Assembly (NCBI GenBank): GCA_027069855.1
Contig: JALXEF010000048.1
Span: 504-64,503 of the forward strand
Direction of reading: 5' to 3'
Length of the DNA stretch: 64,000 nucleotides
From: a candidate division WOR-3 bacterium
GTDB taxonomy: Bacteria > Hydrothermota > Hydrothermia > WGAB01
The position numbers and the translations under genes are program-made. Under the pieces are notes generated by a model that was not told the DNA's origin, ran no database searches, and saw only the letters and a list, made by a program, of their open reading frames with translations. Every line of letters starts with the position of its first letter. Positions within the stretch are counted from its first letter, which is position 1. Below, piece by piece: positions 1-64,000 of the stretch.

Positions 1-280
1 CGCCCGCCTCCACGGTTTCCGGCCCGATCCACCGCCGGGCCTCCAGGTGCAGGTCTCCGATCCGGGCTTCTCCAGCCTCATGGATCAGCGCCATTATCAG
101 GGCGCGCTCCAGGTTCAGGGACACCCCCCGCGCCCGAAGGGCCCGGCCCAGGAGCAGGGTCAGAACGGCCACGCCGAAACTGTGGGCCGCCACGGTTTCC
201 GGCGGGCCGTAGCCGTAGTAGTCCCAGCCGGTGCGCAGGGTGCGCTTCAGGCGCAGCAGGTCCTCAGCCGTTTTCTTCAT
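1..280 (-). CDS. HD-domain phosphohydrolase (YfbR-like 5'-deoxynucleotidase family), N-terminal part; gene continues beyond window start
   Basis: Reverse-strand translation from ATG at 280-278 gives MKKTAEDLLRLKRTLRTGWDYYG...AAHSFGVAVL...HEAGEARIGDLH. The H..H..HD metal-binding pattern is typical of HD hydrolases. It overlaps the stop of the downstream gene by a few nt. Confidence 0.6.
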   Translation of the reverse strand, partial: MKKTAEDLLRLKRTLRTGWDYYGYGPPETVAAHSFGVAVLTLLLGRALRARGVSLNLERALIMALIHEAGEARIGDLHLEARRWIGPETVEAG

Positions 281-1175
281 CCGGGAGTCTTCCGTCAAGG
301 TACTCCTCCAGGGTTTTGGGGCGGATTCCCAGCCAGGCGAAGTAGGTCCCGGCCTCCGGCGCCACATTGCGGCCCCGCAGCATCCGAATCTGATCCGGGG
401 TAATGGGCCAGAAGGGCAGATGCTGCAGCACGGCCGAAACCTTCAGCATCAGGCCTTCGGGCACCGGCACCAGCAGCACCGGCCCGGGCACCCGCTGCGC
501 CAGGGTGGCCAGGAACTCTTTGTAGGTGTACCTGCGGGGTCCGCCGATCTTCCAGATGCGCCCCACGGCCCCGTCGTCCTGGAGCGCCTTCCAGAACCCC
601 TCCACCACATCACCCACATACACGGGCTGGAGCTCGTAGGGGGCGTCGGCCACGAAGTACGGCAGAACCCGGAGCCAGGTCATGTACTTCATCAGCAGGC
701 CCACGGCGTCCCGGCCGGTGGGGCTTTTGCCGAAGATCACCGAAGGCCGAAAGATGGTCCATTGCAGGCCGCTTTCCTGCACCAGGGCCTCGGCCTGGAG
801 TTTGGTGCGCTGGTAAGGGGTTTGGGCCTCCTCAATGCCCAGGGCACTCATCTGGAGGAACCGGGGGATGCCGGCCTCCCGGGCCCAGTTCAAAAGGTTC
901 CGGGTCACCGCCACATGGGCCCGTTCAAAGGTCATGCCTCGCCGGGGGAAGGCCCGCAGGATGCCCACCAGGTTGACCACCGCGTCGATGGGGCCCTGGG
1001 GTGTCGGGCGCCAGGTTTCCGGGGGTTCGGCGGCGTCCCCCTGTAGCCATACCACCCCCTCTTCCGGAGCCTGAGGTCGGCGGGAAAGGCACAGGAGCCG
1101 GATGCCGGCCCGCTGGAACCGGCGCCGGAGGGCCGTTCCCACGAAGCCGCTGCATCCTGCGACCAGCACCTGCAT
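264..1175 (-). CDS. NAD(P)-binding epimerase/dehydratase family protein (NmrA / complex-I NDUFA9-like)
   Basis: 303 aa. The N-terminal VLVAGCSGFVGTALRRR Rossmann GxxGxxG and overall length fit atypical SDR / NAD-dependent epimerase proteins. Confidence 0.8.
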   Translation of the reverse strand: MQVLVAGCSGFVGTALRRRFQRAGIRLLCLSRRPQAPEEGVVWLQGDAAEPPETWRPTPQGPIDAVVNLVGILRAFPRRGMTFERAHVAVTRNLLNWAREAGIPRFLQMSALGIEEAQTPYQRTKLQAEALVQESGLQWTIFRPSVIFGKSPTGRDAVGLLMKYMTWLRVLPYFVADAPYELQPVYVGDVVEGFWKALQDDGAVGRIWKIGGPRRYTYKEFLATLAQRVPGPVLLVPVPEGLMLKVSAVLQHLPFWPITPDQIRMLRGRNVAPEAGTYFAWLGIRPKTLEEYLDGRLPDEENG

Positions 1176-1179
1176 GGGT

Positions 1180-2160
1180 TTACCAGCGGATCACCGTGGC
1201 TCCCCAGGTGAACCCGGCGCCGAAGGCCACGAGCAGCACGATCTGCCCCTCGCGGAGCAGCCCCCGTTCCACCATTTCGTCCAGGGCCAGGGGGATGGAG
1301 GCGGCAGAGGTGTTGCCATAGCGGTCGATGTTCACATACACCTTCTCGGGCGGCAGATTCAGCCGTTTGGCTGTGGCGTCGATGATGCGCCAGTTGGCCT
1401 GATGGGGCACCAGCCAGTCCACCTCCTCGGGCCGGAGCCCGGCCTTCTCCAAGGCCGCCAGCGAGGCCTCCTGCATCCGCAGCACGGCGTGGCGGAACAC
1501 CTCGCGCCCCTCCATTCTGAGGTAGTGCTCGCGGTTGGCCACGGTTTCCGGCGAAGCCGGCTTCCGCGAGCCGCCCGCGGGCAGGTACAGGAGGTCGCCC
1601 AGAGTGCCGTCGCCCCCCAGCACGGTGGCCAGGATTCCCCGGTCGCCGTCGTGGCGTTCCACCACCACGGCGCCGGCACCGTCTCCAAAGAGCACACAGG
1701 TATTGCGGTCGGTCCAGTCGGTGATCCGGCTCAGGGTATCGGCACCCACCACCAGGATCCGGCGATAGCCGTTGTTCAGGCTGAGCATGGCCCGGGCCAC
1801 CTCCAGGGTAAACACGAACCCCGGGCACCCGGCCTCCACATCAAAACAGGGCCGGCCCTGGATGCCCAGGCGCGCCTGCACCAGGCAGGCCGTGGCTGGA
1901 AACAGCATATCGGGGGTGGCCGTGCCCACCACCACCATGTCCAGGTCCTCGGGCTGGAGACCCGCGCGCGCCAGAGCCCGCACGCTCGCGTGATACGCCA
2001 GGTCGGAGGTCGCCTCGTGGTCGGCCGCGATCCGCCGCTCGCGGATGCCGGTCCGTTCCACGATCCACTGGTCCGAGGTGTCCACCATCTGTTCCAGGTC
2101 CTGGTTGGTCAGGACCCGTTCCGGCACATAGGCACCCACACTTACGATCCGAACACCCAT
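1180..2160 (-). CDS. fabH: 3-oxoacyl-[ACP] synthase III
   Basis: 326 aa. Catalytic Cys context (EAGCPGF), HQAN and the GNTSAASIP motif are characteristic of FabH. Confidence 0.95.
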   Translation of the reverse strand: MGVRIVSVGAYVPERVLTNQDLEQMVDTSDQWIVERTGIRERRIAADHEATSDLAYHASVRALARAGLQPEDLDMVVVGTATPDMLFPATACLVQARLGIQGRPCFDVEAGCPGFVFTLEVARAMLSLNNGYRRILVVGADTLSRITDWTDRNTCVLFGDGAGAVVVERHDGDRGILATVLGGDGTLGDLLYLPAGGSRKPASPETVANREHYLRMEGREVFRHAVLRMQEASLAALEKAGLRPEEVDWLVPHQANWRIIDATAKRLNLPPEKVYVNIDRYGNTSAASIPLALDEMVERGLLREGQIVLLVAFGAGFTWGATVIRW

Positions 2161-2769
2161 TTACATCGCTCCTCCCAGGGTAAGTTGTAAGCCGATCCGG
2201 AGCAGGGGCTGCAGCACCCAGGCAATGGGATTGATGCCCACGAAAGCCGGCAGCACCAGCAACAGGAGGAGCAGAATCGGGCCGGACCGCTGCAGGGTCC
2301 ACACCCAGGGCTCCTGGGGCAAAAAGAACTTCAGCACGGTCCAGCCGTCCAGGGGAAACAGGGGGATCAGGTTAAAAAAGGCCAGCACCAGGTTGATGTA
2401 CACGAAGTACACGAGGAGCAGGTGGCCCGGCCCCGACAGGGGCAACACGCGGGCCAGGAATCCGAACACAAAGGCCGAGAGCACATTGGACACCGGGCCG
2501 GCCACCGCCACCAGCGCCATGTCCCGCCGGGGCCGGCGGAAGTACAGGGGGTTCACCGGCACGGGTTTGGCCCAGCCGATGCGCACGATGAAAAAGAGCA
2601 GGGTGCCGATGGGATCCAGATGCCGCAGCGGGTTCAGGGTCAGGCGGCCGGCCGACCGGGGTGTGGGGTCGCCCAGGCGATCCGCGGTCCAGGCGTGGGC
2701 GAACTCGTGGATCGTAATCGCCCAGAGGATGGGCAATGCCAGGAGAATCAGGTCCTGCAGACCGCTCAT
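2161..2769 (-). CDS. Site-2 protease family zinc metalloprotease (peptidase M50)
   Basis: 202 aa polytopic membrane protein with the HEFAHAW (HExxH) motif. It abuts fabH and is ATGA-coupled to the upstream gene. Confidence 0.8.
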   Translation of the reverse strand: MSGLQDLILLALPILWAITIHEFAHAWTADRLGDPTPRSAGRLTLNPLRHLDPIGTLLFFIVRIGWAKPVPVNPLYFRRPRRDMALVAVAGPVSNVLSAFVFGFLARVLPLSGPGHLLLVYFVYINLVLAFFNLIPLFPLDGWTVLKFFLPQEPWVWTLQRSGPILLLLLLVLPAFVGINPIAWVLQPLLRIGLQLTLGGAM

Positions 2770-3221
2770 GCGTGGACCCCCTCAAAAATCACAGCCACCA
2801 GCACCCCCAGCACCGCCCCCACGAGCACCTCGGTGGGGCTGTGGCCCAGGAGTTCCCTGAGGTGGGCATCCTCTACCCGGTGAAACTGGGAAAACTCCCG
2901 CAGCATCCGGTTGATCACGGCTGCCTGTTTGCCGGCGGCGCGGCGCAGGCCCGCCGCGTCGTACATCACGATGAGGCTGAAGTAGAGGGTGACGCCGAAC
3001 AGCACCGAATCAAAGCCCTGGCGCAGGCCCACCAGGGTGGACAGGGCCATCACCGAGGCCGAATGGGCGCTGGGCATGCCGCCGGTGGCCACGAGCCACT
3101 CAAAGTTGGGTGTCCGCTCGCGAGCCCAGTGGTATAGAAACTTGAACACCTGCACCCCCACACCGGTGAGCAGGGGCAACCAGAGGTAGGCGTTGGTGAA
3201 AATCTGCTTGAGCACGAACAT
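2766..3221 (-). CDS. Divergent PAP2 / DUF212 (YuiD-like) membrane protein
   Basis: Start taken at the internal ATG (3221-3219), which is ATGA-coupled to the ispA-like stop. The GGMPSAHSA and MYDAAGLRR motifs match the acid-phosphatase/vanadium-haloperoxidase-related DUF212 family. The 50-aa GC-rich N-terminal extension in the ORF track overlaps the upstream gene and was discarded. Confidence 0.75.
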   Translation of the reverse strand: MFVLKQIFTNAYLWLPLLTGVGVQVFKFLYHWARERTPNFEWLVATGGMPSAHSASVMALSTLVGLRQGFDSVLFGVTLYFSLIVMYDAAGLRRAAGKQAAVINRMLREFSQFHRVEDAHLRELLGHSPTEVLVGAVLGVLVAVIFEGVHA

Positions 3222-4105
3222 CAGTACGATCGTTCCACGATGAAATCGGCGATTTCCATGAGCCGTTGGGCCCGGGGGCCGAAGCCCCGATACAGGATCT
3301 CCCGGGCCTGGCGAGCGTAGGCCCGGGCATCCTCGCGGGAGCGCTCCAGGCCGAACACCCGGGGATAGGTGCACTTGCCCCGGGCACGATCCTTATGGGC
3401 CCGCTTTCCGAGTTCCTTTTCCGAGGCGATCTCATCCAGGAGATCGTCCACGATCTGGAAGGCCAGCCCCATGGCCAGGCCGGCCTCCTTGAGCACCTGC
3501 ACATCGGTCTCCGGGGCCCGGGCGGCGATCCCGCCGATGGCCAGGGAAGAGGCGATCAGCGCCGCGGTTTTCTTGCGGTGGATCCGCAGGACCCGCTCGG
3601 GGGTGGGCGGCTGCCCCTCGGCCTCTAGGTCTTCCACCTGACCGCCGATCATCCCCTCCGGCCCCGAGGCCCAGGTCAACTCCCGCAGGGCGCGCACCAG
3701 GACCTCCGGCGGCAACGGGGCTTGCAGGGCCACATCAAAGGCCGCCGCAAACAGGGCGTCGCCGGCCAGGATGGCCATTCCCTCGCCGAACACCTTGTGG
3801 CTGGAAGGCTTGCCCCGGCGGAAATCGTCGTCGTCCATCGCCGGCAGGTCGTCGTGGATCAGCGAAAAGGTGTGGATCAGTTCCAGGCTGCAGGCCAGGG
3901 GGAGCACCTGCTGGAGATCGGTGCCCCCGGCGGCTTCAAAGGCCGCCAGCGCCAGGATGGGCCGCAGCCGCTTGCCCCCGGCGAACAGGGTGTACCGCAT
4001 GGCCCGGTGCAACACCTGCGGTTCCCGGTCTTCCGGAGGCAACAGGCGATCCAGCGCCTGATCCACCCGAGCCTTCTGCTCCTGAAGGTACGCCTGGAGA
4101 TCCAT
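3221..4105 (-). CDS. Polyprenyl diphosphate synthase (farnesyl/geranylgeranyl diphosphate synthase, IspA/CrtE family)
   Basis: 294 aa. First Asp-rich motif LIHDDLPAMDDDDFRRGKP and second Asp-rich motif FQIVDDLLD. Phe at -5 of the first motif suggests a short-chain (C15/C20) product. Confidence 0.9.
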   Translation of the reverse strand: MDLQAYLQEQKARVDQALDRLLPPEDREPQVLHRAMRYTLFAGGKRLRPILALAAFEAAGGTDLQQVLPLACSLELIHTFSLIHDDLPAMDDDDFRRGKPSSHKVFGEGMAILAGDALFAAAFDVALQAPLPPEVLVRALRELTWASGPEGMIGGQVEDLEAEGQPPTPERVLRIHRKKTAALIASSLAIGGIAARAPETDVQVLKEAGLAMGLAFQIVDDLLDEIASEKELGKRAHKDRARGKCTYPRVFGLERSREDARAYARQAREILYRGFGPRAQRLMEIADFIVERSY

Positions 4106-4236
4106 GAACGCTTAGTTTACTCGGCCGCCTTTGCCTTTGCAAACCCCCTCCTCCATTCCCCTTGACATCCCCGCCCCTATGGTTTACACTGCAAACCGGT
4201 ATGGGTAAAAAACAGGTTCGCAAAAAGGAGGCAACC

Positions 4237-4854
4237 ATGGCTGCAGAAGCATCCCGTACCCCGCAGGTTCAGGAAATGATGCGGCGCGCCCGCAGCGCCT
4301 GGTGGGAAGACGGTATTACCGAGATCGTTTCGGGGCTCGGCCTGCTAATCCTCGGCTTTCTCGGGTTCCAGAAAGAGATGCTGCCGGCACCCCGGAACAT
4401 GGGATGGCAACTGGCCTGGACAGTGTGGCTCGGGGTCTTCATCGTGGGCGGAAACCTCCTGATCCGCCGGCTCAAGGCCCGGTATGTGTGGCCCGTGGCC
4501 GGCTACGCCACACCCCGGCAGGACCGCGACTGGCGGTGGGCCGGCGCGTTCTTCCTCACCCTGATCCTCCTCGTCGTGGTGGCGGCCTGGAATCCGCCCC
4601 ACTTCGGAGCGGCGATCGCCGGGCTTCCCCTCTTTATTTTTCTCCTGGCCCTGTACCGGTATACCCGGCTCCGGCGGTTCCTGGTGATCGGCACCCTGGC
4701 CCTGGTGGAAGGGCTGGTGCTCGCGCTTTTCCCCCTCAACGCCACGGCCGCCCTGCACCTGATCCTGGGCACCATCGGCCTCTTTTTCTGCTTCAGCGGC
4801 CTCTGGAACTGGCTGCGGTTCCGCCGGCGCCTTCAGGAGGCACCCCATGGCTGA
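4237..4854 (+). CDS. Hypothetical polytopic membrane protein
   Basis: Start chosen at MAAEAS, preceded by AAAGGAGG with 5-6 nt spacing. About 5 hydrophobic helices. Its stop overlaps the next gene by 8 nt. Confidence 0.6.
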   Translation: MAAEASRTPQVQEMMRRARSAWWEDGITEIVSGLGLLILGFLGFQKEMLPAPRNMGWQLAWTVWLGVFIVGGNLLIRRLKARYVWPVAGYATPRQDRDWRWAGAFFLTLILLVVVAAWNPPHFGAAIAGLPLFIFLLALYRYTRLRRFLVIGTLALVEGLVLALFPLNATAALHLILGTIGLFFCFSGLWNWLRFRRRLQEAPHG

Positions 4855-5158
4855 AGAGCTGTTCCAGGAGATTCGCCAGGTGGATCGGCTGGTGCATGAA
4901 CCCGCCCGGCTGGCCATCCTGGCCGTGCTCTACGGCGTGGAGGAGGCCGATTTCCTCTATCTGCTCCGGACCACAGGCCTCACCAAGGGCAACCTCTCGG
5001 CTCATCTGGCCAAACTGGAGGCCGCGGGCTATGTGGAGGTCCGGAAACGGTTCTTGGGCAAGAAGCCGAACACCGTGTGTCGGCTCACACCCGAGGGGCG
5101 ACAGGCCTTTGAGCGGTACCTCACCTGGCTGAAGCGCCTGGCCCGGAACCTGGGATAG
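4847..5158 (+). CDS. Winged-helix transcriptional regulator (HTH_34 / ArsR-PadR-like)
   Basis: 103 aa. The HEPARLAILAVL...GLTKGNLSAHLAKLEAAGYV helix-turn-helix-wing pattern. Translationally coupled to the upstream membrane protein. Confidence 0.7.
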   Translation: MAEELFQEIRQVDRLVHEPARLAILAVLYGVEEADFLYLLRTTGLTKGNLSAHLAKLEAAGYVEVRKRFLGKKPNTVCRLTPEGRQAFERYLTWLKRLARNLG

Positions 5159-5220
5159 GCCCGGCATTGCCCCCGCCTGCTTCGGGGCGTAAACTTCGCC
5201 CGTCAAAAAGGAGGCCTGTG

Positions 5221-6939
5221 GTGGATTCCCGGGAGTTCACCCTGCGGGCACTGGTGCTGGGCGTGCTGCTGGCCGTTGTCTTTGGTGCCGCCAACGCCTA
5301 TCTGGGTCTGAAGGCGGGCATGACCGTTTCGGCGTCCATCCCCGCCGCTGTGGTCAGCATGGCGATCCTGCGGGGGCTGCTGCGTTCCGGCACCATCCTG
5401 GAGAACAACATCGTGCAAACCATCGCCTCGGCCGGCGAATCCCTGGCGGCCGGGGTCATCTTCACGGTGCCGGCGCTGATCCTGCTGGGGCTCAATCCTT
5501 CGCTGTTCCTCATCTTCCTGGTGGCTGCCACCGGAGGGCTTCTGGGGGTGCTGCTGATGGTGCCCATCCGCAAGCACCTCATTGAGGACGAACACGAAAC
5601 CCTGCCGTATCCCGAGGGCACGGCCTGCGCCGAGGTGCTGGAGGCCGGAGAAGAGGGCGGCCGGAAGGCCGGCGAGGTGTTCCTGGGCACGGGACTGGGC
5701 GCCCTGCTGAAACTCCTGCCCGCCGGATTCCGGCTCTATCCCGGCGCCCCCTCGGTGTTCCTCCGACCCCTGAAAACCGTGCTGGGCGTGGACCTTTCAC
5801 CGGCCCTGGTGGGGGTGGGCTACATCCTGGGGCTCCGGATCTCGGCTCTGGTTCTCGCCGGCGGCGTGCTGGGCTGGTTCGTGTTCATCCCCCTGATCGC
5901 CCATCTTCAGGCGATCCCGCTCCACGGTGCCGACCAGGTGTTTGAGATCTGGCACACCCGGATCCGCTATATCGGTGCCGGCGCCGTGCTGGCCGGCGGC
6001 ATCGTAAGCCTGCTGCGCAGTTTCCCGGCCATCCTCGCCACCCTCCGGAACCTCCGCCTGGGCCAGAGCCGCCGCGACCTGCCTCTGGCCTGGGTTCTGC
6101 TGGGGGTGACGCTCGGGTTCCTGCTCCTCTGGCTCGGCCCCTGGTTCGGCCTGGGCTTCTATGGGGCCCTGTTCTCGGTTCTCTTCGCCTTCCTCTTTGT
6201 GCTGGTGTCGGCCCGCATCGTGGGGATCGTGGGCAGTTCCTCCAACCCGGTTTCCGGCATGACCATCGCCACCCTGCTGGTCACCGCCCTGATCTTCGTG
6301 AAACTGGGGGCCAGCGGCGCAGCCGGTATGCTGAAGGTGCTCACCCTGGGGGCGGTGGTGTGTATCGCGGCCGCCATCGCCGGCGACACAGCCCAGGACC
6401 TGAAAACCGGCTTTCTGGTGGGGGCCACGCCCTGGAAACAGCAGATCGGCGAACTCGTGGGCGTGCTCACCTCCGCGGTCTTCATCGGCTGGACCCTGTA
6501 TCTCCTGCACCACGCCTACACCATCGGCTCCCGGGAACTCTCGGCGCCCCAGGCCACCCTGATGTCCTTAGTGGTCAAGGGCGTGTTTGAGGGCAACCTG
6601 CCCTGGTTCCTGGTGGGCACCGGGGTGTTCACCGCCCTCACCGTAGAACTGCTGGGAATCCCCTCGCTGCCCTTTGCCGTGGGCCTGTACCTGCCCCTGG
6701 AACTCTCCACCTCCCTGGCGGTGGGAGGATTGGTGGCGTACGCCACCCGCCACACCCAGCAGGGGGTTCTCTTTGCCTCCGGGCTCGTGGCAGGCGACGC
6801 GCTGACCGGCATCCTGATCGCCCTGGCCCTCACCCTGGGCCTTCGCCTTCCGGCGGGCGTGGGCTTTCCTCCGCTGGCCTGGGTGGCCCTCGTCACCCTG
6901 GCCGCGCTTTTGTACTGGCGCGGACGCAACCGGGCATGA
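5221..6939 (+). CDS. OPT-family oligopeptide transporter
   Basis: About 570 aa with 14-16 predicted TM helices. N-terminal REFTLRALVLGVLLAVVFGAANAYLGLKAGMTVSASIPAAV is the OPT signature region. GTG start after AAAGGAGG; the ORF-track start at 5167 is probably upstream read-through. Confidence 0.85.
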   Translation: MDSREFTLRALVLGVLLAVVFGAANAYLGLKAGMTVSASIPAAVVSMAILRGLLRSGTILENNIVQTIASAGESLAAGVIFTVPALILLGLNPSLFLIFLVAATGGLLGVLLMVPIRKHLIEDEHETLPYPEGTACAEVLEAGEEGGRKAGEVFLGTGLGALLKLLPAGFRLYPGAPSVFLRPLKTVLGVDLSPALVGVGYILGLRISALVLAGGVLGWFVFIPLIAHLQAIPLHGADQVFEIWHTRIRYIGAGAVLAGGIVSLLRSFPAILATLRNLRLGQSRRDLPLAWVLLGVTLGFLLLWLGPWFGLGFYGALFSVLFAFLFVLVSARIVGIVGSSSNPVSGMTIATLLVTALIFVKLGASGAAGMLKVLTLGAVVCIAAAIAGDTAQDLKTGFLVGATPWKQQIGELVGVLTSAVFIGWTLYLLHHAYTIGSRELSAPQATLMSLVVKGVFEGNLPWFLVGTGVFTALTVELLGIPSLPFAVGLYLPLELSTSLAVGGLVAYATRHTQQGVLFASGLVAGDALTGILIALALTLGLRLPAGVGFPPLAWVALVTLAALLYWRGRNRA

Positions 6940-7676
6940 GCCGATACCCCGTGGCCTACCGGCTGGACCTGGAGTATGACGGCACCGACTTCTTCGGCTG
7001 GCAGATCCAGCCGCAGCACCGCACGGTGCAGGGCGAACTGCTGGAAGCCGCCCGCCGCCTGTTTCCCGATCAGGAGATCCGGATCATCGGCACCTCCCGC
7101 ACGGATCGGGGGGTGCATGCCCGGCACCAGGTGGCCGCCCTCTGGACCCATCAGGCCCGGGATCCGGCCGAGGTGCAGGCCGCTCTGAACGCCCTCACCG
7201 GCGACGACCTCTGGATCCACCGCGTTGTGCGGGCCCCTGAGGGGTTCAATCCGCGATACGCGGCGCGGGCCAAGCGGTACCGGTACCGCCTGGTGCGGGG
7301 GCGGTCGCCCCTGCGCCGGCGCTACGCCTGGGAGTTTCCCCTGCCCCTTGATCCGGAAGTGCTGCATTCCCTGGCGCCGCTGCTCCTCGGGGAACACGAC
7401 TTCGGCCCCCTGAGCGTGGACCGCCGGGAGGACACCCGGATCCAGGTGCTGGAATCTCGCTGGCACCTGGAGGGCGATGAGGCCAGGTACACCATCGTGG
7501 CGCCCCGGTTTCTTTACAAAATGGTGCGCATCCTGGTGGGCACCATGGTGCTGACCGCGGCCGGGCGGCTGCCGCCCGACACCCTGCACCGTGCGCTCCA
7601 GGGCGAGCGGGTGCGCTTCGTGGTGGCGCCGCCCCACGGGCTCTGCCTGGACCGGGTTTTCTTTGAAATGCCGTAA
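6936..7676 (+). CDS. truA: tRNA pseudouridine(38-40) synthase
   Basis: 246 aa. YDGTDFFGWQIQP and TSRTDRGVHA (catalytic Asp) motifs. 4-nt overlap with the OPT stop. Confidence 0.9.
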   Translation: MSRYPVAYRLDLEYDGTDFFGWQIQPQHRTVQGELLEAARRLFPDQEIRIIGTSRTDRGVHARHQVAALWTHQARDPAEVQAALNALTGDDLWIHRVVRAPEGFNPRYAARAKRYRYRLVRGRSPLRRRYAWEFPLPLDPEVLHSLAPLLLGEHDFGPLSVDRREDTRIQVLESRWHLEGDEARYTIVAPRFLYKMVRILVGTMVLTAAGRLPPDTLHRALQGERVRFVVAPPHGLCLDRVFFEMP

Positions 7677-7710
7677 AATTTTGCGAAACCGAACCTCGGA
7701 GGTCTCAATC

Positions 7711-8985
7711 ATGGGGTTTTTCCTGCCTTTGCTCCTCCTTACCGCCACGGTGCAGGAGCGGGTCCTCCCCAACGGCATGCGGGTGATCCTCAAGGAGGAC
7801 CACTCCGCCCCTCTGGTGGATGTCACGGTCGTGGTCAAATCCGGTGCGGTGTACGAAGCCGATTCCACCCTGGGCATGACCCACTTCCTGGAGCACCTGC
7901 TCTTTGACGGCACCGAAACCCAAACCCGCGAACAGATCCGCGATCGCTTCGACGAACGGGGCATCTACTTCAACGCCTTCACCCGCCACGACTTCACCGC
8001 CTACCTCATCAACGGCCCCTCGGAGTTCATTGACGACGGCATCCGAAACCAGGCCGACATGTTGATGCACTCCATCCTGCCCGAGCACGAACTGGAAAAA
8101 GAACGCCAGGTGGTGATTGAAGAGATGCACAAGGACCGGGCCCGCCCCTCGGAGGTGGCCGACGAACTCTTCCGAAGCATCGCCTACGCCGGCACCCCCT
8201 ACGCCAAGCCCGTGCTGGGATACGAAGAGCAAATCCTCCGGGTGAAACGCGGCACGGTGTACCGCTACTACAAAGCCTTTTACCGGCCCGACAACATGAT
8301 CGCCATCGTGATCGGCGACTTTGACCCGGACCACATCGTGAAGGTGCTGGAAGACGCCTACGGCCCCTCCCCCGACACACCTCTGCCGCCTGCCCCCGAG
8401 ATTCCTCCCTTCCAGCCGGAAGGCACGCGGGTGGTTCAGAAAACCTGGCAATTCCCCAGCACCTACCTGATGGTGGCCCTGCCGGCGCTCCCTCCCGACG
8501 ATCCCCGGGCCCCGGCCCTGGAGGTGCTTGTAGAACTCCTGAACAGCGAGGGCGACTCCCCGTTCCTGCAGCAGGTGGTGGCAGGCGACCATCCCCTGGC
8601 CGTGGAAGCCTACTTCTCCTACGAAAAGCACCTGGGGCTCAACACCCTGCAGTTGACCGCAAAGCCCAATTCCCCGGCGGACGCCCGGCGGATCCTCCAG
8701 ATCCTCCAGAACACCCTGTCCGACCTTTCCTGGATCACGGATGACATGGTGCGCCGGACCCGAACGGCCCTCGTGGCCGACCACTACTTTACCACGGAGA
8801 GTTTCACCTACGAGGGCATGTACCTGGCCTACTGGGTGGCCCTCGGAGGCAGCTACGACCTGTACCAGCGTTTTTACGACGGCATCCGGCAGGTATCGCG
8901 GGACCAGGTGCTGGCAGCGGGGCAGGCCGTGTTCCAGCCCCTGCGGTATGTGGCCGTCATCGTAGGACCGGGAGGTGCCCGATGA
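7711..8985 (+). CDS. M16-family zinc peptidase (insulinase-like), catalytic subunit
   Basis: Start at MGFFLPLLLL after GGAGG; the ORF-track start at 7591 overlaps truA and was rejected. HFLEH (HxxEH) zinc motif present. Confidence 0.85.
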   Translation: MGFFLPLLLLTATVQERVLPNGMRVILKEDHSAPLVDVTVVVKSGAVYEADSTLGMTHFLEHLLFDGTETQTREQIRDRFDERGIYFNAFTRHDFTAYLINGPSEFIDDGIRNQADMLMHSILPEHELEKERQVVIEEMHKDRARPSEVADELFRSIAYAGTPYAKPVLGYEEQILRVKRGTVYRYYKAFYRPDNMIAIVIGDFDPDHIVKVLEDAYGPSPDTPLPPAPEIPPFQPEGTRVVQKTWQFPSTYLMVALPALPPDDPRAPALEVLVELLNSEGDSPFLQQVVAGDHPLAVEAYFSYEKHLGLNTLQLTAKPNSPADARRILQILQNTLSDLSWITDDMVRRTRTALVADHYFTTESFTYEGMYLAYWVALGGSYDLYQRFYDGIRQVSRDQVLAAGQAVFQPLRYVAVIVGPGGAR

Positions 8986-10307
8986 ACACCCTGAGAGCCG
9001 CCGGCCTGGGGCTTATGGCTGCCGCGGTGCTGGCCCTGGGCTGCGTTCAAAAAACCGAAAAACCCATTGTCAAAACCGTCCTGCCCAACGGGCTTACGGT
9101 GATCGTGAAAACCGTGCCCGGAAGCCCGGTCAGTGCGATCCACCTCCTGGTGGGCCACCGGATGGCCTTTGAGAAGAAACCCGGCGAAAGCAACCTGGTG
9201 CAGATGATGCTGGACCAGGGGGCGGGCGACCTGGACCGCCAGGCCATCGCCCGGCGCATTGAGGAACTGGGCGCCCAGTTGAAAACCCACGACAACCCCT
9301 ACTTCCCCTTTGACGACTACTACAACTCCCGCGACTTCGCCTATGTCCGCTTCAAGGTGCTCTCCGAAAACCTGGAGCCGGCCCTGGACTTCTTTGCCCT
9401 GCTGGTTCGCCGGCCGACCTTTCCGGAAAAGGAACTGGCCCGGATCAAGGCCCGGGTGCTGGCCACCCTCCGCGAGAGCCAGGTCATCCCCGACAAGGTG
9501 GCCCGCAACCGCTTTTACAGCCTGCTGTTCCAGGGTTCTCCCCTGGCCCACCCCATCCTGGGCACGCCGGAATCGGTGGCCGAGATCACACGCGATGATC
9601 TGGTGCGGTACTACCAGGCCGCCTATGTGCCGGCGAACTGCATCCTGACCATCGTGTCGGATCGGCCGGCGTCCTGGGTTCTGGAACGGGTGCGGAAACT
9701 GTTCGGCGACTGGTCGGGCTCGGCGAACCTGGCCCCGGACACAGCCGCCCTGAAGCCGGTGGAGCCCCAGACGGTGGAAATCCCGGTGCCCGGCAAACGG
9801 GCCTACATCTACATGGGCACCAAGATTCCGGGGCTCCGCGACCTGGATGCGCCGGCGCTGCGGGTGGCCGCCATGGTCCTCTCCGACCGCATGGCCGGTG
9901 AACTGCGGGAGAAACGCGGCCTGGCCTATCGGCTGGGCGCCTTCACCCGGTTCTACAGCCCGGGCGTGGGCGTGTTCGCCCTGGTGATGGGCACCAGTTC
10001 CCACAAGTACGCCGAAGCCCGGAAGGGCATGCAGGAAATGCTGGAGTCGCTGGTACAGAACCCGCCCACCGAGCAGGAGATCCGCCGGGTGGTCAACGCC
10101 TCCTGGGGCAGCCACCTGCGGTACCACCAGAAGAAGATCAACCAGGCCTACTTCCTGTCGCTCTATGAGTACCTGGATCCGGGCTACGAGTACGACCTGG
10201 CCCAGATCCGGCTTTTGCGGCAGGTGCGGCCTGAGGATGTGGTGCGGGTAGCCCGCAAGTATCTGCAGCCCAAACAGATGGTGCTGGTGGCTGCCGGAGG
10301 CTTTTAA
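8982..10307 (+). CDS. M16-family peptidase partner subunit (no HxxEH motif), lipoprotein
   Basis: 441 aa. Lipobox LALGC. M16 N- and C-domains but no inverted zinc motif. ATGA-coupled to the upstream M16 gene. Confidence 0.8.
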   Translation: MNTLRAAGLGLMAAAVLALGCVQKTEKPIVKTVLPNGLTVIVKTVPGSPVSAIHLLVGHRMAFEKKPGESNLVQMMLDQGAGDLDRQAIARRIEELGAQLKTHDNPYFPFDDYYNSRDFAYVRFKVLSENLEPALDFFALLVRRPTFPEKELARIKARVLATLRESQVIPDKVARNRFYSLLFQGSPLAHPILGTPESVAEITRDDLVRYYQAAYVPANCILTIVSDRPASWVLERVRKLFGDWSGSANLAPDTAALKPVEPQTVEIPVPGKRAYIYMGTKIPGLRDLDAPALRVAAMVLSDRMAGELREKRGLAYRLGAFTRFYSPGVGVFALVMGTSSHKYAEARKGMQEMLESLVQNPPTEQEIRRVVNASWGSHLRYHQKKINQAYFLSLYEYLDPGYEYDLAQIRLLRQVRPEDVVRVARKYLQPKQMVLVAAGGF

Positions 10308-10315
10308 AGGGAGCC

Positions 10316-11269
10316 ATGGCCAGGGTGAGCCTGCTGATCCCGGCCTACAACGAGCGGGAGGTGGTGCCGTACCTGCTGGAAGAACTGGAGGCCTTTATCC
10401 GGGCCCGGCGGCTCACCCCGCAAGATCTGGAGGCCGTGATCGTGGACGACGGCTCCCGGGACGGCACGTACCAGGCCCTGCAACAGGAACTCCAGCGCCG
10501 GCCCGGGCTCCAGCCCTTCGTCAAACTCGGCCGCCACTCCAAAAACCTGGGCAAAACCGCCGCGCTGGTCACCGCAGCCAGCCTGGCCACCGGCGAGGTC
10601 TTTGTGGTGTTTGACGCCGATCTCCAGTACACCCTGGACGACGCCCTGAAACTCGCCGAAAAGGTCCTGAAGGAAGGGTACGATCTGGCCGTGGGCTGGA
10701 AACAGGGCGACTACCCCAAGCGTGTGGTCTCGGGCATCTACAACTGGCTCTCGCGCAAACTCTTCCAGTTGCCGGTTCACGATATGAACGCCATGAAGGC
10801 CATCCGCGCCGAGGTCTTTTACCTGCTGGCCCTGCGCAAAGACTGGCACCGGTACATCGTGCCCCTGGCCGTGGAACGGGGGTTTACGATCACCGAGGAA
10901 AAGGTTCTCCTGCGGCCGCGCCGCGCGGGCCGCAGCAAGTACACCGGCTTCTGGCGCATCGTGGTCGGCATCGCCGATCTCCTGGCCGTGAAGTTCCAGT
11001 TGACGGTGATGCGCAAACCCCTGCTCTACCTGGGAACCCTGAGTGCGGTGTTCTTCATCGCCGGCCTGGCCGTGGGGCTTTTCGCCCTCTGGCTGCGGTA
11101 CGGCCTGCACCACGGCTACCGGCCGCTTCTGTATCTCGTCATTCTGCTGCTGCTCTTGGGTGCCATTTCCCTGACCCTGGGCCTGCTGGGCGAGGTGGTG
11201 TCGGGCGTGGAAGACCGTTTTGACGCCTTTGAACGCCGCCTGTTCCGCCTGGTTCGGCCCAAAGACTGA
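10316..11269 (+). CDS. Family-2 glycosyltransferase (polyprenyl-phosphate sugar transferase, GtrB/DPM1-like) with C-terminal TM helices
   Basis: LLIPAYNERE...VIVDDGSRDGT and VVFDADLQY (DxD) motifs, plus two C-terminal hydrophobic helices. Confidence 0.85.
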   Translation: MARVSLLIPAYNEREVVPYLLEELEAFIRARRLTPQDLEAVIVDDGSRDGTYQALQQELQRRPGLQPFVKLGRHSKNLGKTAALVTAASLATGEVFVVFDADLQYTLDDALKLAEKVLKEGYDLAVGWKQGDYPKRVVSGIYNWLSRKLFQLPVHDMNAMKAIRAEVFYLLALRKDWHRYIVPLAVERGFTITEEKVLLRPRRAGRSKYTGFWRIVVGIADLLAVKFQLTVMRKPLLYLGTLSAVFFIAGLAVGLFALWLRYGLHHGYRPLLYLVILLLLLGAISLTLGLLGEVVSGVEDRFDAFERRLFRLVRPKD

Positions 11270-11287
11270 AAACCTCAGGAGGTTGGT

Positions 11288-13006
11288 ATGGACATTCAGG
11301 GCAAAACCATCCTGCTCCTCGGCGGAGCGGGAGAGGTGGGCATGGCCATTGCCCGCAAGTTGCTGGAAGACCGGGAACACCCCAGAAAACTCATCATCGC
11401 CTCCCTGAAACAGGAAGAGGCTGAGGAGGCGGTCCGCGAACTCCAGGAGGAATTCCAGGAGGTGGAGGTGGAATTCGCCACCGAGTACGGCAACATCTTC
11501 GTGCGGGAGGAGTTCAAGGACCGGGCCTGGTGGGAACTGCAGGCCGACCCGGCCTGCCAGGAAGCCCTGATGGACGACATCCTGAACGAACTGTCTCCGG
11601 AGATCCTGGAAAACTCCACGGTGTACCGCATGATCCTGCGCCATAAGCCCCACCTGATCGTGGACACCATCAACACCGCCACGGCCCTGGCGTATCAGGA
11701 TGTGTACACCACGGCCCGGCAGGCCCGCGAACTCCTGGGGGACGGCGACGAAGCGGCCCTGAAGAACATGGTGCGGCGATTGCTTTCCACCCTGTACATC
11801 CCGCAACTCGTGCGCCATGTGCAGATCATGCACCGGGCCATGGTGGACGCAGGGGTGCAACTCTACCTGAAGGTGGGTACCACCGGCACCGGCGGCATGG
11901 GCCTGAATATTCCTTACACCCACGGCGAGGAACGGCCGTCGCGGGTACTGCTTTCCAAGTCCGCCGTGGCCGGGGCCCATTCCCTGCTCCTGTTCCTGGC
12001 CGATCGCACACCCGGAGGCCCGGTGGTCAAGGAGATCAAACCCGCCGCCCTCATCGCCTGGAAGGCCATCCGATCGGGGCGAATCCGCAAGCGGGGCCGG
12101 GAGTTTCCCCTGTACCGGGTCACCCTGGACCAGGCAATGCCCCTGGAGCCGGGCCAGACCTTTGACCTCAAACGCCTGCCCGAAAGCCCGGCCGGCGACG
12201 AATACCTGAAGGCCGTGTTTGTGGATACCGGCGAAAACGGCGTATTTTCGCTGGAGGAATTCAAGGCCATCACGACCCTGCGGCAGATGGAGGCCGTAAC
12301 CCCCGAGGAGATCGCCGAGGTGGTGCTGGACGAGATCAAGGGCGACAACACCTCCTTTGATGTGGTGTCGGCCCTGGATGCCTCGGTGATGGGGCCCACC
12401 TACCGTGCCGCCTTCCTCCGGCCCCTGGTGATCCACAGGATGCACCGGGAAATGGAACGCACGGGCCTGGACTCGGTGGCCTTTGAGATCCTTGGGCCTC
12501 CAAGGCTTTCCAAGCTGCTCTTTGAGGCGGAACTCCTGAAACGGGTGTTTGGCACGATCCCCCGGGTGCTGGCTCGCTCGCCGGAGTCGTTGAGCCAGCA
12601 ACTCATCGCTTACCTGGAGGAGCACCCCCGGTTCCTGCAGGAGATCCTGGCGGTGGGCCTTGCAGTGCTGCTGCCCGGCCCGAAGCTGGTCTTCGCCCGC
12701 CGGCGGGACACCCTTCTGGACAAACACTGGGAACGCACCACCTGGCAGGCGACCGAGGAACAGATCCAGCGCTGGGCCCACAGCGAGTGGGTGGACCTTC
12801 GGCCGGAAAACATGGAACACTGGCAAAATCGTCTGCGCCGGTTGCTGCGTACCCTGGAAAAGGAGAATCAAACCACCGGCTCGCGCTTTGACCGGCCGCT
12901 GGACGCCTGGCCCCGGGACGAACACGGCGAACCCGTGGTAGATCCCGGCGAAACCGTGGGCTATCTCTTCATCGTGGAGGATGGCGGCGCCCGGAAAAAG
13001 CGGTAA
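11288..13006 (+). CDS. Uncharacterised 572-aa protein with N-terminal NAD(P)-binding Rossmann fold
   Basis: RBS AGGAGG 6 nt upstream. N-terminal TILLLGGAGEVGMAIARKLL (GxGxxG). The remaining ~450 aa have no motif I can assign; coding-like composition throughout. Confidence 0.65.
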   Translation: MDIQGKTILLLGGAGEVGMAIARKLLEDREHPRKLIIASLKQEEAEEAVRELQEEFQEVEVEFATEYGNIFVREEFKDRAWWELQADPACQEALMDDILNELSPEILENSTVYRMILRHKPHLIVDTINTATALAYQDVYTTARQARELLGDGDEAALKNMVRRLLSTLYIPQLVRHVQIMHRAMVDAGVQLYLKVGTTGTGGMGLNIPYTHGEERPSRVLLSKSAVAGAHSLLLFLADRTPGGPVVKEIKPAALIAWKAIRSGRIRKRGREFPLYRVTLDQAMPLEPGQTFDLKRLPESPAGDEYLKAVFVDTGENGVFSLEEFKAITTLRQMEAVTPEEIAEVVLDEIKGDNTSFDVVSALDASVMGPTYRAAFLRPLVIHRMHREMERTGLDSVAFEILGPPRLSKLLFEAELLKRVFGTIPRVLARSPESLSQQLIAYLEEHPRFLQEILAVGLAVLLPGPKLVFARRRDTLLDKHWERTTWQATEEQIQRWAHSEWVDLRPENMEHWQNRLRRLLRTLEKENQTTGSRFDRPLDAWPRDEHGEPVVDPGETVGYLFIVEDGGARKKR

Positions 13007-13649
13007 TCGGCCCCTGCTTCCGCTGTACCGCCACCTCCTCCAGGCCCTGGGGCCCCAGCATTGGTGGCCCGGAGATTCGGCCTTTGAAATCGCCCTGGGG
13101 GCGCTCCTCACCCAGAACACGGCCTGGCGGAATGTAGAGCAGGCCCTCCGGAACCTGCGCAACCGCGGCTGGCTCCAACCCGAAGCCGTGGCAACGGCGC
13201 CCCTGGAGGAACTGGAGCAACTGCTGCGGCCTTCGGGCTATTACCGGCAGAAGGCCCGGCGGGCCCGGGACCTGGCCCGCTGGTGGCTCGCCCACGGGGG
13301 CGAGGAGGGGCTCCGAAGCCTGCCCACCGAAACCCTGCGCAGGGAACTGCTCCGCCTCAAGGGCATCGGGCCGGAAACCGCCGATTCCATCCTGCTGTAC
13401 GCCTTCCATCGGCCGGTGTTCGTAGTGGACGCCTATACCCGCCGCATCCTCAGCCGGCATGGGTTCCCGCTGCCCCCGGATTACGAAGGGCTCCGGAAGT
13501 TCATGGAGGATCAATTGCCTCGCTCGGTGCCCCTGTACCAGGAGTTTCACGCCCTCCTGGTGGCCGTGGGAAAACACTTTTGCCGTCGTTCTCCCCGTTG
13601 CACCGGCTGCCCGGTGGCCGACCTCTGGGGGCCCGGCCAGGGGGTATAA
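12981..13649 (+). CDS. HhH-GPD superfamily DNA glycosylase-like protein (endonuclease III-related) with C-terminal Cys cluster
   Basis: 222 aa. LLTQNTAW and LKGIGPETADSIL (helix-hairpin-helix), then C-x6-C-x2-C near the C-terminus (CRRSPRCTGCP), an FeS-loop-like arrangement. The start is uncertain: no clear RBS and a 26-nt overlap with the upstream gene. Confidence 0.7.
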   Translation: MAAPGKSGNRPLLPLYRHLLQALGPQHWWPGDSAFEIALGALLTQNTAWRNVEQALRNLRNRGWLQPEAVATAPLEELEQLLRPSGYYRQKARRARDLARWWLAHGGEEGLRSLPTETLRRELLRLKGIGPETADSILLYAFHRPVFVVDAYTRRILSRHGFPLPPDYEGLRKFMEDQLPRSVPLYQEFHALLVAVGKHFCRRSPRCTGCPVADLWGPGQGV

Positions 13650-13661
13650 TAGCCCACAGTC

Positions 13662-15029
13662 ATGCAGTCCTGGCCCTTATTGCTCTTCGGCCTCTTCCTG
13701 CTCCTGACCCTGATCAACTATCGGTGGGGGCTGTACATCAGTCTGGCCTCGATCACCGGGTACATGCTGTTCCCCCACTTTGCCGGAGGTCCTCCCCTCC
13801 TCTGGCACGAACCCCTGGTGCCCTTTGTGTTCGTCATGTTCCTGTATGCCAAACGGGAAAAGATGGAGCCCGTCCTGGCTCTGAACCTGAAGGCGAACCC
13901 CATGCTGTATGCCACCGGCCTCTTCATGCTGGTGCTTGTGGGCCAGTACTTCCGGAACCCGGTGCTCACCTCCCGCCTGGGGGGCAGCGGCGGCTTCCTG
14001 CTCTTTTACCGCTTTGTGATTGACTTCCTGCTGATGATCATGGTGGCCGACGAGAGCATGCACCCCGAGGGCCGCCGCCGGATTTTCTGGAGCGTGCTGC
14101 TGGCCGCCTTACTCACCGCTGTCATCGGGGTGCTCGCCTACTACATTCCCTCGGTATACCTCTTCCTGGACCGTCTGGGGTTCACGGGCATCAAGGCCTG
14201 GCGGATCCTGGTGGACCCCCGAAGCGGTGTGGTCCGGTTCTTGATGCTGCAGATTCCGGCCTATTTCGGCCTGATCCTGATGGTTTTCAATCCCCTGGGG
14301 CTTCGGGGGCGATACCGGGTTCCCCTGGGCCTGTTCTTCGCCTTTGCCCTGCTGTTAAGCGGCGGCCGGGCCGTGTTCTGGGGCACCGTGCTTTCGCTGC
14401 TCCTCATCACGCTGTACCGGTACCGACGCCAGATGCTGGTGGTGGTGCTTGTGCTGGTGGGTTTCCTTCTGGTTTTCACCGCGGTTTCCCTTAATCCCGA
14501 GATCGTGCCCCCGGCGTACCGCCGGGTGTTCCGCATCACCGGCACGGAAAAGGAGATCTCCACGGTTCGGTTCTATGTGCACCGGCTGATGCTCAAGCAA
14601 ATCGCCCAGCACCCCATCCTCGGTGTGGGGTTCAAACCCGATGTCTTCATTCCGGAGTTCATCCCCCGGGAGGCCGCTTCGGAGTTCGTGCTCAAAAACC
14701 TGGCCGGAGGCGGCCACGGATCCTACTACTCGCTGCTCTACTTCTTTGGACTGGTGGGGTTTTTGCCCTACCTCTATGCCATCTGGCGGGCCCTCACGTT
14801 GCTGTGGGGCGCCCTCCAGAGCCGCGATCCGCCGGTGGTGCATCTGGCGCTCCTGTACCTGGCCTGGCTGGTGCCCACACTTACCATGTACTACGCCTTT
14901 TACCGCGGAGAGGCGCCGCAGCTCTTCTTCCTGTACGGCTTAATCAGCGGGTTGATCCTGGAGCAGAAGTATCGCGGGGCACCGGCAACCCGGGAGGCTC
15001 CGGCTACAGCCCGGTGGGCAGTTCAATGA
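13662..15029 (+). CDS. O-antigen ligase / Wzy-like polytopic membrane protein
   Basis: 455 aa with about 10-12 TM helices and a large loop region, typical of the Wzy_C/O-antigen polymerase-ligase superfamily. Confidence 0.6.
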   Translation: MQSWPLLLFGLFLLLTLINYRWGLYISLASITGYMLFPHFAGGPPLLWHEPLVPFVFVMFLYAKREKMEPVLALNLKANPMLYATGLFMLVLVGQYFRNPVLTSRLGGSGGFLLFYRFVIDFLLMIMVADESMHPEGRRRIFWSVLLAALLTAVIGVLAYYIPSVYLFLDRLGFTGIKAWRILVDPRSGVVRFLMLQIPAYFGLILMVFNPLGLRGRYRVPLGLFFAFALLLSGGRAVFWGTVLSLLLITLYRYRRQMLVVVLVLVGFLLVFTAVSLNPEIVPPAYRRVFRITGTEKEISTVRFYVHRLMLKQIAQHPILGVGFKPDVFIPEFIPREAASEFVLKNLAGGGHGSYYSLLYFFGLVGFLPYLYAIWRALTLLWGALQSRDPPVVHLALLYLAWLVPTLTMYYAFYRGEAPQLFFLYGLISGLILEQKYRGAPATREAPATARWAVQ

Positions 15030-15756
15030 ACTCGTAGGGCAGGCCGAAGGTCTTTTCCAGATACGCCCCCACAGCCCGCACGCCCAGGCGCTCGGTGTTG
15101 TAGTGGCCGTAGAAGGCCACATCCACCCCGTACTCGTAAGCGGCCCAGTAGCTGGCGTGGTCGGTTTCGCCGGTGACCAGCAGGTCCACATCGGCCTCGG
15201 CCACCTCGGACAGCATGCTGATGGCCTTACCCGAGATCACGGCCACGGTCCGCACCGTATCGGGCCCGAAATTCCAGAGAACGGGCTCGGTGCCGAAGTA
15301 CCGGTTCAAGTCGGCCAGCACGGCGGCCAGGGGGCGCGGCTCTTCGAAGTCCACCAGTCGGCCGATCTTGACGCCGTGATACTCCCCAAACTCACCGGCA
15401 TCCGGCCAGTTCAGGTCGCGCACCAGCACGGCGTTGTTGCCGAGCTCGGGATGCAGGTCCAGGGGCAGATGGGCGGCGTACAGGGCCACATTCCCCTGAA
15501 CCAGCTGGCGGATCCGTTTGTACAGGGGACCGGTGATGGGCAGCACCTTGCCCCAGAAAAGGCCGTGATGCACGATGAGGAACTGGATGTTCCGGCGGAT
15601 GGCCTCGGCCACGGCGCGTTCCGAAATGTCCACGGCCACGCCCACCCGCTCAATTTCACCCTCGTTGTCCACCTGAAGACCGTTCAACGAAAGGTCCGGG
15701 ATCTCCGCAACTCGCAGCACCTCATTCAGGTGCCGGGCCAGTTCCCGAGCGGTCAT
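15004..15756 (-). CDS. Nif3-family dinuclear metal centre protein (YqfO/YbgI-like)
   Basis: 250 aa. HHGLFWG and the C-terminal GHYNTE metal-binding motifs. Convergent 26-nt overlap with the Wzy-like gene. Confidence 0.85.
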
Positions 15757-16771
15757 GGAACAAATCCTCCGGTTTGGGTAGGTTCAGGTGCCGATACGCC
15801 AGGGGCAGGGCCACCCGCCCCCGCGGGGTCCGCTGGATAAACCCCTCCCGAATCAGGAAGGGCTCGTACACCTCTTCCAGGGTTTCGGGATCCTCGCCCA
15901 CGGCCATGGCCAGGGTTTTCAGGCCCACGGGCCCGCCCCGATAGGTCTCAATGAGCCGGATCAGGATCCGCTTGTCCATCTCGTCCAGGCCCCGTTCGTC
16001 CACCTCCAGGCGGTCCAGCGCATAGCGGGCGATCTCCTGGTCGATGGTCCCGTTGCCCTTGACCTCGGCGAAGTCCCGCACGCGGCGCAGCAGCCGGTTG
16101 GCGATGCGAGGCGTGCCCCTGGAGCGGCGGGCGATCTCGCGGAGCCCCTCGTCGGTATAGGCCACCTGCAGAATCCGGGCACTGCGCTGCAGGATCTGAA
16201 AGATCTCGTCGCTTGTGTAGTAGTCCAGCCGGAAGGTGATGCCGAAGCGGGCCATCAGCGGCGAAGTGATCATGCCCGCCCGGGTGGTGGCCCCGATCAG
16301 GGTGAAGGGCGGCAACGGGATCTTGACGGACTGGGCCCCCGGCCCCCGGTCCAGGAGCACATCAATCCGGTACTCCTCCATGGCGGCATACAGGTACTCC
16401 TCCACGGGCCGGGGAATCCGGTGGATCTCGTCAATGAACAGGATGTCGCGGGGCTCCAGCGAGGTGAGCAGGCCGGCGAGGTCGGCCGGGCGCTCCAGCA
16501 CCGGCCCGGAGGTGGCCCGCAGATTGACCCCCAGTTCCCGGGCGATGATATGGGCCAGGGTGGTTTTGCCCAGGCCCGGGGGACCGTGGAGCAGCACATG
16601 ATCCAGCGCCTCCCCCCGGCGCCGGGTGGCCTCCACGAAAACCCGCAGGTTCTCCTTTACCCGATCCTGGCCGATGAACTCGTCAAAGGTGCGGGGGCGG
16701 AGCGTGCGTTCCAGTTCGCGTTCCTCTGCACCCAGCACCTCGGGAGTGGTCAACCGGTCTGCTGCACCCAT
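15722..16771 (-). CDS. ruvB: Holliday junction branch migration helicase
   Basis: Walker [10 protein letters not shown], sensor regions and the RuvB C-terminal winged helix. Start chosen at MGAADRLTT, which has GGAGGA 7 nt upstream. An alternative ATG lies at 16804; the longer ORF-track N-terminus was rejected. Confidence 0.9.
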
Positions 16772-16845
16772 TCGCGTATCCTCCAGCCTTGAGTTATCCG
16801 CCATTCCGGGCCCGGTTTCAACCCCAGCCCCGGCGAAACATCCTG

Positions 16846-16851
16846 GATAAT
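16846..16851 (+). promoter_or_regulatory. Candidate -10 hexamer (GATAAT) for the pst operon in the ruvB/pstS divergent region
   Basis: GATAAT lies 24 nt upstream of the pstS ATG (5 nt before the AAGGAGG RBS) in an otherwise GC-rich intergenic stretch. No convincing -35 or Pho box was recognised by eye. Confidence 0.25.
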
Positions 16852-16874
16852 TTAGGCCCCAACAAGGAGGCTCT

Positions 16875-17942
16875 ATGGGTATCCGTGTGCTGCGTGGGCC
16901 GGTGTTCGGGGTTCTCGTGTCCCTCCTGCTGGCCCTGGCAGGTTCCTGCTCTTCGCAAAAGAAAATCCGGATCCAGGGCGCGGGTGCCACCTTCCCCTAT
17001 CCGCTGTACGCCCAGTGGGCTTATCTCTATGCCCAGAAAACCGGCGTGGAAATCAATTACCAGTCCATCGGGTCCGGCGGCGGCATCGCCCAGATCCGGG
17101 CCAAAACCGTGGACTTCGGCGCCTCCGATGCCCCTCTGCCGCCTGAAGAACTGGAACAGGACGGGCTCGTGCAGTTCCCTATGGTGATCGGCGGCGTGGT
17201 GCCCGTGGTGAACCTGGAGGGCGTCGGGCCCAACCAGCTCCAGCTCTCGCCCCAGGTGCTGGCCCGCATCTTCCTGGGTGAAATCCGGCGCTGGAACCAC
17301 CCGGACCTGCAGGCCCTGAACCCCCATCTTGCCCTGCCCGATGAGGAGATCACCGTGGTGCACCGGGCCGACGGCTCCGGCACCACCTGGATCTTCACCC
17401 ACTACCTGTCCGAGGTGTCGGAAGACTGGAAAAACCGGGTGGGCACCGGCAAGGCCGTGCGCTGGCCCACCGGCATCGGGGGCAAGGGCAACGAAGGGGT
17501 GGCCGCCTTTGTCCAGCAAACCCCCGGCGCCATCGGCTATGTGGAGTACACCTATGCCGTGCAAACAAACCTGGTGCCCGTGAAGCTCCAGAACGCCGCT
17601 GGCGCCTTTGTGGAGGCCCGGCTGGAAACCTTCCAGGCGGCTGCGGCCCACGCCGACTGGGCCCACAGCCCGGGGTTCTATGTGGTGCTCACCAACCAGC
17701 CGGGGCCGGACGCCTGGCCCATCACCGGCGCCTCCTTCATCCTGCTGCACCGCGAGCAGCCCGATTTCCACAAGGCCCAGGAGATGCTCAAGTTCTTTGA
17801 CTGGGCTTACCACGAGGGAGCCGAGGTGGCCCGGAAGCTCCACTATGTGCCGGTGCCGCCGGAGGTGGTGACCCTGGTGGAAGACCTGTGGCAGCGGGAA
17901 ATCCGGGCCCAGGGCCGGCCCGTGTGGCCTCCCCGGGAGTGA
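16875..17942 (+). CDS. pstS: Phosphate ABC transporter substrate-binding protein
   Basis: 355 aa with a signal peptide. [11 protein letters not shown] and SGSGTT phosphate-binding motifs. RBS AAGGAGG. Confidence 0.9.
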
Positions 17943-17994
17943 GCCGTGAGGTTCCGGGCGGCACAGGAATCCTCCCGGCCCCCGTCAACCCGCG

Positions 17995-18921
17995 ATGAGG
18001 CGACGGTTTTTCCTGGGTGATCGTCTGCTTCTGCTGCTGAGCACGACGGCGGCCCTGCTCGTGTTGCTGCTCATTGCCGGCATCTTCGTGGTGCTCGTGG
18101 GCCATTCCCGCCTGGCCTTTCAGCACCTGGGGCTGCGCTTCTTCGTGCAGCACATCTGGAACCCGGTCACCGGCGAGTTCGGAGCCCTGCCCAGCCTGTA
18201 CGGCACCCTGGTCACCACCCTCATCGCCCTGGTGCTGGCCGTGCCCCTGAGCCTGGCGGTGGCCCTGCTGCTGGCCGAACTGGCCCCGCCGTGGCTCGCC
18301 ACCCCCGTGAGCCTGGCCGTGGAACTCCTGGCCGCCATCCCCAGCATCATTTACGGCATGTGGGGCCTGTATGTGTTCGCCCCCTACATGGCCCACCATG
18401 TGGAACCGTGGTTGCAACGGACCCTCGGGTTCCTGCCCCTTTTCCAGGGGCCGACCCACGGCATCGGGTTCCTCACCGCCGGCATCATCCTCGCCCTCAT
18501 GATCCTGCCCTTTATGAGTGCGGTCATGCGGGAGGTGTTCCAGATGGTGCCCGCGGTGGTCAAGGAGGCGGGCTACGGCATCGGCGCCACCACCTGGGAG
18601 GTCACCCGCGGGGTGATCCTGCGGTACGGCATCCGCGGCCTCCTGGGCGCCGTGTTCCTGGGCCTGGGCCGGGCCCTGGGTGAAACCATGGCGGTCACCT
18701 TCGTGATCGGCAACGAACACCGGCTCTCCCTTTCCCTGTTTTCGCCGGGCACCAGCATTACCAGCACCCTGGCCAACGAGTTCACCGAAGCCTCGGAGCC
18801 CGTGTACCTGAGCGCCCTGATTGAACTCGGCCTCTTGCTCTTCCTCGTGTCCCTGGTGATCCAGGTGCTGGCCCTGCTCTGGCTCAAGCGCATGGAACGC
18901 CGCATGGGGGCCGGACCATGA
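17995..18921 (+). CDS. pstC: Phosphate ABC transporter permease
   Basis: 308 aa with 6 TM helices and the EAA-like loop. Confidence 0.9.
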
Positions 18922-19763
18922 GGCTGAAGTCCCATCGCCGACGCCTGTGGATAGACCGGCTGGTGCGCCTGTTTGCCGGCTTCTCCGCCGTGGTGGGCAT
19001 CTTTTTCCTGCTCTGGATCCTCTGGACCGTGGTGAGCCGGGGCGCGGCGGCCCTGAACCTTACCTTTTTCCTGAAGGGTCCGGCGCCGCCGGGGGTGCCC
19101 GGCGGCGGCCTGGGCAACGCTGTGCTGGGCACCCTGATCCTGACCCTGCTGGCCACCCTGTTCGGTGTTCCCCTGGGCCTTCTGGCCGGCATCTTCCTGT
19201 CGGAGTTCGGCCGGCATCACCCCATAGGCGGAGCCCTGCGTTTCGTGGTCAATGTGCTGATGGGCGTGCCCTCCATCATCGTGGGGCTCTTTGTGTGGGC
19301 CTGGCTCGTGGTGCCCCTGGGCGGCTTCTCCGGCCTGGCCGGGGCCGTGGCCTTGGCCGTGCTCATGGTGCCGGTGGTGGTCCGGACCACCGAAGACATG
19401 CTGCGGCTCATGCCCGATACCCTTCGGGAATCCGTGCTGGCCCTGGGGGCTCCCCGCTGGCGCATGGTGGCCATCCTGCTCCGGGGCGCCCGCACGGGCC
19501 TGCTCACCGGCGTGCTGCTGGCCGTGGCCCGGATCAGCGGCGAAACCGCCCCCCTGCTCTTTACCGCCCTGAACAGCCCCTACTGGCCCCGCTCCCTCCT
19601 GAAACCCATGGCCAACCTCACGGTTACCATCTACAACTACGCCTTGTCGCCCTATCCCAACTGGCAACAGCTGGCCTGGGGGGCCTCGCTGCTCATCACC
19701 CTTTCCGTGCTGGCTCTGACCCTGGTATCCCGTATATTCTTGGGCGGCAGGAAAGCGCCATGA
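18918..19763 (+). CDS. pstA: Phosphate ABC transporter permease
   Basis: 281 aa, 6 TM helices. 4-nt overlap with pstC. Confidence 0.9.
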
Positions 19764-20602
19764 ACTGGACCCAGAGCCTCCGGCAACGCTTCAATTCCCG
19801 GAACGCCACCCGCGAGCGGGCGGAGCCGCCCCGCCCCCTGTTCGTCCCGAACCCCAAGATCATGGTGCGTAACCTCAACTTCTACTACGGCGACTTCCAG
19901 GCCCTGTATGACAACAACCTGGACATCGCCGCCCACAAGGTCACGGCCATCATCGGCCCCTCGGGCTGCGGCAAGTCCACCCATATCCGGGTGTACAACC
20001 GCATCTTTGAGCTGTACCGCGACCAGCGGGCCGAGGGCGCCGTGTACCTGGACGGGGTCAACATCCTCTCGCCGGAGGTGGATGTCATTGAGCTGCGGCG
20101 GCGCATCGGCATGATCTTCCAGAAGCCCACGCCCTTCCCCATGAGCATCTTTGACAATGTGGCCTACGGGCTGCGGCTGCATTACCGGCTTTCCAAAAGC
20201 GAACTGGAAGACCGGGTGCGCGCGGCGCTGGAGGCCGCCGCCCTCTGGGATGAGGTCAAGGACAAACTGCACCAGTCCGCCTACGCCCTTTCCGGCGGCC
20301 AGCAGCAACGGCTCGTGATCGCCCGGGCCCTGGCCGTGGAGCCCGAGGTGTTGCTCATGGACGAGCCCACCTCGGCCATTGACCCCGTGGCCACTGCCCG
20401 CATTGAAGACCTGGTGGAATCGCTGAAGGAGCGGTACACCATCGTGATCGTCACCCACAACATGCAGCAGGCGGCCCGAATTTCCGACTACACGGCCTTC
20501 TTTTACAACGGCCGCATCGTGGAATTCGGCCCCACCGAACAGATCTTCACCAACCCCAAAAACAAGCAAACCGAGGCCTACATCACGGGCCGGTTTGGAT
20601 GA
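19760..20602 (+). CDS. pstB: Phosphate ABC transporter ATP-binding protein
   Basis: Start at MNWTQS, ATGA-coupled to pstA. Walker [13 protein letters not shown] signature LSGGQQQRL, Walker [10 protein letters not shown]. The 551-aa ORF-track entry at 18947 is an alternate-frame artefact. Confidence 0.9.
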
Positions 20603-21285
20603 GGTGTCCGATGCCGGTTCACTTTCGCCGAGAACTGCAACGCCTGAGCGACAAGATCCTGGCCCTGAGCCGCCGGGTGGAGGACCAAGTGTGGCAATCG
20701 GTGCGCGCCGTGGAGGAGCGCGATGCCGACCTCGCCCGCCAGGTGATCCAGACCGACCGGGCCATTGACCTGGAAGAGGTGGAGGTGGAAGAGGAGTGCC
20801 TCAAGATCCTGGCCCTGTATCAACCCGTGGCCATTGACCTGCGCTATGTGGTGGCCGTGCTGAAGATCAACAACGATCTCGAACGCATCGGCGATCTGGC
20901 CGCCAACATCGCCGAGCGGGCTCTGTTCCTGGCCCAGCATCCGGAGTTCCAGCTGCCCGTGGACCTCACCCGCATGGCCCACAAAACCCTGGAAATGCTC
21001 CGCAACAGCCTGCAGGCCCTGGTCAACCTGGACGCAGACCTGGCCCGGCAGGTGTGCCGCGCCGACAGCGAGGTGGATGCCCTGCACCTGGAAATCTACC
21101 GGAAGGTGGTGGACCAGCTCTGCAGCCACTGCGACTGCGTGCGCTGCTACATTTCCACCCTCTCCGTGTCCAAGCACCTGGAGCGCATCGCCGATCTCGC
21201 CACCAACATCGCCGAGGACATCATTTACATGATCGAAGGCAGGATCATCCGCCACCACCTCGGTGGTGAGGAACCCCGTGAGTAA
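20599..21285 (+). CDS. phoU: Phosphate signalling complex protein
   Basis: Two PhoU repeats (E..DLERIGD and [15 protein letters not shown]). ATGA-coupled to pstB. Confidence 0.85.
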
Positions 21286-21682
21286 CAGCCGGATCAACCT
21301 GGTTTTGGGGCTCGTGTGGTTTCCGCTGTGGGGCTATCACGCCCTGGCCCGGCTCTGGTCCCGGGGTTGGATCGGCGACGCCCTGGTGGAAATGCTGCTG
21401 CTCTTTCCCCTGGGCATCGTGTGGGTGGCCGACGGCCTCCGGTTCTGGTCCACACCCCGGAACAACTACCTGACCCTTCAGGGCCTTTCGTGGATGGACG
21501 CCCTGACCTATGCCGCTGGCGCGGGCGGCCTCCTCGTGATCCTGCTCGGTGTGCTGGGATGCTGCCTGCAGGACCCGGACATGGGCTGGGTGGGATTCAT
21601 CGTGGCGGCCATGGCGGGCCTGCACCTGTATCGCCGATGGCCCTATTACCGGCTGTATAATTCGGGCTCCCAAGGCCTTTGA
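21263..21682 (+). CDS. Hypothetical small membrane protein
   Basis: About 135 aa with 3-4 hydrophobic helices. It overlaps the phoU stop; the true start may be GTG at 21278. No recognisable motif. Confidence 0.45.
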   Translation: MVRNPVSNSRINLVLGLVWFPLWGYHALARLWSRGWIGDALVEMLLLFPLGIVWVADGLRFWSTPRNNYLTLQGLSWMDALTYAAGAGGLLVILLGVLGCCLQDPDMGWVGFIVAAMAGLHLYRRWPYYRLYNSGSQGL

Positions 21683-21697
21683 GGAGGTGCAGGTACC

Positions 21698-22009
21698 ATG
21701 CCGACCCGTGAACAAATCGTTGAAGTTTTGCGTCAGATTTACGACCCCGAAATCCCGGTCAACATCTACGACCTGGGGTTGATCTACGGCATTGAAATCA
21801 AGGGCGACAAGGTCAAGATCCGCATGACCCTCACCGCCCCGGGCTGTCCCCTGGCCGGATACCTCCAGCAGGAGGTCAAAGAACGCCTGGAGGCCCTGGA
21901 GGATGTGTCCGAGGCCGAGGTGGAACTCGTGTGGGAGCCCCGCTGGACCATTGACATGATGACCGAAGAGGGCAAAGAGGCCCTTCGGGCTCTGGGATTC
22001 AACATCTGA
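21698..22009 (+). CDS. DUF59 / MIP18-family FeS-assembly protein (SufT-like)
   Basis: 103 aa. YDPEIPVNIYDLGLIY and TLTAPGCP motifs. RBS GAGGAGG. Confidence 0.8.
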   Translation: MPTREQIVEVLRQIYDPEIPVNIYDLGLIYGIEIKGDKVKIRMTLTAPGCPLAGYLQQEVKERLEALEDVSEAEVELVWEPRWTIDMMTEEGKEALRALGFNI

Positions 22010-22016
22010 TCCTCCC

Positions 22017-24476
22017 ATGAAGCACCGCATCGCCCGCTGGCTCGGCCTGTTGTTGCTCGGAGGGTTCCTTGCGCTGCAGGCCCAGGAACTCTCGCCGGAT
22101 CTCTTGAAGCAGCTTCAGGGAGGCAAAGCCCAGGCCCTTCTGGACTCCCTGCGGCGCTTGCAGCAAGCACCCCCCACGCCCCAGTACCTGCCGCTGGTTC
22201 CCGAAACCGTGCGGGTTCCCCAAAAGCCGGAATACTCCACCATTGAACAGGCCTTCCGAACCGATACCCTGATCCCGGTGTCCCGCGACCTGCAGCAGTT
22301 CGGCTACGACCTGTTTGAACAGGCCTCCGAAATGCTCCAGGCCCTTTCCCAGAGCGAGGTGCTGCCCCCGGTGAGTGGCACCTATCGGCTCGGCCCCGGC
22401 GACCAGATCACCGTGCATGTGTGGGGCAAGATTGACGAGTCGTTCACCTTCACCGTGGATCCGAGTGGCGTCATCGTGCTGCCCAAGGTGGGGCCGGTGA
22501 ATGTGTGGGGCCTGACCTTTGCGGAGGCCACCCGTCTGATCCGCCAGCGCCTGGGCGAGGCCTTCAGCGGCGTGGATTTTTCCGTGTCGCTGAGCGGTCT
22601 TCGGAAGGTGCGCGTGTATGTTGTGGGTGAGGTGGAACGCCCGGGCACCTACACCCTTTCCCCTGTGAGCAATGTGCTGGATCCCCTGATTCTGGCCGGG
22701 GGTGTAAAGAAAACCGGGAGCCTGCGGCGCATCCGGCTTCTTCGGCAGAACGCCGACAGCGCCCGAACCCTGGACCTCTACCGGCTCCTGATCCACGGCA
22801 AACCTCCAAAGGTGTTGCACCTGGAGGACGGCGACATCCTGTTCGTGCCCACCATCGGCCCGGTGGTGGCCGTGGCCGGCGCCGTGCGTCGCCCGGCCAT
22901 CTACGAACTCCGGGGAGCAAGCACGCTGTGGGAGGTGCTGCAGTATGCCGGAGGCCTCTCCTTTCGGTCGGACGCCCACCGGATCCAGATCCAGCGCACC
23001 GAAGACCACCAGCGCCGGGTTGTCACCGAGATCACCCTGCCGGCGCCCCTATCGTCCCGGGAACTCCGGGCCCGTACCCGTCGCGTGCGGGTCCAGGACG
23101 GCGACCTGGTGATCGTGCAGCCCGTGCCCGCCGAGCCGCGCCGGTTTGTGGCTGTGCTGGGCAATGTGTTCCGGCCCGGTGCCTATCCCTGGCACCCGGG
23201 CATGACCCTGCTGGAGGCTCTGCAGGCGGCCGCGGGCTGGAAACCCGGCTCCTATCTGGACCATGTGGAGATCCTGCGGCAGCAGGAGGACGGCTTCCCC
23301 CAGGTGCTGTTCGCCAGCGTCACCCGCGCCCTTCAGGATTCTTCCCAGGACCTTTTGCTCGCCGAATGGGATACCGTGCGGGTGTACGCCATGCAGGATC
23401 TGCGAGCCCCGGACTCCGTGTGGGTGCAGGGAGCCGTGTATCAACCCGGCGCCTACCCCTATCTGCCCAATCTTCGGGCGGCCGACCTGCTGTTTCAGGC
23501 CGGCGGCGCCAAACCCTATGCGGCGCTGGAACATGTGGAGGTGTACCGGATTGATCCTGGAGAGGGCGCCCGCACGGTGGTGCTGAACCTCACCACCGAG
23601 GCCGACCGCCAGTATCCCCTGCGGCCGGGCGACCGGTTGCTGGTCCCCAGGCACCGGGCGTGGCAGCCGGAACAGGAGGTCATCATCACGGGCGAGGTTC
23701 GGTATCCCGGCCACTACCCCTTCGTACCCGGCCAGACCCTGCGCGACCTGATTGAGCGGGCCGGCGGCCCTACGGAACACGCCTATCTCGCCGGCCTGGA
23801 ACTCTATCGGTTTTCCACCGCCCGCCAGTTCCAGGGATTCAGGAAACAAGCGGAGGGTGCTTTGTACGAGGACCTCCTGTGGCAGCAAATGGGGCTCCAG
23901 CAGTCGGAACTCACCAAGGAGGAAAAGGAATTCCAGGAGGCCTATCTCCGCCAGAAACGCCAGGAAATCGTGGCCATGGCGGCCCAGGCTCTACCCGAAA
24001 CCCTGGACACCTACCTCTTGAAACCCCAGGAGGCAGAAACCCTGAAGGTGCACCTGGTGCTCCCCGCAAAGCGCCGACGCGTGGGCTTTTCCATGGTGGA
24101 CACCGCCGGGCTCTCCCTGCCGCTGGAACCCGGCGACTCGGTGCACATCCCCCTCCGCCCCACCACGGTCCAGGTACTGGGGGCCGTGTACTATCCGGGT
24201 GCCTTTGCCTATGTGCCGGGGTATCACCTGGAGGACTACCTGCGGCTGGCCGGCGGCCCGCGGGTGGGCGCCGACCGGAAACACCTCTATGTGGTGAAGG
24301 CTTCGGGAGCGGTGGCCCGGGATCCCCAGGATGTGGAGCCCGGCGACATCGTGTATGTGCCCTGGCGGCCCTACGCCCGCACCCCCATCCGGGTGATCCT
24401 CCGCGACTTTGCGTCCATCGTGTACCAGGCTGCGCTGGCCATCGTGGCCGTGTATTCCATCATGGCCACCCGTTAA
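22017..24476 (+). CDS. Polysaccharide export protein (Wza-like, multi-SLBB-domain periplasmic/outer-membrane protein)
   Basis: 819 aa with a signal peptide. Poly_export-like N-domain (GPGDQITVHVWG) followed by several repeats of the pattern D.V.V.PxxxxVxV.GxVxxPGxYxxxxGxTLxxxLxxAGG. Confidence 0.8.
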   Translation: MKHRIARWLGLLLLGGFLALQAQELSPDLLKQLQGGKAQALLDSLRRLQQAPPTPQYLPLVPETVRVPQKPEYSTIEQAFRTDTLIPVSRDLQQFGYDLFEQASEMLQALSQSEVLPPVSGTYRLGPGDQITVHVWGKIDESFTFTVDPSGVIVLPKVGPVNVWGLTFAEATRLIRQRLGEAFSGVDFSVSLSGLRKVRVYVVGEVERPGTYTLSPVSNVLDPLILAGGVKKTGSLRRIRLLRQNADSARTLDLYRLLIHGKPPKVLHLEDGDILFVPTIGPVVAVAGAVRRPAIYELRGASTLWEVLQYAGGLSFRSDAHRIQIQRTEDHQRRVVTEITLPAPLSSRELRARTRRVRVQDGDLVIVQPVPAEPRRFVAVLGNVFRPGAYPWHPGMTLLEALQAAAGWKPGSYLDHVEILRQQEDGFPQVLFASVTRALQDSSQDLLLAEWDTVRVYAMQDLRAPDSVWVQGAVYQPGAYPYLPNLRAADLLFQAGGAKPYAALEHVEVYRIDPGEGARTVVLNLTTEADRQYPLRPGDRLLVPRHRAWQPEQEVIITGEVRYPGHYPFVPGQTLRDLIERAGGPTEHAYLAGLELYRFSTARQFQGFRKQAEGALYEDLLWQQMGLQQSELTKEEKEFQEAYLRQKRQEIVAMAAQALPETLDTYLLKPQEAETLKVHLVLPAKRRRVGFSMVDTAGLSLPLEPGDSVHIPLRPTTVQVLGAVYYPGAFAYVPGYHLEDYLRLAGGPRVGADRKHLYVVKASGAVARDPQDVEPGDIVYVPWRPYARTPIRVILRDFASIVYQAALAIVAVYSIMATR

Positions 24477-26149
24477 TCGCCGTACACCCGGAGGATCTGG
24501 GTTTCCGGATAGTACTTCTCCACGATCTGGGCGGCACGGTAGCCTTCCCGGGCCATGCCGGCGGCCCCCACCTGACACAAACCCACGCCGTGGCCCGCGC
24601 CTCCACCCCGCAGCAGGATGGTGGTGGGAAGGCCGCCCAGGGACCGGATCAACTCTACCGTAAACAGGGAACTCTTCAGGGGTGGATTGCGTAAAACCCG
24701 GCGGATGCGGTACTGCCCCTCCAGCACCACCTCTCCCCGGGTCCCCACAATCTGAAGTTTGAGGATGCGGCCCGAAACACCCCGTTCCAGGGGCCGAATT
24801 GCGGTAATCTTCCCTACATCCACGCCGGTAAACCGCAGGATCCGACGCCGCACCTCCGCCGGGTCCAGGCGTACCCGCCAGCGGAAGTTGCGCTGCGCCT
24901 CCGGAGTGCGGGCGTTTTCCGGCCGGCCGTAGCACACCTCCGGCGGATGCTCCAGCCAATCGCGCACGGAAATCCTCAGGGGTTCCGAAGCGAACGGCTG
25001 CTCCGGCCCACAGAACACCCCCCGCAGGTACACCCGATCGTGGCCGAATACCTCCTTTGCCGACTCCGTGTGTCCTCCACAGCAGGAGTGGAACAGGGCC
25101 TCAATGGGTCGCCCCTGGTACACCACGATCTTTCCCCGGGTACTCCACACGGCCATGTCGGTTTGGTAGGTGTGGGTTTCCATATCGCCGTAGGCCTGGG
25201 CCGAGTAATCCCCGGGCAGGTCAAAGGGTTCCCAGAAGTTCCGGCCCCGGTCCCAGGCCCACAGGGCATAGGTGCGGGCCACGATGGCCTGGGCCTTGAG
25301 CGCCTCCATAGGATACGAAGGCGACATTTCCCGGGGCACCACGCCCTTCAGGTACTCCTCCAGGGGCAACTCGTTGATCACCAGAAGATTGGAATCGCTG
25401 GCCACCCGAAACTCCAGGATGCCCAAGAGATGCAGGTTCTGGGGCGTGGAGCTCACGAAACGGATCCCCGGGTGCACATTCAACAGCCGAAAGGTATGGT
25501 CCCCCTGCGGGGTAGGAATAAACCGAACCGGACTGGCACATCGCACCAACAGATTCCCCTGGGCGTCCAGTACCTCCAACCAGCCGGTAGCTTCACCCTT
25601 GGGAATCCAGAACACGGGATAGGGTTGCAGCAGGGTATCGCGTCGGATCACCTCCAGGCTGTCAAAGGGCCCCACAAAGAGGGCGTATTCCCGGGCATCC
25701 ACTTTGCCCCTGGGGAACCGAAAGGCTCGGCCCCAGTGTTCCACCCGCAGGGGGTATCCCCGGAGTTCCCAGGAGATCTTAAGGGCCACCGCCGAATCCA
25801 GCGAAAAGGTGGAACCCACCCACGCATAGGGTTCCCATTCGGGCGACAGCCCTTTCAAAAAGCGGATGTGGTAGTTTCCGGAGGCGCCCCGATACAGCAA
25901 CCCACTTCGGCTGAAGATGAAAAAAGAATCCGGTGCGTAAAGATCAAATGAGGAGGCGTAGGCGATGCCCACCCGAATCATGGGGGATTGATAAAATCGG
26001 GCCCTCCCCTGAGGCTTCAGGGCACCCCCTTCGGACTGCCTCCCTGCTGTTGGTGCTGTAGAACACCCGTACCAGACCAGGAGCGTTACGAAGAGAAGCC
26101 CTATGTTTTTCCAGGCGGGGCGTTTTCCCCACCCTGCTGTCTCCCTCAT
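24473..26149 (-). CDS. SpoIID/LytB-domain protein (peptidoglycan amidase enhancer family), lipoprotein
   Basis: 558 aa with lipobox YGCS. The central ...ALKAQAIVARTYAL...HSCCGGHTE...GHGVGLCQVGA stretch is diagnostic of SpoIID/LytB. Confidence 0.8.
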   Translation of the reverse strand: MRETAGWGKRPAWKNIGLLFVTLLVWYGCSTAPTAGRQSEGGALKPQGRARFYQSPMIRVGIAYASSFDLYAPDSFFIFSRSGLLYRGASGNYHIRFLKGLSPEWEPYAWVGSTFSLDSAVALKISWELRGYPLRVEHWGRAFRFPRGKVDAREYALFVGPFDSLEVIRRDTLLQPYPVFWIPKGEATGWLEVLDAQGNLLVRCASPVRFIPTPQGDHTFRLLNVHPGIRFVSSTPQNLHLLGILEFRVASDSNLLVINELPLEEYLKGVVPREMSPSYPMEALKAQAIVARTYALWAWDRGRNFWEPFDLPGDYSAQAYGDMETHTYQTDMAVWSTRGKIVVYQGRPIEALFHSCCGGHTESAKEVFGHDRVYLRGVFCGPEQPFASEPLRISVRDWLEHPPEVCYGRPENARTPEAQRNFRWRVRLDPAEVRRRILRFTGVDVGKITAIRPLERGVSGRILKLQIVGTRGEVVLEGQYRIRRVLRNPPLKSSLFTVELIRSLGGLPTTILLRGGGAGHGVGLCQVGAAGMAREGYRAAQIVEKYYPETQILRVYGD

Positions 26150-26247
26150 TTACGCCTTCCTGTTGCCCCAATAGCACCGGATACGGAATCGCAATTATAC
26201 AGCGGCCCCTACAGGGTAAGTCATAGGAACCACTTGGCAAAAGGAGA

Positions 26248-27081
26248 TCAGGATGTACCGGAAGACTTGGGACGTGCCAGCACCCACTGCACCCGCTGGG
26301 GTGTGGCTTCCACCACCGTAAACTGGATCCCCTGCACCTCCACGGTTTCCCCGGGTGCGGGGACATGATCCAGCGAGGCCATCAGAAGACCTCCCAGCGT
26401 GGAGATCCGGTTGCCGTTCTCCGGTTCCGGTACCGAAATGCCCAAGAGCTGGGCGGCCTTCTGGATTTCCAGTTTCGTGTTCAGCAGCAGGGTGCCGTCC
26501 GACCGCACCTCGTACAACTTCTCTTCGCGGTCGTATTCCTCCCAGATCTCCCCCACGATCTCTTCCAGAAGGTCCTCCAGGGTGACCAGGCCCACCACGG
26601 TGCCGTGCTCATCCACCACCAGACCCAGGGAAACCCGCAAACGCTTGAACTCCTCCAGGGTCTCCAGCACGGTTTTGTTCTCCGGGAAGAACCGGGGCGG
26701 CAACGCAATGTCCCGCGCGGTTTTGGTGTCCAGCTGGTCCAGGTACCGCAACACCTCTTTAATGTGCACCACCCCCACCACCTGGTCCATGCGCTTTTCA
26801 ATCACCGGCATCTTGGAGTACCCATGTTCCAGGTACACTTCCACCACCTTTTGTAGGGGCCAGGCGGCCTTGACCACCACCATATCCACCCGCGGCACCA
26901 GGATCTCCCCCAGGGTCTTGTCCTGGATCTGCAGAATCCGCTCAAAAAGAGAATAGGCAATGGGCGACAGGATCTGATTCCGAAGAGCCTCCCGAATCTC
27001 TTCGGTGAGGTCCTGGGGGCTCTCGGGCCCGGGTGCAATTTTCCAGAGAAGTTTCTGGATCAACCGTTCCAACACGCTCAT
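26248..27081 (-). CDS. CBS-pair plus CorC/HlyC transporter-associated domain protein (CNNM/CorC family)
   Basis: 277 aa with tandem CBS domains and a C-terminal CorC_HlyC domain. Confidence 0.85.
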   Translation of the reverse strand: MSVLERLIQKLLWKIAPGPESPQDLTEEIREALRNQILSPIAYSLFERILQIQDKTLGEILVPRVDMVVVKAAWPLQKVVEVYLEHGYSKMPVIEKRMDQVVGVVHIKEVLRYLDQLDTKTARDIALPPRFFPENKTVLETLEEFKRLRVSLGLVVDEHGTVVGLVTLEDLLEEIVGEIWEEYDREEKLYEVRSDGTLLLNTKLEIQKAAQLLGISVPEPENGNRISTLGGLLMASLDHVPAPGETVEVQGIQFTVVEATPQRVQWVLARPKSSGTS

Positions 27082-27737
27082 GATGACTTGAAGTCAAATC
27101 GGCGTTTTTCGGGCTCCGGGGACACCATTCCCCCGGAGATGATAACCTTCAAGCCTTCCTCAGGTGTTAAGTTCAGGGGAATCAGTTTCTTGCGGGGTAC
27201 CAACAGGTACCACCCCGAAGTGGGGTTCGGGGTGGTGGGCACGAACACGCTCACATACTCGCCCTCGGGCCCCTGCCAGGTCCGGTGGGAGGTGAGGAAC
27301 CCGATGGCATAGGTGCCCTCCACCGGAAACTCCACCAGCACCACCTCCCGGAAGGCCCGGCGATCGTCCAGAAAGGTTTCGGTGAGCTGCCGCGACGAGA
27401 TATAGATGCCCCGGATCAGGGGCACCCGCCGCAGGAACTGGTCGCTCCACTCCAGAAGCCGCCGGCCCACGGTTACGGAGGTCAGAAGCCCGATGAGATA
27501 GATGCCCACGAGCACCAGCAGAAAGGCCAGGGAGGTGAGCAGGAAATCCGGGAGCCGGCCCAGGCCCGGTATGACACGAAGGATCCCTGCCAGGAATCCC
27601 CCCACCTTGTCCACCACGAAGACCACCACGATCAGGGTGATCACCAGGGGGGTGAGGGCCACGAGCCCGGTAAGGAAGTAGCGGTTGACCTGCCGGAACG
27701 ACTCGGAAGACCACGGCGATCGGTCGGGTGCGTTCAT
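27078..27737 (-). CDS. DUF502-family membrane protein
   Basis: 219 aa. Two N-terminal TM helices and the conserved DUF502 core (PLIRGIYISSRQL...EGTYAIGFLT). ATGA-coupled to the CorC-like gene. Confidence 0.75.
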   Translation of the reverse strand: MNAPDRSPWSSESFRQVNRYFLTGLVALTPLVITLIVVVFVVDKVGGFLAGILRVIPGLGRLPDFLLTSLAFLLVLVGIYLIGLLTSVTVGRRLLEWSDQFLRRVPLIRGIYISSRQLTETFLDDRRAFREVVLVEFPVEGTYAIGFLTSHRTWQGPEGEYVSVFVPTTPNPTSGWYLLVPRKKLIPLNLTPEEGLKVIISGGMVSPEPEKRRFDFKSS

Positions 27738-27882
27738 CGTGGAACTTCCCTCCTACCGTGGGGATGGACTGTGGGGAACGCCGATCCTGGCAAGGGCTGA
27801 TCGCCTTGCCCGCCGGAAACCTCCTCCTGAAGCGCTGTCATGGCTCTTAAAACATAAGGGAAAACCCGGAAAAGGCAAGGGC

Positions 27883-29550
27883 CTACATCTTCTCCGGTGC
27901 CCGCACACCCATGAGGTCCAGGCCGTGGCGGATCACCCGCTGCACCGCCCGGGCCAGTGCCAGCCGCGCCCGGGTGCGCGCCAGATCCTCGCCTACGATC
28001 CGATGCTTCTGGTAAAAGGCGTGGAACCCTTCGGCAAGTTGCATCAGGGCGTAGGGCAGGCGATGTGGCTCGTGACGCTCGTGGACGTCCAGCAGCAGGT
28101 CGCCGAAGCCCGAAAGGAGCCGGAGCAGGTGCCGCTCCTCCGGGGTGGTCAGCAGCGCCAGGTCCGAGGGCTGCGCCGACCCCTGCACCCCCTTCTCGGC
28201 CGCATAGGCCATGAGGCTGTGGATCCGGGCGTGGACATACTGCACATAGTACACGGGGTTCTCGCTGGAGAGTTTCCGGGCCAGGTCCAGATCAAAGTCG
28301 AGGGGCGTGGAAATGCTGCGAAGCAGGAAGAAGAAGCGGGCCGCGTCCACGCCCACCTCCTGCACCAGATCGTGCAGGGTGTAGTACTCGCCCTTGCGCT
28401 TGGACATGCGCACCCGTTTGCCGCCCCGCAACAGGGTTACCTGCTGCACGATGAGCACCAGGAAGTTCTCGCCCGACACTTCGGGCCGGCCCAGACCCTC
28501 CCCCAGGAGGTCCAGCGCGATCTTCATGCGTTTCACATGGCCCAGATGGTCCGGGCCCCACAGGTCCACCAGCAGTTCGTAGCCCCGATCGAACTTGTAC
28601 AGGTGGTACGCCAGGTCATACAGGAAATAGGTGGGCCGACCGTCGGACCGAACGAGCACCCGGGGTTTGTCGTCGCCCCGCACCGTGGTGTCCAGGTACA
28701 GGGCCCCTTCCATCTCGCGGAGCACCTTCAGGCGGCGAAAGGCCTCCAGCACCTGCTGGGTATAGGCGAAGCGGCGGCCGATGTGGGGGTTCAGATCGCG
28801 GGGTTCCTCGGCCGGATCGTGGAACTCGGTTTCGTACACGATGTGGTCGAAGGTCACCCCGAAGGCCTGGAGTTCGGCCATCTGGTCGCGGAGGATGGCC
28901 TCGGCCACCCAGCGCGCCCGCTGGCCGTAGGGCAGATCCCGCACCTTTTCGGCATAGTGTTTGAGGTACGCGCCCAGATAACCGTCCTGGGGCGGCGTTT
29001 CCCGTTCGCCCAGGTGCCAGGCGATGCTCTCCTCCAAGGCCCGAATCTGGCCGCCGCCGTCGTTCACATAGTACTCGGCCTCCACCGGCGCCCCCAGCGA
29101 CCGGCCCACGCGCACCAGCGTGTCGCCCACCGAGGCGGCCCGGGCATTGGCCACATTCAAGGGCCCCGTGGGATTGGCCGACACGAACTCGATGAGCATC
29201 CGGCGCCCCTCGGCCACCCTCGGGAGCCAGGCCTCAAAATCGGCCAGCAACTGGGTCAACTGGTCCTGGAGCGCCTGATCGCTGAGCCGAAGGTTCAGAT
29301 AGCCGCGCTGGATCTCCACGGATTCCACCCAGGGGGCCAGTGCCTCCCGAACCCGGGGAGCCAGTTCCTGCAGAATCTCCTGGGGCGGTCGTTTCAGCGG
29401 CCGGGCGAGTTTGAAGCCGATGGGGGCGGCGAAATCTCCGAGATCGGGGTTGGGCGGTACCTCCAGGGCCACCTCCAGCGGCACCCCGAAGGTCTCCTGC
29501 ACCACCTGCTTCAGCCGATCCTCAAGCGTCCGTCGGATGGTCGGGCTCAT
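27883..29550 (-). CDS. argS: Arginine--tRNA ligase
   Basis: Class I aaRS. HIGH-like region (PTGPLNVANARA), KMSK-like SKRKG, and the C-terminal DALR anticodon-binding domain. Start set at MSPTI; an in-frame ATG at 29574 is possible. It overlaps the rsfS 3' end. Confidence 0.9.
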   Translation of the reverse strand: MSPTIRRTLEDRLKQVVQETFGVPLEVALEVPPNPDLGDFAAPIGFKLARPLKRPPQEILQELAPRVREALAPWVESVEIQRGYLNLRLSDQALQDQLTQLLADFEAWLPRVAEGRRMLIEFVSANPTGPLNVANARAASVGDTLVRVGRSLGAPVEAEYYVNDGGGQIRALEESIAWHLGERETPPQDGYLGAYLKHYAEKVRDLPYGQRARWVAEAILRDQMAELQAFGVTFDHIVYETEFHDPAEEPRDLNPHIGRRFAYTQQVLEAFRRLKVLREMEGALYLDTTVRGDDKPRVLVRSDGRPTYFLYDLAYHLYKFDRGYELLVDLWGPDHLGHVKRMKIALDLLGEGLGRPEVSGENFLVLIVQQVTLLRGGKRVRMSKRKGEYYTLHDLVQEVGVDAARFFFLLRSISTPLDFDLDLARKLSSENPVYYVQYVHARIHSLMAYAAEKGVQGSAQPSDLALLTTPEERHLLRLLSGFGDLLLDVHERHEPHRLPYALMQLAEGFHAFYQKHRIVGEDLARTRARLALARAVQRVIRHGLDLMGVRAPEKM

Positions 29551-29905
29551 CGGGGAGTTTCCAGGAGGGGACATCACCCCAAAGGGTTTCCAGGCTGTAG
29601 TAACTTCGGGTTTCCGGGCGAAATAGGTGTACGATGAGGTACTCAAAGTCCATCAGGATCCAGGTGCCGTGGTCGTAGCCCTCCACATGGTGCAGGGGCA
29701 GGCCGATCTCTTCCAGGGCCTCCTGGAGCCGATCGGCCATGGCCCGCAAATGTTCCGCCGTGTGGCCACTGGCGATCAGGAAAAAGTCAAAGAAGTTGGT
29801 TACCGGGCGGAGATCCAGGACCACCAGATCCCAGCCCTTCTTTTCCTGTACCGCGCGAATGGCCTCGCGCAATCCGGGGTCTTCAGGCAGTTTTTTGGGT
29901 GTCAT
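29522..29905 (-). CDS. rsfS: Ribosomal silencing factor (iojap family)
   Basis: 127 aa. GWDLVVLDL...FDFFLIASGHTAEHLRAMAD is characteristic of RsfS/iojap. Confidence 0.8.
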   Translation of the reverse strand: MTPKKLPEDPGLREAIRAVQEKKGWDLVVLDLRPVTNFFDFFLIASGHTAEHLRAMADRLQEALEEIGLPLHHVEGYDHGTWILMDFEYLIVHLFRPETRSYYSLETLWGDVPSWKLPDEPDHPTDA

Positions 29906-29932
29906 AGAGTTCTGGGATTGTGCCCATGGGGG

Positions 29933-30118
29933 TCACTGGGAAGGCTCTCTGCCCCAGGTCGCCGATTCCCACACCACCCGGTCGGCGGTTTCTTCAGGAG
30001 CCTCCTCCTGTTGCAGTTCCAGGAGCTCCTGGAGAATGGCCAGTACCAGGTCCAGGTTCTCACCCTCCAGGGCCTCCACCAGAAGGTGGATCTTCTCCCG
30101 TTTCTGGGCATCGGTCAT
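29933..30118 (-). CDS. Hypothetical small helical protein (61 aa)
   Basis: ATG at 30118-30116 is ATGA-coupled to the stop of the upstream secreted protein. Acidic, helix-prone sequence (EKIHLLVEALEGENLDLVLAILQELLELQQEE). Confidence 0.4.
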   Translation of the reverse strand: MTDAQKREKIHLLVEALEGENLDLVLAILQELLELQQEEAPEETADRVVWESATWGREPSQ

Positions 30119-31026
30119 CGGACCACCACCTCCAGCATTTCATAACTGGGGCTACCCGTCAGGTAATGCGACTGAAACTTCATGGCGCCGGGCTGGAGGG
30201 GCAGGTACTTTTCAAAGTACCGCCGCAGTTCCTCCAGCCGGGGCTGCATGAGGAAGGTTTCTTTGGCATACAGGTGCACTTCCACCTGCTGGGGGTTGTG
30301 TTCCTTGACATGGTTCAAAAGGGCGGTCAGCACCGGCTCCGCCCCTGAGGAAAGCTCACTCCGACGGGGCTCAAACAAAAGCCCCAGGCTCACCCGCATA
30401 CGGTAATCGGTGCCGGTATCCAGGGCAAAGCCCTGTACCTTGAAGGGGGTGCCCACGAAGGACCGACGGGCTCCGTCCTTGGTTTCCACCACCAGGCGGT
30501 AACTATAGGGCTCCCCGGGCAGGATCCACTGCTGGGTGCCAAACCGACCGTCCCAGGTAACCGCATCCGGGGGCCTGCCGGTGCCCTCCAGGGTGGCCAC
30601 CCGCTCGCCCAGGGAGTTCACGATCTCCACCTTCCAGTGGGCGATGTCCTTGCGACGGATTTTGGGCAGGGGAATCCGAACCTGGCTCTGGATCACATCG
30701 CCTTCCACGGGCATCCGGATGTAGGGGCTATGGGACTTCACCGTCTGGTCAATGGCCCGTTCCACCACCTCCACCGACTGCACGGTGATCAGCCGTTCCT
30801 TGGCCTGGATCACGGAGTCCACCGGAGAAAAGGCGTTGGGGGTGATCTTGAGGGGAGGCTTTTTGGCGTCCTCAATCCGCAGTTCGGCCTTGGCCTTTAC
30901 CTCTTCTACACCGAGCTTCTGGTTGCCACCGGCCTGGCCCGTCGTATCCTGGCCCGCAGTATCCTGGGCCGCCAGAACTCCGAACAAGAACAGCAGCGCG
31001 AAAACTCTGGTCATTTTCATGGTCAA
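30115..31026 (-). CDS. Hypothetical secreted protein in the TonB/ExbBD cluster
   Basis: 303 aa with a signal peptide (MTMKMTRVFALLFLFGVLAAQ). The C-terminal ~90 aa are faintly OmpA/Pal-like, but this is weak. ATGA-coupled to tonB. Confidence 0.6.
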   Translation of the reverse strand: MTMKMTRVFALLFLFGVLAAQDTAGQDTTGQAGGNQKLGVEEVKAKAELRIEDAKKPPLKITPNAFSPVDSVIQAKERLITVQSVEVVERAIDQTVKSHSPYIRMPVEGDVIQSQVRIPLPKIRRKDIAHWKVEIVNSLGERVATLEGTGRPPDAVTWDGRFGTQQWILPGEPYSYRLVVETKDGARRSFVGTPFKVQGFALDTGTDYRMRVSLGLLFEPRRSELSSGAEPVLTALLNHVKEHNPQQVEVHLYAKETFLMQPRLEELRRYFEKYLPLQPGAMKFQSHYLTGSPSYEMLEVVVR

Positions 31027-32045
31027 TACTCCAGCACAAAGCGGAACACGATGGTTCCGGATTGTACCTCCTGCACCACATTGGCCGGCAGGGGGTCAAA
31101 GGACCAGCGAAGGGCGGCCCGCTTGGCCGCATTGTCCAGGTCAGGGTAGCCGCTGGACCGCACGATCACCACACTGGAAGGAATCACATTGCCCTGGGGA
31201 TCTACGGAAAGCCGGATCACCACCTCGCCTTCCCAGCCCATCCGCCGGGCGCGTTCGGGATAAATCGGCAGAACCCGCTTCCGAACCCGCTGGGCAATGT
31301 CACCGTGGATTTCCACCTTCGGAGCCTCTGGCTTGACAGCGGATTGCTCCACCGGCGCCGGAATCCTGGGCTTCTCCTTTTTCACCTGGATCTTGGCGGC
31401 CGCGGCCAGGCCCAGGGTTTCCTGCAGGGTGATGACGCCGCCACCTCCTCCGACGCCTCCACCCCCACCGAGGCCGATGCCACCGCCCTCGCCCAGGCCT
31501 CCGCCGCCGCTCTGCAGGTTGATGGTGGGTACCGGGGCCTCCTCCAGAATTTCCTCGGTGGACTTCTGTTTGCCGCTCACCCCGAGCACCACATCCACGG
31601 CCTCGCCCGGCAAACTGGGCTCCAGGTTCTCCACATCAATGGGGGCCTGGGTTTCCGCCAGTTCGGTTACCTTCTGGATGTCAATCTTCTCCACCGGCAC
31701 CTCCTGCTCCGGGATCAGGGCCTTTTTGTTCAGGGCCACCTTGATCTCCGGCTCTTCCAGGAGTTTGGGCTTTTGCACATTCTCCAGATTGATCCGCTTC
31801 TCCTCCAGGGGCTTGTTCTCCGGCCCCTTGGGCTTGGAGCGCTCCACCAATTTGCGGAGTTTGGGGGGCTTCTTGGGGTTCTTCTTGACCTCTTCCTCCA
31901 GGTACTGAATTTCCCGGAGGTTCGGGCGCGACAGCCGCTCGGGCAGCGGGCTGGTGACGAAAAAGCCAAAACTCAGGTGCACCAGCAGGGAAATCACTAG
32001 GCCGATGAGCAGATGGCGTTTTTCAGGAGGCAGATTGCTCCACAT
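31023..32045 (-). CDS. TonB-family energy transducer (TonB/TolA-like) with Gly-rich linker
   Basis: 340 aa. N-terminal TM anchor, a Lys/Pro/Glu-rich region, a Gly run (GGGGLGEGGGIGLGGGGGVGGGGG), then the TonB C-terminal domain (YPERARRMGWEGEVVIRLSVDPQGNV). Confidence 0.8.
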   Translation of the reverse strand: MWSNLPPEKRHLLIGLVISLLVHLSFGFFVTSPLPERLSRPNLREIQYLEEEVKKNPKKPPKLRKLVERSKPKGPENKPLEEKRINLENVQKPKLLEEPEIKVALNKKALIPEQEVPVEKIDIQKVTELAETQAPIDVENLEPSLPGEAVDVVLGVSGKQKSTEEILEEAPVPTINLQSGGGGLGEGGGIGLGGGGGVGGGGGVITLQETLGLAAAAKIQVKKEKPRIPAPVEQSAVKPEAPKVEIHGDIAQRVRKRVLPIYPERARRMGWEGEVVIRLSVDPQGNVIPSSVVIVRSSGYPDLDNAAKRAALRWSFDPLPANVVQEVQSGTIVFRFVLEY

Positions 32046-32563
32046 CAGGGTTGCTTCTCCTTCTCCCGAATGACCGCAAAGGCCACCCTTTGAGACTTGG
32101 CCTTCTTGGCGGCGTCCAGAGCCTTGAGCACGGTGCCGAAGGGCAAACTCTTGTCCGCACGGATGAGCACCAGCTTGGTGTACCAGAAGCTCGTATCCGG
32201 ATCCTGCCGATGGGCCCGCTCAATCACCCGATCCAGGGTGTCAAAGGTCACCTCCTGGTCGTTCACATACACCCGGGAGTCCTTGGTGATGGTCACGGCG
32301 ATGTTCTCTTCCAGTTCGGTTTCAATGCGGGTGGAACGGGGCACATCCACCTGGATCTTGGACTTGGAAAAGAGGTCCCGGGCCATGGCTACCAGCATCA
32401 ACAGGATCAGGAAGGAAACACCGGCCATGGGGAAGAGTTTGCCGCCGATGTCGATTTCCTCTTCGGAAACCATCCGCTCGATGCGGGGGCGGCGAAACCG
32501 AACCCGCCGGCGCTTCTCCGGCTCCTCAGGGGGCTGTTGCTGGACCTTGGGTTCCTCTGCCAT
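32045..32563 (-). CDS. exbD: Biopolymer transport protein ExbD/TolR (first copy, with a charged N-terminal extension)
   Basis: 172 aa. TM helix and the ExbD periplasmic domain (ITKDSRVYVNDQEVTFDTLDRVI...LIRADKSLPFGTVLKALDAAKKA). Confidence 0.8.
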   Translation of the reverse strand: MAEEPKVQQQPPEEPEKRRRVRFRRPRIERMVSEEEIDIGGKLFPMAGVSFLILLMLVAMARDLFSKSKIQVDVPRSTRIETELEENIAVTITKDSRVYVNDQEVTFDTLDRVIERAHRQDPDTSFWYTKLVLIRADKSLPFGTVLKALDAAKKAKSQRVAFAVIREKEKQP

Positions 32564-32565
32564 GG

Positions 32566-32991
32566 CTACGATTCCTTGCGTTTCAGGATCAGCACATCCT
32601 CGGCACCCAGGCTCTTCACCAGGTCAATCATCTTGATGACATCGTCGTAGATCACCTCGTTATCGGCCGAGAGGAGCACATTGCGGCTGATGCTGCGGGC
32701 CAGCAACTGGGGCAAAAGTTCCTTGAGTTGCTCCACGGTCACGGGTTCCTTGTTCAGGAAGATGGTACCGTCAGACCGCAGATAGAGGTTGACCTTGATG
32801 TCCTGTTTTTTGGCCTGCACCTTTTGGGCTGCCTTCCCCTTGGCCACGGCCGCCTTGGACACGAACAGGCCCGACTCGATGAGGAAGGGAATGGCCAGCA
32901 CGAACATCACCAGGAGCGACAGGGAGATGTCCACCATCGGCCCCAGGTTGATGTACGGCGGCTTGAGTTCAGCCCACCGGCGTCTTCTCAT
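32566..32991 (-). CDS. exbD: Biopolymer transport protein ExbD/TolR (second copy)
   Basis: 141 aa. INLGPMVDISLSLLVMFVLA followed by the ExbD periplasmic domain. Confidence 0.85.
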   Translation of the reverse strand: MRRRRWAELKPPYINLGPMVDISLSLLVMFVLAIPFLIESGLFVSKAAVAKGKAAQKVQAKKQDIKVNLYLRSDGTIFLNKEPVTVEQLKELLPQLLARSISRNVLLSADNEVIYDDVIKMIDLVKSLGAEDVLILKRKES

Positions 32992-33620
32992 TTCTTCCGA
33001 ACACCTGCCTTGTAGGAAATGATGAGGAGATCCCGGATCACCGCATCGGTTTTTGCCGAGATCTCCCCGGCCTTCCGGGCAAAGTAGTTATGGGCAATCA
33101 GCGTGGGGATTGCAATAAACAGCCCCACCATGGTGGTCAACAGGGCGATGGAGATCCCATGGCCCACCACCTCCGGTCCCCCCGAGCCGGTGATGGCGAT
33201 CTGGTGGAACGCGTCAATCAGGCCGGTGACCGTACCGTACAGGCCCAGGAGCGGCGACACGGCGGCCACCGTGGCCAGGCCGTTCAGGTACTTGGTGAGC
33301 TTTTCCCGTTCGCGGAGGATCTGGGCGTCCACCAGGCCCATCAACAGGTCCTCGCTCAGATCAAAGTTGTCCACGAACACCCGGAGCACGCGGTGGAACG
33401 GGGTATCTTTGGAGTAGGCCACCTGCCGAAGTCCGTCCAGGTCGCCCTTTTCCATCAGGTGATGGAGGGAATCCACGAGCTTGTCGATGTTGACCCGGTT
33501 CTTGAGGTAGTACCACAGGCGTTCAATGAAGAGCGCGAACCCGATAATGGAGGTGAGGGCCAGCAGCTGCATCTCGTACGAGCTCTTGGTCTTCAGGATG
33601 ATTTCCCTAAAGATCCACAT
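32988..33620 (-). CDS. exbB: MotA/TolQ/ExbB proton-channel protein
   Basis: 210 aa, 3 TM helices, conserved C-terminal region (GLIDAFHQIA...GISIALLTTMVGLFIAIP). Confidence 0.85.
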   Translation of the reverse strand: MWIFREIILKTKSSYEMQLLALTSIIGFALFIERLWYYLKNRVNIDKLVDSLHHLMEKGDLDGLRQVAYSKDTPFHRVLRVFVDNFDLSEDLLMGLVDAQILREREKLTKYLNGLATVAAVSPLLGLYGTVTGLIDAFHQIAITGSGGPEVVGHGISIALLTTMVGLFIAIPTLIAHNYFARKAGEISAKTDAVIRDLLIISYKAGVRKK

Positions 33621-33626
33621 TGCTCT

Positions 33627-36224
33627 TTATCCTCCTTGTCCTTGTTGGCCTTGAGAGGCTCCCGAAAGGGAGCGGATTTTCTGTTCCAGTTGTTGCTTGA
33701 TGGCGGGGTCCGGGGCCAGCTTGTAGGCGTACTGATAAAACTGGATCGCCTGGTCGGCCTGGCCCTTCCTCGCCATCTCGTCGCCGGCCAGTGTGTAGTA
33801 CTGTACGGCCTTCTTCAACTCGCCCAGCTCCTCATAGGCCGAGGCGATAAAGGTAATGGCCTTGTCGCGGAAGGGGCCTTCCTTTTCCGAAAGTGGCTGG
33901 AGCACCGCAATGGCGTCCCGGTACTGCTGGGCTTTGAAGTACGCCAGACCCAGGAAGTAGGCCGCGGTGTCGGCGCCGGGCCGATCGCCGAAGAAGGAGA
34001 GGTACTTCTTCAGAGGCACGATGGCGTCCGGGTACTTCTTCAGTTTGTAAAGGATCTGGCCTGCCACCAGCAGGGCCACCGGGGCCTTGTCGTTCTTGGG
34101 ATGATTCACCGCAAAGGTCAGGAAGGCGTTGGCCGCCTCCTCCTGCTGCCCGGCCTGGAATAGATCCACGGCCCGGGCGTACTCGGCCTCCGCCGCCAGT
34201 TCCGAGGTGGGAAACTTATTCAGGAACTCCTGCAGGGCCTGCGGATCTTCTTCAGAAAGCCGGTAATAGGCGTACTGCATGAGTTCCTTGGCCTGGGAGG
34301 CCAGGTCGCTTTCGGGATACAGGCTCAGGAATTTCTCAAACTCCTCAATGGCCTTGCGGTACTGGTGCAGGTTGTAGTAGTTCTGGGCCAGCATGTACTG
34401 GGCCTGGGCAGCCAGGTGATGCCCGGGGAAGTGCTCCAGCAACCAGGTTAGGAGGGTGTTGGACTTGTCGTACTTGCCGGCCCGACGGTAAATGTCGGCC
34501 GCCCGATAGGCGGCGTCGGCCGCCCGGGGATGATCCGGGTAGGTGGACACCACCTTTTCCCAGGCCACCAGGGCGTCGCCGTAGCTCCGCAGGGCACTGG
34601 CCGCCAGGCCCTGGAAGTACAGGAGATCCGGCAGCACATCGTGGGCCTCGGGGAAGGTTTTGACCACCGCCGCAAAGTCGGCGTAGGCGTCCCGGTACTT
34701 GCCCTCGTTGAACTTGGCCACGCCCATGCCGTAGTAGGCGGCAATGATGAGGTTCGTGTCGCTGGCAGCGGCCCCGAGGGTGGCCATAGCGTTGAGGAGG
34801 GCGATGGCCTCCTCGTTACGGTTCTCGTGGACATAACACCAGCCCAGGCCCACATTGGCCCGGGTGATCAGCAAACGCTCCTGGGCGTTCTGCGAAACCT
34901 GGGTATACAACCCCTCGGCAATGGAGTAGTTGTCCTGGTAGTAGTTGGCTTCGGCGAGCTCCAGGCGGAACCAGTCGCCCCAGCGGCTGGTGGCCCCTTC
35001 AAACTCCGAGCGCATCAGGTTGCCAAAGGTCAGGGCCCGATCCCACTCGCCGTTGCGGGCCATGGCCACCAGGGCCATGGTGACTGCCGGCAGGGAGAAG
35101 GGCGAGTTGGTGTAGCGCTCCACCAGGTCCTGGAACCGGAAGGCGGCGTCCTGATAGTTGCCGGTCTGGAAGGAAATGGCCCCATACACATAGTCGCCGA
35201 TGCCGTTGAGGTCTTCCAGGATAAAGAGCTTCTGCAGTTGCTGGGCCGTCAGGTAGGCCTGGTCCAGGTTCCCCATGCGCAGGAACACCTCGGCCAGGCG
35301 GATGAAGGTGATGGCCGAGATCAGCACATTGTCGGCGTTGGCCCGGGCCATCTGGTAATAGGTCAACGCCTCCTCCGGCTTGTTGAGTTCCAGTTTGATG
35401 TTGCCGGCAAAATAGGCCGCATAGGGGGCAAACTCAAAGTTCTTTCGGTTCAGCAGATCGGTGAAGTTCTCCAGCGCCTTGGTGTAATCCCTCAAGTAGT
35501 AGTAGGCGAGGCCCAGGTAGAGCTGCACATGGTCGCGGAGGGGATAGTTGGCCGGGTGGGTTTCCAGGAAGCTGGTGGCTTCGTTCACCACCCCCTTGTA
35601 GTCGCCGGAGTTGAAAAGGGTTTCAATGAGCCCGTAGATCACCAGAAAGTCCAGCTGGGTGCCCTGGAACTCCGGATAGAGCTCCTTGTAAAGTGCCAGG
35701 GCATCCAGAGGGTGCCCTGTGAGGTTGTAAATGCGGGCGAGCAGCACCTTGGCCAGGGGGTCCTCAATGCCCTGGAGTTTTTCCAGGGCCTCCTCCAGTT
35801 TGTTCATCCGATAATAGAGCAAGCCCTGGCCCAACCGCACCCGGGGCGTGCCCCGGTAATTGGGGTTCTGCTCCAGGGCGAGGAAGGTGGATTCGGCCCG
35901 CTGGAGATCCCCCTTCAACAGGGTAGCAAACCCCAGGAGCAACTGAACTTCAGGCTCCAGGTAGGTTCCCTGTACCCTGGCGAGGAGCTTCGGGGCCTCG
36001 CGGATGACCCGCTCGTAGTTTCCCTGATTGAGTTCACATTCCAGAACTCGGAAAGCCATCTCGTTCCGGTATTCAGGGAGCTTCTTTTCCAGGTTCCGAT
36101 AGATCTTCTCCGCTTCGCCGTACTTTCCCTGCTGGAAGTACGCCTCAGCCTTTTGGAAGTCCGGGCTCCAGTTTCCTCCAACCAAGAGAAAAACAAGGAT
36201 CGGGATCATCGTGCTCATGATCAC
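33627..36224 (-). CDS. Large tetratricopeptide-repeat (TPR) protein, secreted/periplasmic
   Basis: 865 aa. N-terminal hydrophobic segment, then more than 15 TPR-like units (recurring A..Y..G.Y..A...F). First gene upstream of exbB in the same run. Confidence 0.8.
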
Positions 36225-37126
36225 CTATTATATGGGGCTTTTTTGGTGTCCGGCTCGGCCCAGCCGAGTTTCCTCCGAAGCACATCATAGAAGCCGGGAA
36301 CGCCGGGCAACCGCACCATCTTTACAGTTTCGCTTCCCCGTTTTACCTGCACTTCCTCGTCGGAGGCCAGTTCGGTTTGCTCCTGGCCGTCCGCCGAGAG
36401 CAGAATGCCCACGCCGCGGCCCCGGGCCCGTACCCGCACCTGCCCTGAAGCCGGCAGAATCACAGGGCGCACGGAGAGGGTGTGGGCACAGATCGGGGTG
36501 ACCAGCATCACCTCCAGTTCCGGGTACACGATGGGGCCGCCTGCTGCCAGATTGTAAGCGGTGGAGCCGGTAGGGGTGGAGATGATGACGCCGTCGGCCT
36601 TGTATTCGCCCAAAAACTCCTGGTTGTACCACACCCGGATGTGGACCAGTCGGGCCGCGCCGGTGGCCGTGATCACCATGTCGTTCAGGGCGGTGAACAC
36701 CCGGCCCCGGTGTTCCACCTCCAGGGTCATCCGGGGTTCCAGGGTGTAGTCGCCCTGCCGCAGCGCCTCCACGATCCGGGGGATTTCCTGGGGCGTGTAA
36801 ACGGTCAGGAACCCCAGCCCTCCCAGGTTGATGCCCAGGACCGGTTTCCCCTGGGCCAGGCGGGCCGCCCGCAGGAAGGTGCCGTCGCCGCCGAGGGCCA
36901 GGATCACATCGGCCTCCTGGGCCAGCGCCTCGTCGGGTACCACCCGGTCCACACCGGGGTGCGCGAGTTCCTGGTCCGTGGCGGTCAAAAGAAGCGGTGC
37001 GGGCGCCCGCTTTCGGAGTTCCTCCAGGGTCGCCCGCACCTGCGGACGTTTCACATTCAGCACCACCCCGATGTGCTGCAGCGGGGGGCTCAGGCTTTGG
37101 GTTTGCGTCGTTTCAGGCCCTCCCAT
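36221..37126 (-). CDS. nadK: NAD(+) kinase
   Basis: GGDGTFL and NDMV...[23 protein letters not shown] motifs. The start is uncertain: the ORF-track ATG overlaps secF by 37 nt and the conserved core begins near HIGVVLN. Confidence 0.85.
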
Positions 37127-37989
37127 TCCACCACCAAACTGGCCACCACAAAGATGGACGAATAGGTTCCCACCACCACGCCGATGGTAAGGGCCAGGGC
37201 AAAGTCAAAGATCACCGGGCCGCCGAACACCAGCAGGGCGATCAGCACCAGCAGCGTGGTCAGCGAGGTGATCACCGTCCGCGACAGGGTTTCGTTGATG
37301 CTCCGGTTGAAGATCTCGATCAGCCGTTCTATGGGCGTCTTCGGCGTAATGCGCTTGCTGTTTTCCCGGATCCGGTCCGACACCACAATGGAGTCGTTGA
37401 TAGAGTACCCCACGATGGTCAAAAGGGCCGCCACGATGGCCGAGGTCACCTCCCGGTTCAGCAGAGTGAAGATCCCCAGGGTGATGAGCACATCGTGAAA
37501 CAGGGCCAGCACCGCCCCCACCCCGAACTCAAAGTTGAAGCGGATGGTAATGTAGATCAGCATCAGCAGAAGGCCGATGCTGACGGCCCAGATGGCCTGA
37601 CGCTTGATCTCTTCGCCGATACGCGGCCCCACCTTTTCGGTCCGGTCGATCCGCACCTGAACCTGGTACTTCTCCTCCAGGGCCTTCTGGATCACCGAGG
37701 GGTCCACATCCTCCTTGTACTTGATCAGGTATTCGTTGGCCTCGCCGAAGTTCTGCACCTCGGCCCCGCTGATCCCCAGGCTGGCCACCACACCACGGAT
37801 CTTGGCGATGTCCAGGTGGGGCTCCACATGGATCTGCACCAGGTTGCCGCCCGTGAAGTCAATGCCGTATCGGGGTCCACCGTGAAGGAACAGCACCACG
37901 AGGCTCAGCAGAATCACCACTCCGGAGAGGGCGAAGGCCCAGCGACGCTTCCCCATGAAGTCAATGTTCGGTTGCTTAAAGAATTCCAT
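37090..37989 (-). CDS. secF: Protein translocase subunit SecF
   Basis: 299 aa. GIDFTGG N-terminal motif and 6 TM helices. Confidence 0.9.
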
Positions 37990-38000
37990 GGCTTTTCTCC

Positions 38001-39584
38001 TCAGATCTTGATCCGCTCTGCATGTTTGACGCCGATGAGGTAATCAAAGATCACGCGGGTGACGAAGATAGCCGTGAAGAAGCTCACCACGATGCCCAGG
38101 GACAGCACCACGGCAAAGCCCCGGATCGGGCCGGAACCGTAGCGCAGCAGCACGAGCGCTGCGATCAGGGTGGTGAGGTTGGCATCCAGGATGGTGATGG
38201 TGGCCCGCTTATAGCCGGTATCCACGGCCACCCGTAGAGACTTTCCAGCCCTGAGTTCCTCGCGGATGCGTTCAAAGATCAGCACATTGGCGTCCACGGC
38301 GATCCCCACGGTCAGGATCAGACCGGCCATGCCGGGCAGGGTCAGGGTGGCGTGAAAGCCCACAAGAAGCGCCAGGATGAACAGGAGGTTGAGGAACAGG
38401 GCCAGATCGGCGATCCAGCCCGCCGTGCGGTAGTACAGCGCCATGAAGAACACCACCGCCAGGAACCCGATGACAAGGGCCCGCATGCCCCGGCGGATGC
38501 TGTCGCTTCCGAGGAGTGGCCCCACGGACCGTTCCTCCAGCACCCGCACCGGCGCCGGCAGCGCACCAGCCCGCAGCACCACCGCCAGTTCCTTGGCCTC
38601 CTCCATGCTGGTGATGCCGGTGATCTGGGCGCTGCCGCCGGAAATCCGCTCCTGGATCACCGGGGCCGATTGCACCACATTGTCCAGCACAATGGCCAGC
38701 CGTTTGCCCACATTCTCGCCGGTGATCCGGGCGAACCGGGCGGCGCCCTGGCGGTCAAAGTACAGCAGCACAATGGGCCGGTTCGCAATGTTGGGGTCGG
38801 TGCCGCTGCCGATGGTATGTTTGGCGTCCTTTACATGGGCCCCCGTAAGTTCGGGTTCGGCCTTAAGTAAAAACAGGTGCCGGTACTTCCGGCCCTGGAA
38901 CTCAAAGGTTTTGCCCCAGTAGAACCGATACCCCGAGGGGATCGCCTTCTGCACCTCGGGCAGGGCCAGCAGCGAATCCACCCGGCGCCAGTTGTCCTCC
39001 ACCACCACGATGCTCCCGCTGCGGGGATCAATGTTCAGGAGCGAGGAGAAGGGCCGCACTCGGGCCAGGGAGTCCTCCGGGCTCAACAGGCCGGTATCGG
39101 CCACGGAACCCTTGCGGAGGGCCTCATCAATCCGCTCCAGGGCATCGGCCACGATCCGATCGTCGGCCACCAGATGGAACTCCAGTTGAGCCGTACGGCC
39201 GATGAGGGAGTGGGCCCGTTCCCGGTCCAGCACCCCGGGCAACTGCACGAGGATGCGGCCCTCGCCCACCTTCTGGATGGAGGGTTCAAACACCCCCCAC
39301 TGGTCAATCCGGTTCCGGATCACTTCAATGGCACGGTCTACGGCTCCCTCTACCTCTTCCGGTTTCAGTTTGGAGCGGTCCACCTCCAGCAGGATGTACA
39401 TTCCGCCCTGCAGGTCCAGCCCCAGGTTGATGCTCTTTTTCTTGAGGTTCAGCAATTCAGACCGGGGGAGTTGTGCCCGCTCCTCCGGGGACAGGGTGTA
39501 ATAACGGAAGGTTGGGTAAAGGGACCACAGGGCAAGCAACACCAGGCCGAGGATCAACACAATTTTCCACTTCAGCCCCTTCAA
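38001..39584 (-). CDS. secD: Protein translocase subunit SecD
   Basis: 527 aa. LGLDLQGG motif, large periplasmic domain, C-terminal 6-TM bundle. Confidence 0.9.
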   Translation of the reverse strand: MKGLKWKIVLILGLVLLALWSLYPTFRYYTLSPEERAQLPRSELLNLKKKSINLGLDLQGGMYILLEVDRSKLKPEEVEGAVDRAIEVIRNRIDQWGVFEPSIQKVGEGRILVQLPGVLDRERAHSLIGRTAQLEFHLVADDRIVADALERIDEALRKGSVADTGLLSPEDSLARVRPFSSLLNIDPRSGSIVVVEDNWRRVDSLLALPEVQKAIPSGYRFYWGKTFEFQGRKYRHLFLLKAEPELTGAHVKDAKHTIGSGTDPNIANRPIVLLYFDRQGAARFARITGENVGKRLAIVLDNVVQSAPVIQERISGGSAQITGITSMEEAKELAVVLRAGALPAPVRVLEERSVGPLLGSDSIRRGMRALVIGFLAVVFFMALYYRTAGWIADLALFLNLLFILALLVGFHATLTLPGMAGLILTVGIAVDANVLIFERIREELRAGKSLRVAVDTGYKRATITILDANLTTLIAALVLLRYGSGPIRGFAVVLSLGIVVSFFTAIFVTRVIFDYLIGVKHAERIKI

Positions 39585-39746
39585 GAGTCATGCCTCCTTG
39601 TTCGGCTTGAACCTCCGGTTCGCGAGGATCGTTGAAGGTGCCTATTATACGCCCCAGCCCGCAACCTTCTAAGGCACACATTGCATCGGAGAAGCCCATG
39701 ACGTACCATAAGGGGCAACGCAACAACCATCGGAGGTGAGTTTCGG

Positions 39747-40778
39747 ATGTCCGTAAAGCGCTTGGTTCTATGGGGAAGCCTTCTCTTACTTCCCGGTTCC
39801 CGGATGCTGGCCTCGGCAACTGAAGCTGGAGGGGTGTTCCTCACCATTTTCCCGGGTGCCCGCGCTGCGGGTATGGCGGCCGCCTTTTCCGCAGTCGCCG
39901 ACGACCCCACAGCCAGCTACTACAATCCCGGAGGGATGGCCTTCTTTAAGGAAACCCAGGTTTCCCTGGTACACGCCCCCTGGCTGCCTGCCCTTGCAAA
40001 GGACATGTACTACGAGTTCCTGGGGTTTGTTCATCCGCTGCAGCAGGGGGTGATCGGTGGGCACATCATTTACCTTAACCTGGGCAATGTGGATGCCTAT
40101 GACGAAAACGGCAACTACATCGGCTCCTGGCGGCCCGCCGATTACGCGTTCACCCTTTCCTACGCCTTCCAGGCCAACCCTCGCCTGGGGGTAGGGTTTT
40201 CCGGCAAACTGATCCGCAGTTTCCTGGCGCCCCCAGAGGTCTTAAAGGTGGTGCTGGGCGAACCCGGGGGCGGCAACGCCGTAACCTTCGCCCTGGGGGC
40301 CGGAGTGTACTACAAAACCGCGGTCCCGGGGCTGACCCTGGCGGCGGTGCTGGACAACCTCGGCCCCGGCCTGAAGTACACGGGGTCCGGAAAACGTGAA
40401 GACCTCCCGTATCTCCTGCGCCTCGGCGTGGCGTATCGCCCCATCTGGACCGATGTCCACAAGGTGACGGTCGCCGTGGATGTCAACAAGGTGCTCGTGA
40501 AACTGGACGATGACCTCCGGGAGAGGGGAATGTCCTATGTGCTTCGGGAGGCCTTCAAGCATGTGGGGCTGGAATACACCCTGCTGGACATGATCTCGGT
40601 CCGCGCAGGCTACTTCTACGATGTGGAAGGGGCCCGAACCGGATACACCTTCGGCCTCGGATTCCGCGCGGGCCCCCTGCAACTGGATTACGGCAACGAC
40701 TCCGACATTTACGAGTTCCAGCGGCGCGGCGATCCCCATAACCAGCGGTTCTCCCTCACCTATATCATGCGGCGGTAA
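39747..40778 (+). CDS. Outer-membrane beta-barrel protein with FadL/PorV-like N-terminal motif
   Basis: 343 aa. Signal peptide, then GARAAGMAAAFSAVADDPTASYYNPGGMAF, which resembles the conserved N-terminal strand of FadL/TodX and PorV/PorP-SprF families. Alternating amphipathic strands and a C-terminal aromatic-rich end. RBS GGAGG. Confidence 0.7.
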   Translation: MSVKRLVLWGSLLLLPGSRMLASATEAGGVFLTIFPGARAAGMAAAFSAVADDPTASYYNPGGMAFFKETQVSLVHAPWLPALAKDMYYEFLGFVHPLQQGVIGGHIIYLNLGNVDAYDENGNYIGSWRPADYAFTLSYAFQANPRLGVGFSGKLIRSFLAPPEVLKVVLGEPGGGNAVTFALGAGVYYKTAVPGLTLAAVLDNLGPGLKYTGSGKREDLPYLLRLGVAYRPIWTDVHKVTVAVDVNKVLVKLDDDLRERGMSYVLREAFKHVGLEYTLLDMISVRAGYFYDVEGARTGYTFGLGFRAGPLQLDYGNDSDIYEFQRRGDPHNQRFSLTYIMRR

Positions 40779-40803
40779 AAAATCAGGAAGCGAGCATTGA
40801 TCC

Positions 40804-41349
40804 GTGGCAACCCTGTTCCTGTGGCTGTGGCTTGCAAGCACACCGGTTCCCGATGATTGGGAGGCGGTGAACCGGGCCCTTGCAGCGGCCCTGGAACAGG
40901 TTTCCCTGGATCTTCCCGAAACCCTCCTGCTCCAACCCCAGGTGGCCGGAGAACCCCACCAGTGGGTGTTGGAACCCCTGCTGCACCGACATCTGCAGGA
41001 AACCCGGCACCGGATCCTGGCTCCGGCCCCCCGGGTCCTGGAGTTCCGCCCCCTGCAGGTCCGCATCCAGAAACACCGCATCGGCTGGTGGCACCAGCAG
41101 GTGGAACGCCGGGTGGTGCTGAAACTCTGGCTCGGGCTCCGGGATCCGGCCAGCGGCACCTACCTGTGGCAACAAACCCTCCGGGGCACCTACCGGGATA
41201 CCTTTCCCCTGGCCCTGGAACCTGAAACCCGGGTGGAGGGCCTCTCCCCCACCCTCCAGGACCGCCGGACCCTCTGGCGTGACCTTGCGGCCACCCTGGC
41301 CGTGAGCGGCCTGGTGTTTCTCTTGTACTCAGGAGGACATGGACCATGA
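40804..41349 (+). CDS. Hypothetical protein with N-terminal signal peptide and C-terminal hydrophobic segment
   Basis: About 181 aa, probably GTG-initiated. No recognisable domain. Its stop overlaps the ileS start. Confidence 0.4.
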   Translation: MATLFLWLWLASTPVPDDWEAVNRALAAALEQVSLDLPETLLLQPQVAGEPHQWVLEPLLHRHLQETRHRILAPAPRVLEFRPLQVRIQKHRIGWWHQQVERRVVLKLWLGLRDPASGTYLWQQTLRGTYRDTFPLALEPETRVEGLSPTLQDRRTLWRDLAATLAVSGLVFLLYSGGHGP

Positions 41350-44192
41350 AAGGCAAATGGCGCGATACCCTGAACCTGCCGAAAACCGAGTTTCCCATGC
41401 GGGCCAACCTTCCCAAACGGGAACCCAACCTGCTGCAGTGGTGGCAGGAGCAGAAGATCTACGAAAAAATGCTGGCCAAACACCGCCAGGATCCCCCCTT
41501 CATCCTCCACGACGGCCCGCCGTATTCCAACGGCCACCTGCACCTGGGCCATGCCGTCAACAAGGTGCTCAAGGACCTCCTGGTGAAGTACAAGGCCCTG
41601 CAGGGCCACTACACCCCCTTCGTGCCCGGCTGGGACAACCACGGCATGCCCATTGAACGCGCCGTGGTGCACCAGGACCCGGAGTTCGCCGAGATCCGCC
41701 ACGACCACGAGAAACTCCGGGATCCTCAGGTGCGGATCCGGATTCGGGAAAAATGCCGCGCCTTTGCCCAACACTGGGTGGAGATCCAGCGCAAGGAATT
41801 CGTGCGCCTGGGGGTGTTCGGCGACTGGGAGAAGCCCTACCTCACCATGTCGCCCGAGTTTGAGGGCGGCGAGATTGAGATCTTCGCCGATCTCGTGGAA
41901 CAGGGCTATGTGTACCGCGGCCGGATGCCCATCCACTGGTGCCCCTCCTGCCGCACCGCCCTGGCCATGATCGAGGTGGAATACTACGAAAAGGAATCGC
42001 CCTCCCTCTTTTTCTGGGTGCCGGTGCGCGATACCAAGGGCGTGATAGACCCCGATGTGTGGCTCGTGGTGTGGACCACCACGCCCTGGACCCTGATCGC
42101 CAACCGCGCCTTCGCCTTCCACCCGGACTACGACTATGTGGTGGCCGAGGTGGAAAGCGCCCAGGGCGAGCACCGGAAGGTGCTGCTCGCCGAACGCCTG
42201 CTGCCCGTGGTGGCCGAGATCGTGGGGTGGACCTCCTACCGGAAACTCCGCCGTATTCCGGGCCGCCAATTGGAGGGGCTCACCTTTGCCCACCCGATCT
42301 TTGAAGACCGCACCTCGCCCGCCATCCTGGCCGATTTCGTCACCCTCACCGAGGGCACCGGCGTGGTGCACATCGCGCCGGGCCACGGCAAGGAGGACTT
42401 TGAGATCGGCCGGAAGTACGGCCTGGAGGTGTTTTCACCGGTGGACGAGGCCGGCCGGTTCACCGCCGAGGCCGGTCCCGAGTTCCAGGGCCTCTTCGTG
42501 GGCAAGGAGGGCTCGGAGAAGGCCGTGGAGGTCCTGAAGCGCCACGGCCACTTCCTGCACCGCGAAACCCTCCGCCACACTTATCCCCACTGCTGGCGCT
42601 GCAAAAGCCCGCTCATCTTCCGGGCCACCACCCAGTGGTTCCTGTCGGTGGACCACCAGAACCTGCGGCACCGCGCCCTGAAGGCCATTGAGTCGGTGCG
42701 CTGGCATCCGCCGGAAACCATCAACCGGATTTACAACTCCGTCAAGGAGCGGCCCGATTGGGTGCTCTCCCGCCAGCGGGCCTGGGGCGTGAACATTCCC
42801 GTGTTTTACTGCGAGGACTGCGGCGAACCCCTGGTGGACCCCCGGGTGATGCGGCATGTGGCGCAGATCTTCAAACAGGAAACCGCCGACGCCTGGTACC
42901 GCCGCCCGGTGCAGGACCTGCTGCCCCCGGATACCCGCTGCCCCCACTGCGGCGGCACCCGGTTCCGCCGCGAGGACGACATCCTGGATGTGTGGTTTGA
43001 TTCCGGCGCCACCAACCTGATCGTGCTCCGCGAGGAGAACGGCCTCCGCTGGCCCTCCGATGTGTACCTGGAGGGCTCGGACCAGCACCGCGGCTGGTTC
43101 AATTCCTCCCTGATGCTCGCCATGGCCGAACGGGGCCAGCCGCCGTACCGCGCCGTCATCACCCACGGCTGGACCCTGGACGAGCAGGGCCGGGCCATGC
43201 ATAAGTCGCTGGGCAATGTCATCTCACCCCAGGAGGTCATTGACCGCTACGGCGCCGATGTGCTCCGCCTCTGGGTGACCTCCTCGGATTACACCGAGGA
43301 CATCCGGCTGGGGCCCGAGATCCTGGCCAGGATGGTGGACTCCTACCGCAAGATCCGCAACACCTACCGCTTCATGCTGGGCAACCTGTACGACTTTGAC
43401 CCCGCCCGGCACCGTGTGCCCTACGATCGGATGAAACCCCTGGACCGGTTCCTGCTCCACCAGTACAGCCAGCTTTTGGCCGACCTGGAGCGGTTCTACG
43501 AGAACTTTGAGTTTCACCGGGTGTTCCATCGCTACTTCAACTTCGTGGTGGTGGACCTCTCGGCCTTTTACCTGGATGTGGTCAAGGACCGGCTGTACAC
43601 CTGGGCCCCGGACACCCCCGAGCGCCGCAGCGCCCAAACCGTGATCTACGAACTGCTGCGCGGGCTGCTGGTGGCCTTTGCGCCGGTGCTGTCGTTCACC
43701 ACCGAGGAGGCCTGGCAACTCCTGCCCGGTGACCACCCCGAGAGCGTGTTCCTGGCCGACTGGCCCCGCCCCGAGGCCTCCTGGCACAACGAAACCCTGG
43801 CCCGGGAGTTCCAGCGGCTGCTGGAGGTGCGCGAGGTGGCCCTCCGGGCCCTGGAAACCGCCCGCAAGGACCAAAAACTCATCCAGGATCGCCTGGAGGC
43901 CGAACTGCTCCTCGAAACCCAGGACCCCGATCTTGCGGCCCTGCTGGACCGCTATGCCGCCGACCTGCCCGAGTTCTTCGTGGTGTCCGGCGTCCGGCGG
44001 GTGGCCGACCTGCCCGCCGAGACTCCGGTGGTAGAGGCCGGCGAGAACCTGCGCGTGGGGGTGCAGCGCAAGGCCGGCCAGAAGTGCGCCCGGTGCTGGA
44101 TGTGGCACGAGGCCGTGGGACAGCACCCCGAGTACCCCGACCTCTGCCCCAAGTGCATCCGGGCGGTGGAGAGCCTGCGCCATGAAGATTGA
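41346..44192 (+). CDS. ileS: Isoleucine--tRNA ligase
   Basis: 948 aa. HIGH-type PPYSNGHLHLGH, KMSKS-type KSLGNV, CP1 editing domain, and C-terminal zinc-binding CxxC pairs (CARCW...CPKC). Confidence 0.95.
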   Translation: MKGKWRDTLNLPKTEFPMRANLPKREPNLLQWWQEQKIYEKMLAKHRQDPPFILHDGPPYSNGHLHLGHAVNKVLKDLLVKYKALQGHYTPFVPGWDNHGMPIERAVVHQDPEFAEIRHDHEKLRDPQVRIRIREKCRAFAQHWVEIQRKEFVRLGVFGDWEKPYLTMSPEFEGGEIEIFADLVEQGYVYRGRMPIHWCPSCRTALAMIEVEYYEKESPSLFFWVPVRDTKGVIDPDVWLVVWTTTPWTLIANRAFAFHPDYDYVVAEVESAQGEHRKVLLAERLLPVVAEIVGWTSYRKLRRIPGRQLEGLTFAHPIFEDRTSPAILADFVTLTEGTGVVHIAPGHGKEDFEIGRKYGLEVFSPVDEAGRFTAEAGPEFQGLFVGKEGSEKAVEVLKRHGHFLHRETLRHTYPHCWRCKSPLIFRATTQWFLSVDHQNLRHRALKAIESVRWHPPETINRIYNSVKERPDWVLSRQRAWGVNIPVFYCEDCGEPLVDPRVMRHVAQIFKQETADAWYRRPVQDLLPPDTRCPHCGGTRFRREDDILDVWFDSGATNLIVLREENGLRWPSDVYLEGSDQHRGWFNSSLMLAMAERGQPPYRAVITHGWTLDEQGRAMHKSLGNVISPQEVIDRYGADVLRLWVTSSDYTEDIRLGPEILARMVDSYRKIRNTYRFMLGNLYDFDPARHRVPYDRMKPLDRFLLHQYSQLLADLERFYENFEFHRVFHRYFNFVVVDLSAFYLDVVKDRLYTWAPDTPERRSAQTVIYELLRGLLVAFAPVLSFTTEEAWQLLPGDHPESVFLADWPRPEASWHNETLAREFQRLLEVREVALRALETARKDQKLIQDRLEAELLLETQDPDLAALLDRYAADLPEFFVVSGVRRVADLPAETPVVEAGENLRVGVQRKAGQKCARCWMWHEAVGQHPEYPDLCPKCIRAVESLRHED

Positions 44193-44709
44193 CCTGAAGA
44201 ACCTGAAGCCCGGGGTCACCGAGTTCTGGGAACGGGTGGAGCCCGAGGAACTGGATCTGCCCGAGGACGAGTTCCGCATGGTGGGCGCCCTGGAGGCCAC
44301 CCATCGCCTGCGCAAGGGCGGCAAAACCCTGGAGCTCCGGGTGCGCACCACCTATACCCTGGAACTCACCTGCGCCCGTTGCCTGGAGAAGTTCCGGCAG
44401 CGGTTTGAAGAGGAAAACCTGTACCTGCTGCAGATCGGCAGCCCGCCGCCGGAAGAAGAGGAAAAGCCGCTGACCACCCAGGACATTCTGCTCTTTTTCG
44501 TGCCCGTGGAGGAACTGGACACCCTGCCCATCCTCCGCGAAACCGTTTTGCTTTCCATTCCCATGAAGCCCCTGTGCAAGCCCGACTGCAAGGGCCTGTG
44601 CCCGGTGTGCGGCGCCAACCTGAACCGGGAGCAATGCGGCCACCGCCCCCAGCGGGTGGACCCCCGCTGGCTCAAGCTCCTGGAACTCAAAGACAAACTG
44701 GCAGGATAA
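44182..44709 (+). CDS. DUF177 / YceD-family protein
   Basis: 175 aa. C-terminal CKPDCKGLCPVCGANLN cysteine cluster typical of YceD. Confidence 0.8.
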   Translation: MKIDLKNLKPGVTEFWERVEPEELDLPEDEFRMVGALEATHRLRKGGKTLELRVRTTYTLELTCARCLEKFRQRFEEENLYLLQIGSPPPEEEEKPLTTQDILLFFVPVEELDTLPILRETVLLSIPMKPLCKPDCKGLCPVCGANLNREQCGHRPQRVDPRWLKLLELKDKLAG

Positions 44710-44711
44710 CC

Positions 44712-45275
44712 ATGGCAAACCTGCGCGTGAAACGGGAACTGGCCGGCCCGGAGGCCGTGGACCGGCTCGTGGAGGCCACGGCCCGGTTTGTTCACCAGGT
44801 GCTGCAGAACGGCCCGGAACCCAAGCCCCTGTTCGTGGGGATCCAGCGCCGGGGCGTTCCCTATGCCCGGCGTGTGGCCCAAAGGCTCCAGCACCTGGGC
44901 CACCCCGCCCCCGAACTCCACACCATGGAGATCCGCTTTTACACCGACGACCTTCGGCTCGTGAGCGAACGTCCGGTGGTAACTCTCAACCACACCTTTC
45001 CGGTGGACCAGCGCCGGGTGTTCCTCTTCGACGATGTGCTGTTCACCGGCTGGACCGCCTTCGCCGCCCTCCAGAGCCTGTACCGGCTGGGCACTCCCGA
45101 GCGGGTGTACCTCGTCACCCTGGTGGATCGGGGGCACCGGGTGATGCCCCTGTGCGCCGACTTCGCCGCCCTCACCGTAGAAACCACGCTCCAGGAGGTG
45201 ATCCATGTCCACCTCCAGGAGGTGGACCACGAGGACCGCATCCTGCTCATGGAAAAACAGGAGGCATCGCCATGA
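44712..45275 (+). CDS. pyrR: Bifunctional pyrimidine operon regulator / uracil phosphoribosyltransferase
   Basis: Start at MANLRVK after AGGA. PRTase motif VFLFDDVLFTGWT. The ORF-track N-terminal extension (from 44574) overlaps the yceD-like gene and was rejected. Confidence 0.85.
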   Translation: MANLRVKRELAGPEAVDRLVEATARFVHQVLQNGPEPKPLFVGIQRRGVPYARRVAQRLQHLGHPAPELHTMEIRFYTDDLRLVSERPVVTLNHTFPVDQRRVFLFDDVLFTGWTAFAALQSLYRLGTPERVYLVTLVDRGHRVMPLCADFAALTVETTLQEVIHVHLQEVDHEDRILLMEKQEASP

Positions 45276-45676
45276 TCCAGACCCTGGAACTCTCGGTGCG
45301 CACCCAGCGCCGCAATGAACTCGTGGACATCACGGCCGCCGTTCAGGAGGCCGTGCAAAAAAGCGGCGTGCGCGAGGGCTTCGTGATCCTCTATGTGCCC
45401 CATACCACGGCCGCCGTTACCGTGAACGAAAACGCCGATCCCTCGGTGCGGGTGGACATTGAGGAAACCCTGAGCCGCCTGGTGCCCGCAGGGCCCCATT
45501 ACCACCACCTGGAGGGCAACGCCGACAGCCATGTCAAGGCCACCCTGGTGGGGCCCTCCGAAACCCTCCTGATCCGCAACGGATCCGTGGTCCTGGGCAC
45601 CTGGCAGGGCATCTTCTTTTGCGAGTTTGACGGACCCCGGCACCGCCGGGTGTACCTGCAGATCCACGGAGAGTAG
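45272..45676 (+). CDS. YjbQ / UPF0047-family protein (secondary thiamine-phosphate synthase-like)
   Basis: 134 aa. ATGA-coupled to pyrR with AGGAGG upstream. Conserved HTTAAVTVNENADP and HLEGNADSH motifs. Confidence 0.8.
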   Translation: MIQTLELSVRTQRRNELVDITAAVQEAVQKSGVREGFVILYVPHTTAAVTVNENADPSVRVDIEETLSRLVPAGPHYHHLEGNADSHVKATLVGPSETLLIRNGSVVLGTWQGIFFCEFDGPRHRRVYLQIHGE

Positions 45677-45679
45677 TCC

Positions 45680-46930
45680 ATGGACTTTCACATCCAGAAC
45701 CCGGCCCTCCACGAGGAGGGCAAACGAAGGATTGAGTGGGCCGGAGCCCATATGCCCGTGCTCCGGCAGATTCGGGAAGAGTACGAGAAGAGCCGCCCCC
45801 TGGAGGGCGTGCGCATCGGTGCCTGCCTGCATGTCACCAGCGAAACCGCCAACCTCATGATCACCCTGAAGGCCGCCGGCGCCGAGGTGCGGCTCTCAGC
45901 CTCCAACCCCCTGTCCACCCAGGACGATGTGGCCGCCGCCCTGGTGCAGGACTACGGCATCCCGGTGTTTGCCGTCCACGGCGAGGACCGCGACACCTAT
46001 TACCGCCACATTGAAGAGGTGCTGGCCTTTGACCCCCAGATCACCCTGGACGACGGCGGCGATCTCACGGCCTACGCCCACAAAACCGGCCGCACCCAGG
46101 GCATCGTGGGCGGCACCGAGGAAACCACCACCGGCGTCATCCGGTTCCGCGCCATGGAGCGCGACGGCGCCCTGCGGTACCCCATCATCGCGGTTAACGA
46201 CTCCCGCACCAAGTACCTGTTTGACAACCGCTACGGCACCGGCCAGTCCACGATTGACGGCATCCTGCGGGCCACCAACCTGCTCATCGCGGGTTCCGTG
46301 TTTGTGGTGGCGGGCTACGGCTGGTGCGGCCGCGGCATCGCCCTGCGGGCCCGGGGCATGGGCGCGCGGGTGATCGTGACCGAGGTGGACCCCATTCGGG
46401 CGGTGGAGGCCGTGATGGACGGCTTTGAGGTGATGCCCATGCGCGACGCCGCAACCCGGGGCGATTTCTTCGTGACCGCCACCGGCGACATCCATGTGAT
46501 CGGCCGGGAGGCCCTGGAACGCATGAAGGACGGCGCCGTGCTTGCCAACGCCGGCCACTTTGATGTGGAAATCGACCTGGAGGCGCTGCGCGAACTCAGC
46601 CGGGAGGTGCGGGAAATCCGGCCCAACCTGGAGGAGTACCGCCTGAAGGATGGCCGCCGGCTCTACCTCATCGGCCAGGGCCGCCTGGTAAATCTGGTGG
46701 CGGCCGAGGGCCATCCGCCCACCGTGATGGACCTCTCCTTCGCCAACCAGGCCCGGGCCGCCGTGTACCTGTGGGAACACCGGGGCCGGCTGGAACCCCG
46801 GGTGTATACCCTGCCCGCCGAGATCGACGAGGAGATCGCCCGCCGCAAACTCCAGGCCCTGGGCATCCAGATCGACACCCTTACCGAGGAACAGCGCCGT
46901 TACCTGAGCACCTGGGAAGAGGGCACCTGA
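45680..46930 (+). CDS. ahcY: Adenosylhomocysteinase
   Basis: 416 aa. NAD-binding [15 protein letters not shown], and the substrate-binding N-terminal domain. Confidence 0.95.
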
Positions 46931-46944
46931 GGCCGGCCCGGCAA

Positions 46945-46990
46945 ACCGAACCCCGCTCAACCGCTTCATTGAAGGGCCCTGGGGTTCGGT
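46945..46990. repeat. Perfect 10-bp inverted repeat (ACCGAACCCC ... GGGGTTCGGT) with 26-nt spacer in the ahcY-gcdH intergenic region
   Basis: Read directly from the sequence. It could form a long stem-loop on either strand, and the 3' arm abuts the gcdH RBS region. Confidence 0.3.
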
Positions 46991-47004
46991 GTACATTAAA
47001 CGCC

Positions 47005-48171
47005 ATGAGTATCCGCACGGACTACTACCACCTTTGGGACCTCCTCTCGGAGGAGGAACGGTTGATCCAGCAAATGGTCCACGAGTTCGTGGACCAGCAG
47101 GTACTCCCGATCATCGGCGACTACTTCATGAAGGGCGAATTCCCCACCGAACTCATCCAGCCCATGGCCGAACTGGGCTTCTTCGGCGCCACCCTGCCCC
47201 CGGAATACGGCGGCCAGGGCATTTCCTATACCGCTTACGGCCTCATCATGCAGGAGCTGGAGCGCGGCGACTCGGGCGTGCGCAGCTTCGTGTCGGTGCA
47301 GAGCTCGCTCGCCATGAACTCCATCTTCCGGTTCGGCTCCGAGGAACAGAAGAAAAAGTACCTGCCCAAGATGGCCCGGGGCGAGCTCATCGGCTGCTTC
47401 GGCCTTACGGAGCCCGACGCCGGTTCGGATCCCGGCGCCATGAAAACCCGGGCCATTCCCGACGGCGACTCCTGGATCCTGAAGGGCACCAAACTCTGGA
47501 TTACCAACGGCGATCTGGCCGATCTCGCCATCGTGTGGGCCCGCGACCACGAGGGCAAGGTTCGGGGGTTCATTGTAGAAAAGGGCACGCCCGGCTTCTC
47601 GGCCAACCCGGTGAAGGGCAAACTCTCGCTGAGGGCGTCGGACACGGCCGAACTGGTGCTGGAGGAGGCCCGGGTGCCCAAGGAAAACATGTTGCCGGGC
47701 GCCTACAAACTGGCCCACGCCCTGACGCCGCTCACCCAGGCCCGCTACAGCATCGCCTGGGGCGCCGTGGGCGCCGCCATGGCCTGCTACGAGGAGGCCC
47801 TGGACTACGCCAAGGAACGCATCGCCTTCGGCAAGCCCATCGCCGCCTTTCAATTGACCCAGCAGCGCCTCGTGGACATGCTCACCGGCCTTACCAACGC
47901 CCAGCTCCTGGCCTATCACCTGGGCCGGCTGGCCGACGCGGGCAAGATGCGCCACACCCATGTGTCCTTCGCCAAGCGCTACAATGTGCGCACCGCCTTG
48001 GAAATCGCCCGGGAGGCCCGGAACATCCTGGGCGCCAACGGCATCACCATTGAGTACCAGAGCATGCGCCACGCGGCCAACCTGGAAAGCGTGGATACCT
48101 ACGAGGGTACCTATCAGATCCACACCCTCATCGTGGGCAAGGACATCACCGGGCTTGAGGCCTACGCCTGA
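47005..48171 (+). CDS. gcdH: Glutaryl-CoA dehydrogenase (acyl-CoA dehydrogenase family)
   Basis: Start at MSIRTDYYHLWDLLSEEE. Extended collinear similarity to glutaryl-CoA dehydrogenases (ELERGDSGVRSFVSVQSSLAMNSIFRFGSEEQKKKYLPKMARGELIGCFGLTEPDAGSDP ... YEGTYQIHTLIVG). The ORF-track extension from 46771 was rejected. Confidence 0.85.
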   Translation: MSIRTDYYHLWDLLSEEERLIQQMVHEFVDQQVLPIIGDYFMKGEFPTELIQPMAELGFFGATLPPEYGGQGISYTAYGLIMQELERGDSGVRSFVSVQSSLAMNSIFRFGSEEQKKKYLPKMARGELIGCFGLTEPDAGSDPGAMKTRAIPDGDSWILKGTKLWITNGDLADLAIVWARDHEGKVRGFIVEKGTPGFSANPVKGKLSLRASDTAELVLEEARVPKENMLPGAYKLAHALTPLTQARYSIAWGAVGAAMACYEEALDYAKERIAFGKPIAAFQLTQQRLVDMLTGLTNAQLLAYHLGRLADAGKMRHTHVSFAKRYNVRTALEIAREARNILGANGITIEYQSMRHAANLESVDTYEGTYQIHTLIVGKDITGLEAYA

Positions 48172-49217
48172 TGGAGCACCTGCAACTCCTGGACGCCCTC
48201 CGCACCGGGAAAAAGGTGCCGGAGGGTCCGGTTTTCGTGTTCGTGGGCCCGGAACGATACCTCATGCGTGTGGCCGAGGAACGGCTCGTGGCCTACCTGG
48301 GCCTTTCCGGCCGCCGCGTGCTCTGGGCCGATGAAACCGAGGAGGCGACCCTCCTCCAGGAGTTGACCTCCCCTTCGCTTTTCGGAGGGGCACCGCTGTT
48401 TGTCCTGAAGCGGGCGGAAGCCCTGAAAAGCCTGGACACCCTGCTGGCCTCTCCCCACCTGCCGCCGGTGGTCCTGGAGGTGCACGACGACCTCAAGGCC
48501 TACCGGCAGTGGCTCCGGGGCCGCGGCCTCAAACGGGTGCAGCCCCAAGCCCTGGCGCGCGCCCTGGACAAAAAGTACAAGGGCAAGCTCACCGCCGTGG
48601 CCTTTCCGGAACTCGGCCGCGGATCCCAGCGGGAACGCGAAGCCCGGGCGTTCCACCACTGGATCCAGAGCGAATTGAAACGCCTGGGCGCTCCCGCCCG
48701 CCTTGAGATCCTGCGATTCCTCTCGGCCTATCTTCCCCGCGACCTCACCGCCGCCTCCCAGGAACTCCAGAAGGTGGCCCTGTACCTGGCGGCCCAGCCC
48801 CAGGCCACCACCGCAGAGGTCCAGCGGCTCCTCGGCACCCGCAGCACCTTCAATGTGTTCAACCTCACCGGCGCTCTGATCTCGGGCGACATCAAACGCT
48901 TCATCGCCGAGTTCCGGGAACTCCAGAAAACCGGTGAAAGCCCCCAGGGTATCCTCTCCCTGCTGGAGCACACCCTCCTGGACCTCATCCTGGTAAAGGC
49001 CGGCCTGCCCGTGGACCGGCCGAAGTTCGTGCTGGAACGCTACCGCTCCTTCACCCGAGTTTTAACCCTCGGCGACCTGTTTCGCCTGCTGCAGCGGGTT
49101 CGGGATACCGAAATCCGCCTGCGCTCGCGTTCGGTCAACGCCCCGGTGGCAGTGGAAACCCTGTTCTTTGACCTCCTATGGTGGCGTACAGCCTCCTCCT
49201 CGCCCTCCTCACGGTAG
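48171..49217 (+). CDS. holA: DNA polymerase III delta subunit-like protein
   Basis: 348 aa. Its position and AAA+-lid-like helical architecture fit HolA. The 3' end overlaps the next ORF by about 40 nt, so one of the two boundaries is uncertain. Confidence 0.65.
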   Translation: MEHLQLLDALRTGKKVPEGPVFVFVGPERYLMRVAEERLVAYLGLSGRRVLWADETEEATLLQELTSPSLFGGAPLFVLKRAEALKSLDTLLASPHLPPVVLEVHDDLKAYRQWLRGRGLKRVQPQALARALDKKYKGKLTAVAFPELGRGSQREREARAFHHWIQSELKRLGAPARLEILRFLSAYLPRDLTAASQELQKVALYLAAQPQATTAEVQRLLGTRSTFNVFNLTGALISGDIKRFIAEFRELQKTGESPQGILSLLEHTLLDLILVKAGLPVDRPKFVLERYRSFTRVLTLGDLFRLLQRVRDTEIRLRSRSVNAPVAVETLFFDLLWWRTASSSPSSR

Positions 49218-50896
49218 CCCCGCCGCCGCCCGCCGGCACAGCCGACACCTACGCGGTTCTGGCCACCTACTACCGGGAAGCCGGTTTCCCGGACAGCGCC
49301 CTGCAGGTGCTGCAGGAGGGGTACCGGCAAACCCGGGCGCCCCTTTTGCTCCGGCAGATCGTGGAACTCCGCTACAGCCTGCAGGACTTCCAGGGATGCG
49401 TGCAGGCCGCCCGCCGATACCTGAAAACCGCCGGACCCGACTCTCTGGTGTACGATCTGGCGGTTCGCGCCCTCCTGGGCCTGGACCGGGACCGCGAAGC
49501 CCGACGGCTCCTGGAAGCCTACCTGCGGGCGTTCCCCGACCTGCCGGCGGCCGTTCGGCTGGCCGCCAATGTGCTGGAGGTACAGCAGCGCCCGGATACC
49601 GCCCTGTTCCTCTATCGCCGGGCTTATCTCTTGAATCCCCGGAGTCTTCCGCTCCTCCGGGACTTCCTGGCCTTTCTGGTGCAACAGGACCATCTGCAGG
49701 AGGCCCAACGGCTGCTGGCCCGCTACGGCGATTCCCTGGAGGGCTCCTATAAGGTGGAACTCGCCTGGGCTGTGCTGCTGGAAAAACAGGGCGACCTGAA
49801 CGGCGCCCTGATCCATTACGCCCGGGCCAGCTTCCTGCGACGATCCCCTGAACTCCTCGCCCGTATGGCCCAGCTGGCCCTGCAGATGGACCGCCCCAAG
49901 GAGGCCTGGAAAATCCTGGCCCCTGCCCTGGAAACCTACCCGCTGGACCCCGAAATCCTGAAACTCGGGGGCATCACCCGGTACCACCTGGCGGAATACA
50001 CCGATGCCCTGCACCTGCTGCTGGCGGCCCGGGCCCTGCAGCCTGACGACGCCGAAACCCACTACTTTCTGGCCCGCACCCTCCGCGCCCTGGGACAGGA
50101 AGCCGAAGCCCTGCACGAGGCCCAGCAGGCCTTTGAACTGAACCACGACCCCGACTACGGCCTGTACCTCGCCTACCTGTTCATCCTGAACAACCGGCCC
50201 GAGAAGGCTTTGCAGGTGCTGCGGCAACTGCGCCTCACCGACCGCGCCCACTTTTACACCCTGAAGGGCTTTGCCTTTCAGCTCCTGGGGGAACCCGATT
50301 CCGCCTACCTCGCCCTGCGCCGCGCCGTGGCCCTGGACCCCCGGAATCCCAAACGGCTGCGGGATCTCGCCCGCTTCTGCAGCCAAACGGGCCGCACCGA
50401 CGAAGCCCTGGCGATCCTGAAAACCCTCTGGCACCGCGGCCAGGCTTCGTTCCAGGACCTCATGGCGCTGGCGCTGCTGCTGGCCGACCGGGAGGAGTAC
50501 GCCCGGGCCGACTCCGTGTTCCGGGAACTCTACGCCCGGGATTCCACCAACGCCCTGGTCCTCAACAACTGGGGCTACACCCTGGCCGAATGGGGGCAAC
50601 ACCTGGACCTGGCCCGCCGACTCCTGGAACGGGCCCTGCAACTGGATCCGGACAACCCCATCTACCTGGATTCCATGGGCTGGATCTATTACCGGCTGGG
50701 ACGGTTCCGGCTGGCCCGGCACTATGTGGAGCGGGCGCTGCAACTCGGAGCCCGCGATCCCGACATCCTGGAGCACATGGGCGACATCCTGAAGGCCCTG
50801 GGATATCCGGAACAGGCCCAGCGGTACTGGCAGGAGGCCCTGCAACGCGCACCCGACAATGCCCGGCTCCGCCAGAAACTCCAGCAAAACCTTTAA
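49178..50896 (+). CDS. TPR-repeat protein with N-terminal signal peptide
   Basis: 572 aa containing at least 10 TPR units. Confidence 0.7.
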   Translation: MVAYSLLLALLTVAPPPPAGTADTYAVLATYYREAGFPDSALQVLQEGYRQTRAPLLLRQIVELRYSLQDFQGCVQAARRYLKTAGPDSLVYDLAVRALLGLDRDREARRLLEAYLRAFPDLPAAVRLAANVLEVQQRPDTALFLYRRAYLLNPRSLPLLRDFLAFLVQQDHLQEAQRLLARYGDSLEGSYKVELAWAVLLEKQGDLNGALIHYARASFLRRSPELLARMAQLALQMDRPKEAWKILAPALETYPLDPEILKLGGITRYHLAEYTDALHLLLAARALQPDDAETHYFLARTLRALGQEAEALHEAQQAFELNHDPDYGLYLAYLFILNNRPEKALQVLRQLRLTDRAHFYTLKGFAFQLLGEPDSAYLALRRAVALDPRNPKRLRDLARFCSQTGRTDEALAILKTLWHRGQASFQDLMALALLLADREEYARADSVFRELYARDSTNALVLNNWGYTLAEWGQHLDLARRLLERALQLDPDNPIYLDSMGWIYYRLGRFRLARHYVERALQLGARDPDILEHMGDILKALGYPEQAQRYWQEALQRAPDNARLRQKLQQNL

Positions 50897-50912
50897 GCAC
50901 CCCGGCAAACTG

Positions 50913-51503
50913 GTGATCGGCATCACCGGTGGGGCCGGGGCCGGTAAAACCACCTTTGCCCGGTTCCTGGAACAGTACGGTGCCACCGTGATTGAGGCCG
51001 ACCGCGTGGGCCATGAGGTGCTCGGCCTGCCGGAGGTCCGGGAACAGTTGGTCCAGGCCTTCGGCCCCGAGATTCTGGCGCCCGACGGCACCGTGGACCG
51101 CAAAAAACTGGGGCGGCGCACCTTCGCCGATCCCCGGGCCCTTCAAACCCTCACCCGCATCGTGAAACCCTGGATCGTGGCCCGTATTCAGGAGGCCGTG
51201 CAGCAGGCCCCCACCGAGATCGTGGCGGTGGACGGCGCCCTCATTTACGAGTACGGGGTGGAGGACCTCTTTGACCAGGTGGTCGTGGTCACCGCCCCCG
51301 AGGATCTCCGGCTCCGGCGTTTCATGGCCAAAACCGGCTATCCGGAGGAGGTGGCGCGGCGCCTCCTCCGGCAGCAAATGCCCGAAGAGGAAAAGATCCG
51401 GCGGGCCGATCATGTGGTGTACAACACGGGCTCCCTGAGCCGGCTGGAACAGCAGGCCCGCAGCCTGTATCGCACCTGGCGCACCCTCCTGCAGGACCCG
51501 TAG
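50913..51503 (+). CDS. coaE: Dephospho-CoA kinase
   Basis: Start proposed at GTG (VIGITGGAGAGKTT, P-loop at the extreme N-terminus as in CoaE). An ATG at 50859 would overlap the TPR gene by 38 nt. Confidence 0.8.
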   Translation: MIGITGGAGAGKTTFARFLEQYGATVIEADRVGHEVLGLPEVREQLVQAFGPEILAPDGTVDRKKLGRRTFADPRALQTLTRIVKPWIVARIQEAVQQAPTEIVAVDGALIYEYGVEDLFDQVVVVTAPEDLRLRRFMAKTGYPEEVARRLLRQQMPEEEKIRRADHVVYNTGSLSRLEQQARSLYRTWRTLLQDP

Positions 51504-51695
51504 GCCCCGGTGTTCCGTTCTGCAACAGGGGTTCATGTCCGTCGGCTGCTTCCTCCCGTCCATAGAAACCCTATCCGGTCAACATTGGCCTATAAACCGG
51601 CATGACCCCCAAAGGGCCCGCCGCTTTGGCAGAGGGTTTGCATACCTTCAGGGTGGCTTCCGATGCACTGAACTGCGAAACAAAAGGAGGGCATC

Positions 51696-52766
51696 ATGAA
51701 GCGGCTTGTTGCAGGACTCGCAGTCATCGGGTTGGTCCTGGTGCTCGGGACCAACTGTAAGAAAACCGAGGAGGAAACTCCCGGTCCCGAGCAAACGCTG
51801 CCGACCTCGCTCCACGGCACCACCTACGGCATGAAGTACTGGTACGAAGTCGCCCAACCGCAGGGGTTCATCCAGTACACCAACATCCCCTACGACTCCC
51901 TGGGCTGCTACCACTGCCACATTGATGTGGAGGAATACGGCTGCAGCCAGTGCCACGAGACCCCGGGCGACAAACCCGCTGCGGACAAGTGCTACGCCTG
52001 CCACGGACGCGAAAAGAAGGAGAGCATGTTCTACAGCGATGTGCACCGCGACGCCGGCCTGGTGTGCGCCGACTGCCATAAGGGCGAGGAGGTCCACGGC
52101 GACGGCAACCACTACAACACCATGTATGTGAGCCCCCACGAGCCTAAGTGTGAGGACTGCCACAACCCCAGCGATCTGCCGCAGCACGCGGAGCACGCCA
52201 TGCACCTGAACAACCTCCACTGCACCGCCTGCCACGCCCAGGCCGTGATCTCCTGCTATAGCTGCCACTTCCAGTCCATGACCCAGTACGGCATCAAACT
52301 CGCCTACGGTGTGCTGAAGGACTGGCTCTTCCTGGCCAACAACCCCGACGGCAAGGTGCAGGCAGCCATCCTGATGCCGCTGGAGTACGGCGAGGGCAAA
52401 ACCTTCATGGCCATCGGCCGGTATGTGCCGCACACCATCACCAAGGAGAACGCGCGGCACTGCTCCGACTGCCACGACAACGCGGCGGCCCACGAATACC
52501 TGGAGACCGGCGAGATCGTGTGCACCTGGTGGAACCCGGATTCCGCCCGCCTGGAGCACCTGACGGGCGTGATCCCCATTCCGCCGGACTACCAGACCGC
52601 GCTGAAGTTCACCTACATGCAGTGCGTGAGCGGCTGCGACGATCCGGAAACCGCCCAGTGGGAACCCATCGAACCGCAAGGGGTGACCAACGCCTGGCAG
52701 ATGCTGGACGAGTCCTGTGAGCCCCTCACCCGTGAGCAGATCGAAAAACTGGCGGAACCCCACTGA
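51696..52766 (+). CDS. Octaheme c-type cytochrome, secreted (possible lipoprotein)
   Basis: 356 aa with RBS AAAGGAGG. Signal peptide MKRLVAGLAVIGLVLVLGTNC, with Cys after an atypical lipobox. Eight CXXCH motifs: CYHCH, CSQCH, CYACH, CADCH, CEDCH, CTACH, CYSCH, CSDCH. Five further Cys in the C-terminal 80 aa. Confidence 0.85.
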   Translation: MKRLVAGLAVIGLVLVLGTNCKKTEEETPGPEQTLPTSLHGTTYGMKYWYEVAQPQGFIQYTNIPYDSLGCYHCHIDVEEYGCSQCHETPGDKPAADKCYACHGREKKESMFYSDVHRDAGLVCADCHKGEEVHGDGNHYNTMYVSPHEPKCEDCHNPSDLPQHAEHAMHLNNLHCTACHAQAVISCYSCHFQSMTQYGIKLAYGVLKDWLFLANNPDGKVQAAILMPLEYGEGKTFMAIGRYVPHTITKENARHCSDCHDNAAAHEYLETGEIVCTWWNPDSARLEHLTGVIPIPPDYQTALKFTYMQCVSGCDDPETAQWEPIEPQGVTNAWQMLDESCEPLTREQIEKLAEPH

Positions 52767-52790
52767 TCCGCCTTTCCGGGCCATAGGCTT

Positions 52791-52820
52791 GCTGCGGGGC
52801 CCTGCATTGGGCCCCGCAGC
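52791..52820 (+). promoter_or_regulatory. Perfect 12-bp GC-rich hairpin (GCTGCGGGGCCC-tgcatt-GGGCCCCGCAGC) between the octaheme cytochrome and beta-barrel genes
   Basis: Read directly from the sequence; followed by CGTTTAAACG and then the RBS AAAGGAGG of the next gene. Candidate partial terminator or mRNA-processing/stability element setting operon stoichiometry. Confidence 0.4.
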
Positions 52821-52848
52821 CGTTTAAACGCTCCAAAGGAGGCTTGTT

Positions 52849-54018
52849 ATGGGCGTTTTGTGGACCGTTCTCCTGGCCTGGACCCTGAACGGGGGGCTGG
52901 GGCTCAGCGTGGTCCCCTATGCGGTGACCGATTCCACCCGCGATGTCTCCGTCGCCCCCTATCTCCGGGTCCAGGCCCTGAATCCTCTGCCCGGCCTTTC
53001 CGTGAACCTGGCGCTCCGGGGGTACCGGGCGGACACCGCCCGGCCGAAGGCCCCGGCCCTGCGGCTGCTCGTGGCCAATATCCACTTCCAGCGCCCCGGT
53101 GTGCCGGTAACCCTTTGTGTGGGCCGCCAGTTCCAGTACCTCGGGCTCGGCGGCCTGGTGGACGGCGCCTCCGTGGGCTTCCGGCTGAACCGCGCCGAAC
53201 TCTCGGCCCTGCTGGGATACCGCGCCCCCTCGGTGTTTGACGATACCACGGGCCTGGAGATCCGGAGCCAGAACCCCCTGTTCGCCGTTCAGGCCCGGAT
53301 GGATCCCCTGGCCCGGCTTCAGGTGTATGCGGGCTACGGCCGCGAAGGCCTTGAGGACACCGTGGTACAGGCCCCCCTGTGGCTCGGATTCCGGTCCTAC
53401 GACCACGCCTGGAACCTGGAAGGGGAACTGGCCTACGACCTGGAATACTCGGTGCTCAGTCGCGGCCGCCTCAGCGCTTCGTACCGGATCCCCCGGGCCC
53501 TGCTTCACTTCCACTACCGGTACCAGGACCCCTGGCGCGATTTTCTGAAACTCACCCTGCCCTCCTGGCTCCGCGACGACCCCGTGAAGTACAGCATCCC
53601 CACCCATCGCCTGGAGGCCTCGGTGCGACTCCAGGATCCCCTGCCCGGCGCCTCCTTCGGCCTCTTTTACGCGTACAACACCGAAACCTCCTATCGCCAC
53701 CTGTGGATGGCCTATCGGCTTCAGCGGCTGTACTTCCGGGTGTGGACCGGCCAGGAATGGGAGGGCACGGCATACGGCGGCCTCCTCACCTATAGCCATC
53801 GCCTGAACCCACAACTTTCTGCCCTGCTCCAGCTTCGCCTGGCCAAAAGCCCCCGCTACGACGGCCTGGTGTACAGCCTCCGCCCCCGCCTGGTGTGGCG
53901 CTTCCCCGGCTCGGGCCTCTCGGTACAGGCCGAGTTCCGCTTCTGGAAACTGCCCGGCGTCCAATGGGAAACCCAGGGCTATCTGGGTCTGCACCTGCCC
54001 TTCAGCAGGAGGTTTTGA
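52849..54018 (+). CDS. Predicted outer-membrane beta-barrel (porin-like) protein of the cytochrome cluster
   Basis: 389 aa. Signal peptide, alternating hydrophobic/polar beta-strand pattern rich in Y/R/L/G throughout, and a C-terminal ...LPFSRRF ending in Phe as in OMP sorting signals. No Cys and no heme motifs. Confidence 0.65.
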   Translation: MGVLWTVLLAWTLNGGLGLSVVPYAVTDSTRDVSVAPYLRVQALNPLPGLSVNLALRGYRADTARPKAPALRLLVANIHFQRPGVPVTLCVGRQFQYLGLGGLVDGASVGFRLNRAELSALLGYRAPSVFDDTTGLEIRSQNPLFAVQARMDPLARLQVYAGYGREGLEDTVVQAPLWLGFRSYDHAWNLEGELAYDLEYSVLSRGRLSASYRIPRALLHFHYRYQDPWRDFLKLTLPSWLRDDPVKYSIPTHRLEASVRLQDPLPGASFGLFYAYNTETSYRHLWMAYRLQRLYFRVWTGQEWEGTAYGGLLTYSHRLNPQLSALLQLRLAKSPRYDGLVYSLRPRLVWRFPGSGLSVQAEFRFWKLPGVQWETQGYLGLHLPFSRRF

Positions 54019-54021
54019 GCC

Positions 54022-54825
54022 ATGCAAGCCCTGCTTTTGCTTCTTGTGACCTGGACCTTTCCGCATCAGTTGCATGTGGTGGAAATGGGCCTGGAGTGCG
54101 CCGCCTGCCACGGCGCTGTGGAAACCAGCACCAAAAGCACCGATATGCTGCTGCCCGACCCCTCGGTGTGCCAGGAGTGCCACGAGAACAGCATGGGGTA
54201 CCAGCAGCCCGCCCAGGCCCCGGTCCTGATCGCCCATTTCCCCCACCAAACCCACCTGAGCCAGGGAGTGTCCTGCACCGTATGCCACGGCGACACGGCC
54301 TACCCCACCCTGCCCCGGATGGCCACCTGTATGACCTGCCACAACGGCGACCAGGCCCCCAACACCTGCACCACCTGCCACGAAGAGCACGATTCCCGGT
54401 TTGCCACCTATCACCCGCCGGCCTGGCTCTCCCTGCACGGCGACTTCGCCCGCACCCAGATCCCCTCGTGCCGGATGTGCCACCCCACCACCCAGGCGCT
54501 GGCCGATCCGTCGCCTTCGCCCTCCTGTGAAACCTGCCACGAGCAGGAGAACCTCAAACTCCAGGTGCACCCCAAAACCTTCCTCTACACCCACGCCGAG
54601 GCCTTCGCCACCCGGCAAATGGACTGCGCCGCCTGCCACCGGAACTACCAGGACTGCCTGTCGTGCCACCAGCAGCAGGCCTCCATTCCGCTGGATCACC
54701 TGAACCCCGGATGGGTGGCGGAGGGGCTCCACGGCACCGAAGCCCGGATCAATCCGGACCGGTGCCTCGTGTGCCACGGCGAACAGCAGAATACCTGTCA
54801 GCGCTGCCACTCCGGGAGACCGTAA
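54022..54825 (+). CDS. Undecaheme c-type cytochrome (c7/c3-polymer-like), secreted
   Basis: 267 aa with a signal peptide. Eleven CXXCH motifs: CAACH, CQECH, CTVCH, CMTCH, CTTCH, CRMCH, CETCH, CAACH, CLSCH, CLVCH, CQRCH. About 24 aa per heme. It starts 4 nt after the barrel gene stop. Confidence 0.85.
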   Translation: MQALLLLLVTWTFPHQLHVVEMGLECAACHGAVETSTKSTDMLLPDPSVCQECHENSMGYQQPAQAPVLIAHFPHQTHLSQGVSCTVCHGDTAYPTLPRMATCMTCHNGDQAPNTCTTCHEEHDSRFATYHPPAWLSLHGDFARTQIPSCRMCHPTTQALADPSPSPSCETCHEQENLKLQVHPKTFLYTHAEAFATRQMDCAACHRNYQDCLSCHQQQASIPLDHLNPGWVAEGLHGTEARINPDRCLVCHGEQQNTCQRCHSGRP

Positions 54826-54846
54826 GCCCGGAGCGGGGTTTTCTTC

Positions 54847-54900
54847 GGCGGGCGGGCCTCGCCGCGGCGAGGCCCGCCCGCCGTTTTGCCGTATATTTTT
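54847..54900 (+). terminator. Rho-independent terminator after the cytochrome cluster
   Basis: Perfect 17-bp GC stem GGCGGGCGGGCCTCGCC / GGCGAGGCCCGCCCGCC followed by GTTTTGCCGTATATTTTT. Confidence 0.75.
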
Positions 54901-54905
54901 GAGGC

Positions 54906-55766
54906 ATGCGGGTCATTGAAAGCAACCGGGAAATGCAGCAGGTGGCCGACGAGCTCCGCCGCCAGGGCAAAACCATCGGCTTCGTGCCCACCATGGGCGC
55001 CCTGCACGAAGGCCACCTGTCCCTCGTGCGCTGCAGTACCGACGAAAACGATGTCACCGTTGTCTCCATCTTCGTCAACCCCACCCAGTTCGGGCCCAAC
55101 GAGGACTACGAGCGCTACCCGCGGGACCCCGAGGGCGACCTGGCCAAGTGCGAGCGCGCCGGCGTGGACATCGTGTTCATGCCCACGGTAGAGGAGATGT
55201 ACCCCGAGGGCTATGTCACCTATGTGGAGGTGACCGGCCACCTCACCCAAACCCTGTGCGGGGCCTTCCGGCCGGGGCACTTCCGGGGCGTGACCACCGT
55301 GGTCACCAAGCTCTTTGAAGCGGTGAAACCCCACCGGGCCTACTTCGGCAAAAAGGATTACCAGCAGTGGCGAGTGATCCAGCGGATGGTGCGCGATTTG
55401 AACATGCCGGTGGAAATCATCGGTTGTCCCATCGTCCGCGAGCCCGATGGCCTGGCCATGAGTTCTCGAAACCGCTACCTGTCGGAGGAGGAACGCCGTT
55501 CCGCCCTCGCGCTCTACCGGGGGCTCTTGATGGCCCGCGAACGCATCCTCAACGGCGAACGCGACACCTCCCGCATCATCCGCGAGGTGTTTGAGTTCAT
55601 TGAATCGCACCCCCATGTGCGCAAGATTGACTATGTGGCCGTGGTGGACCCGGAAACCCTCCAGCCCGTGGGACGGCTGGAATCCGGGCAACAGGTGCTC
55701 GTGGCCGTGGCCGTGCATGTGGGCCCGGCCCGGCTGATTGACAACATGGAGATCCAGGTGCCATGA
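54906..55766 (+). CDS. panC: Pantoate--beta-alanine ligase
   Basis: 286 aa. [10 protein letters not shown] and [10 protein letters not shown] motifs. Confidence 0.95.
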
Positions 55767-56104
55767 AGCGGCTGGTGCTGAAGTCCAAGATCCACCGGGT
55801 GCGGGTGACCGGCACCCACCTGGGCTACGAGGGGAGCATCACCCTGGGGCCGGAGTACCTGGAACAGGCCGATCTCGTGCCCTATGAACGGGTGGACATC
55901 TACAACATCACCAACGGTGCCCGGTTTTCCACCTATGTGATCCGGGGCAAGCCCGGAGAGGTCATCCTGAACGGGGCCGCCGCCCGGCTGGCCCAGCCCG
56001 GCGACCTCCTGATCATCGCCGCCTACACCTGGATGGACGACGAGGAACTCAAGGAGTTCCGCCCCAGGGTGGTGATTGTGGAGCCCGGGGACGGGGCAGC
56101 CTGA
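55763..56104 (+). CDS. panD: Aspartate 1-decarboxylase
   Basis: 113 aa. [28 protein letters not shown] with the Gly-Ser self-processing site. ATGA-coupled to panC. Confidence 0.95.
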
Positions 56105-56804
56105 GGTCCATCACCCCTTCCAGAAATTCCAGCAACGGATCCAGCAGGCCGGAAACGGACTCGCTGCCGGCCTGGCTCAGGGGCGTTTTCTGCAGTTTCT
56201 GAAGCCGGGCCAGGCCTTGGGTTCCCACGAACACCACCGGTGCCTGGGCCTGGCGCGCGCAGGAGGAGCACAGGGCGCCCCCCTCGGTTGCCGCAAGATA
56301 GGCCACCCGCCGATCGCCGCAGCGGCGGCAACGGTCCAGCCGGGGCGGATATCCCAGCACCTCCGCCGCCCGCAGCAGAAAGGCCACGAAAAGGGCCTCG
56401 GAGGGGCCGTGGGTGGCCAGTTGATGAAACACGCGTTCCAGCAGGGTGTAGAGCCGCGGGGCCGGGGTGTCTTCTGGTACCAGGTGCCGGATCCAGTCAA
56501 ACAGGAGTGCGGCCGCGCGTTGCCGGTCGTAAGAGGTCCGCAGGGCCGGATAGGCCTGCAGGATCCGGGCCTCCTGGAGGGTCTGGATCTCCCGGGTGTC
56601 CCGCCGGTGCACCACCGTTTCAATCACATGGAAGGGCTCCAGGGTGGACACCCAGCGGCTTTTGGGGCGCCGCGCACCCCGCACCAGCACCTTGATCCGC
56701 CCCAGGCGATAGGTGAAGAGTTCGTAGATGGCCGTGGCCTCCTGATAGGGAATCCGGCGGAACACCACGGCCCGGGTGCGGACCCGCTGGGGCAGCGAAG
56801 GCAT
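56049..56804 (-). CDS. recO: DNA repair protein RecO
   Basis: 251 aa. N-terminal OB fold (AVVFRRIPYQEATAIYELFT) and C-terminal CxxC...CxxC zinc motif (CRRCG...CSSC). The 3' end overlaps panD convergently by 56 nt. Confidence 0.8.
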   Translation of the reverse strand: MPSLPQRVRTRAVVFRRIPYQEATAIYELFTYRLGRIKVLVRGARRPKSRWVSTLEPFHVIETVVHRRDTREIQTLQEARILQAYPALRTSYDRQRAAALLFDWIRHLVPEDTPAPRLYTLLERVFHQLATHGPSEALFVAFLLRAAEVLGYPPRLDRCRRCGDRRVAYLAATEGGALCSSCARQAQAPVVFVGTQGLARLQKLQKTPLSQAGSESVSGLLDPLLEFLEGVMDLRLPRPRAPQSPPWGGTP

Positions 56805-56805
56805 G

Positions 56806-57012
56806 TCAGCCGCGGGACACCACCTCTAAGATGAACAGGCGGTCGCCCTGCCGCACCGGCTCGTCCTCGGTGAGCACCTCCTCGTTGCGGAACACCAGCA
56901 CCTCTTCCGGGTTCAGGTTCAGGTGCCGCAGGAGGTCCAGGACCCGGCGCACCCGTTTGTCCACCGGGATCACCCGGTTCCGGAATTCCACTTCCACATA
57001 GGGCTGGCTCAT
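56806..57012 (-). CDS. Hypothetical 68-aa protein (possible beta-grasp/ThiS-MoaD-like fold), translationally coupled between the M16 pair and recO
   Basis: ATG at 57012-57010 is ATGA-coupled to the stop of the upstream M16 gene, and there is a 1-nt gap to the recO start. Sequence MSQPYVEVEFRNRVIPVDKRVRRVLDLLRHLNLNPEEVLVFRNEEVLTEDEPVRQGDRLFILEVVSRG. The ORF-track N-terminal extension was rejected. Confidence 0.45.
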   Translation of the reverse strand: MSQPYVEVEFRNRVIPVDKRVRRVLDLLRHLNLNPEEVLVFRNEEVLTEDEPVRQGDRLFILEVVSRG

Positions 57013-58307
57013 GGCCGGCCTTGCTCCTGGAGCAGCAGATACCCCACAAAGGGCTCGGGGTACTGCTTCAAAAAGGCCTGGATCTCCTCCGGGCTCACCT
57101 GCTCCAGCCGGCGGACGAGGTCCAGGGCCATCTCGGCCCCCGGTCCCAGGTACTCGTAGGTCAACAGGCTGGAAAGCAGCGACTGTGACGACGATTCCCG
57201 CATGTAGGTGAGGGTTTGCCACAGGTTCAGCACATGCTGCTTTTCCTCAGGGGTGATGGGCCGGGCCTGGAAGGCGTGCAGGGTTTTCTTCAAAAGTTCC
57301 AGGGCCCTGTCCGGCTCGGTGCTGGAAAAGTAGAGGTATCCGTAATTGGCGCGGTTCAGGGAAAGGCCCGCCCACACGGCGTAGGACAGGCCGTAGCCGG
57401 TGCGGATGGTATCCCCCAGGGCCTGCGAAAGGACCTGCATGGCCGCAAAGCCCGTGGGGAACTCGGGGTCCCGGGGCGAGGGCGCAGGGAACTTGGCGGC
57501 GAAGTAGGCCGTGATGATGGGCATGGTTTCGTGGTACACAAGGTCGCTGTCCGGCCGGGAGAAGGCCGGCACCTCGGGGTCCACAAAGTCCCCCTTGGGC
57601 AGGGTGCCGAAGGTTTCGTTGAGCCAGGCCAGCACGCTGTCCCGGTCAAAGGCGCCGGTGACGCCGATCAGGAGTTCGGAGGCCGTGAGATGGGCCGGCA
57701 GGTAGGCCCGGACCTGGTCCAGGGTGAACCGTTCCAGGGTTTCCGGGGTGCCGTCGGGCCGTACCTGGTAAGGATGCCCGGCATAGAACTTCTGGTTGAG
57801 CCGGAGCCACACCCGCTCGTCGGGGTTCTGCTCCTTCATGCGGGCCCGGGCCAGGAGCTGGCGCCGCACCTTTTCAAAGGCCGTGGGGTTCCACTCGGGG
57901 TGCATCAGGCCGTCGGCCAGAAGGCGCACAGCCTTGTGGGCGTAGAGTTCCACGGCGCGTGCGGTGACCAGCAAAAAGTCGTTGCGGGGCGGCTGCACCG
58001 ACAGGTCGATGCCGTACGCGTAAGCCTCTTCGCGGAACCGGGGATAGGGCAGGTTCTCGGAGCCCTGGAGCGCCGCGCTCACGGCGAGGTACTCCAGGCC
58101 GTCTTCGCCCTGCTGCAGTTTGGCGGCACCCCCCTTGAACAGCACCCCCACCGACACCGTGGGCACCTCGGGCAGGTAATAGAGCACCACCGGCAACCCG
58201 TTCTTCAGGTGCACCCGTTCCACCTGGGGCCGGGCCGGTTGCGAGGTGCACCCGGCGGCCAGCACCGCCAGGGTCCATCCGAAGATCCAGATGCTGGTTT
58301 TCCGCAT
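57009..58307 (-). CDS. M16-family peptidase partner subunit (no HxxEH), lipoprotein
   Basis: 432 aa. Lipobox LAAGC. M16 fold features but no zinc motif. Confidence 0.8.
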   Translation of the reverse strand: MRKTSIWIFGWTLAVLAAGCTSQPARPQVERVHLKNGLPVVLYYLPEVPTVSVGVLFKGGAAKLQQGEDGLEYLAVSAALQGSENLPYPRFREEAYAYGIDLSVQPPRNDFLLVTARAVELYAHKAVRLLADGLMHPEWNPTAFEKVRRQLLARARMKEQNPDERVWLRLNQKFYAGHPYQVRPDGTPETLERFTLDQVRAYLPAHLTASELLIGVTGAFDRDSVLAWLNETFGTLPKGDFVDPEVPAFSRPDSDLVYHETMPIITAYFAAKFPAPSPRDPEFPTGFAAMQVLSQALGDTIRTGYGLSYAVWAGLSLNRANYGYLYFSSTEPDRALELLKKTLHAFQARPITPEEKQHVLNLWQTLTYMRESSSQSLLSSLLTYEYLGPGAEMALDLVRRLEQVSPEEIQAFLKQYPEPFVGYLLLQEQGRP

Positions 58308-58309
58308 GG

Positions 58310-59608
58310 CTACTTCTCCTCGGTGGGATAAAGGATCCCCGTGGCATGGGGTTGATCCACCAGGTACCGGCGCACGAAGTCGGGGAACGCATCCAGAGGC
58401 ACCTGGCGGATCTGCTCCACATAGGTCTGGTAGTAGTCGTAGCCGGCCACCGTGATCCAGAAGGCCAGGCCCACGGCGTAGCGGCTGGGAACCTCCTGAT
58501 CCTTCAGGTAGTCGATTTCCACGGCGCGCTTGGCGTTTTCCAGGGCCTCCTCGGTGTAGAACTCCGGTTGGGCCATCTCCTGAACAAAGCGGGCGAGCCG
58601 CCGCCGGAGCCGGGGCACCTTTTCCGGCTCGGTCACGAAGTAAAAGCTGAGTTCGCCGCCGTAGCGTTGGGTGTAGTACCCGAAGGACGCCGAGGTGGCC
58701 AGCCCCGAATCCACGAACACCGTTTGAAACCGGGACCCCGGAGCGTTCAGCAGGGTGCCCAGGAGATCGGCCACATAGGTGTCTTCGGTTTGCTGTCCCA
58801 CATTGGGCCCGGCGTAGAGCACATAGACATAGGCGTGCTCCGCCGGCAACCGGAGTTCCACCGTACGGCTCTCCTGCACATGGGGCACAGGGTCCACCTG
58901 GGGCGGCGGGGCCTGGTTTTCCCAGCCGCCGAAGGCTTCCTCAATGTACCGGCGGGCGGTGGCGAAATCCAGGTCGCCGGCCACGATCAGATTGCAGTTG
59001 TTGGGGTTGTAGTGGTTGCGCTGGATCTGGAGCATCAGGTCGCGGGTGGCATGCTTGATCTGGGCGCTGTCGCCGATCACATTCTTCCGGTAAAACCAGG
59101 GGCCGTAAAAGGCCCGCCGGGTTTCCTGGTACAGCTGGTAGGTGGGCTGGGAGAAGTCGCGGCGGAACTCGTCCATCACCACCTGGATTTCCCGGTGGAG
59201 CTCCTCCTCATCAAACCGGGGCGAGATCATGGCCGCGGCCATGAAGTCCAGGCCCTCCCTGAGCAACCGGCTGGGCAGGGTGTAGTGGTATTCCACCTGC
59301 TCGGTGGAGGTGGACCCGTTGTAGACGATGCCCAGTTCCCGGAGCCGCTTTTTGAAGGCCAGTTGATCCGGATACTTGGCGTTGCCCTTGAAGAGCATGT
59401 GCTCGTACAGGTGAAACAGGCCGTTGGTTATGGAATCCTCGTAGGTACCCCCGGCGTGGAAGGAGGTGACGATGGTCACCAGGGGCACGATGCGGTTCTT
59501 CACCAGGTACACATGCAGGCCGTTGTCCAGGGTGAAGGTCTGGATCTCTGCGGCCTGCAGGCCACTCCACCCCAGCAACAGGGCCAGGGCTAAGGTCCAG
59601 CGGTTCAT
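58310..59608 (-). CDS. M16-family zinc peptidase, catalytic subunit
   Basis: 432 aa with a signal peptide. HLYEHMLF (HxxEH) and downstream Glu residues. Confidence 0.85.
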   Translation of the reverse strand: MNRWTLALALLLGWSGLQAAEIQTFTLDNGLHVYLVKNRIVPLVTIVTSFHAGGTYEDSITNGLFHLYEHMLFKGNAKYPDQLAFKKRLRELGIVYNGSTSTEQVEYHYTLPSRLLREGLDFMAAAMISPRFDEEELHREIQVVMDEFRRDFSQPTYQLYQETRRAFYGPWFYRKNVIGDSAQIKHATRDLMLQIQRNHYNPNNCNLIVAGDLDFATARRYIEEAFGGWENQAPPPQVDPVPHVQESRTVELRLPAEHAYVYVLYAGPNVGQQTEDTYVADLLGTLLNAPGSRFQTVFVDSGLATSASFGYYTQRYGGELSFYFVTEPEKVPRLRRRLARFVQEMAQPEFYTEEALENAKRAVEIDYLKDQEVPSRYAVGLAFWITVAGYDYYQTYVEQIRQVPLDAFPDFVRRYLVDQPHATGILYPTEEK

Positions 59609-59615
59609 CGCACTC

Positions 59616-59874
59616 TCACTCCTTTGGTGGATTCGGCTGAATTTTAAGGGTGAGGGGCTGGGCCTGGCGGACCTTCTCGCGGAGGTCCTGGAGCAGACGT
59701 TCCGGGTCCTTCACGCCGTATTTTTGGGCGTTTTCGCCGATGGTTCCCCAGATGGGGGTGCCGCACGAGATGGCCGGAATGCCGTGCTTGAAAAACACGG
59801 CCACGGTTTCCGGGTACCGCAGCACCAGCTCCTCCACCGTGGTTTCCAGGGTGATCTCAGGCTCCTTGGACATG
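59616..59874 (-). CDS. DUF1858-domain protein (hybrid-cluster-protein-associated redox disulfide domain)
   Basis: Start at MSKEPEITLE, with AGGAGG 9 nt upstream. VEELVLRYPETVAVFFKHGIPAISCG...GTIGENAQKYG matches the DUF1858 pattern with its single conserved Cys-Gly. Confidence 0.65.
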
Positions 59875-60612
59875 CTGGAGTTCCTCCTCAATGAGTTCGG
59901 CCACCCGGGCCGCTTCCTCCAGATGGGGCATGTGGCCCGAGTGTTCCAGCCGGGTCAGCCGCGCCGAGGGCAAAAGGTTCAGGGTTTCCCGCACCAGGGG
60001 TTCGGTCACCGCCTGGTCGTAGCGGCCCACGGCCAGGTGCACGGGCTGCCGGATCCTGGGGGCCAGGGGCCGGAGGTCCACCTGCCGCACCATTTCCAGG
60101 TCGCGGAGCATGATCGGCGGGGTGGAAAGGATCACCTGGCTCCGGTGTTCCACGCACCAGCGGATCCAGCGTTCCTGGTGGTAGATCCGGCGGCAGATGT
60201 CTTCCACCTCCTGGGGATCCACCCGGCGGCGGGGCTGCACCGGGATCCGCAGGGCTGCCGAAAGCACGACAAGTCGCTGGATCCGTGCCTCCTGGGCCGC
60301 GAGCCCCAGGGCCAGCAGCCCGCCCATGGAGTGCCCCACCACCACCTCGGGTGCGCCCCCCAGGGCCTCGTCGAACCACAGCCGCAGGATCCGCAGAAAT
60401 TCGTCAAAGGTGTGTTCCGGCGGCGGTTCGCTCTTGCAATGGCCCGGCAGATCCAGCGCCCACACCCGGGCGCTGCGGCCCAATCGCCTCACAAAGTAGT
60501 GCCACACATGGTGGCACCCCCCGGCTCCGTGGAGGAGCACCACCCGGGGCCCGGCCGTGCCCGAACGGGCGGCGTACAGGCGGGGGACCTCAGATTTCAT
60601 CGGGCTCTTCAC
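59857..60612 (-). CDS. Alpha/beta-fold hydrolase
   Basis: 251 aa. HGAGG oxyanion region, GHSMGG nucleophile elbow, and a C-terminal His (EHSGHMPHLE). Confidence 0.8.
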   Translation of the reverse strand: MKSPMKSEVPRLYAARSGTAGPRVVLLHGAGGCHHVWHYFVRRLGRSARVWALDLPGHCKSEPPPEHTFDEFLRILRLWFDEALGGAPEVVVGHSMGGLLALGLAAQEARIQRLVVLSAALRIPVQPRRRVDPQEVEDICRRIYHQERWIRWCVEHRSQVILSTPPIMLRDLEMVRQVDLRPLAPRIRQPVHLAVGRYDQAVTEPLVRETLNLLPSARLTRLEHSGHMPHLEEAARVAELIEEELQHVQGA

Positions 60613-61066
60613 CCAGGATCAGGCGCTTGTGCTCCTTGTACATGCACTTGTCTTCCACATACTCCAGGCCGGCCTCCTCGGCCAGCCGGCGGCTTTCGGG
60701 GTGCTTGATGCCCTCCTGGAGCCACACCGCTTTGACATCGCCCACCTTCTTTTTGCGTTCCACCACCTGCCGCACGATCTCGGGGGTCTGCTCCGAGGGC
60801 CGGAACACCTCCACAAGGTCAATCTTCACATCGGGCGGAATGTCGGCGATGCTGGGGTACACCTTGCGCCCGAGGGTCTTCTCCATGGTAGGGTTTACCG
60901 GGATGATGTTGTACCCGTGAGCCATCAGGTACTTGGGCACCTTTCGGGCCGGCTTCTGGGGGTTTTTGGACATCCCCACGACGGCGATGTTCTTGTACTT
61001 CAGCAGGATCTGCCGGATCCGTTCCTCTTCCGGGCTCAGGGTTTCCAGGGTTTCTTTGCGCGCCAT
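60590..61066 (-). CDS. CoA-binding domain protein (YccU/YneT family)
   Basis: 158 aa. IAVVGMSKNPQKPARKV...GYNIIPVNP Rossmann-like CoA-binding signature. RBS GGAGG. Confidence 0.8.
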   Translation of the reverse strand: MARKETLETLSPEEERIRQILLKYKNIAVVGMSKNPQKPARKVPKYLMAHGYNIIPVNPTMEKTLGRKVYPSIADIPPDVKIDLVEVFRPSEQTPEIVRQVVERKKKVGDVKAVWLQEGIKHPESRRLAEEAGLEYVEDKCMYKEHKRLILGEEPDEI

Positions 61067-61132
61067 GGTTTGCCTCCGGGAAGTTTGGATTTTCGCCGAA
61101 AATTTTAAAGGTTGAGCGGATTCGTCGGGCTT

Positions 61133-62569
61133 TTACCCGGACACCCGGCGCACCTCGGTGCCGGGATAGTAATGCGCCAGGATGGCCCGGTAGTCGTAGC
61201 CCTTCTGGGCCATCTTCACCATGCCCACCTGGCACATGCCCACGCCATGGCCCCAGCCGGCCCCGCGGAACACCCATTCCTCGCCCTCGCGCTCCACATA
61301 AAAGAGGGAAGAGGGCAGGTGGCTCGGCGATAGCACCCGGCGGATCTCCAGTTCCGTGAACAGGCGCAGGGTTTGGGCCGTGCCCCGCACCTCCAGCAGG
61401 TACAGCCGGCCCGAGGCACCCCGTTTCAGGGGAACGATGGCCTCCAGGTCGCCCGGATCCCGCCCGGTCTTCTGGCGGATGATCTCGCGAAGCTCCCGCG
61501 AGGAATACCGGATTTCCCAGCGATACAGGGGATCCCCGATGTAGGGAATCTCGTTGGGCTTCAGGTTGCAGAAGGCCTCCGGATGGGCATCGATGAAGGC
61601 GCGGGCCCGTTCCTCGGTGTTCAGCGGAGGCTCAAAGGCCGGGGTGCCGTCGGTGTCGGGCTTGGCCACCAGGTAGGGCAACGGCCGCCCGCCCCACACG
61701 AACTCCTTGGCCTCCAGCACGCCGCCGCAGGTTTTGGCGTACCGGGCATCGGCCACCGTGTTCTCGTAGATCAGCACCTCGCCCCGGGTTTCCTCCACGG
61801 CCTGCCGGGAACTCTCCCGCACCTGCTGCAGTCCCCGGTACACCTGGCAGTGGTCGGTGTTGCACAGGTCAAAGGGCTCTCCGAAGTGGTGTTTCCCGCG
61901 GGTGGCCAGCACTGTGGACCGCGCGGCCACGGTTTGCGCCTTGAGCACCTCCAGGGGAGCGTCCGGGTGCATCTCCGAGGAGTTCACCACCATCAGGTAG
62001 TGCTCCAGGTCGGTTTCGTTGACCACCAGCAGGGCCCGGTCGTCGGCGTACACATCGAACAGGCCGCCGTACACCTCGTCCTCGCGCCGCTCCCAGTGGA
62101 ACCCGGCGCCGTAGGGAATCTCGTGGAAGGTCACCACACCTGCGGCCGGCGTGATCCGAAGCGGCCCCGGCACCTCAAAGGGGCGCTGGTTCCCGGGGGC
62201 CACCTCAATCGTGCCCGAGGATTCCAGGTGCCGCCGCACATAGGCGTGGATCTCCTGTTCCAGGAGCCGCTGTCGGGCTTCCCGGGCCTCCGCTTCGGTG
62301 CCGTAGGTGCGGCAGAGCCAGGTTTCCCGCATGTCCAGGTCGCCCAGCCGGGTCCCGGCCGTTACCGGCTCAAACCCCTCGGGAAGCGCGGGGTTGCCGT
62401 AGGCCTCTACGCACACCCGGTAGGTGACCCGACCCGGGGTTTTCCAGGAAAGCACCAGGTGCTGGCCATCGCACCGGTGCTCGCCCCCCTGCCAGGAGAG
62501 CCGCAGGGGGCCGTCGGAGGACAGGGTCACCGAGGAAAGATCCCGCACGATGGAAATCCGGATTTGCAT
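61133..62569 (-). CDS. SpoIID/LytB-domain protein (second paralog)
   Basis: 478 aa. ...LKAQTVAARSTVL...CGGVLE...GHGVGMCQVG core, as in the gene at 24473-26149. Confidence 0.8.
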   Translation of the reverse strand: MQIRISIVRDLSSVTLSSDGPLRLSWQGGEHRCDGQHLVLSWKTPGRVTYRVCVEAYGNPALPEGFEPVTAGTRLGDLDMRETWLCRTYGTEAEAREARQRLLEQEIHAYVRRHLESSGTIEVAPGNQRPFEVPGPLRITPAAGVVTFHEIPYGAGFHWERREDEVYGGLFDVYADDRALLVVNETDLEHYLMVVNSSEMHPDAPLEVLKAQTVAARSTVLATRGKHHFGEPFDLCNTDHCQVYRGLQQVRESSRQAVEETRGEVLIYENTVADARYAKTCGGVLEAKEFVWGGRPLPYLVAKPDTDGTPAFEPPLNTEERARAFIDAHPEAFCNLKPNEIPYIGDPLYRWEIRYSSRELREIIRQKTGRDPGDLEAIVPLKRGASGRLYLLEVRGTAQTLRLFTELEIRRVLSPSHLPSSLFYVEREGEEWVFRGAGWGHGVGMCQVGMVKMAQKGYDYRAILAHYYPGTEVRRVSG

Positions 62570-62578
62570 GAAGACCTC

Positions 62579-63064
62579 CTATGGTTCAGGCGTTTCGGGC
62601 ATTGGCTCCTCCATCCAGAACTCGCCGGTATCCGGCACCACCTCCTCCTGGGGAATTTCCAGGGTTTCGGTCGCCGGGGGCGCATGCCGCAACCGCTGCC
62701 CCCAGGTCCAGGCAGCCGAGGCTGCAAGAAGCGAAAACAGGAGCAGGGGCACCGTAAAAAAGGGCAACCACGAGGCCAGGGGCTCCACCAGCGCAAAGAA
62801 GGCGGTCAGCAGGACCAGCACCACGGTGGCGATCCCCAGGGCCTGATGCTGGCGATAGAGCAACAGTGCCGGCGCTTCGGGCTGGCTCAGGCCGGTTCCA
62901 AGGGCCCACAGGCCCAGCAGCCCCACCACCAGCAAAAGGAGCCGGGCGGCGGTGCGATAGGTTTCGTACCGCCGAAAGGAAAAGAGGTACAAAAAGGCCC
63001 CTGCCCACAAAAAACCCAGGAGCAGGGCCGTCGCCAACGCGTGCCAAGGGAAACCCTGTGCCAT
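62579..63064 (-). CDS. Hypothetical membrane protein with acidic C-terminal tail
   Basis: 161 aa. Four hydrophobic helices, then a Glu/Pro-rich tail (EEVVPDTGEFWMEEPMPETPEP). Confidence 0.5.
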   Translation of the reverse strand: MAQGFPWHALATALLLGFLWAGAFLYLFSFRRYETYRTAARLLLLVVGLLGLWALGTGLSQPEAPALLLYRQHQALGIATVVLVLLTAFFALVEPLASWLPFFTVPLLLFSLLAASAAWTWGQRLRHAPPATETLEIPQEEVVPDTGEFWMEEPMPETPEP

Positions 63065-63097
63065 GGGCTCCCAATTATACGCCGGTTCGGGCCGTTT

Positions 63098-63910
63098 CTA
63101 CTCCAGGTACTCCACCTTCTGGGCGAAGGTCAGGTACCCGGTGTGTGAAACCATGCGCTCGCGGGGGCGGATCCGACCTTGCCGGACCAGCATCTCGCGG
63201 AGCAGCACCTCCACGGTTCGGATCCGGGTAAACCGGCCCCGAAGGAACCGCACCGTGAGGTCCACCTGATTGATGGTGGGGGAAAGGGAAGCCCAGGCCC
63301 CACCGCCCTTCAAGGCCCGCCAGGCCGGCTCCACCAGGGTCCAGGGCTCCGGCACATCAATGATCGCCGCATCGGCCCCTGTGATGCCGAACCCCTTCCG
63401 CGCGGGATCCAGCAGGTGGAACTGCACCCGGTCCAGCAGACCGGCACGGGCCACATTCTTCCGGGCGTTTTCCAGGAGATCCTGGCGCCGTTCAAAGGTG
63501 AACACCCGCCCCTCGGGCCCCACGGCCCGCGCCAGCACGATGGTCAGGGCCCCCGAGCCCGTGCCCACCTCCACCACGCGGCTGCCGGCCTGGATGCCTG
63601 TTTCCAGCAATATCAAGCCGGCGTCCTTGGGGTAAATGATGTTGGTCTTGCGGCGGACCCGCATGGCCAGGTCGGCCGTGCTCGGGGGGAGAAGGTAGAA
63701 CCGGGCCCCGGTGTTGGTCACGAGGGGCATCCCGAACCGGGCGCCCGTCGGCAGCACCACATCCCCCAGATGGGTGGATTTCTTCGCGCCCGGCCGGTAC
63801 TCCAGGAAAAACTGGGCGCCGTCCTCCTCGGCGTACAGGAGCACCACTTCCCCCACCCGGGGGCGCTCCCCAGGCATCGCCGATCCCCGCGCTTCGTGCG
63901 CTCCCGGCAT
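63098..63910 (-). CDS. trmI: tRNA (adenine58-N1)-methyltransferase catalytic subunit (TrmI/GCD14 family)
   Basis: SAM-binding VVEVGTGSGALT and the GCD14 pattern (IIYPKDAGLIL, DAAIIDVPEPW). The true start may be the internal ATG at 63877. Confidence 0.8.
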   Translation of the reverse strand: MPGAHEARGSAMPGERPRVGEVVLLYAEEDGAQFFLEYRPGAKKSTHLGDVVLPTGARFGMPLVTNTGARFYLLPPSTADLAMRVRRKTNIIYPKDAGLILLETGIQAGSRVVEVGTGSGALTIVLARAVGPEGRVFTFERRQDLLENARKNVARAGLLDRVQFHLLDPARKGFGITGADAAIIDVPEPWTLVEPAWRALKGGGAWASLSPTINQVDLTVRFLRGRFTRIRTVEVLLREMLVRQGRIRPRERMVSHTGYLTFAQKVEYLE

Positions 63911-63911
63911 C

Positions 63912-64000
63912 TCAGTAGGCCAAAAAGTCCTTCAGGGTCTTCTCGTCCAGCCGCTGGATCAGCGCCACGGCCAGTTTCACGGCAGCGTCAAAGTCGTCGC
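63912..64000 (-). CDS. 3' end of an unidentified upstream CDS (continues beyond window end)
   Basis: Reverse-strand frame reads ...DDFDAAVKLAVALIQRLDEKTLKDFLAY* with a stop 1 nt before the trmI start. Too short to assign. Confidence 0.35.
   Translation of the reverse strand, partial: DDFDAAVKLAVALIQRLDEKTLKDFLAY

Follow-up and report, generated by a model that had tools for sequence, protein, structure and literature searches.

The locus: two multiheme cytochromes and an outer-membrane barrel

The stretch of DNA analysed here (64 kb, hereafter the window; G+C 64%), which belongs to an uncultured WOR-3 lineage, carries three co-directional genes encoding an 8-heme cytochrome, an outer-membrane beta-barrel and, in last position, an 11-heme cytochrome. 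Flanked by the unrelated housekeeping genes coaE (50859-51503) and panC/panD (54906-56104), this cluster comprises the following features:

51627-51642, plus strand: sigma-54-type -24/-12 element TGGCAG-N5-TTGCA, ending 54 nt before the 8-heme cytochrome gene
51696-52766, plus strand: 8-heme cytochrome of 356 aa with 8 CXXCH motifs and the signal MKRLVAGLAVIGLVLVLGTNC (translation, motif count)
52849-54018, plus strand: outer-membrane beta-barrel of 389 aa with ~22 strands, ending in ...LPFSRRF (AF2, Foldseek, profile homology)
54007-54012, plus strand: Shine-Dalgarno sequence AGGAGG of the 11-heme cytochrome gene, within the final codons of the barrel gene (sequence)
54022-54825, plus strand: 11-heme c-type cytochrome of 267 aa plus stop codon (translation, motif count, homologues, AF2 model, dN/dS)

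Re-translation of positions 54022-54825 bore out the eleven CXXCH motifs in 267 aa reported in a preliminary description of this DNA, and placed them at residues 26, 50, 85, 103, 116, 150, 169, 202, 212, 248 and 259. Every one of the 22 Cys of the protein lies within such a motif, the His number 23, and a motif scan of the 267 aa returned no CX3-4CH or CXXCK variants. When ORFs of 60 aa or more were collected from all six frames of the window, two or more CXXCH were found only here and in the 8-heme cytochrome gene, so that an ORF with 11 motifs is far beyond chance. The same description had asked whether a frameshift might hide two shorter cytochromes. The ORF proved to be intact, with a GC3 (0.86) like that of the neighbouring genes and with 11 out of 11 motifs kept in five close homologues, proteins with 98-50% identity and a length of 265-267 aa; the gene is moreover under purifying selection, with a dN/dS of ~0.19 against orthologues at 76-78% identity. 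An antisense ORF (52726-54810, minus strand, 694 aa) was rejected, as it failed the coding-composition filter, whereas homologues evolving under purifying selection exist for the genes on the plus strand.

The resulting heme density (24.3 residues per heme for the whole protein, ~23.4 after removal of 10 residues) agrees with the ~24 initially calculated. Its supposedly exceptional character disappears once the relatives are considered, since these have one heme per 23-36 residues and 11-16 hemes in total, which makes the density a trait of the family.

The start of the 11-heme cytochrome gene is tightly bound to the end of the barrel gene. The cytochrome ATG comes 3 nt after the barrel TGA, in the same frame and with TGA-GCC between the two ORFs in the window, and at the orthologous loci the genes either share 4 nt or are read in different frames. 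This arrangement therefore corresponds to translational coupling, not to read-through, and a fusion of the barrel and the cytochrome is ruled out. A GGAGG at 7-9 nt on the 5' side of the start is shared with four orthologues; together with an in-frame stop one codon upstream, it fixes the start codon and excludes an upstream start that would lengthen the N-terminus.

Upstream of the cluster, the sigma-54-type element is the sole match in the window, where 0.16 would be expected (at least one match in 14 of 100 shuffles). It is conserved at the orthologous locus L001, and distant homologous clusters have genes for sigma-54 activators beside them; we tentatively regard it as a putative promoter of the cluster. 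Consensus scans of the window detected no sigma-70 promoter and one minus-strand terminator-like site, fewer than expected by chance, and Rfam returned no RNA family. Genes for an inner-membrane quinol dehydrogenase or for cytochrome maturation were absent from the 64 kb, which counts against the electron conduit proposed below. The window also contains ExbB/D-like genes (recognized by eye from N-terminal sequences), a Wza-like exporter gene and a BamD-like TPR lipoprotein gene, which fit a diderm envelope. In database searches the window matched metagenome-assembled contigs only. Its IleS shares 98-59% identity with MAG proteins; the closest relatives bearing a name, at 52-56%, are repeatedly from candidate division WOR-3 (Caldifarciminota at NCBI) and then from Armatimonadota/Fervidibacter, for a tentative assignment to a phylum.

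Regarding the two partner genes, the lipobox of the 8-heme cytochrome is non-canonical (LGTNC), and its Cys21 aligns with the canonical lipobox Cys (LVGAC) of the counterpart at locus L002, pointing to a probable lipoprotein. Its Pfam matches to c3/c7 cytochromes were weak, and a sequence search of the PDB yielded no relative. The barrel had no match in Pfam or NCBIfam. An AF2 model built on five sequences reached pLDDT 68 and has an all-beta fold; beyond residue 38 it counts 21 strands, each 7-13 residues long, and its N-terminal segment is of low confidence. Foldseek searches of the PDB with this model retrieved only outer-membrane barrels (LptD, porins, OccK, VDAC).

Modular architecture of the 11-heme cytochrome

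The 11-heme cytochrome follows the heme formula 2+3+2+2+2, with two c7-like units followed by three diheme repeats. Its segments, all on the plus strand, are:

54022-54051, plus strand: residues 1-10, MQALLLLLVT, ultra-short N-terminus of hydrophobic residues, presumed to act as a minimal export signal (conserved in five close homologues)
54052-54219, plus strand: unit N1, residues 11-66, hemes 1-2, c7-like (Pfam Cytochrome_C7), with FPHQLH providing H15 and H18
54232-54393, plus strand: unit N2, residues 71-124, hemes 3-5, complete c7-like triheme unit, with FPHQTH providing H75 and H78
54397-54549, plus strand: unit C1, residues 126-176, hemes 6-7, with His131 and His139 (hhalign probability 99.1% with C2 and 98.6% with C3)
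54553-54678, plus strand: unit C2, residues 178-219, hemes 8-9, with His183 and His191 (conserved His, hhalign)
54682-54819, plus strand: unit C3, residues 221-266, hemes 10-11, with His226 and His237 (conserved His, hhalign)

Residues 11-64 matched Pfam Cytochrome_C7 (PF14522) with 31.4 bits (cut-off 24.8) over positions 2-54 of the 67 of the profile, and residues 71-124 with 28.8 bits over positions 2-67. A full c7 unit has a third heme that N1 lacks, as shown by its alignment stopping at position 54. The two units are clearly alike (hhalign probability 99.1%, E 2e-18, sub-alignment profiles). The C-terminal units are also mutually similar (98.6-99.1%, E 1e-16 to 1e-18) and take the form H-x3-4-[WF]-x3-5-H-x3-A-x5-7-CXXCH-x5-14-CXXCH. 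The likeness to c7 cytochromes put forward in the preliminary description consequently stands for the N-terminal half and fails for the C-terminal one: owing to the diheme repeats, and to the lack of any match to the c7-type triheme model TIGR04257, the protein is not a c7 polymer. Within C1, a Pro/Ser-rich insert (residues 155-168) is specific to the clade of the window cytochrome and absent from distant relatives; its pLDDT falls below 50 in an AF2 model (100 sequences) that averages 78 and exceeds 90 for residues 11-120.

The odd number of hemes had been read as a sign of domain fusion or rearrangement. The third CXXCH that is missing from N1 is present in 73 of 100 aligned relatives, so that the odd count instead comes from the absence of one heme site in a family built of modules; most relatives additionally have 1-2 extra hemes in the C-terminal region (window residues 220-267).

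Ten His outside the motifs (15, 18, 75, 78, 131, 139, 183, 191, 226 and 237) are 95-100% conserved in 100 relatives. Among them are H75 (99%) and H78 (98%), and Met100 is conserved in 83% of the same relatives. The His-containing segments that had been singled out earlier as sources of distal ligands do hold such candidates, H75, H78, H183 and H191 all being at least 98% conserved. The ten His and Met100 provide one candidate distal ligand for each heme and could therefore supply all 11, and by analogy with c7 they may tentatively be paired with particular hemes.

Ultra-short N-terminal segments shared by the cytochrome and the barrel

As noted in the preliminary description, the 11-heme cytochrome has no lipobox, its first Cys being residue 26. 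The signal peptide that this description assumed is not of ordinary length and shrinks to ~10 hydrophobic N-terminal residues. The protein begins with MQALLLLLVT, directly followed by WTFPHQLH, and 14 residues precede the first conserved His, compared with a median of 42 in 91 relatives. Its n-region has no K/R, which are found there in 89% of the relatives outside the clade, nearly all of which have ordinary signal peptides. The short N-terminus is nevertheless kept in homologues down to 50% identity. Before Trp11, position -1 is small (T/A/G) and position -3 is L/V, a pattern compatible with the -3/-1 rule of signal peptidase I. Export and cleavage of the cytochrome are presumed, and the abnormally short and uncharged signal counts against the electron conduit proposed below.

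The barrel starts in the same manner, with MGVLWTVLLA followed by WTLNGG, as does every one of its relatives down to 26% identity; other exported proteins of the window have ordinary signals. One speculative reading, to which we give a low probability, is that the 10-residue segment (h-h-h-[ATG] followed by W-[TG]) would be among the shortest natural Sec signals, or would mark a route by which the barrel-cytochrome pair is targeted in a dedicated or coupled way. Tight translational coupling might then deliver the cytochrome to a translocon already engaged by the barrel.

Distribution and genomic context of the relatives

A word-indexed search retrieved 251 relatives of the 11-heme cytochrome, the closest five of which form a tight clade with it. 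The remaining ones share 27-38% identity over ~95% of the length, for 11-16 hemes in 277-468 aa. The clade of the window cytochrome (265-267 aa) is the most compact, the 267-aa protein being called the shortest among the best 120 relatives listed.

The gene neighbourhood is conserved far beyond this clade. Relatives at 76% and 50% identity have the same three genes, in a different genomic context for the latter. In distant relatives with a readable context, from Bacteroidota, Myxococcota and other MAGs, the cytochrome gene comes directly after a gene of 410-460 aa without Pfam match, often with a 1-4-nt overlap, and at least one multiheme cytochrome is encoded downstream. The next gene usually encodes a lipoprotein cytochrome, with a canonical lipobox in loci L005-L010 and a lipoprotein-like signal in L017. 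In seven Bacteroidota-type loci (L005-L010 and L012; MAGs labelled Bacteroidota/Bacteroidetes for five of them and Chromatiales for two), the cluster is located right after nuoM/nuoN. The barrel-cytochrome context also occurs in L013 (a Myxococcales MAG), in L017, where it adjoins Rieske/cytochrome b genes, and in L018-L020, near genes for a rhodanese, a CbcL-like protein and a sigma-54 activator. The outer lipoprotein cytochromes of these relatives, with 5, 8 or 14 hemes, are mutually unrelated.

The barrel itself belongs to a small family, with 4 relatives found by word-indexed search and 10 by an exhaustive HMM search of 1.84 billion representatives. Its link to the other conduit barrels was reached only by profile-profile comparison, in which it aligned end to end with the barrels of the distant loci (hhalign probability 98.3%, E 1e-14, 359 columns), with a shared GRQ[FW]..G...DG motif. 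This homology indicates that the barrel and the cytochrome have long been inherited together as one module. Conduits are not the only setting in which the heme modules are found, since partial homologues exist, without barrel, in MAGs labelled as monoderm, a point against the conduit reading given below.

A probable outer-membrane electron conduit

In Pcc/Ext clusters, a porin with 18-22 transmembrane motifs co-evolves with a periplasmic cytochrome carrying 5-14 hemes, and an outer-membrane lipoprotein cytochrome of diverse type completes the set (PMC4245776, PMC6148476). We consider that the 11-heme cytochrome is probably the periplasm-facing, barrel-threaded subunit of a three-component outer-membrane electron conduit of this type. 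The preliminary description had left the choice between a soluble periplasmic protein and one inserted in the barrel, and it is the second option that fits the conserved barrel-cytochrome gene pair. According to the proposed mechanism, one transcript would cover the three genes, with translation of the cytochrome coupled to that of the barrel; the cytochrome would be exported and loaded with 11 covalent hemes, and its near-linear, mostly bis-His heme chain would thread the ~22-strand barrel. It could thereby exchange electrons with periplasmic carriers on one side and, at the surface, with the 8-heme lipoprotein cytochrome, which would relay them to or from extracellular minerals or partners. 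The sequence analysis itself establishes the motifs, the repeat architecture, the conserved ligands, the barrel fold, the gene adjacency kept across phyla, the homology of the barrels and the purifying selection; what we infer from these is that the cytochrome is exported and inserted in the barrel, that the lipoprotein is exposed at the surface, and in which direction and with what substrate electrons would flow.

The strict and often overlapping adjacency to a homologous barrel across phyla, for which a free carrier has no obvious need, makes it unlikely that the 11-heme cytochrome is instead a soluble periplasmic heme wire or capacitor, like GSU1996 or the PpcA family, merely co-expressed with the barrel. 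Such a protein would agree with the absence of a lipobox, the c7-like heme density, the N-terminal half passing twice the Pfam Cytochrome_C7 threshold and the weak PDB hits on c7 and on a fragment of GSU1996 (E ~0.04); it accounts poorly for the unmatched TIGR04257 and for the diheme repeats of the C-terminal half.

Somewhat less probable still is a reversed topology, with the 8-heme lipoprotein in the periplasm and the 11-heme protein reaching, or located on, the cell surface. The non-canonical LGTNC lipobox does not assure the surface sorting of the 8-heme protein, an 11-heme chain could span the membrane alone, and two-gene Pcc clusters without outer cytochrome have been discussed (PMC4245776). 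However, in the characterized Mtr/Pcc systems the lipoprotein cytochrome is external and the non-lipoprotein partner of the barrel periplasmic (PMC4245776, PMC6148476). In the relatives, too, the partner of the barrel is always a member of the family of the 11-heme cytochrome, and the lipoprotein cytochromes are mutually unrelated, as in the published pattern of outer cytochromes.

A decaying or non-exported product, with a truncated N-terminus that would preclude periplasmic delivery and maturation, is very improbable: the ~10 residues without K/R before the first c7 unit (relatives having a median of 42 before the first conserved His) would suit it, but this short N-terminus is kept to 50% identity and recurs in all members of the partner barrel family, the -3/-1 rule is obeyed before Trp11, the 11 motifs and ligand His are retained, and the dN/dS is 0.19.

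Comparison with known multiheme systems

With the Pcc systems of Geobacter (OmbB-OmaB-OmcB, ExtABCD/ExtEFG), the proposed WOR-3 conduit has the same parts in common: a porin-like barrel of ~18-22 strands, a multiheme cytochrome without lipoprotein signal encoded beside it (5-14 or 12 hemes) and a lipoprotein multiheme cytochrome. This is a likeness of layout for which the Geobacter proteins were compared by description. Barrel and inner cytochrome are co-inherited and outer cytochromes variable in Geobacter as in the relatives of the window genes, some of whose clusters also share rhodanese, CbcL-like and sigma-54 activator genes with the Geobacter ext regions. The differences concern the gene order, which in the window runs from the lipoprotein cytochrome through the barrel to the inner cytochrome, and the inner cytochrome itself, whose 11 hemes are packed here into 267 aa. 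They also include the ~10-residue signals on both the barrel and the cytochrome, a barrel family that is a near-orphan by sequence (10 representatives), and the host, an uncultured lineage closest to WOR-3. No Ext or Oma model of NCBIfam matched the 11-heme cytochrome.

The principle of MtrCAB, MtoAB and PioAB, in which a cytochrome threaded through a barrel contacts a surface lipoprotein cytochrome, is alike. MtrB is nonetheless much larger than the window barrel, which, with 389 aa and ~22 strands, is unlike the Mtr barrels; heme count and repeat architecture differ as well. The Mtr barrels described in the literature are predicted to possess 28 transmembrane motifs (PMC4245776). The decaheme model TIGR03508 (DmsE/MtrA) gave no match with the 11-heme cytochrome for E values of 1 or less, and MtrA appeared neither among the sequence matches nor among the fold matches of this cytochrome in the PDB. 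Membership in the MtrA/DmsE, QrcA or DsrJ families was rejected accordingly, for want of a match or with scores far below the cut-offs, as for QrcA.

The c7/PpcA cytochromes and the dodecaheme GSU1996 have a similar density of ~24 residues per heme, and the two N-terminal F-x-H-x-x-H...CXXCH units are c7-like. These units hold 5 of the 11 hemes, whereas the other 6 are arranged in three diheme repeats, a layout that departs from c7 polymers. The 11-heme cytochrome did not match TIGR04257 at E up to 1, its PDB similarity to c7 and to the GSU1996 fragment (E ~0.04) is not significant, and, in contrast to periplasmic carrier loci of the c7 type, its gene sits beside a barrel gene. GSU1996 domains contain a His-Met heme, to which the conserved Met before the last heme of N2 may correspond.

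The best PDB match of the 11-heme cytochrome was ActA of the alternative complex III (PDB 6lod, 8k9e, 6f0k, 6btm; sequence E 2.6e-9, Foldseek E 3.5e-3), with which it shares the F-x-H-x-x-H-x(6-8)-CXXCH unit. ActA, a 5-heme subunit of an inner-membrane complex, is matched over the two N-terminal units only (TM 0.28). Since this similarity is local and no ActB-F genes lie nearby (the neighbours are coaE, the genes of the cytochrome cluster and panCD), assignment to alternative complex III was rejected. The undecahemes OccP (922 aa) and UetJ, predicted to be extracellular and encoded in other types of clusters, and the extracellular cytochrome UndA were likewise set apart on size and on descriptions of their context.

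Implications

Full-text searching returned no publication that links WOR-3 to porin-cytochrome clusters, and a single one that names both WOR-3 and multiheme cytochromes. The proposed conduit is a known kind of system whose WOR-3-type member is new, and current understanding is not overturned. Porin-cytochrome conduits, involved in metal respiration, iron oxidation and electrode or syntrophic exchange, would thereby be extended to an uncultured WOR-3 lineage. If the speculative reading of the 10-residue segments is true, the compact 11-heme, ~22-strand module of this deep-branching uncultured phylum would represent a minimal, separately evolved way to assemble an outer-membrane electron conduit. 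The miniature presumed export signals of the cytochrome and the barrel add a small puzzle. Beyond this lineage, a widespread and unnamed family of inner cytochromes receives a modular description, with two c7-like and three diheme units, 11-16 hemes and a homologous barrel partner. No member of this family appears to have a solved structure, and the 267-aa version offers an attractive minimal target for structural and synthetic-biology work.

Uneven divergence within the probable porin-cytochrome cluster

Comparison with L001, the orthologous locus of a relative, revealed that the 8-heme probable lipoprotein cytochrome (51696-52766; L001 3685-4755) shares 92% identity with its counterpart, with a dN/dS of 0.09, while the neighbouring genes share only 70% (barrel) and 76% (11-heme cytochrome). 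This order was inverted against L002, a relative with the same three-gene cluster, where the 8-heme lipoprotein cytochrome drops to 29% identity. Such uneven divergence inside one operon could reflect either a stronger constraint or a recent exchange.

Several features accompany the cluster and its upstream region:

51627-51642, sigma-54-type -24/-12 element (TGGCAG-N5-TTGCA), ending 54 nt ahead of the first cluster gene
52849-52881, + strand, short hydrophobic N-terminus of the barrel
54022-54051, + strand, short hydrophobic N-terminus of the 11-heme cytochrome
54484-54525, + strand, Pro/Ser-rich insert (PTTQALADPSPSPS), cytochrome residues 155-168, between hemes 6 and 7
52726-54810, - strand, antisense ORF of 694 aa, overlying the barrel and cytochrome genes
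49178-50896, TPR protein of 572 aa, just upstream

The promoter-like element is the sole match across the 64 kb and is also kept in L001; in addition, genes for sigma-54 activators adjoin distant homologous clusters. The other exported proteins of the window carry normal signals. In this clade (relatives P0167-P0171), by contrast, barrel and 11-heme cytochrome alike begin with only ~10 uncharged hydrophobic residues followed by W-[TG], an arrangement kept in the barrel family down to 26% identity. The Pro/Ser-rich insert, restricted to the close clade and disordered in the model, may act as a hinge or as a barrel-contacting loop.

At the gene junction (54016-54024), the barrel stop and the cytochrome start are in frame with one codon between them (TGA GCC ATG), suggesting a read-through fusion; this was rejected, as the arrangement is not kept in orthologues. 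The antisense ORF fails the coding-composition filter applied to the other genes and is probably a high-GC artefact.

Homologous loci in other MAGs

Seven distant loci (L005-L010 and L012, about 3800-7800), from MAGs labelled Bacteroidota, Bacteroidetes or Chromatiales, hold a homologous four-gene cluster directly downstream of nuoM/nuoN. It comprises a 4-heme cytochrome (not evident in all of them), a barrel followed by an 11-heme cytochrome, and a 5-heme lipoprotein with the Geobacter CX4CH...CXXCH motif domain. The loci of two Chromatiales-labelled MAGs are nearly collinear with those of Bacteroidota. In two MAGs, one of which carries a monoderm-lineage label, partial homologues of these heme modules form part of multiheme proteins that are membrane-anchored, bear 8-21 hemes and have no barrel next to them:

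L011 (Actinobacteria MAG), 4723-9036, partial heme-module homologue
L016 (Gemmatimonadetes MAG), 3371-6660, partial heme-module homologue

Neighbouring genes and taxonomic affiliation

The N-terminus of the upstream TPR protein is likewise short, hydrophobic and devoid of K/R (MVAYSLLLALLTVAPPPP). Its match to the CcmH/CycH TPR domain, one among numerous generic TPR matches, is sub-threshold (48 bits, against a whole-protein cut-off of 42). For IleS (41346-44192), the nearest named relatives belong to candidate division WOR-3 (NCBI Caldifarciminota), at 52-56% identity, closer relatives being exclusively unnamed MAG proteins.
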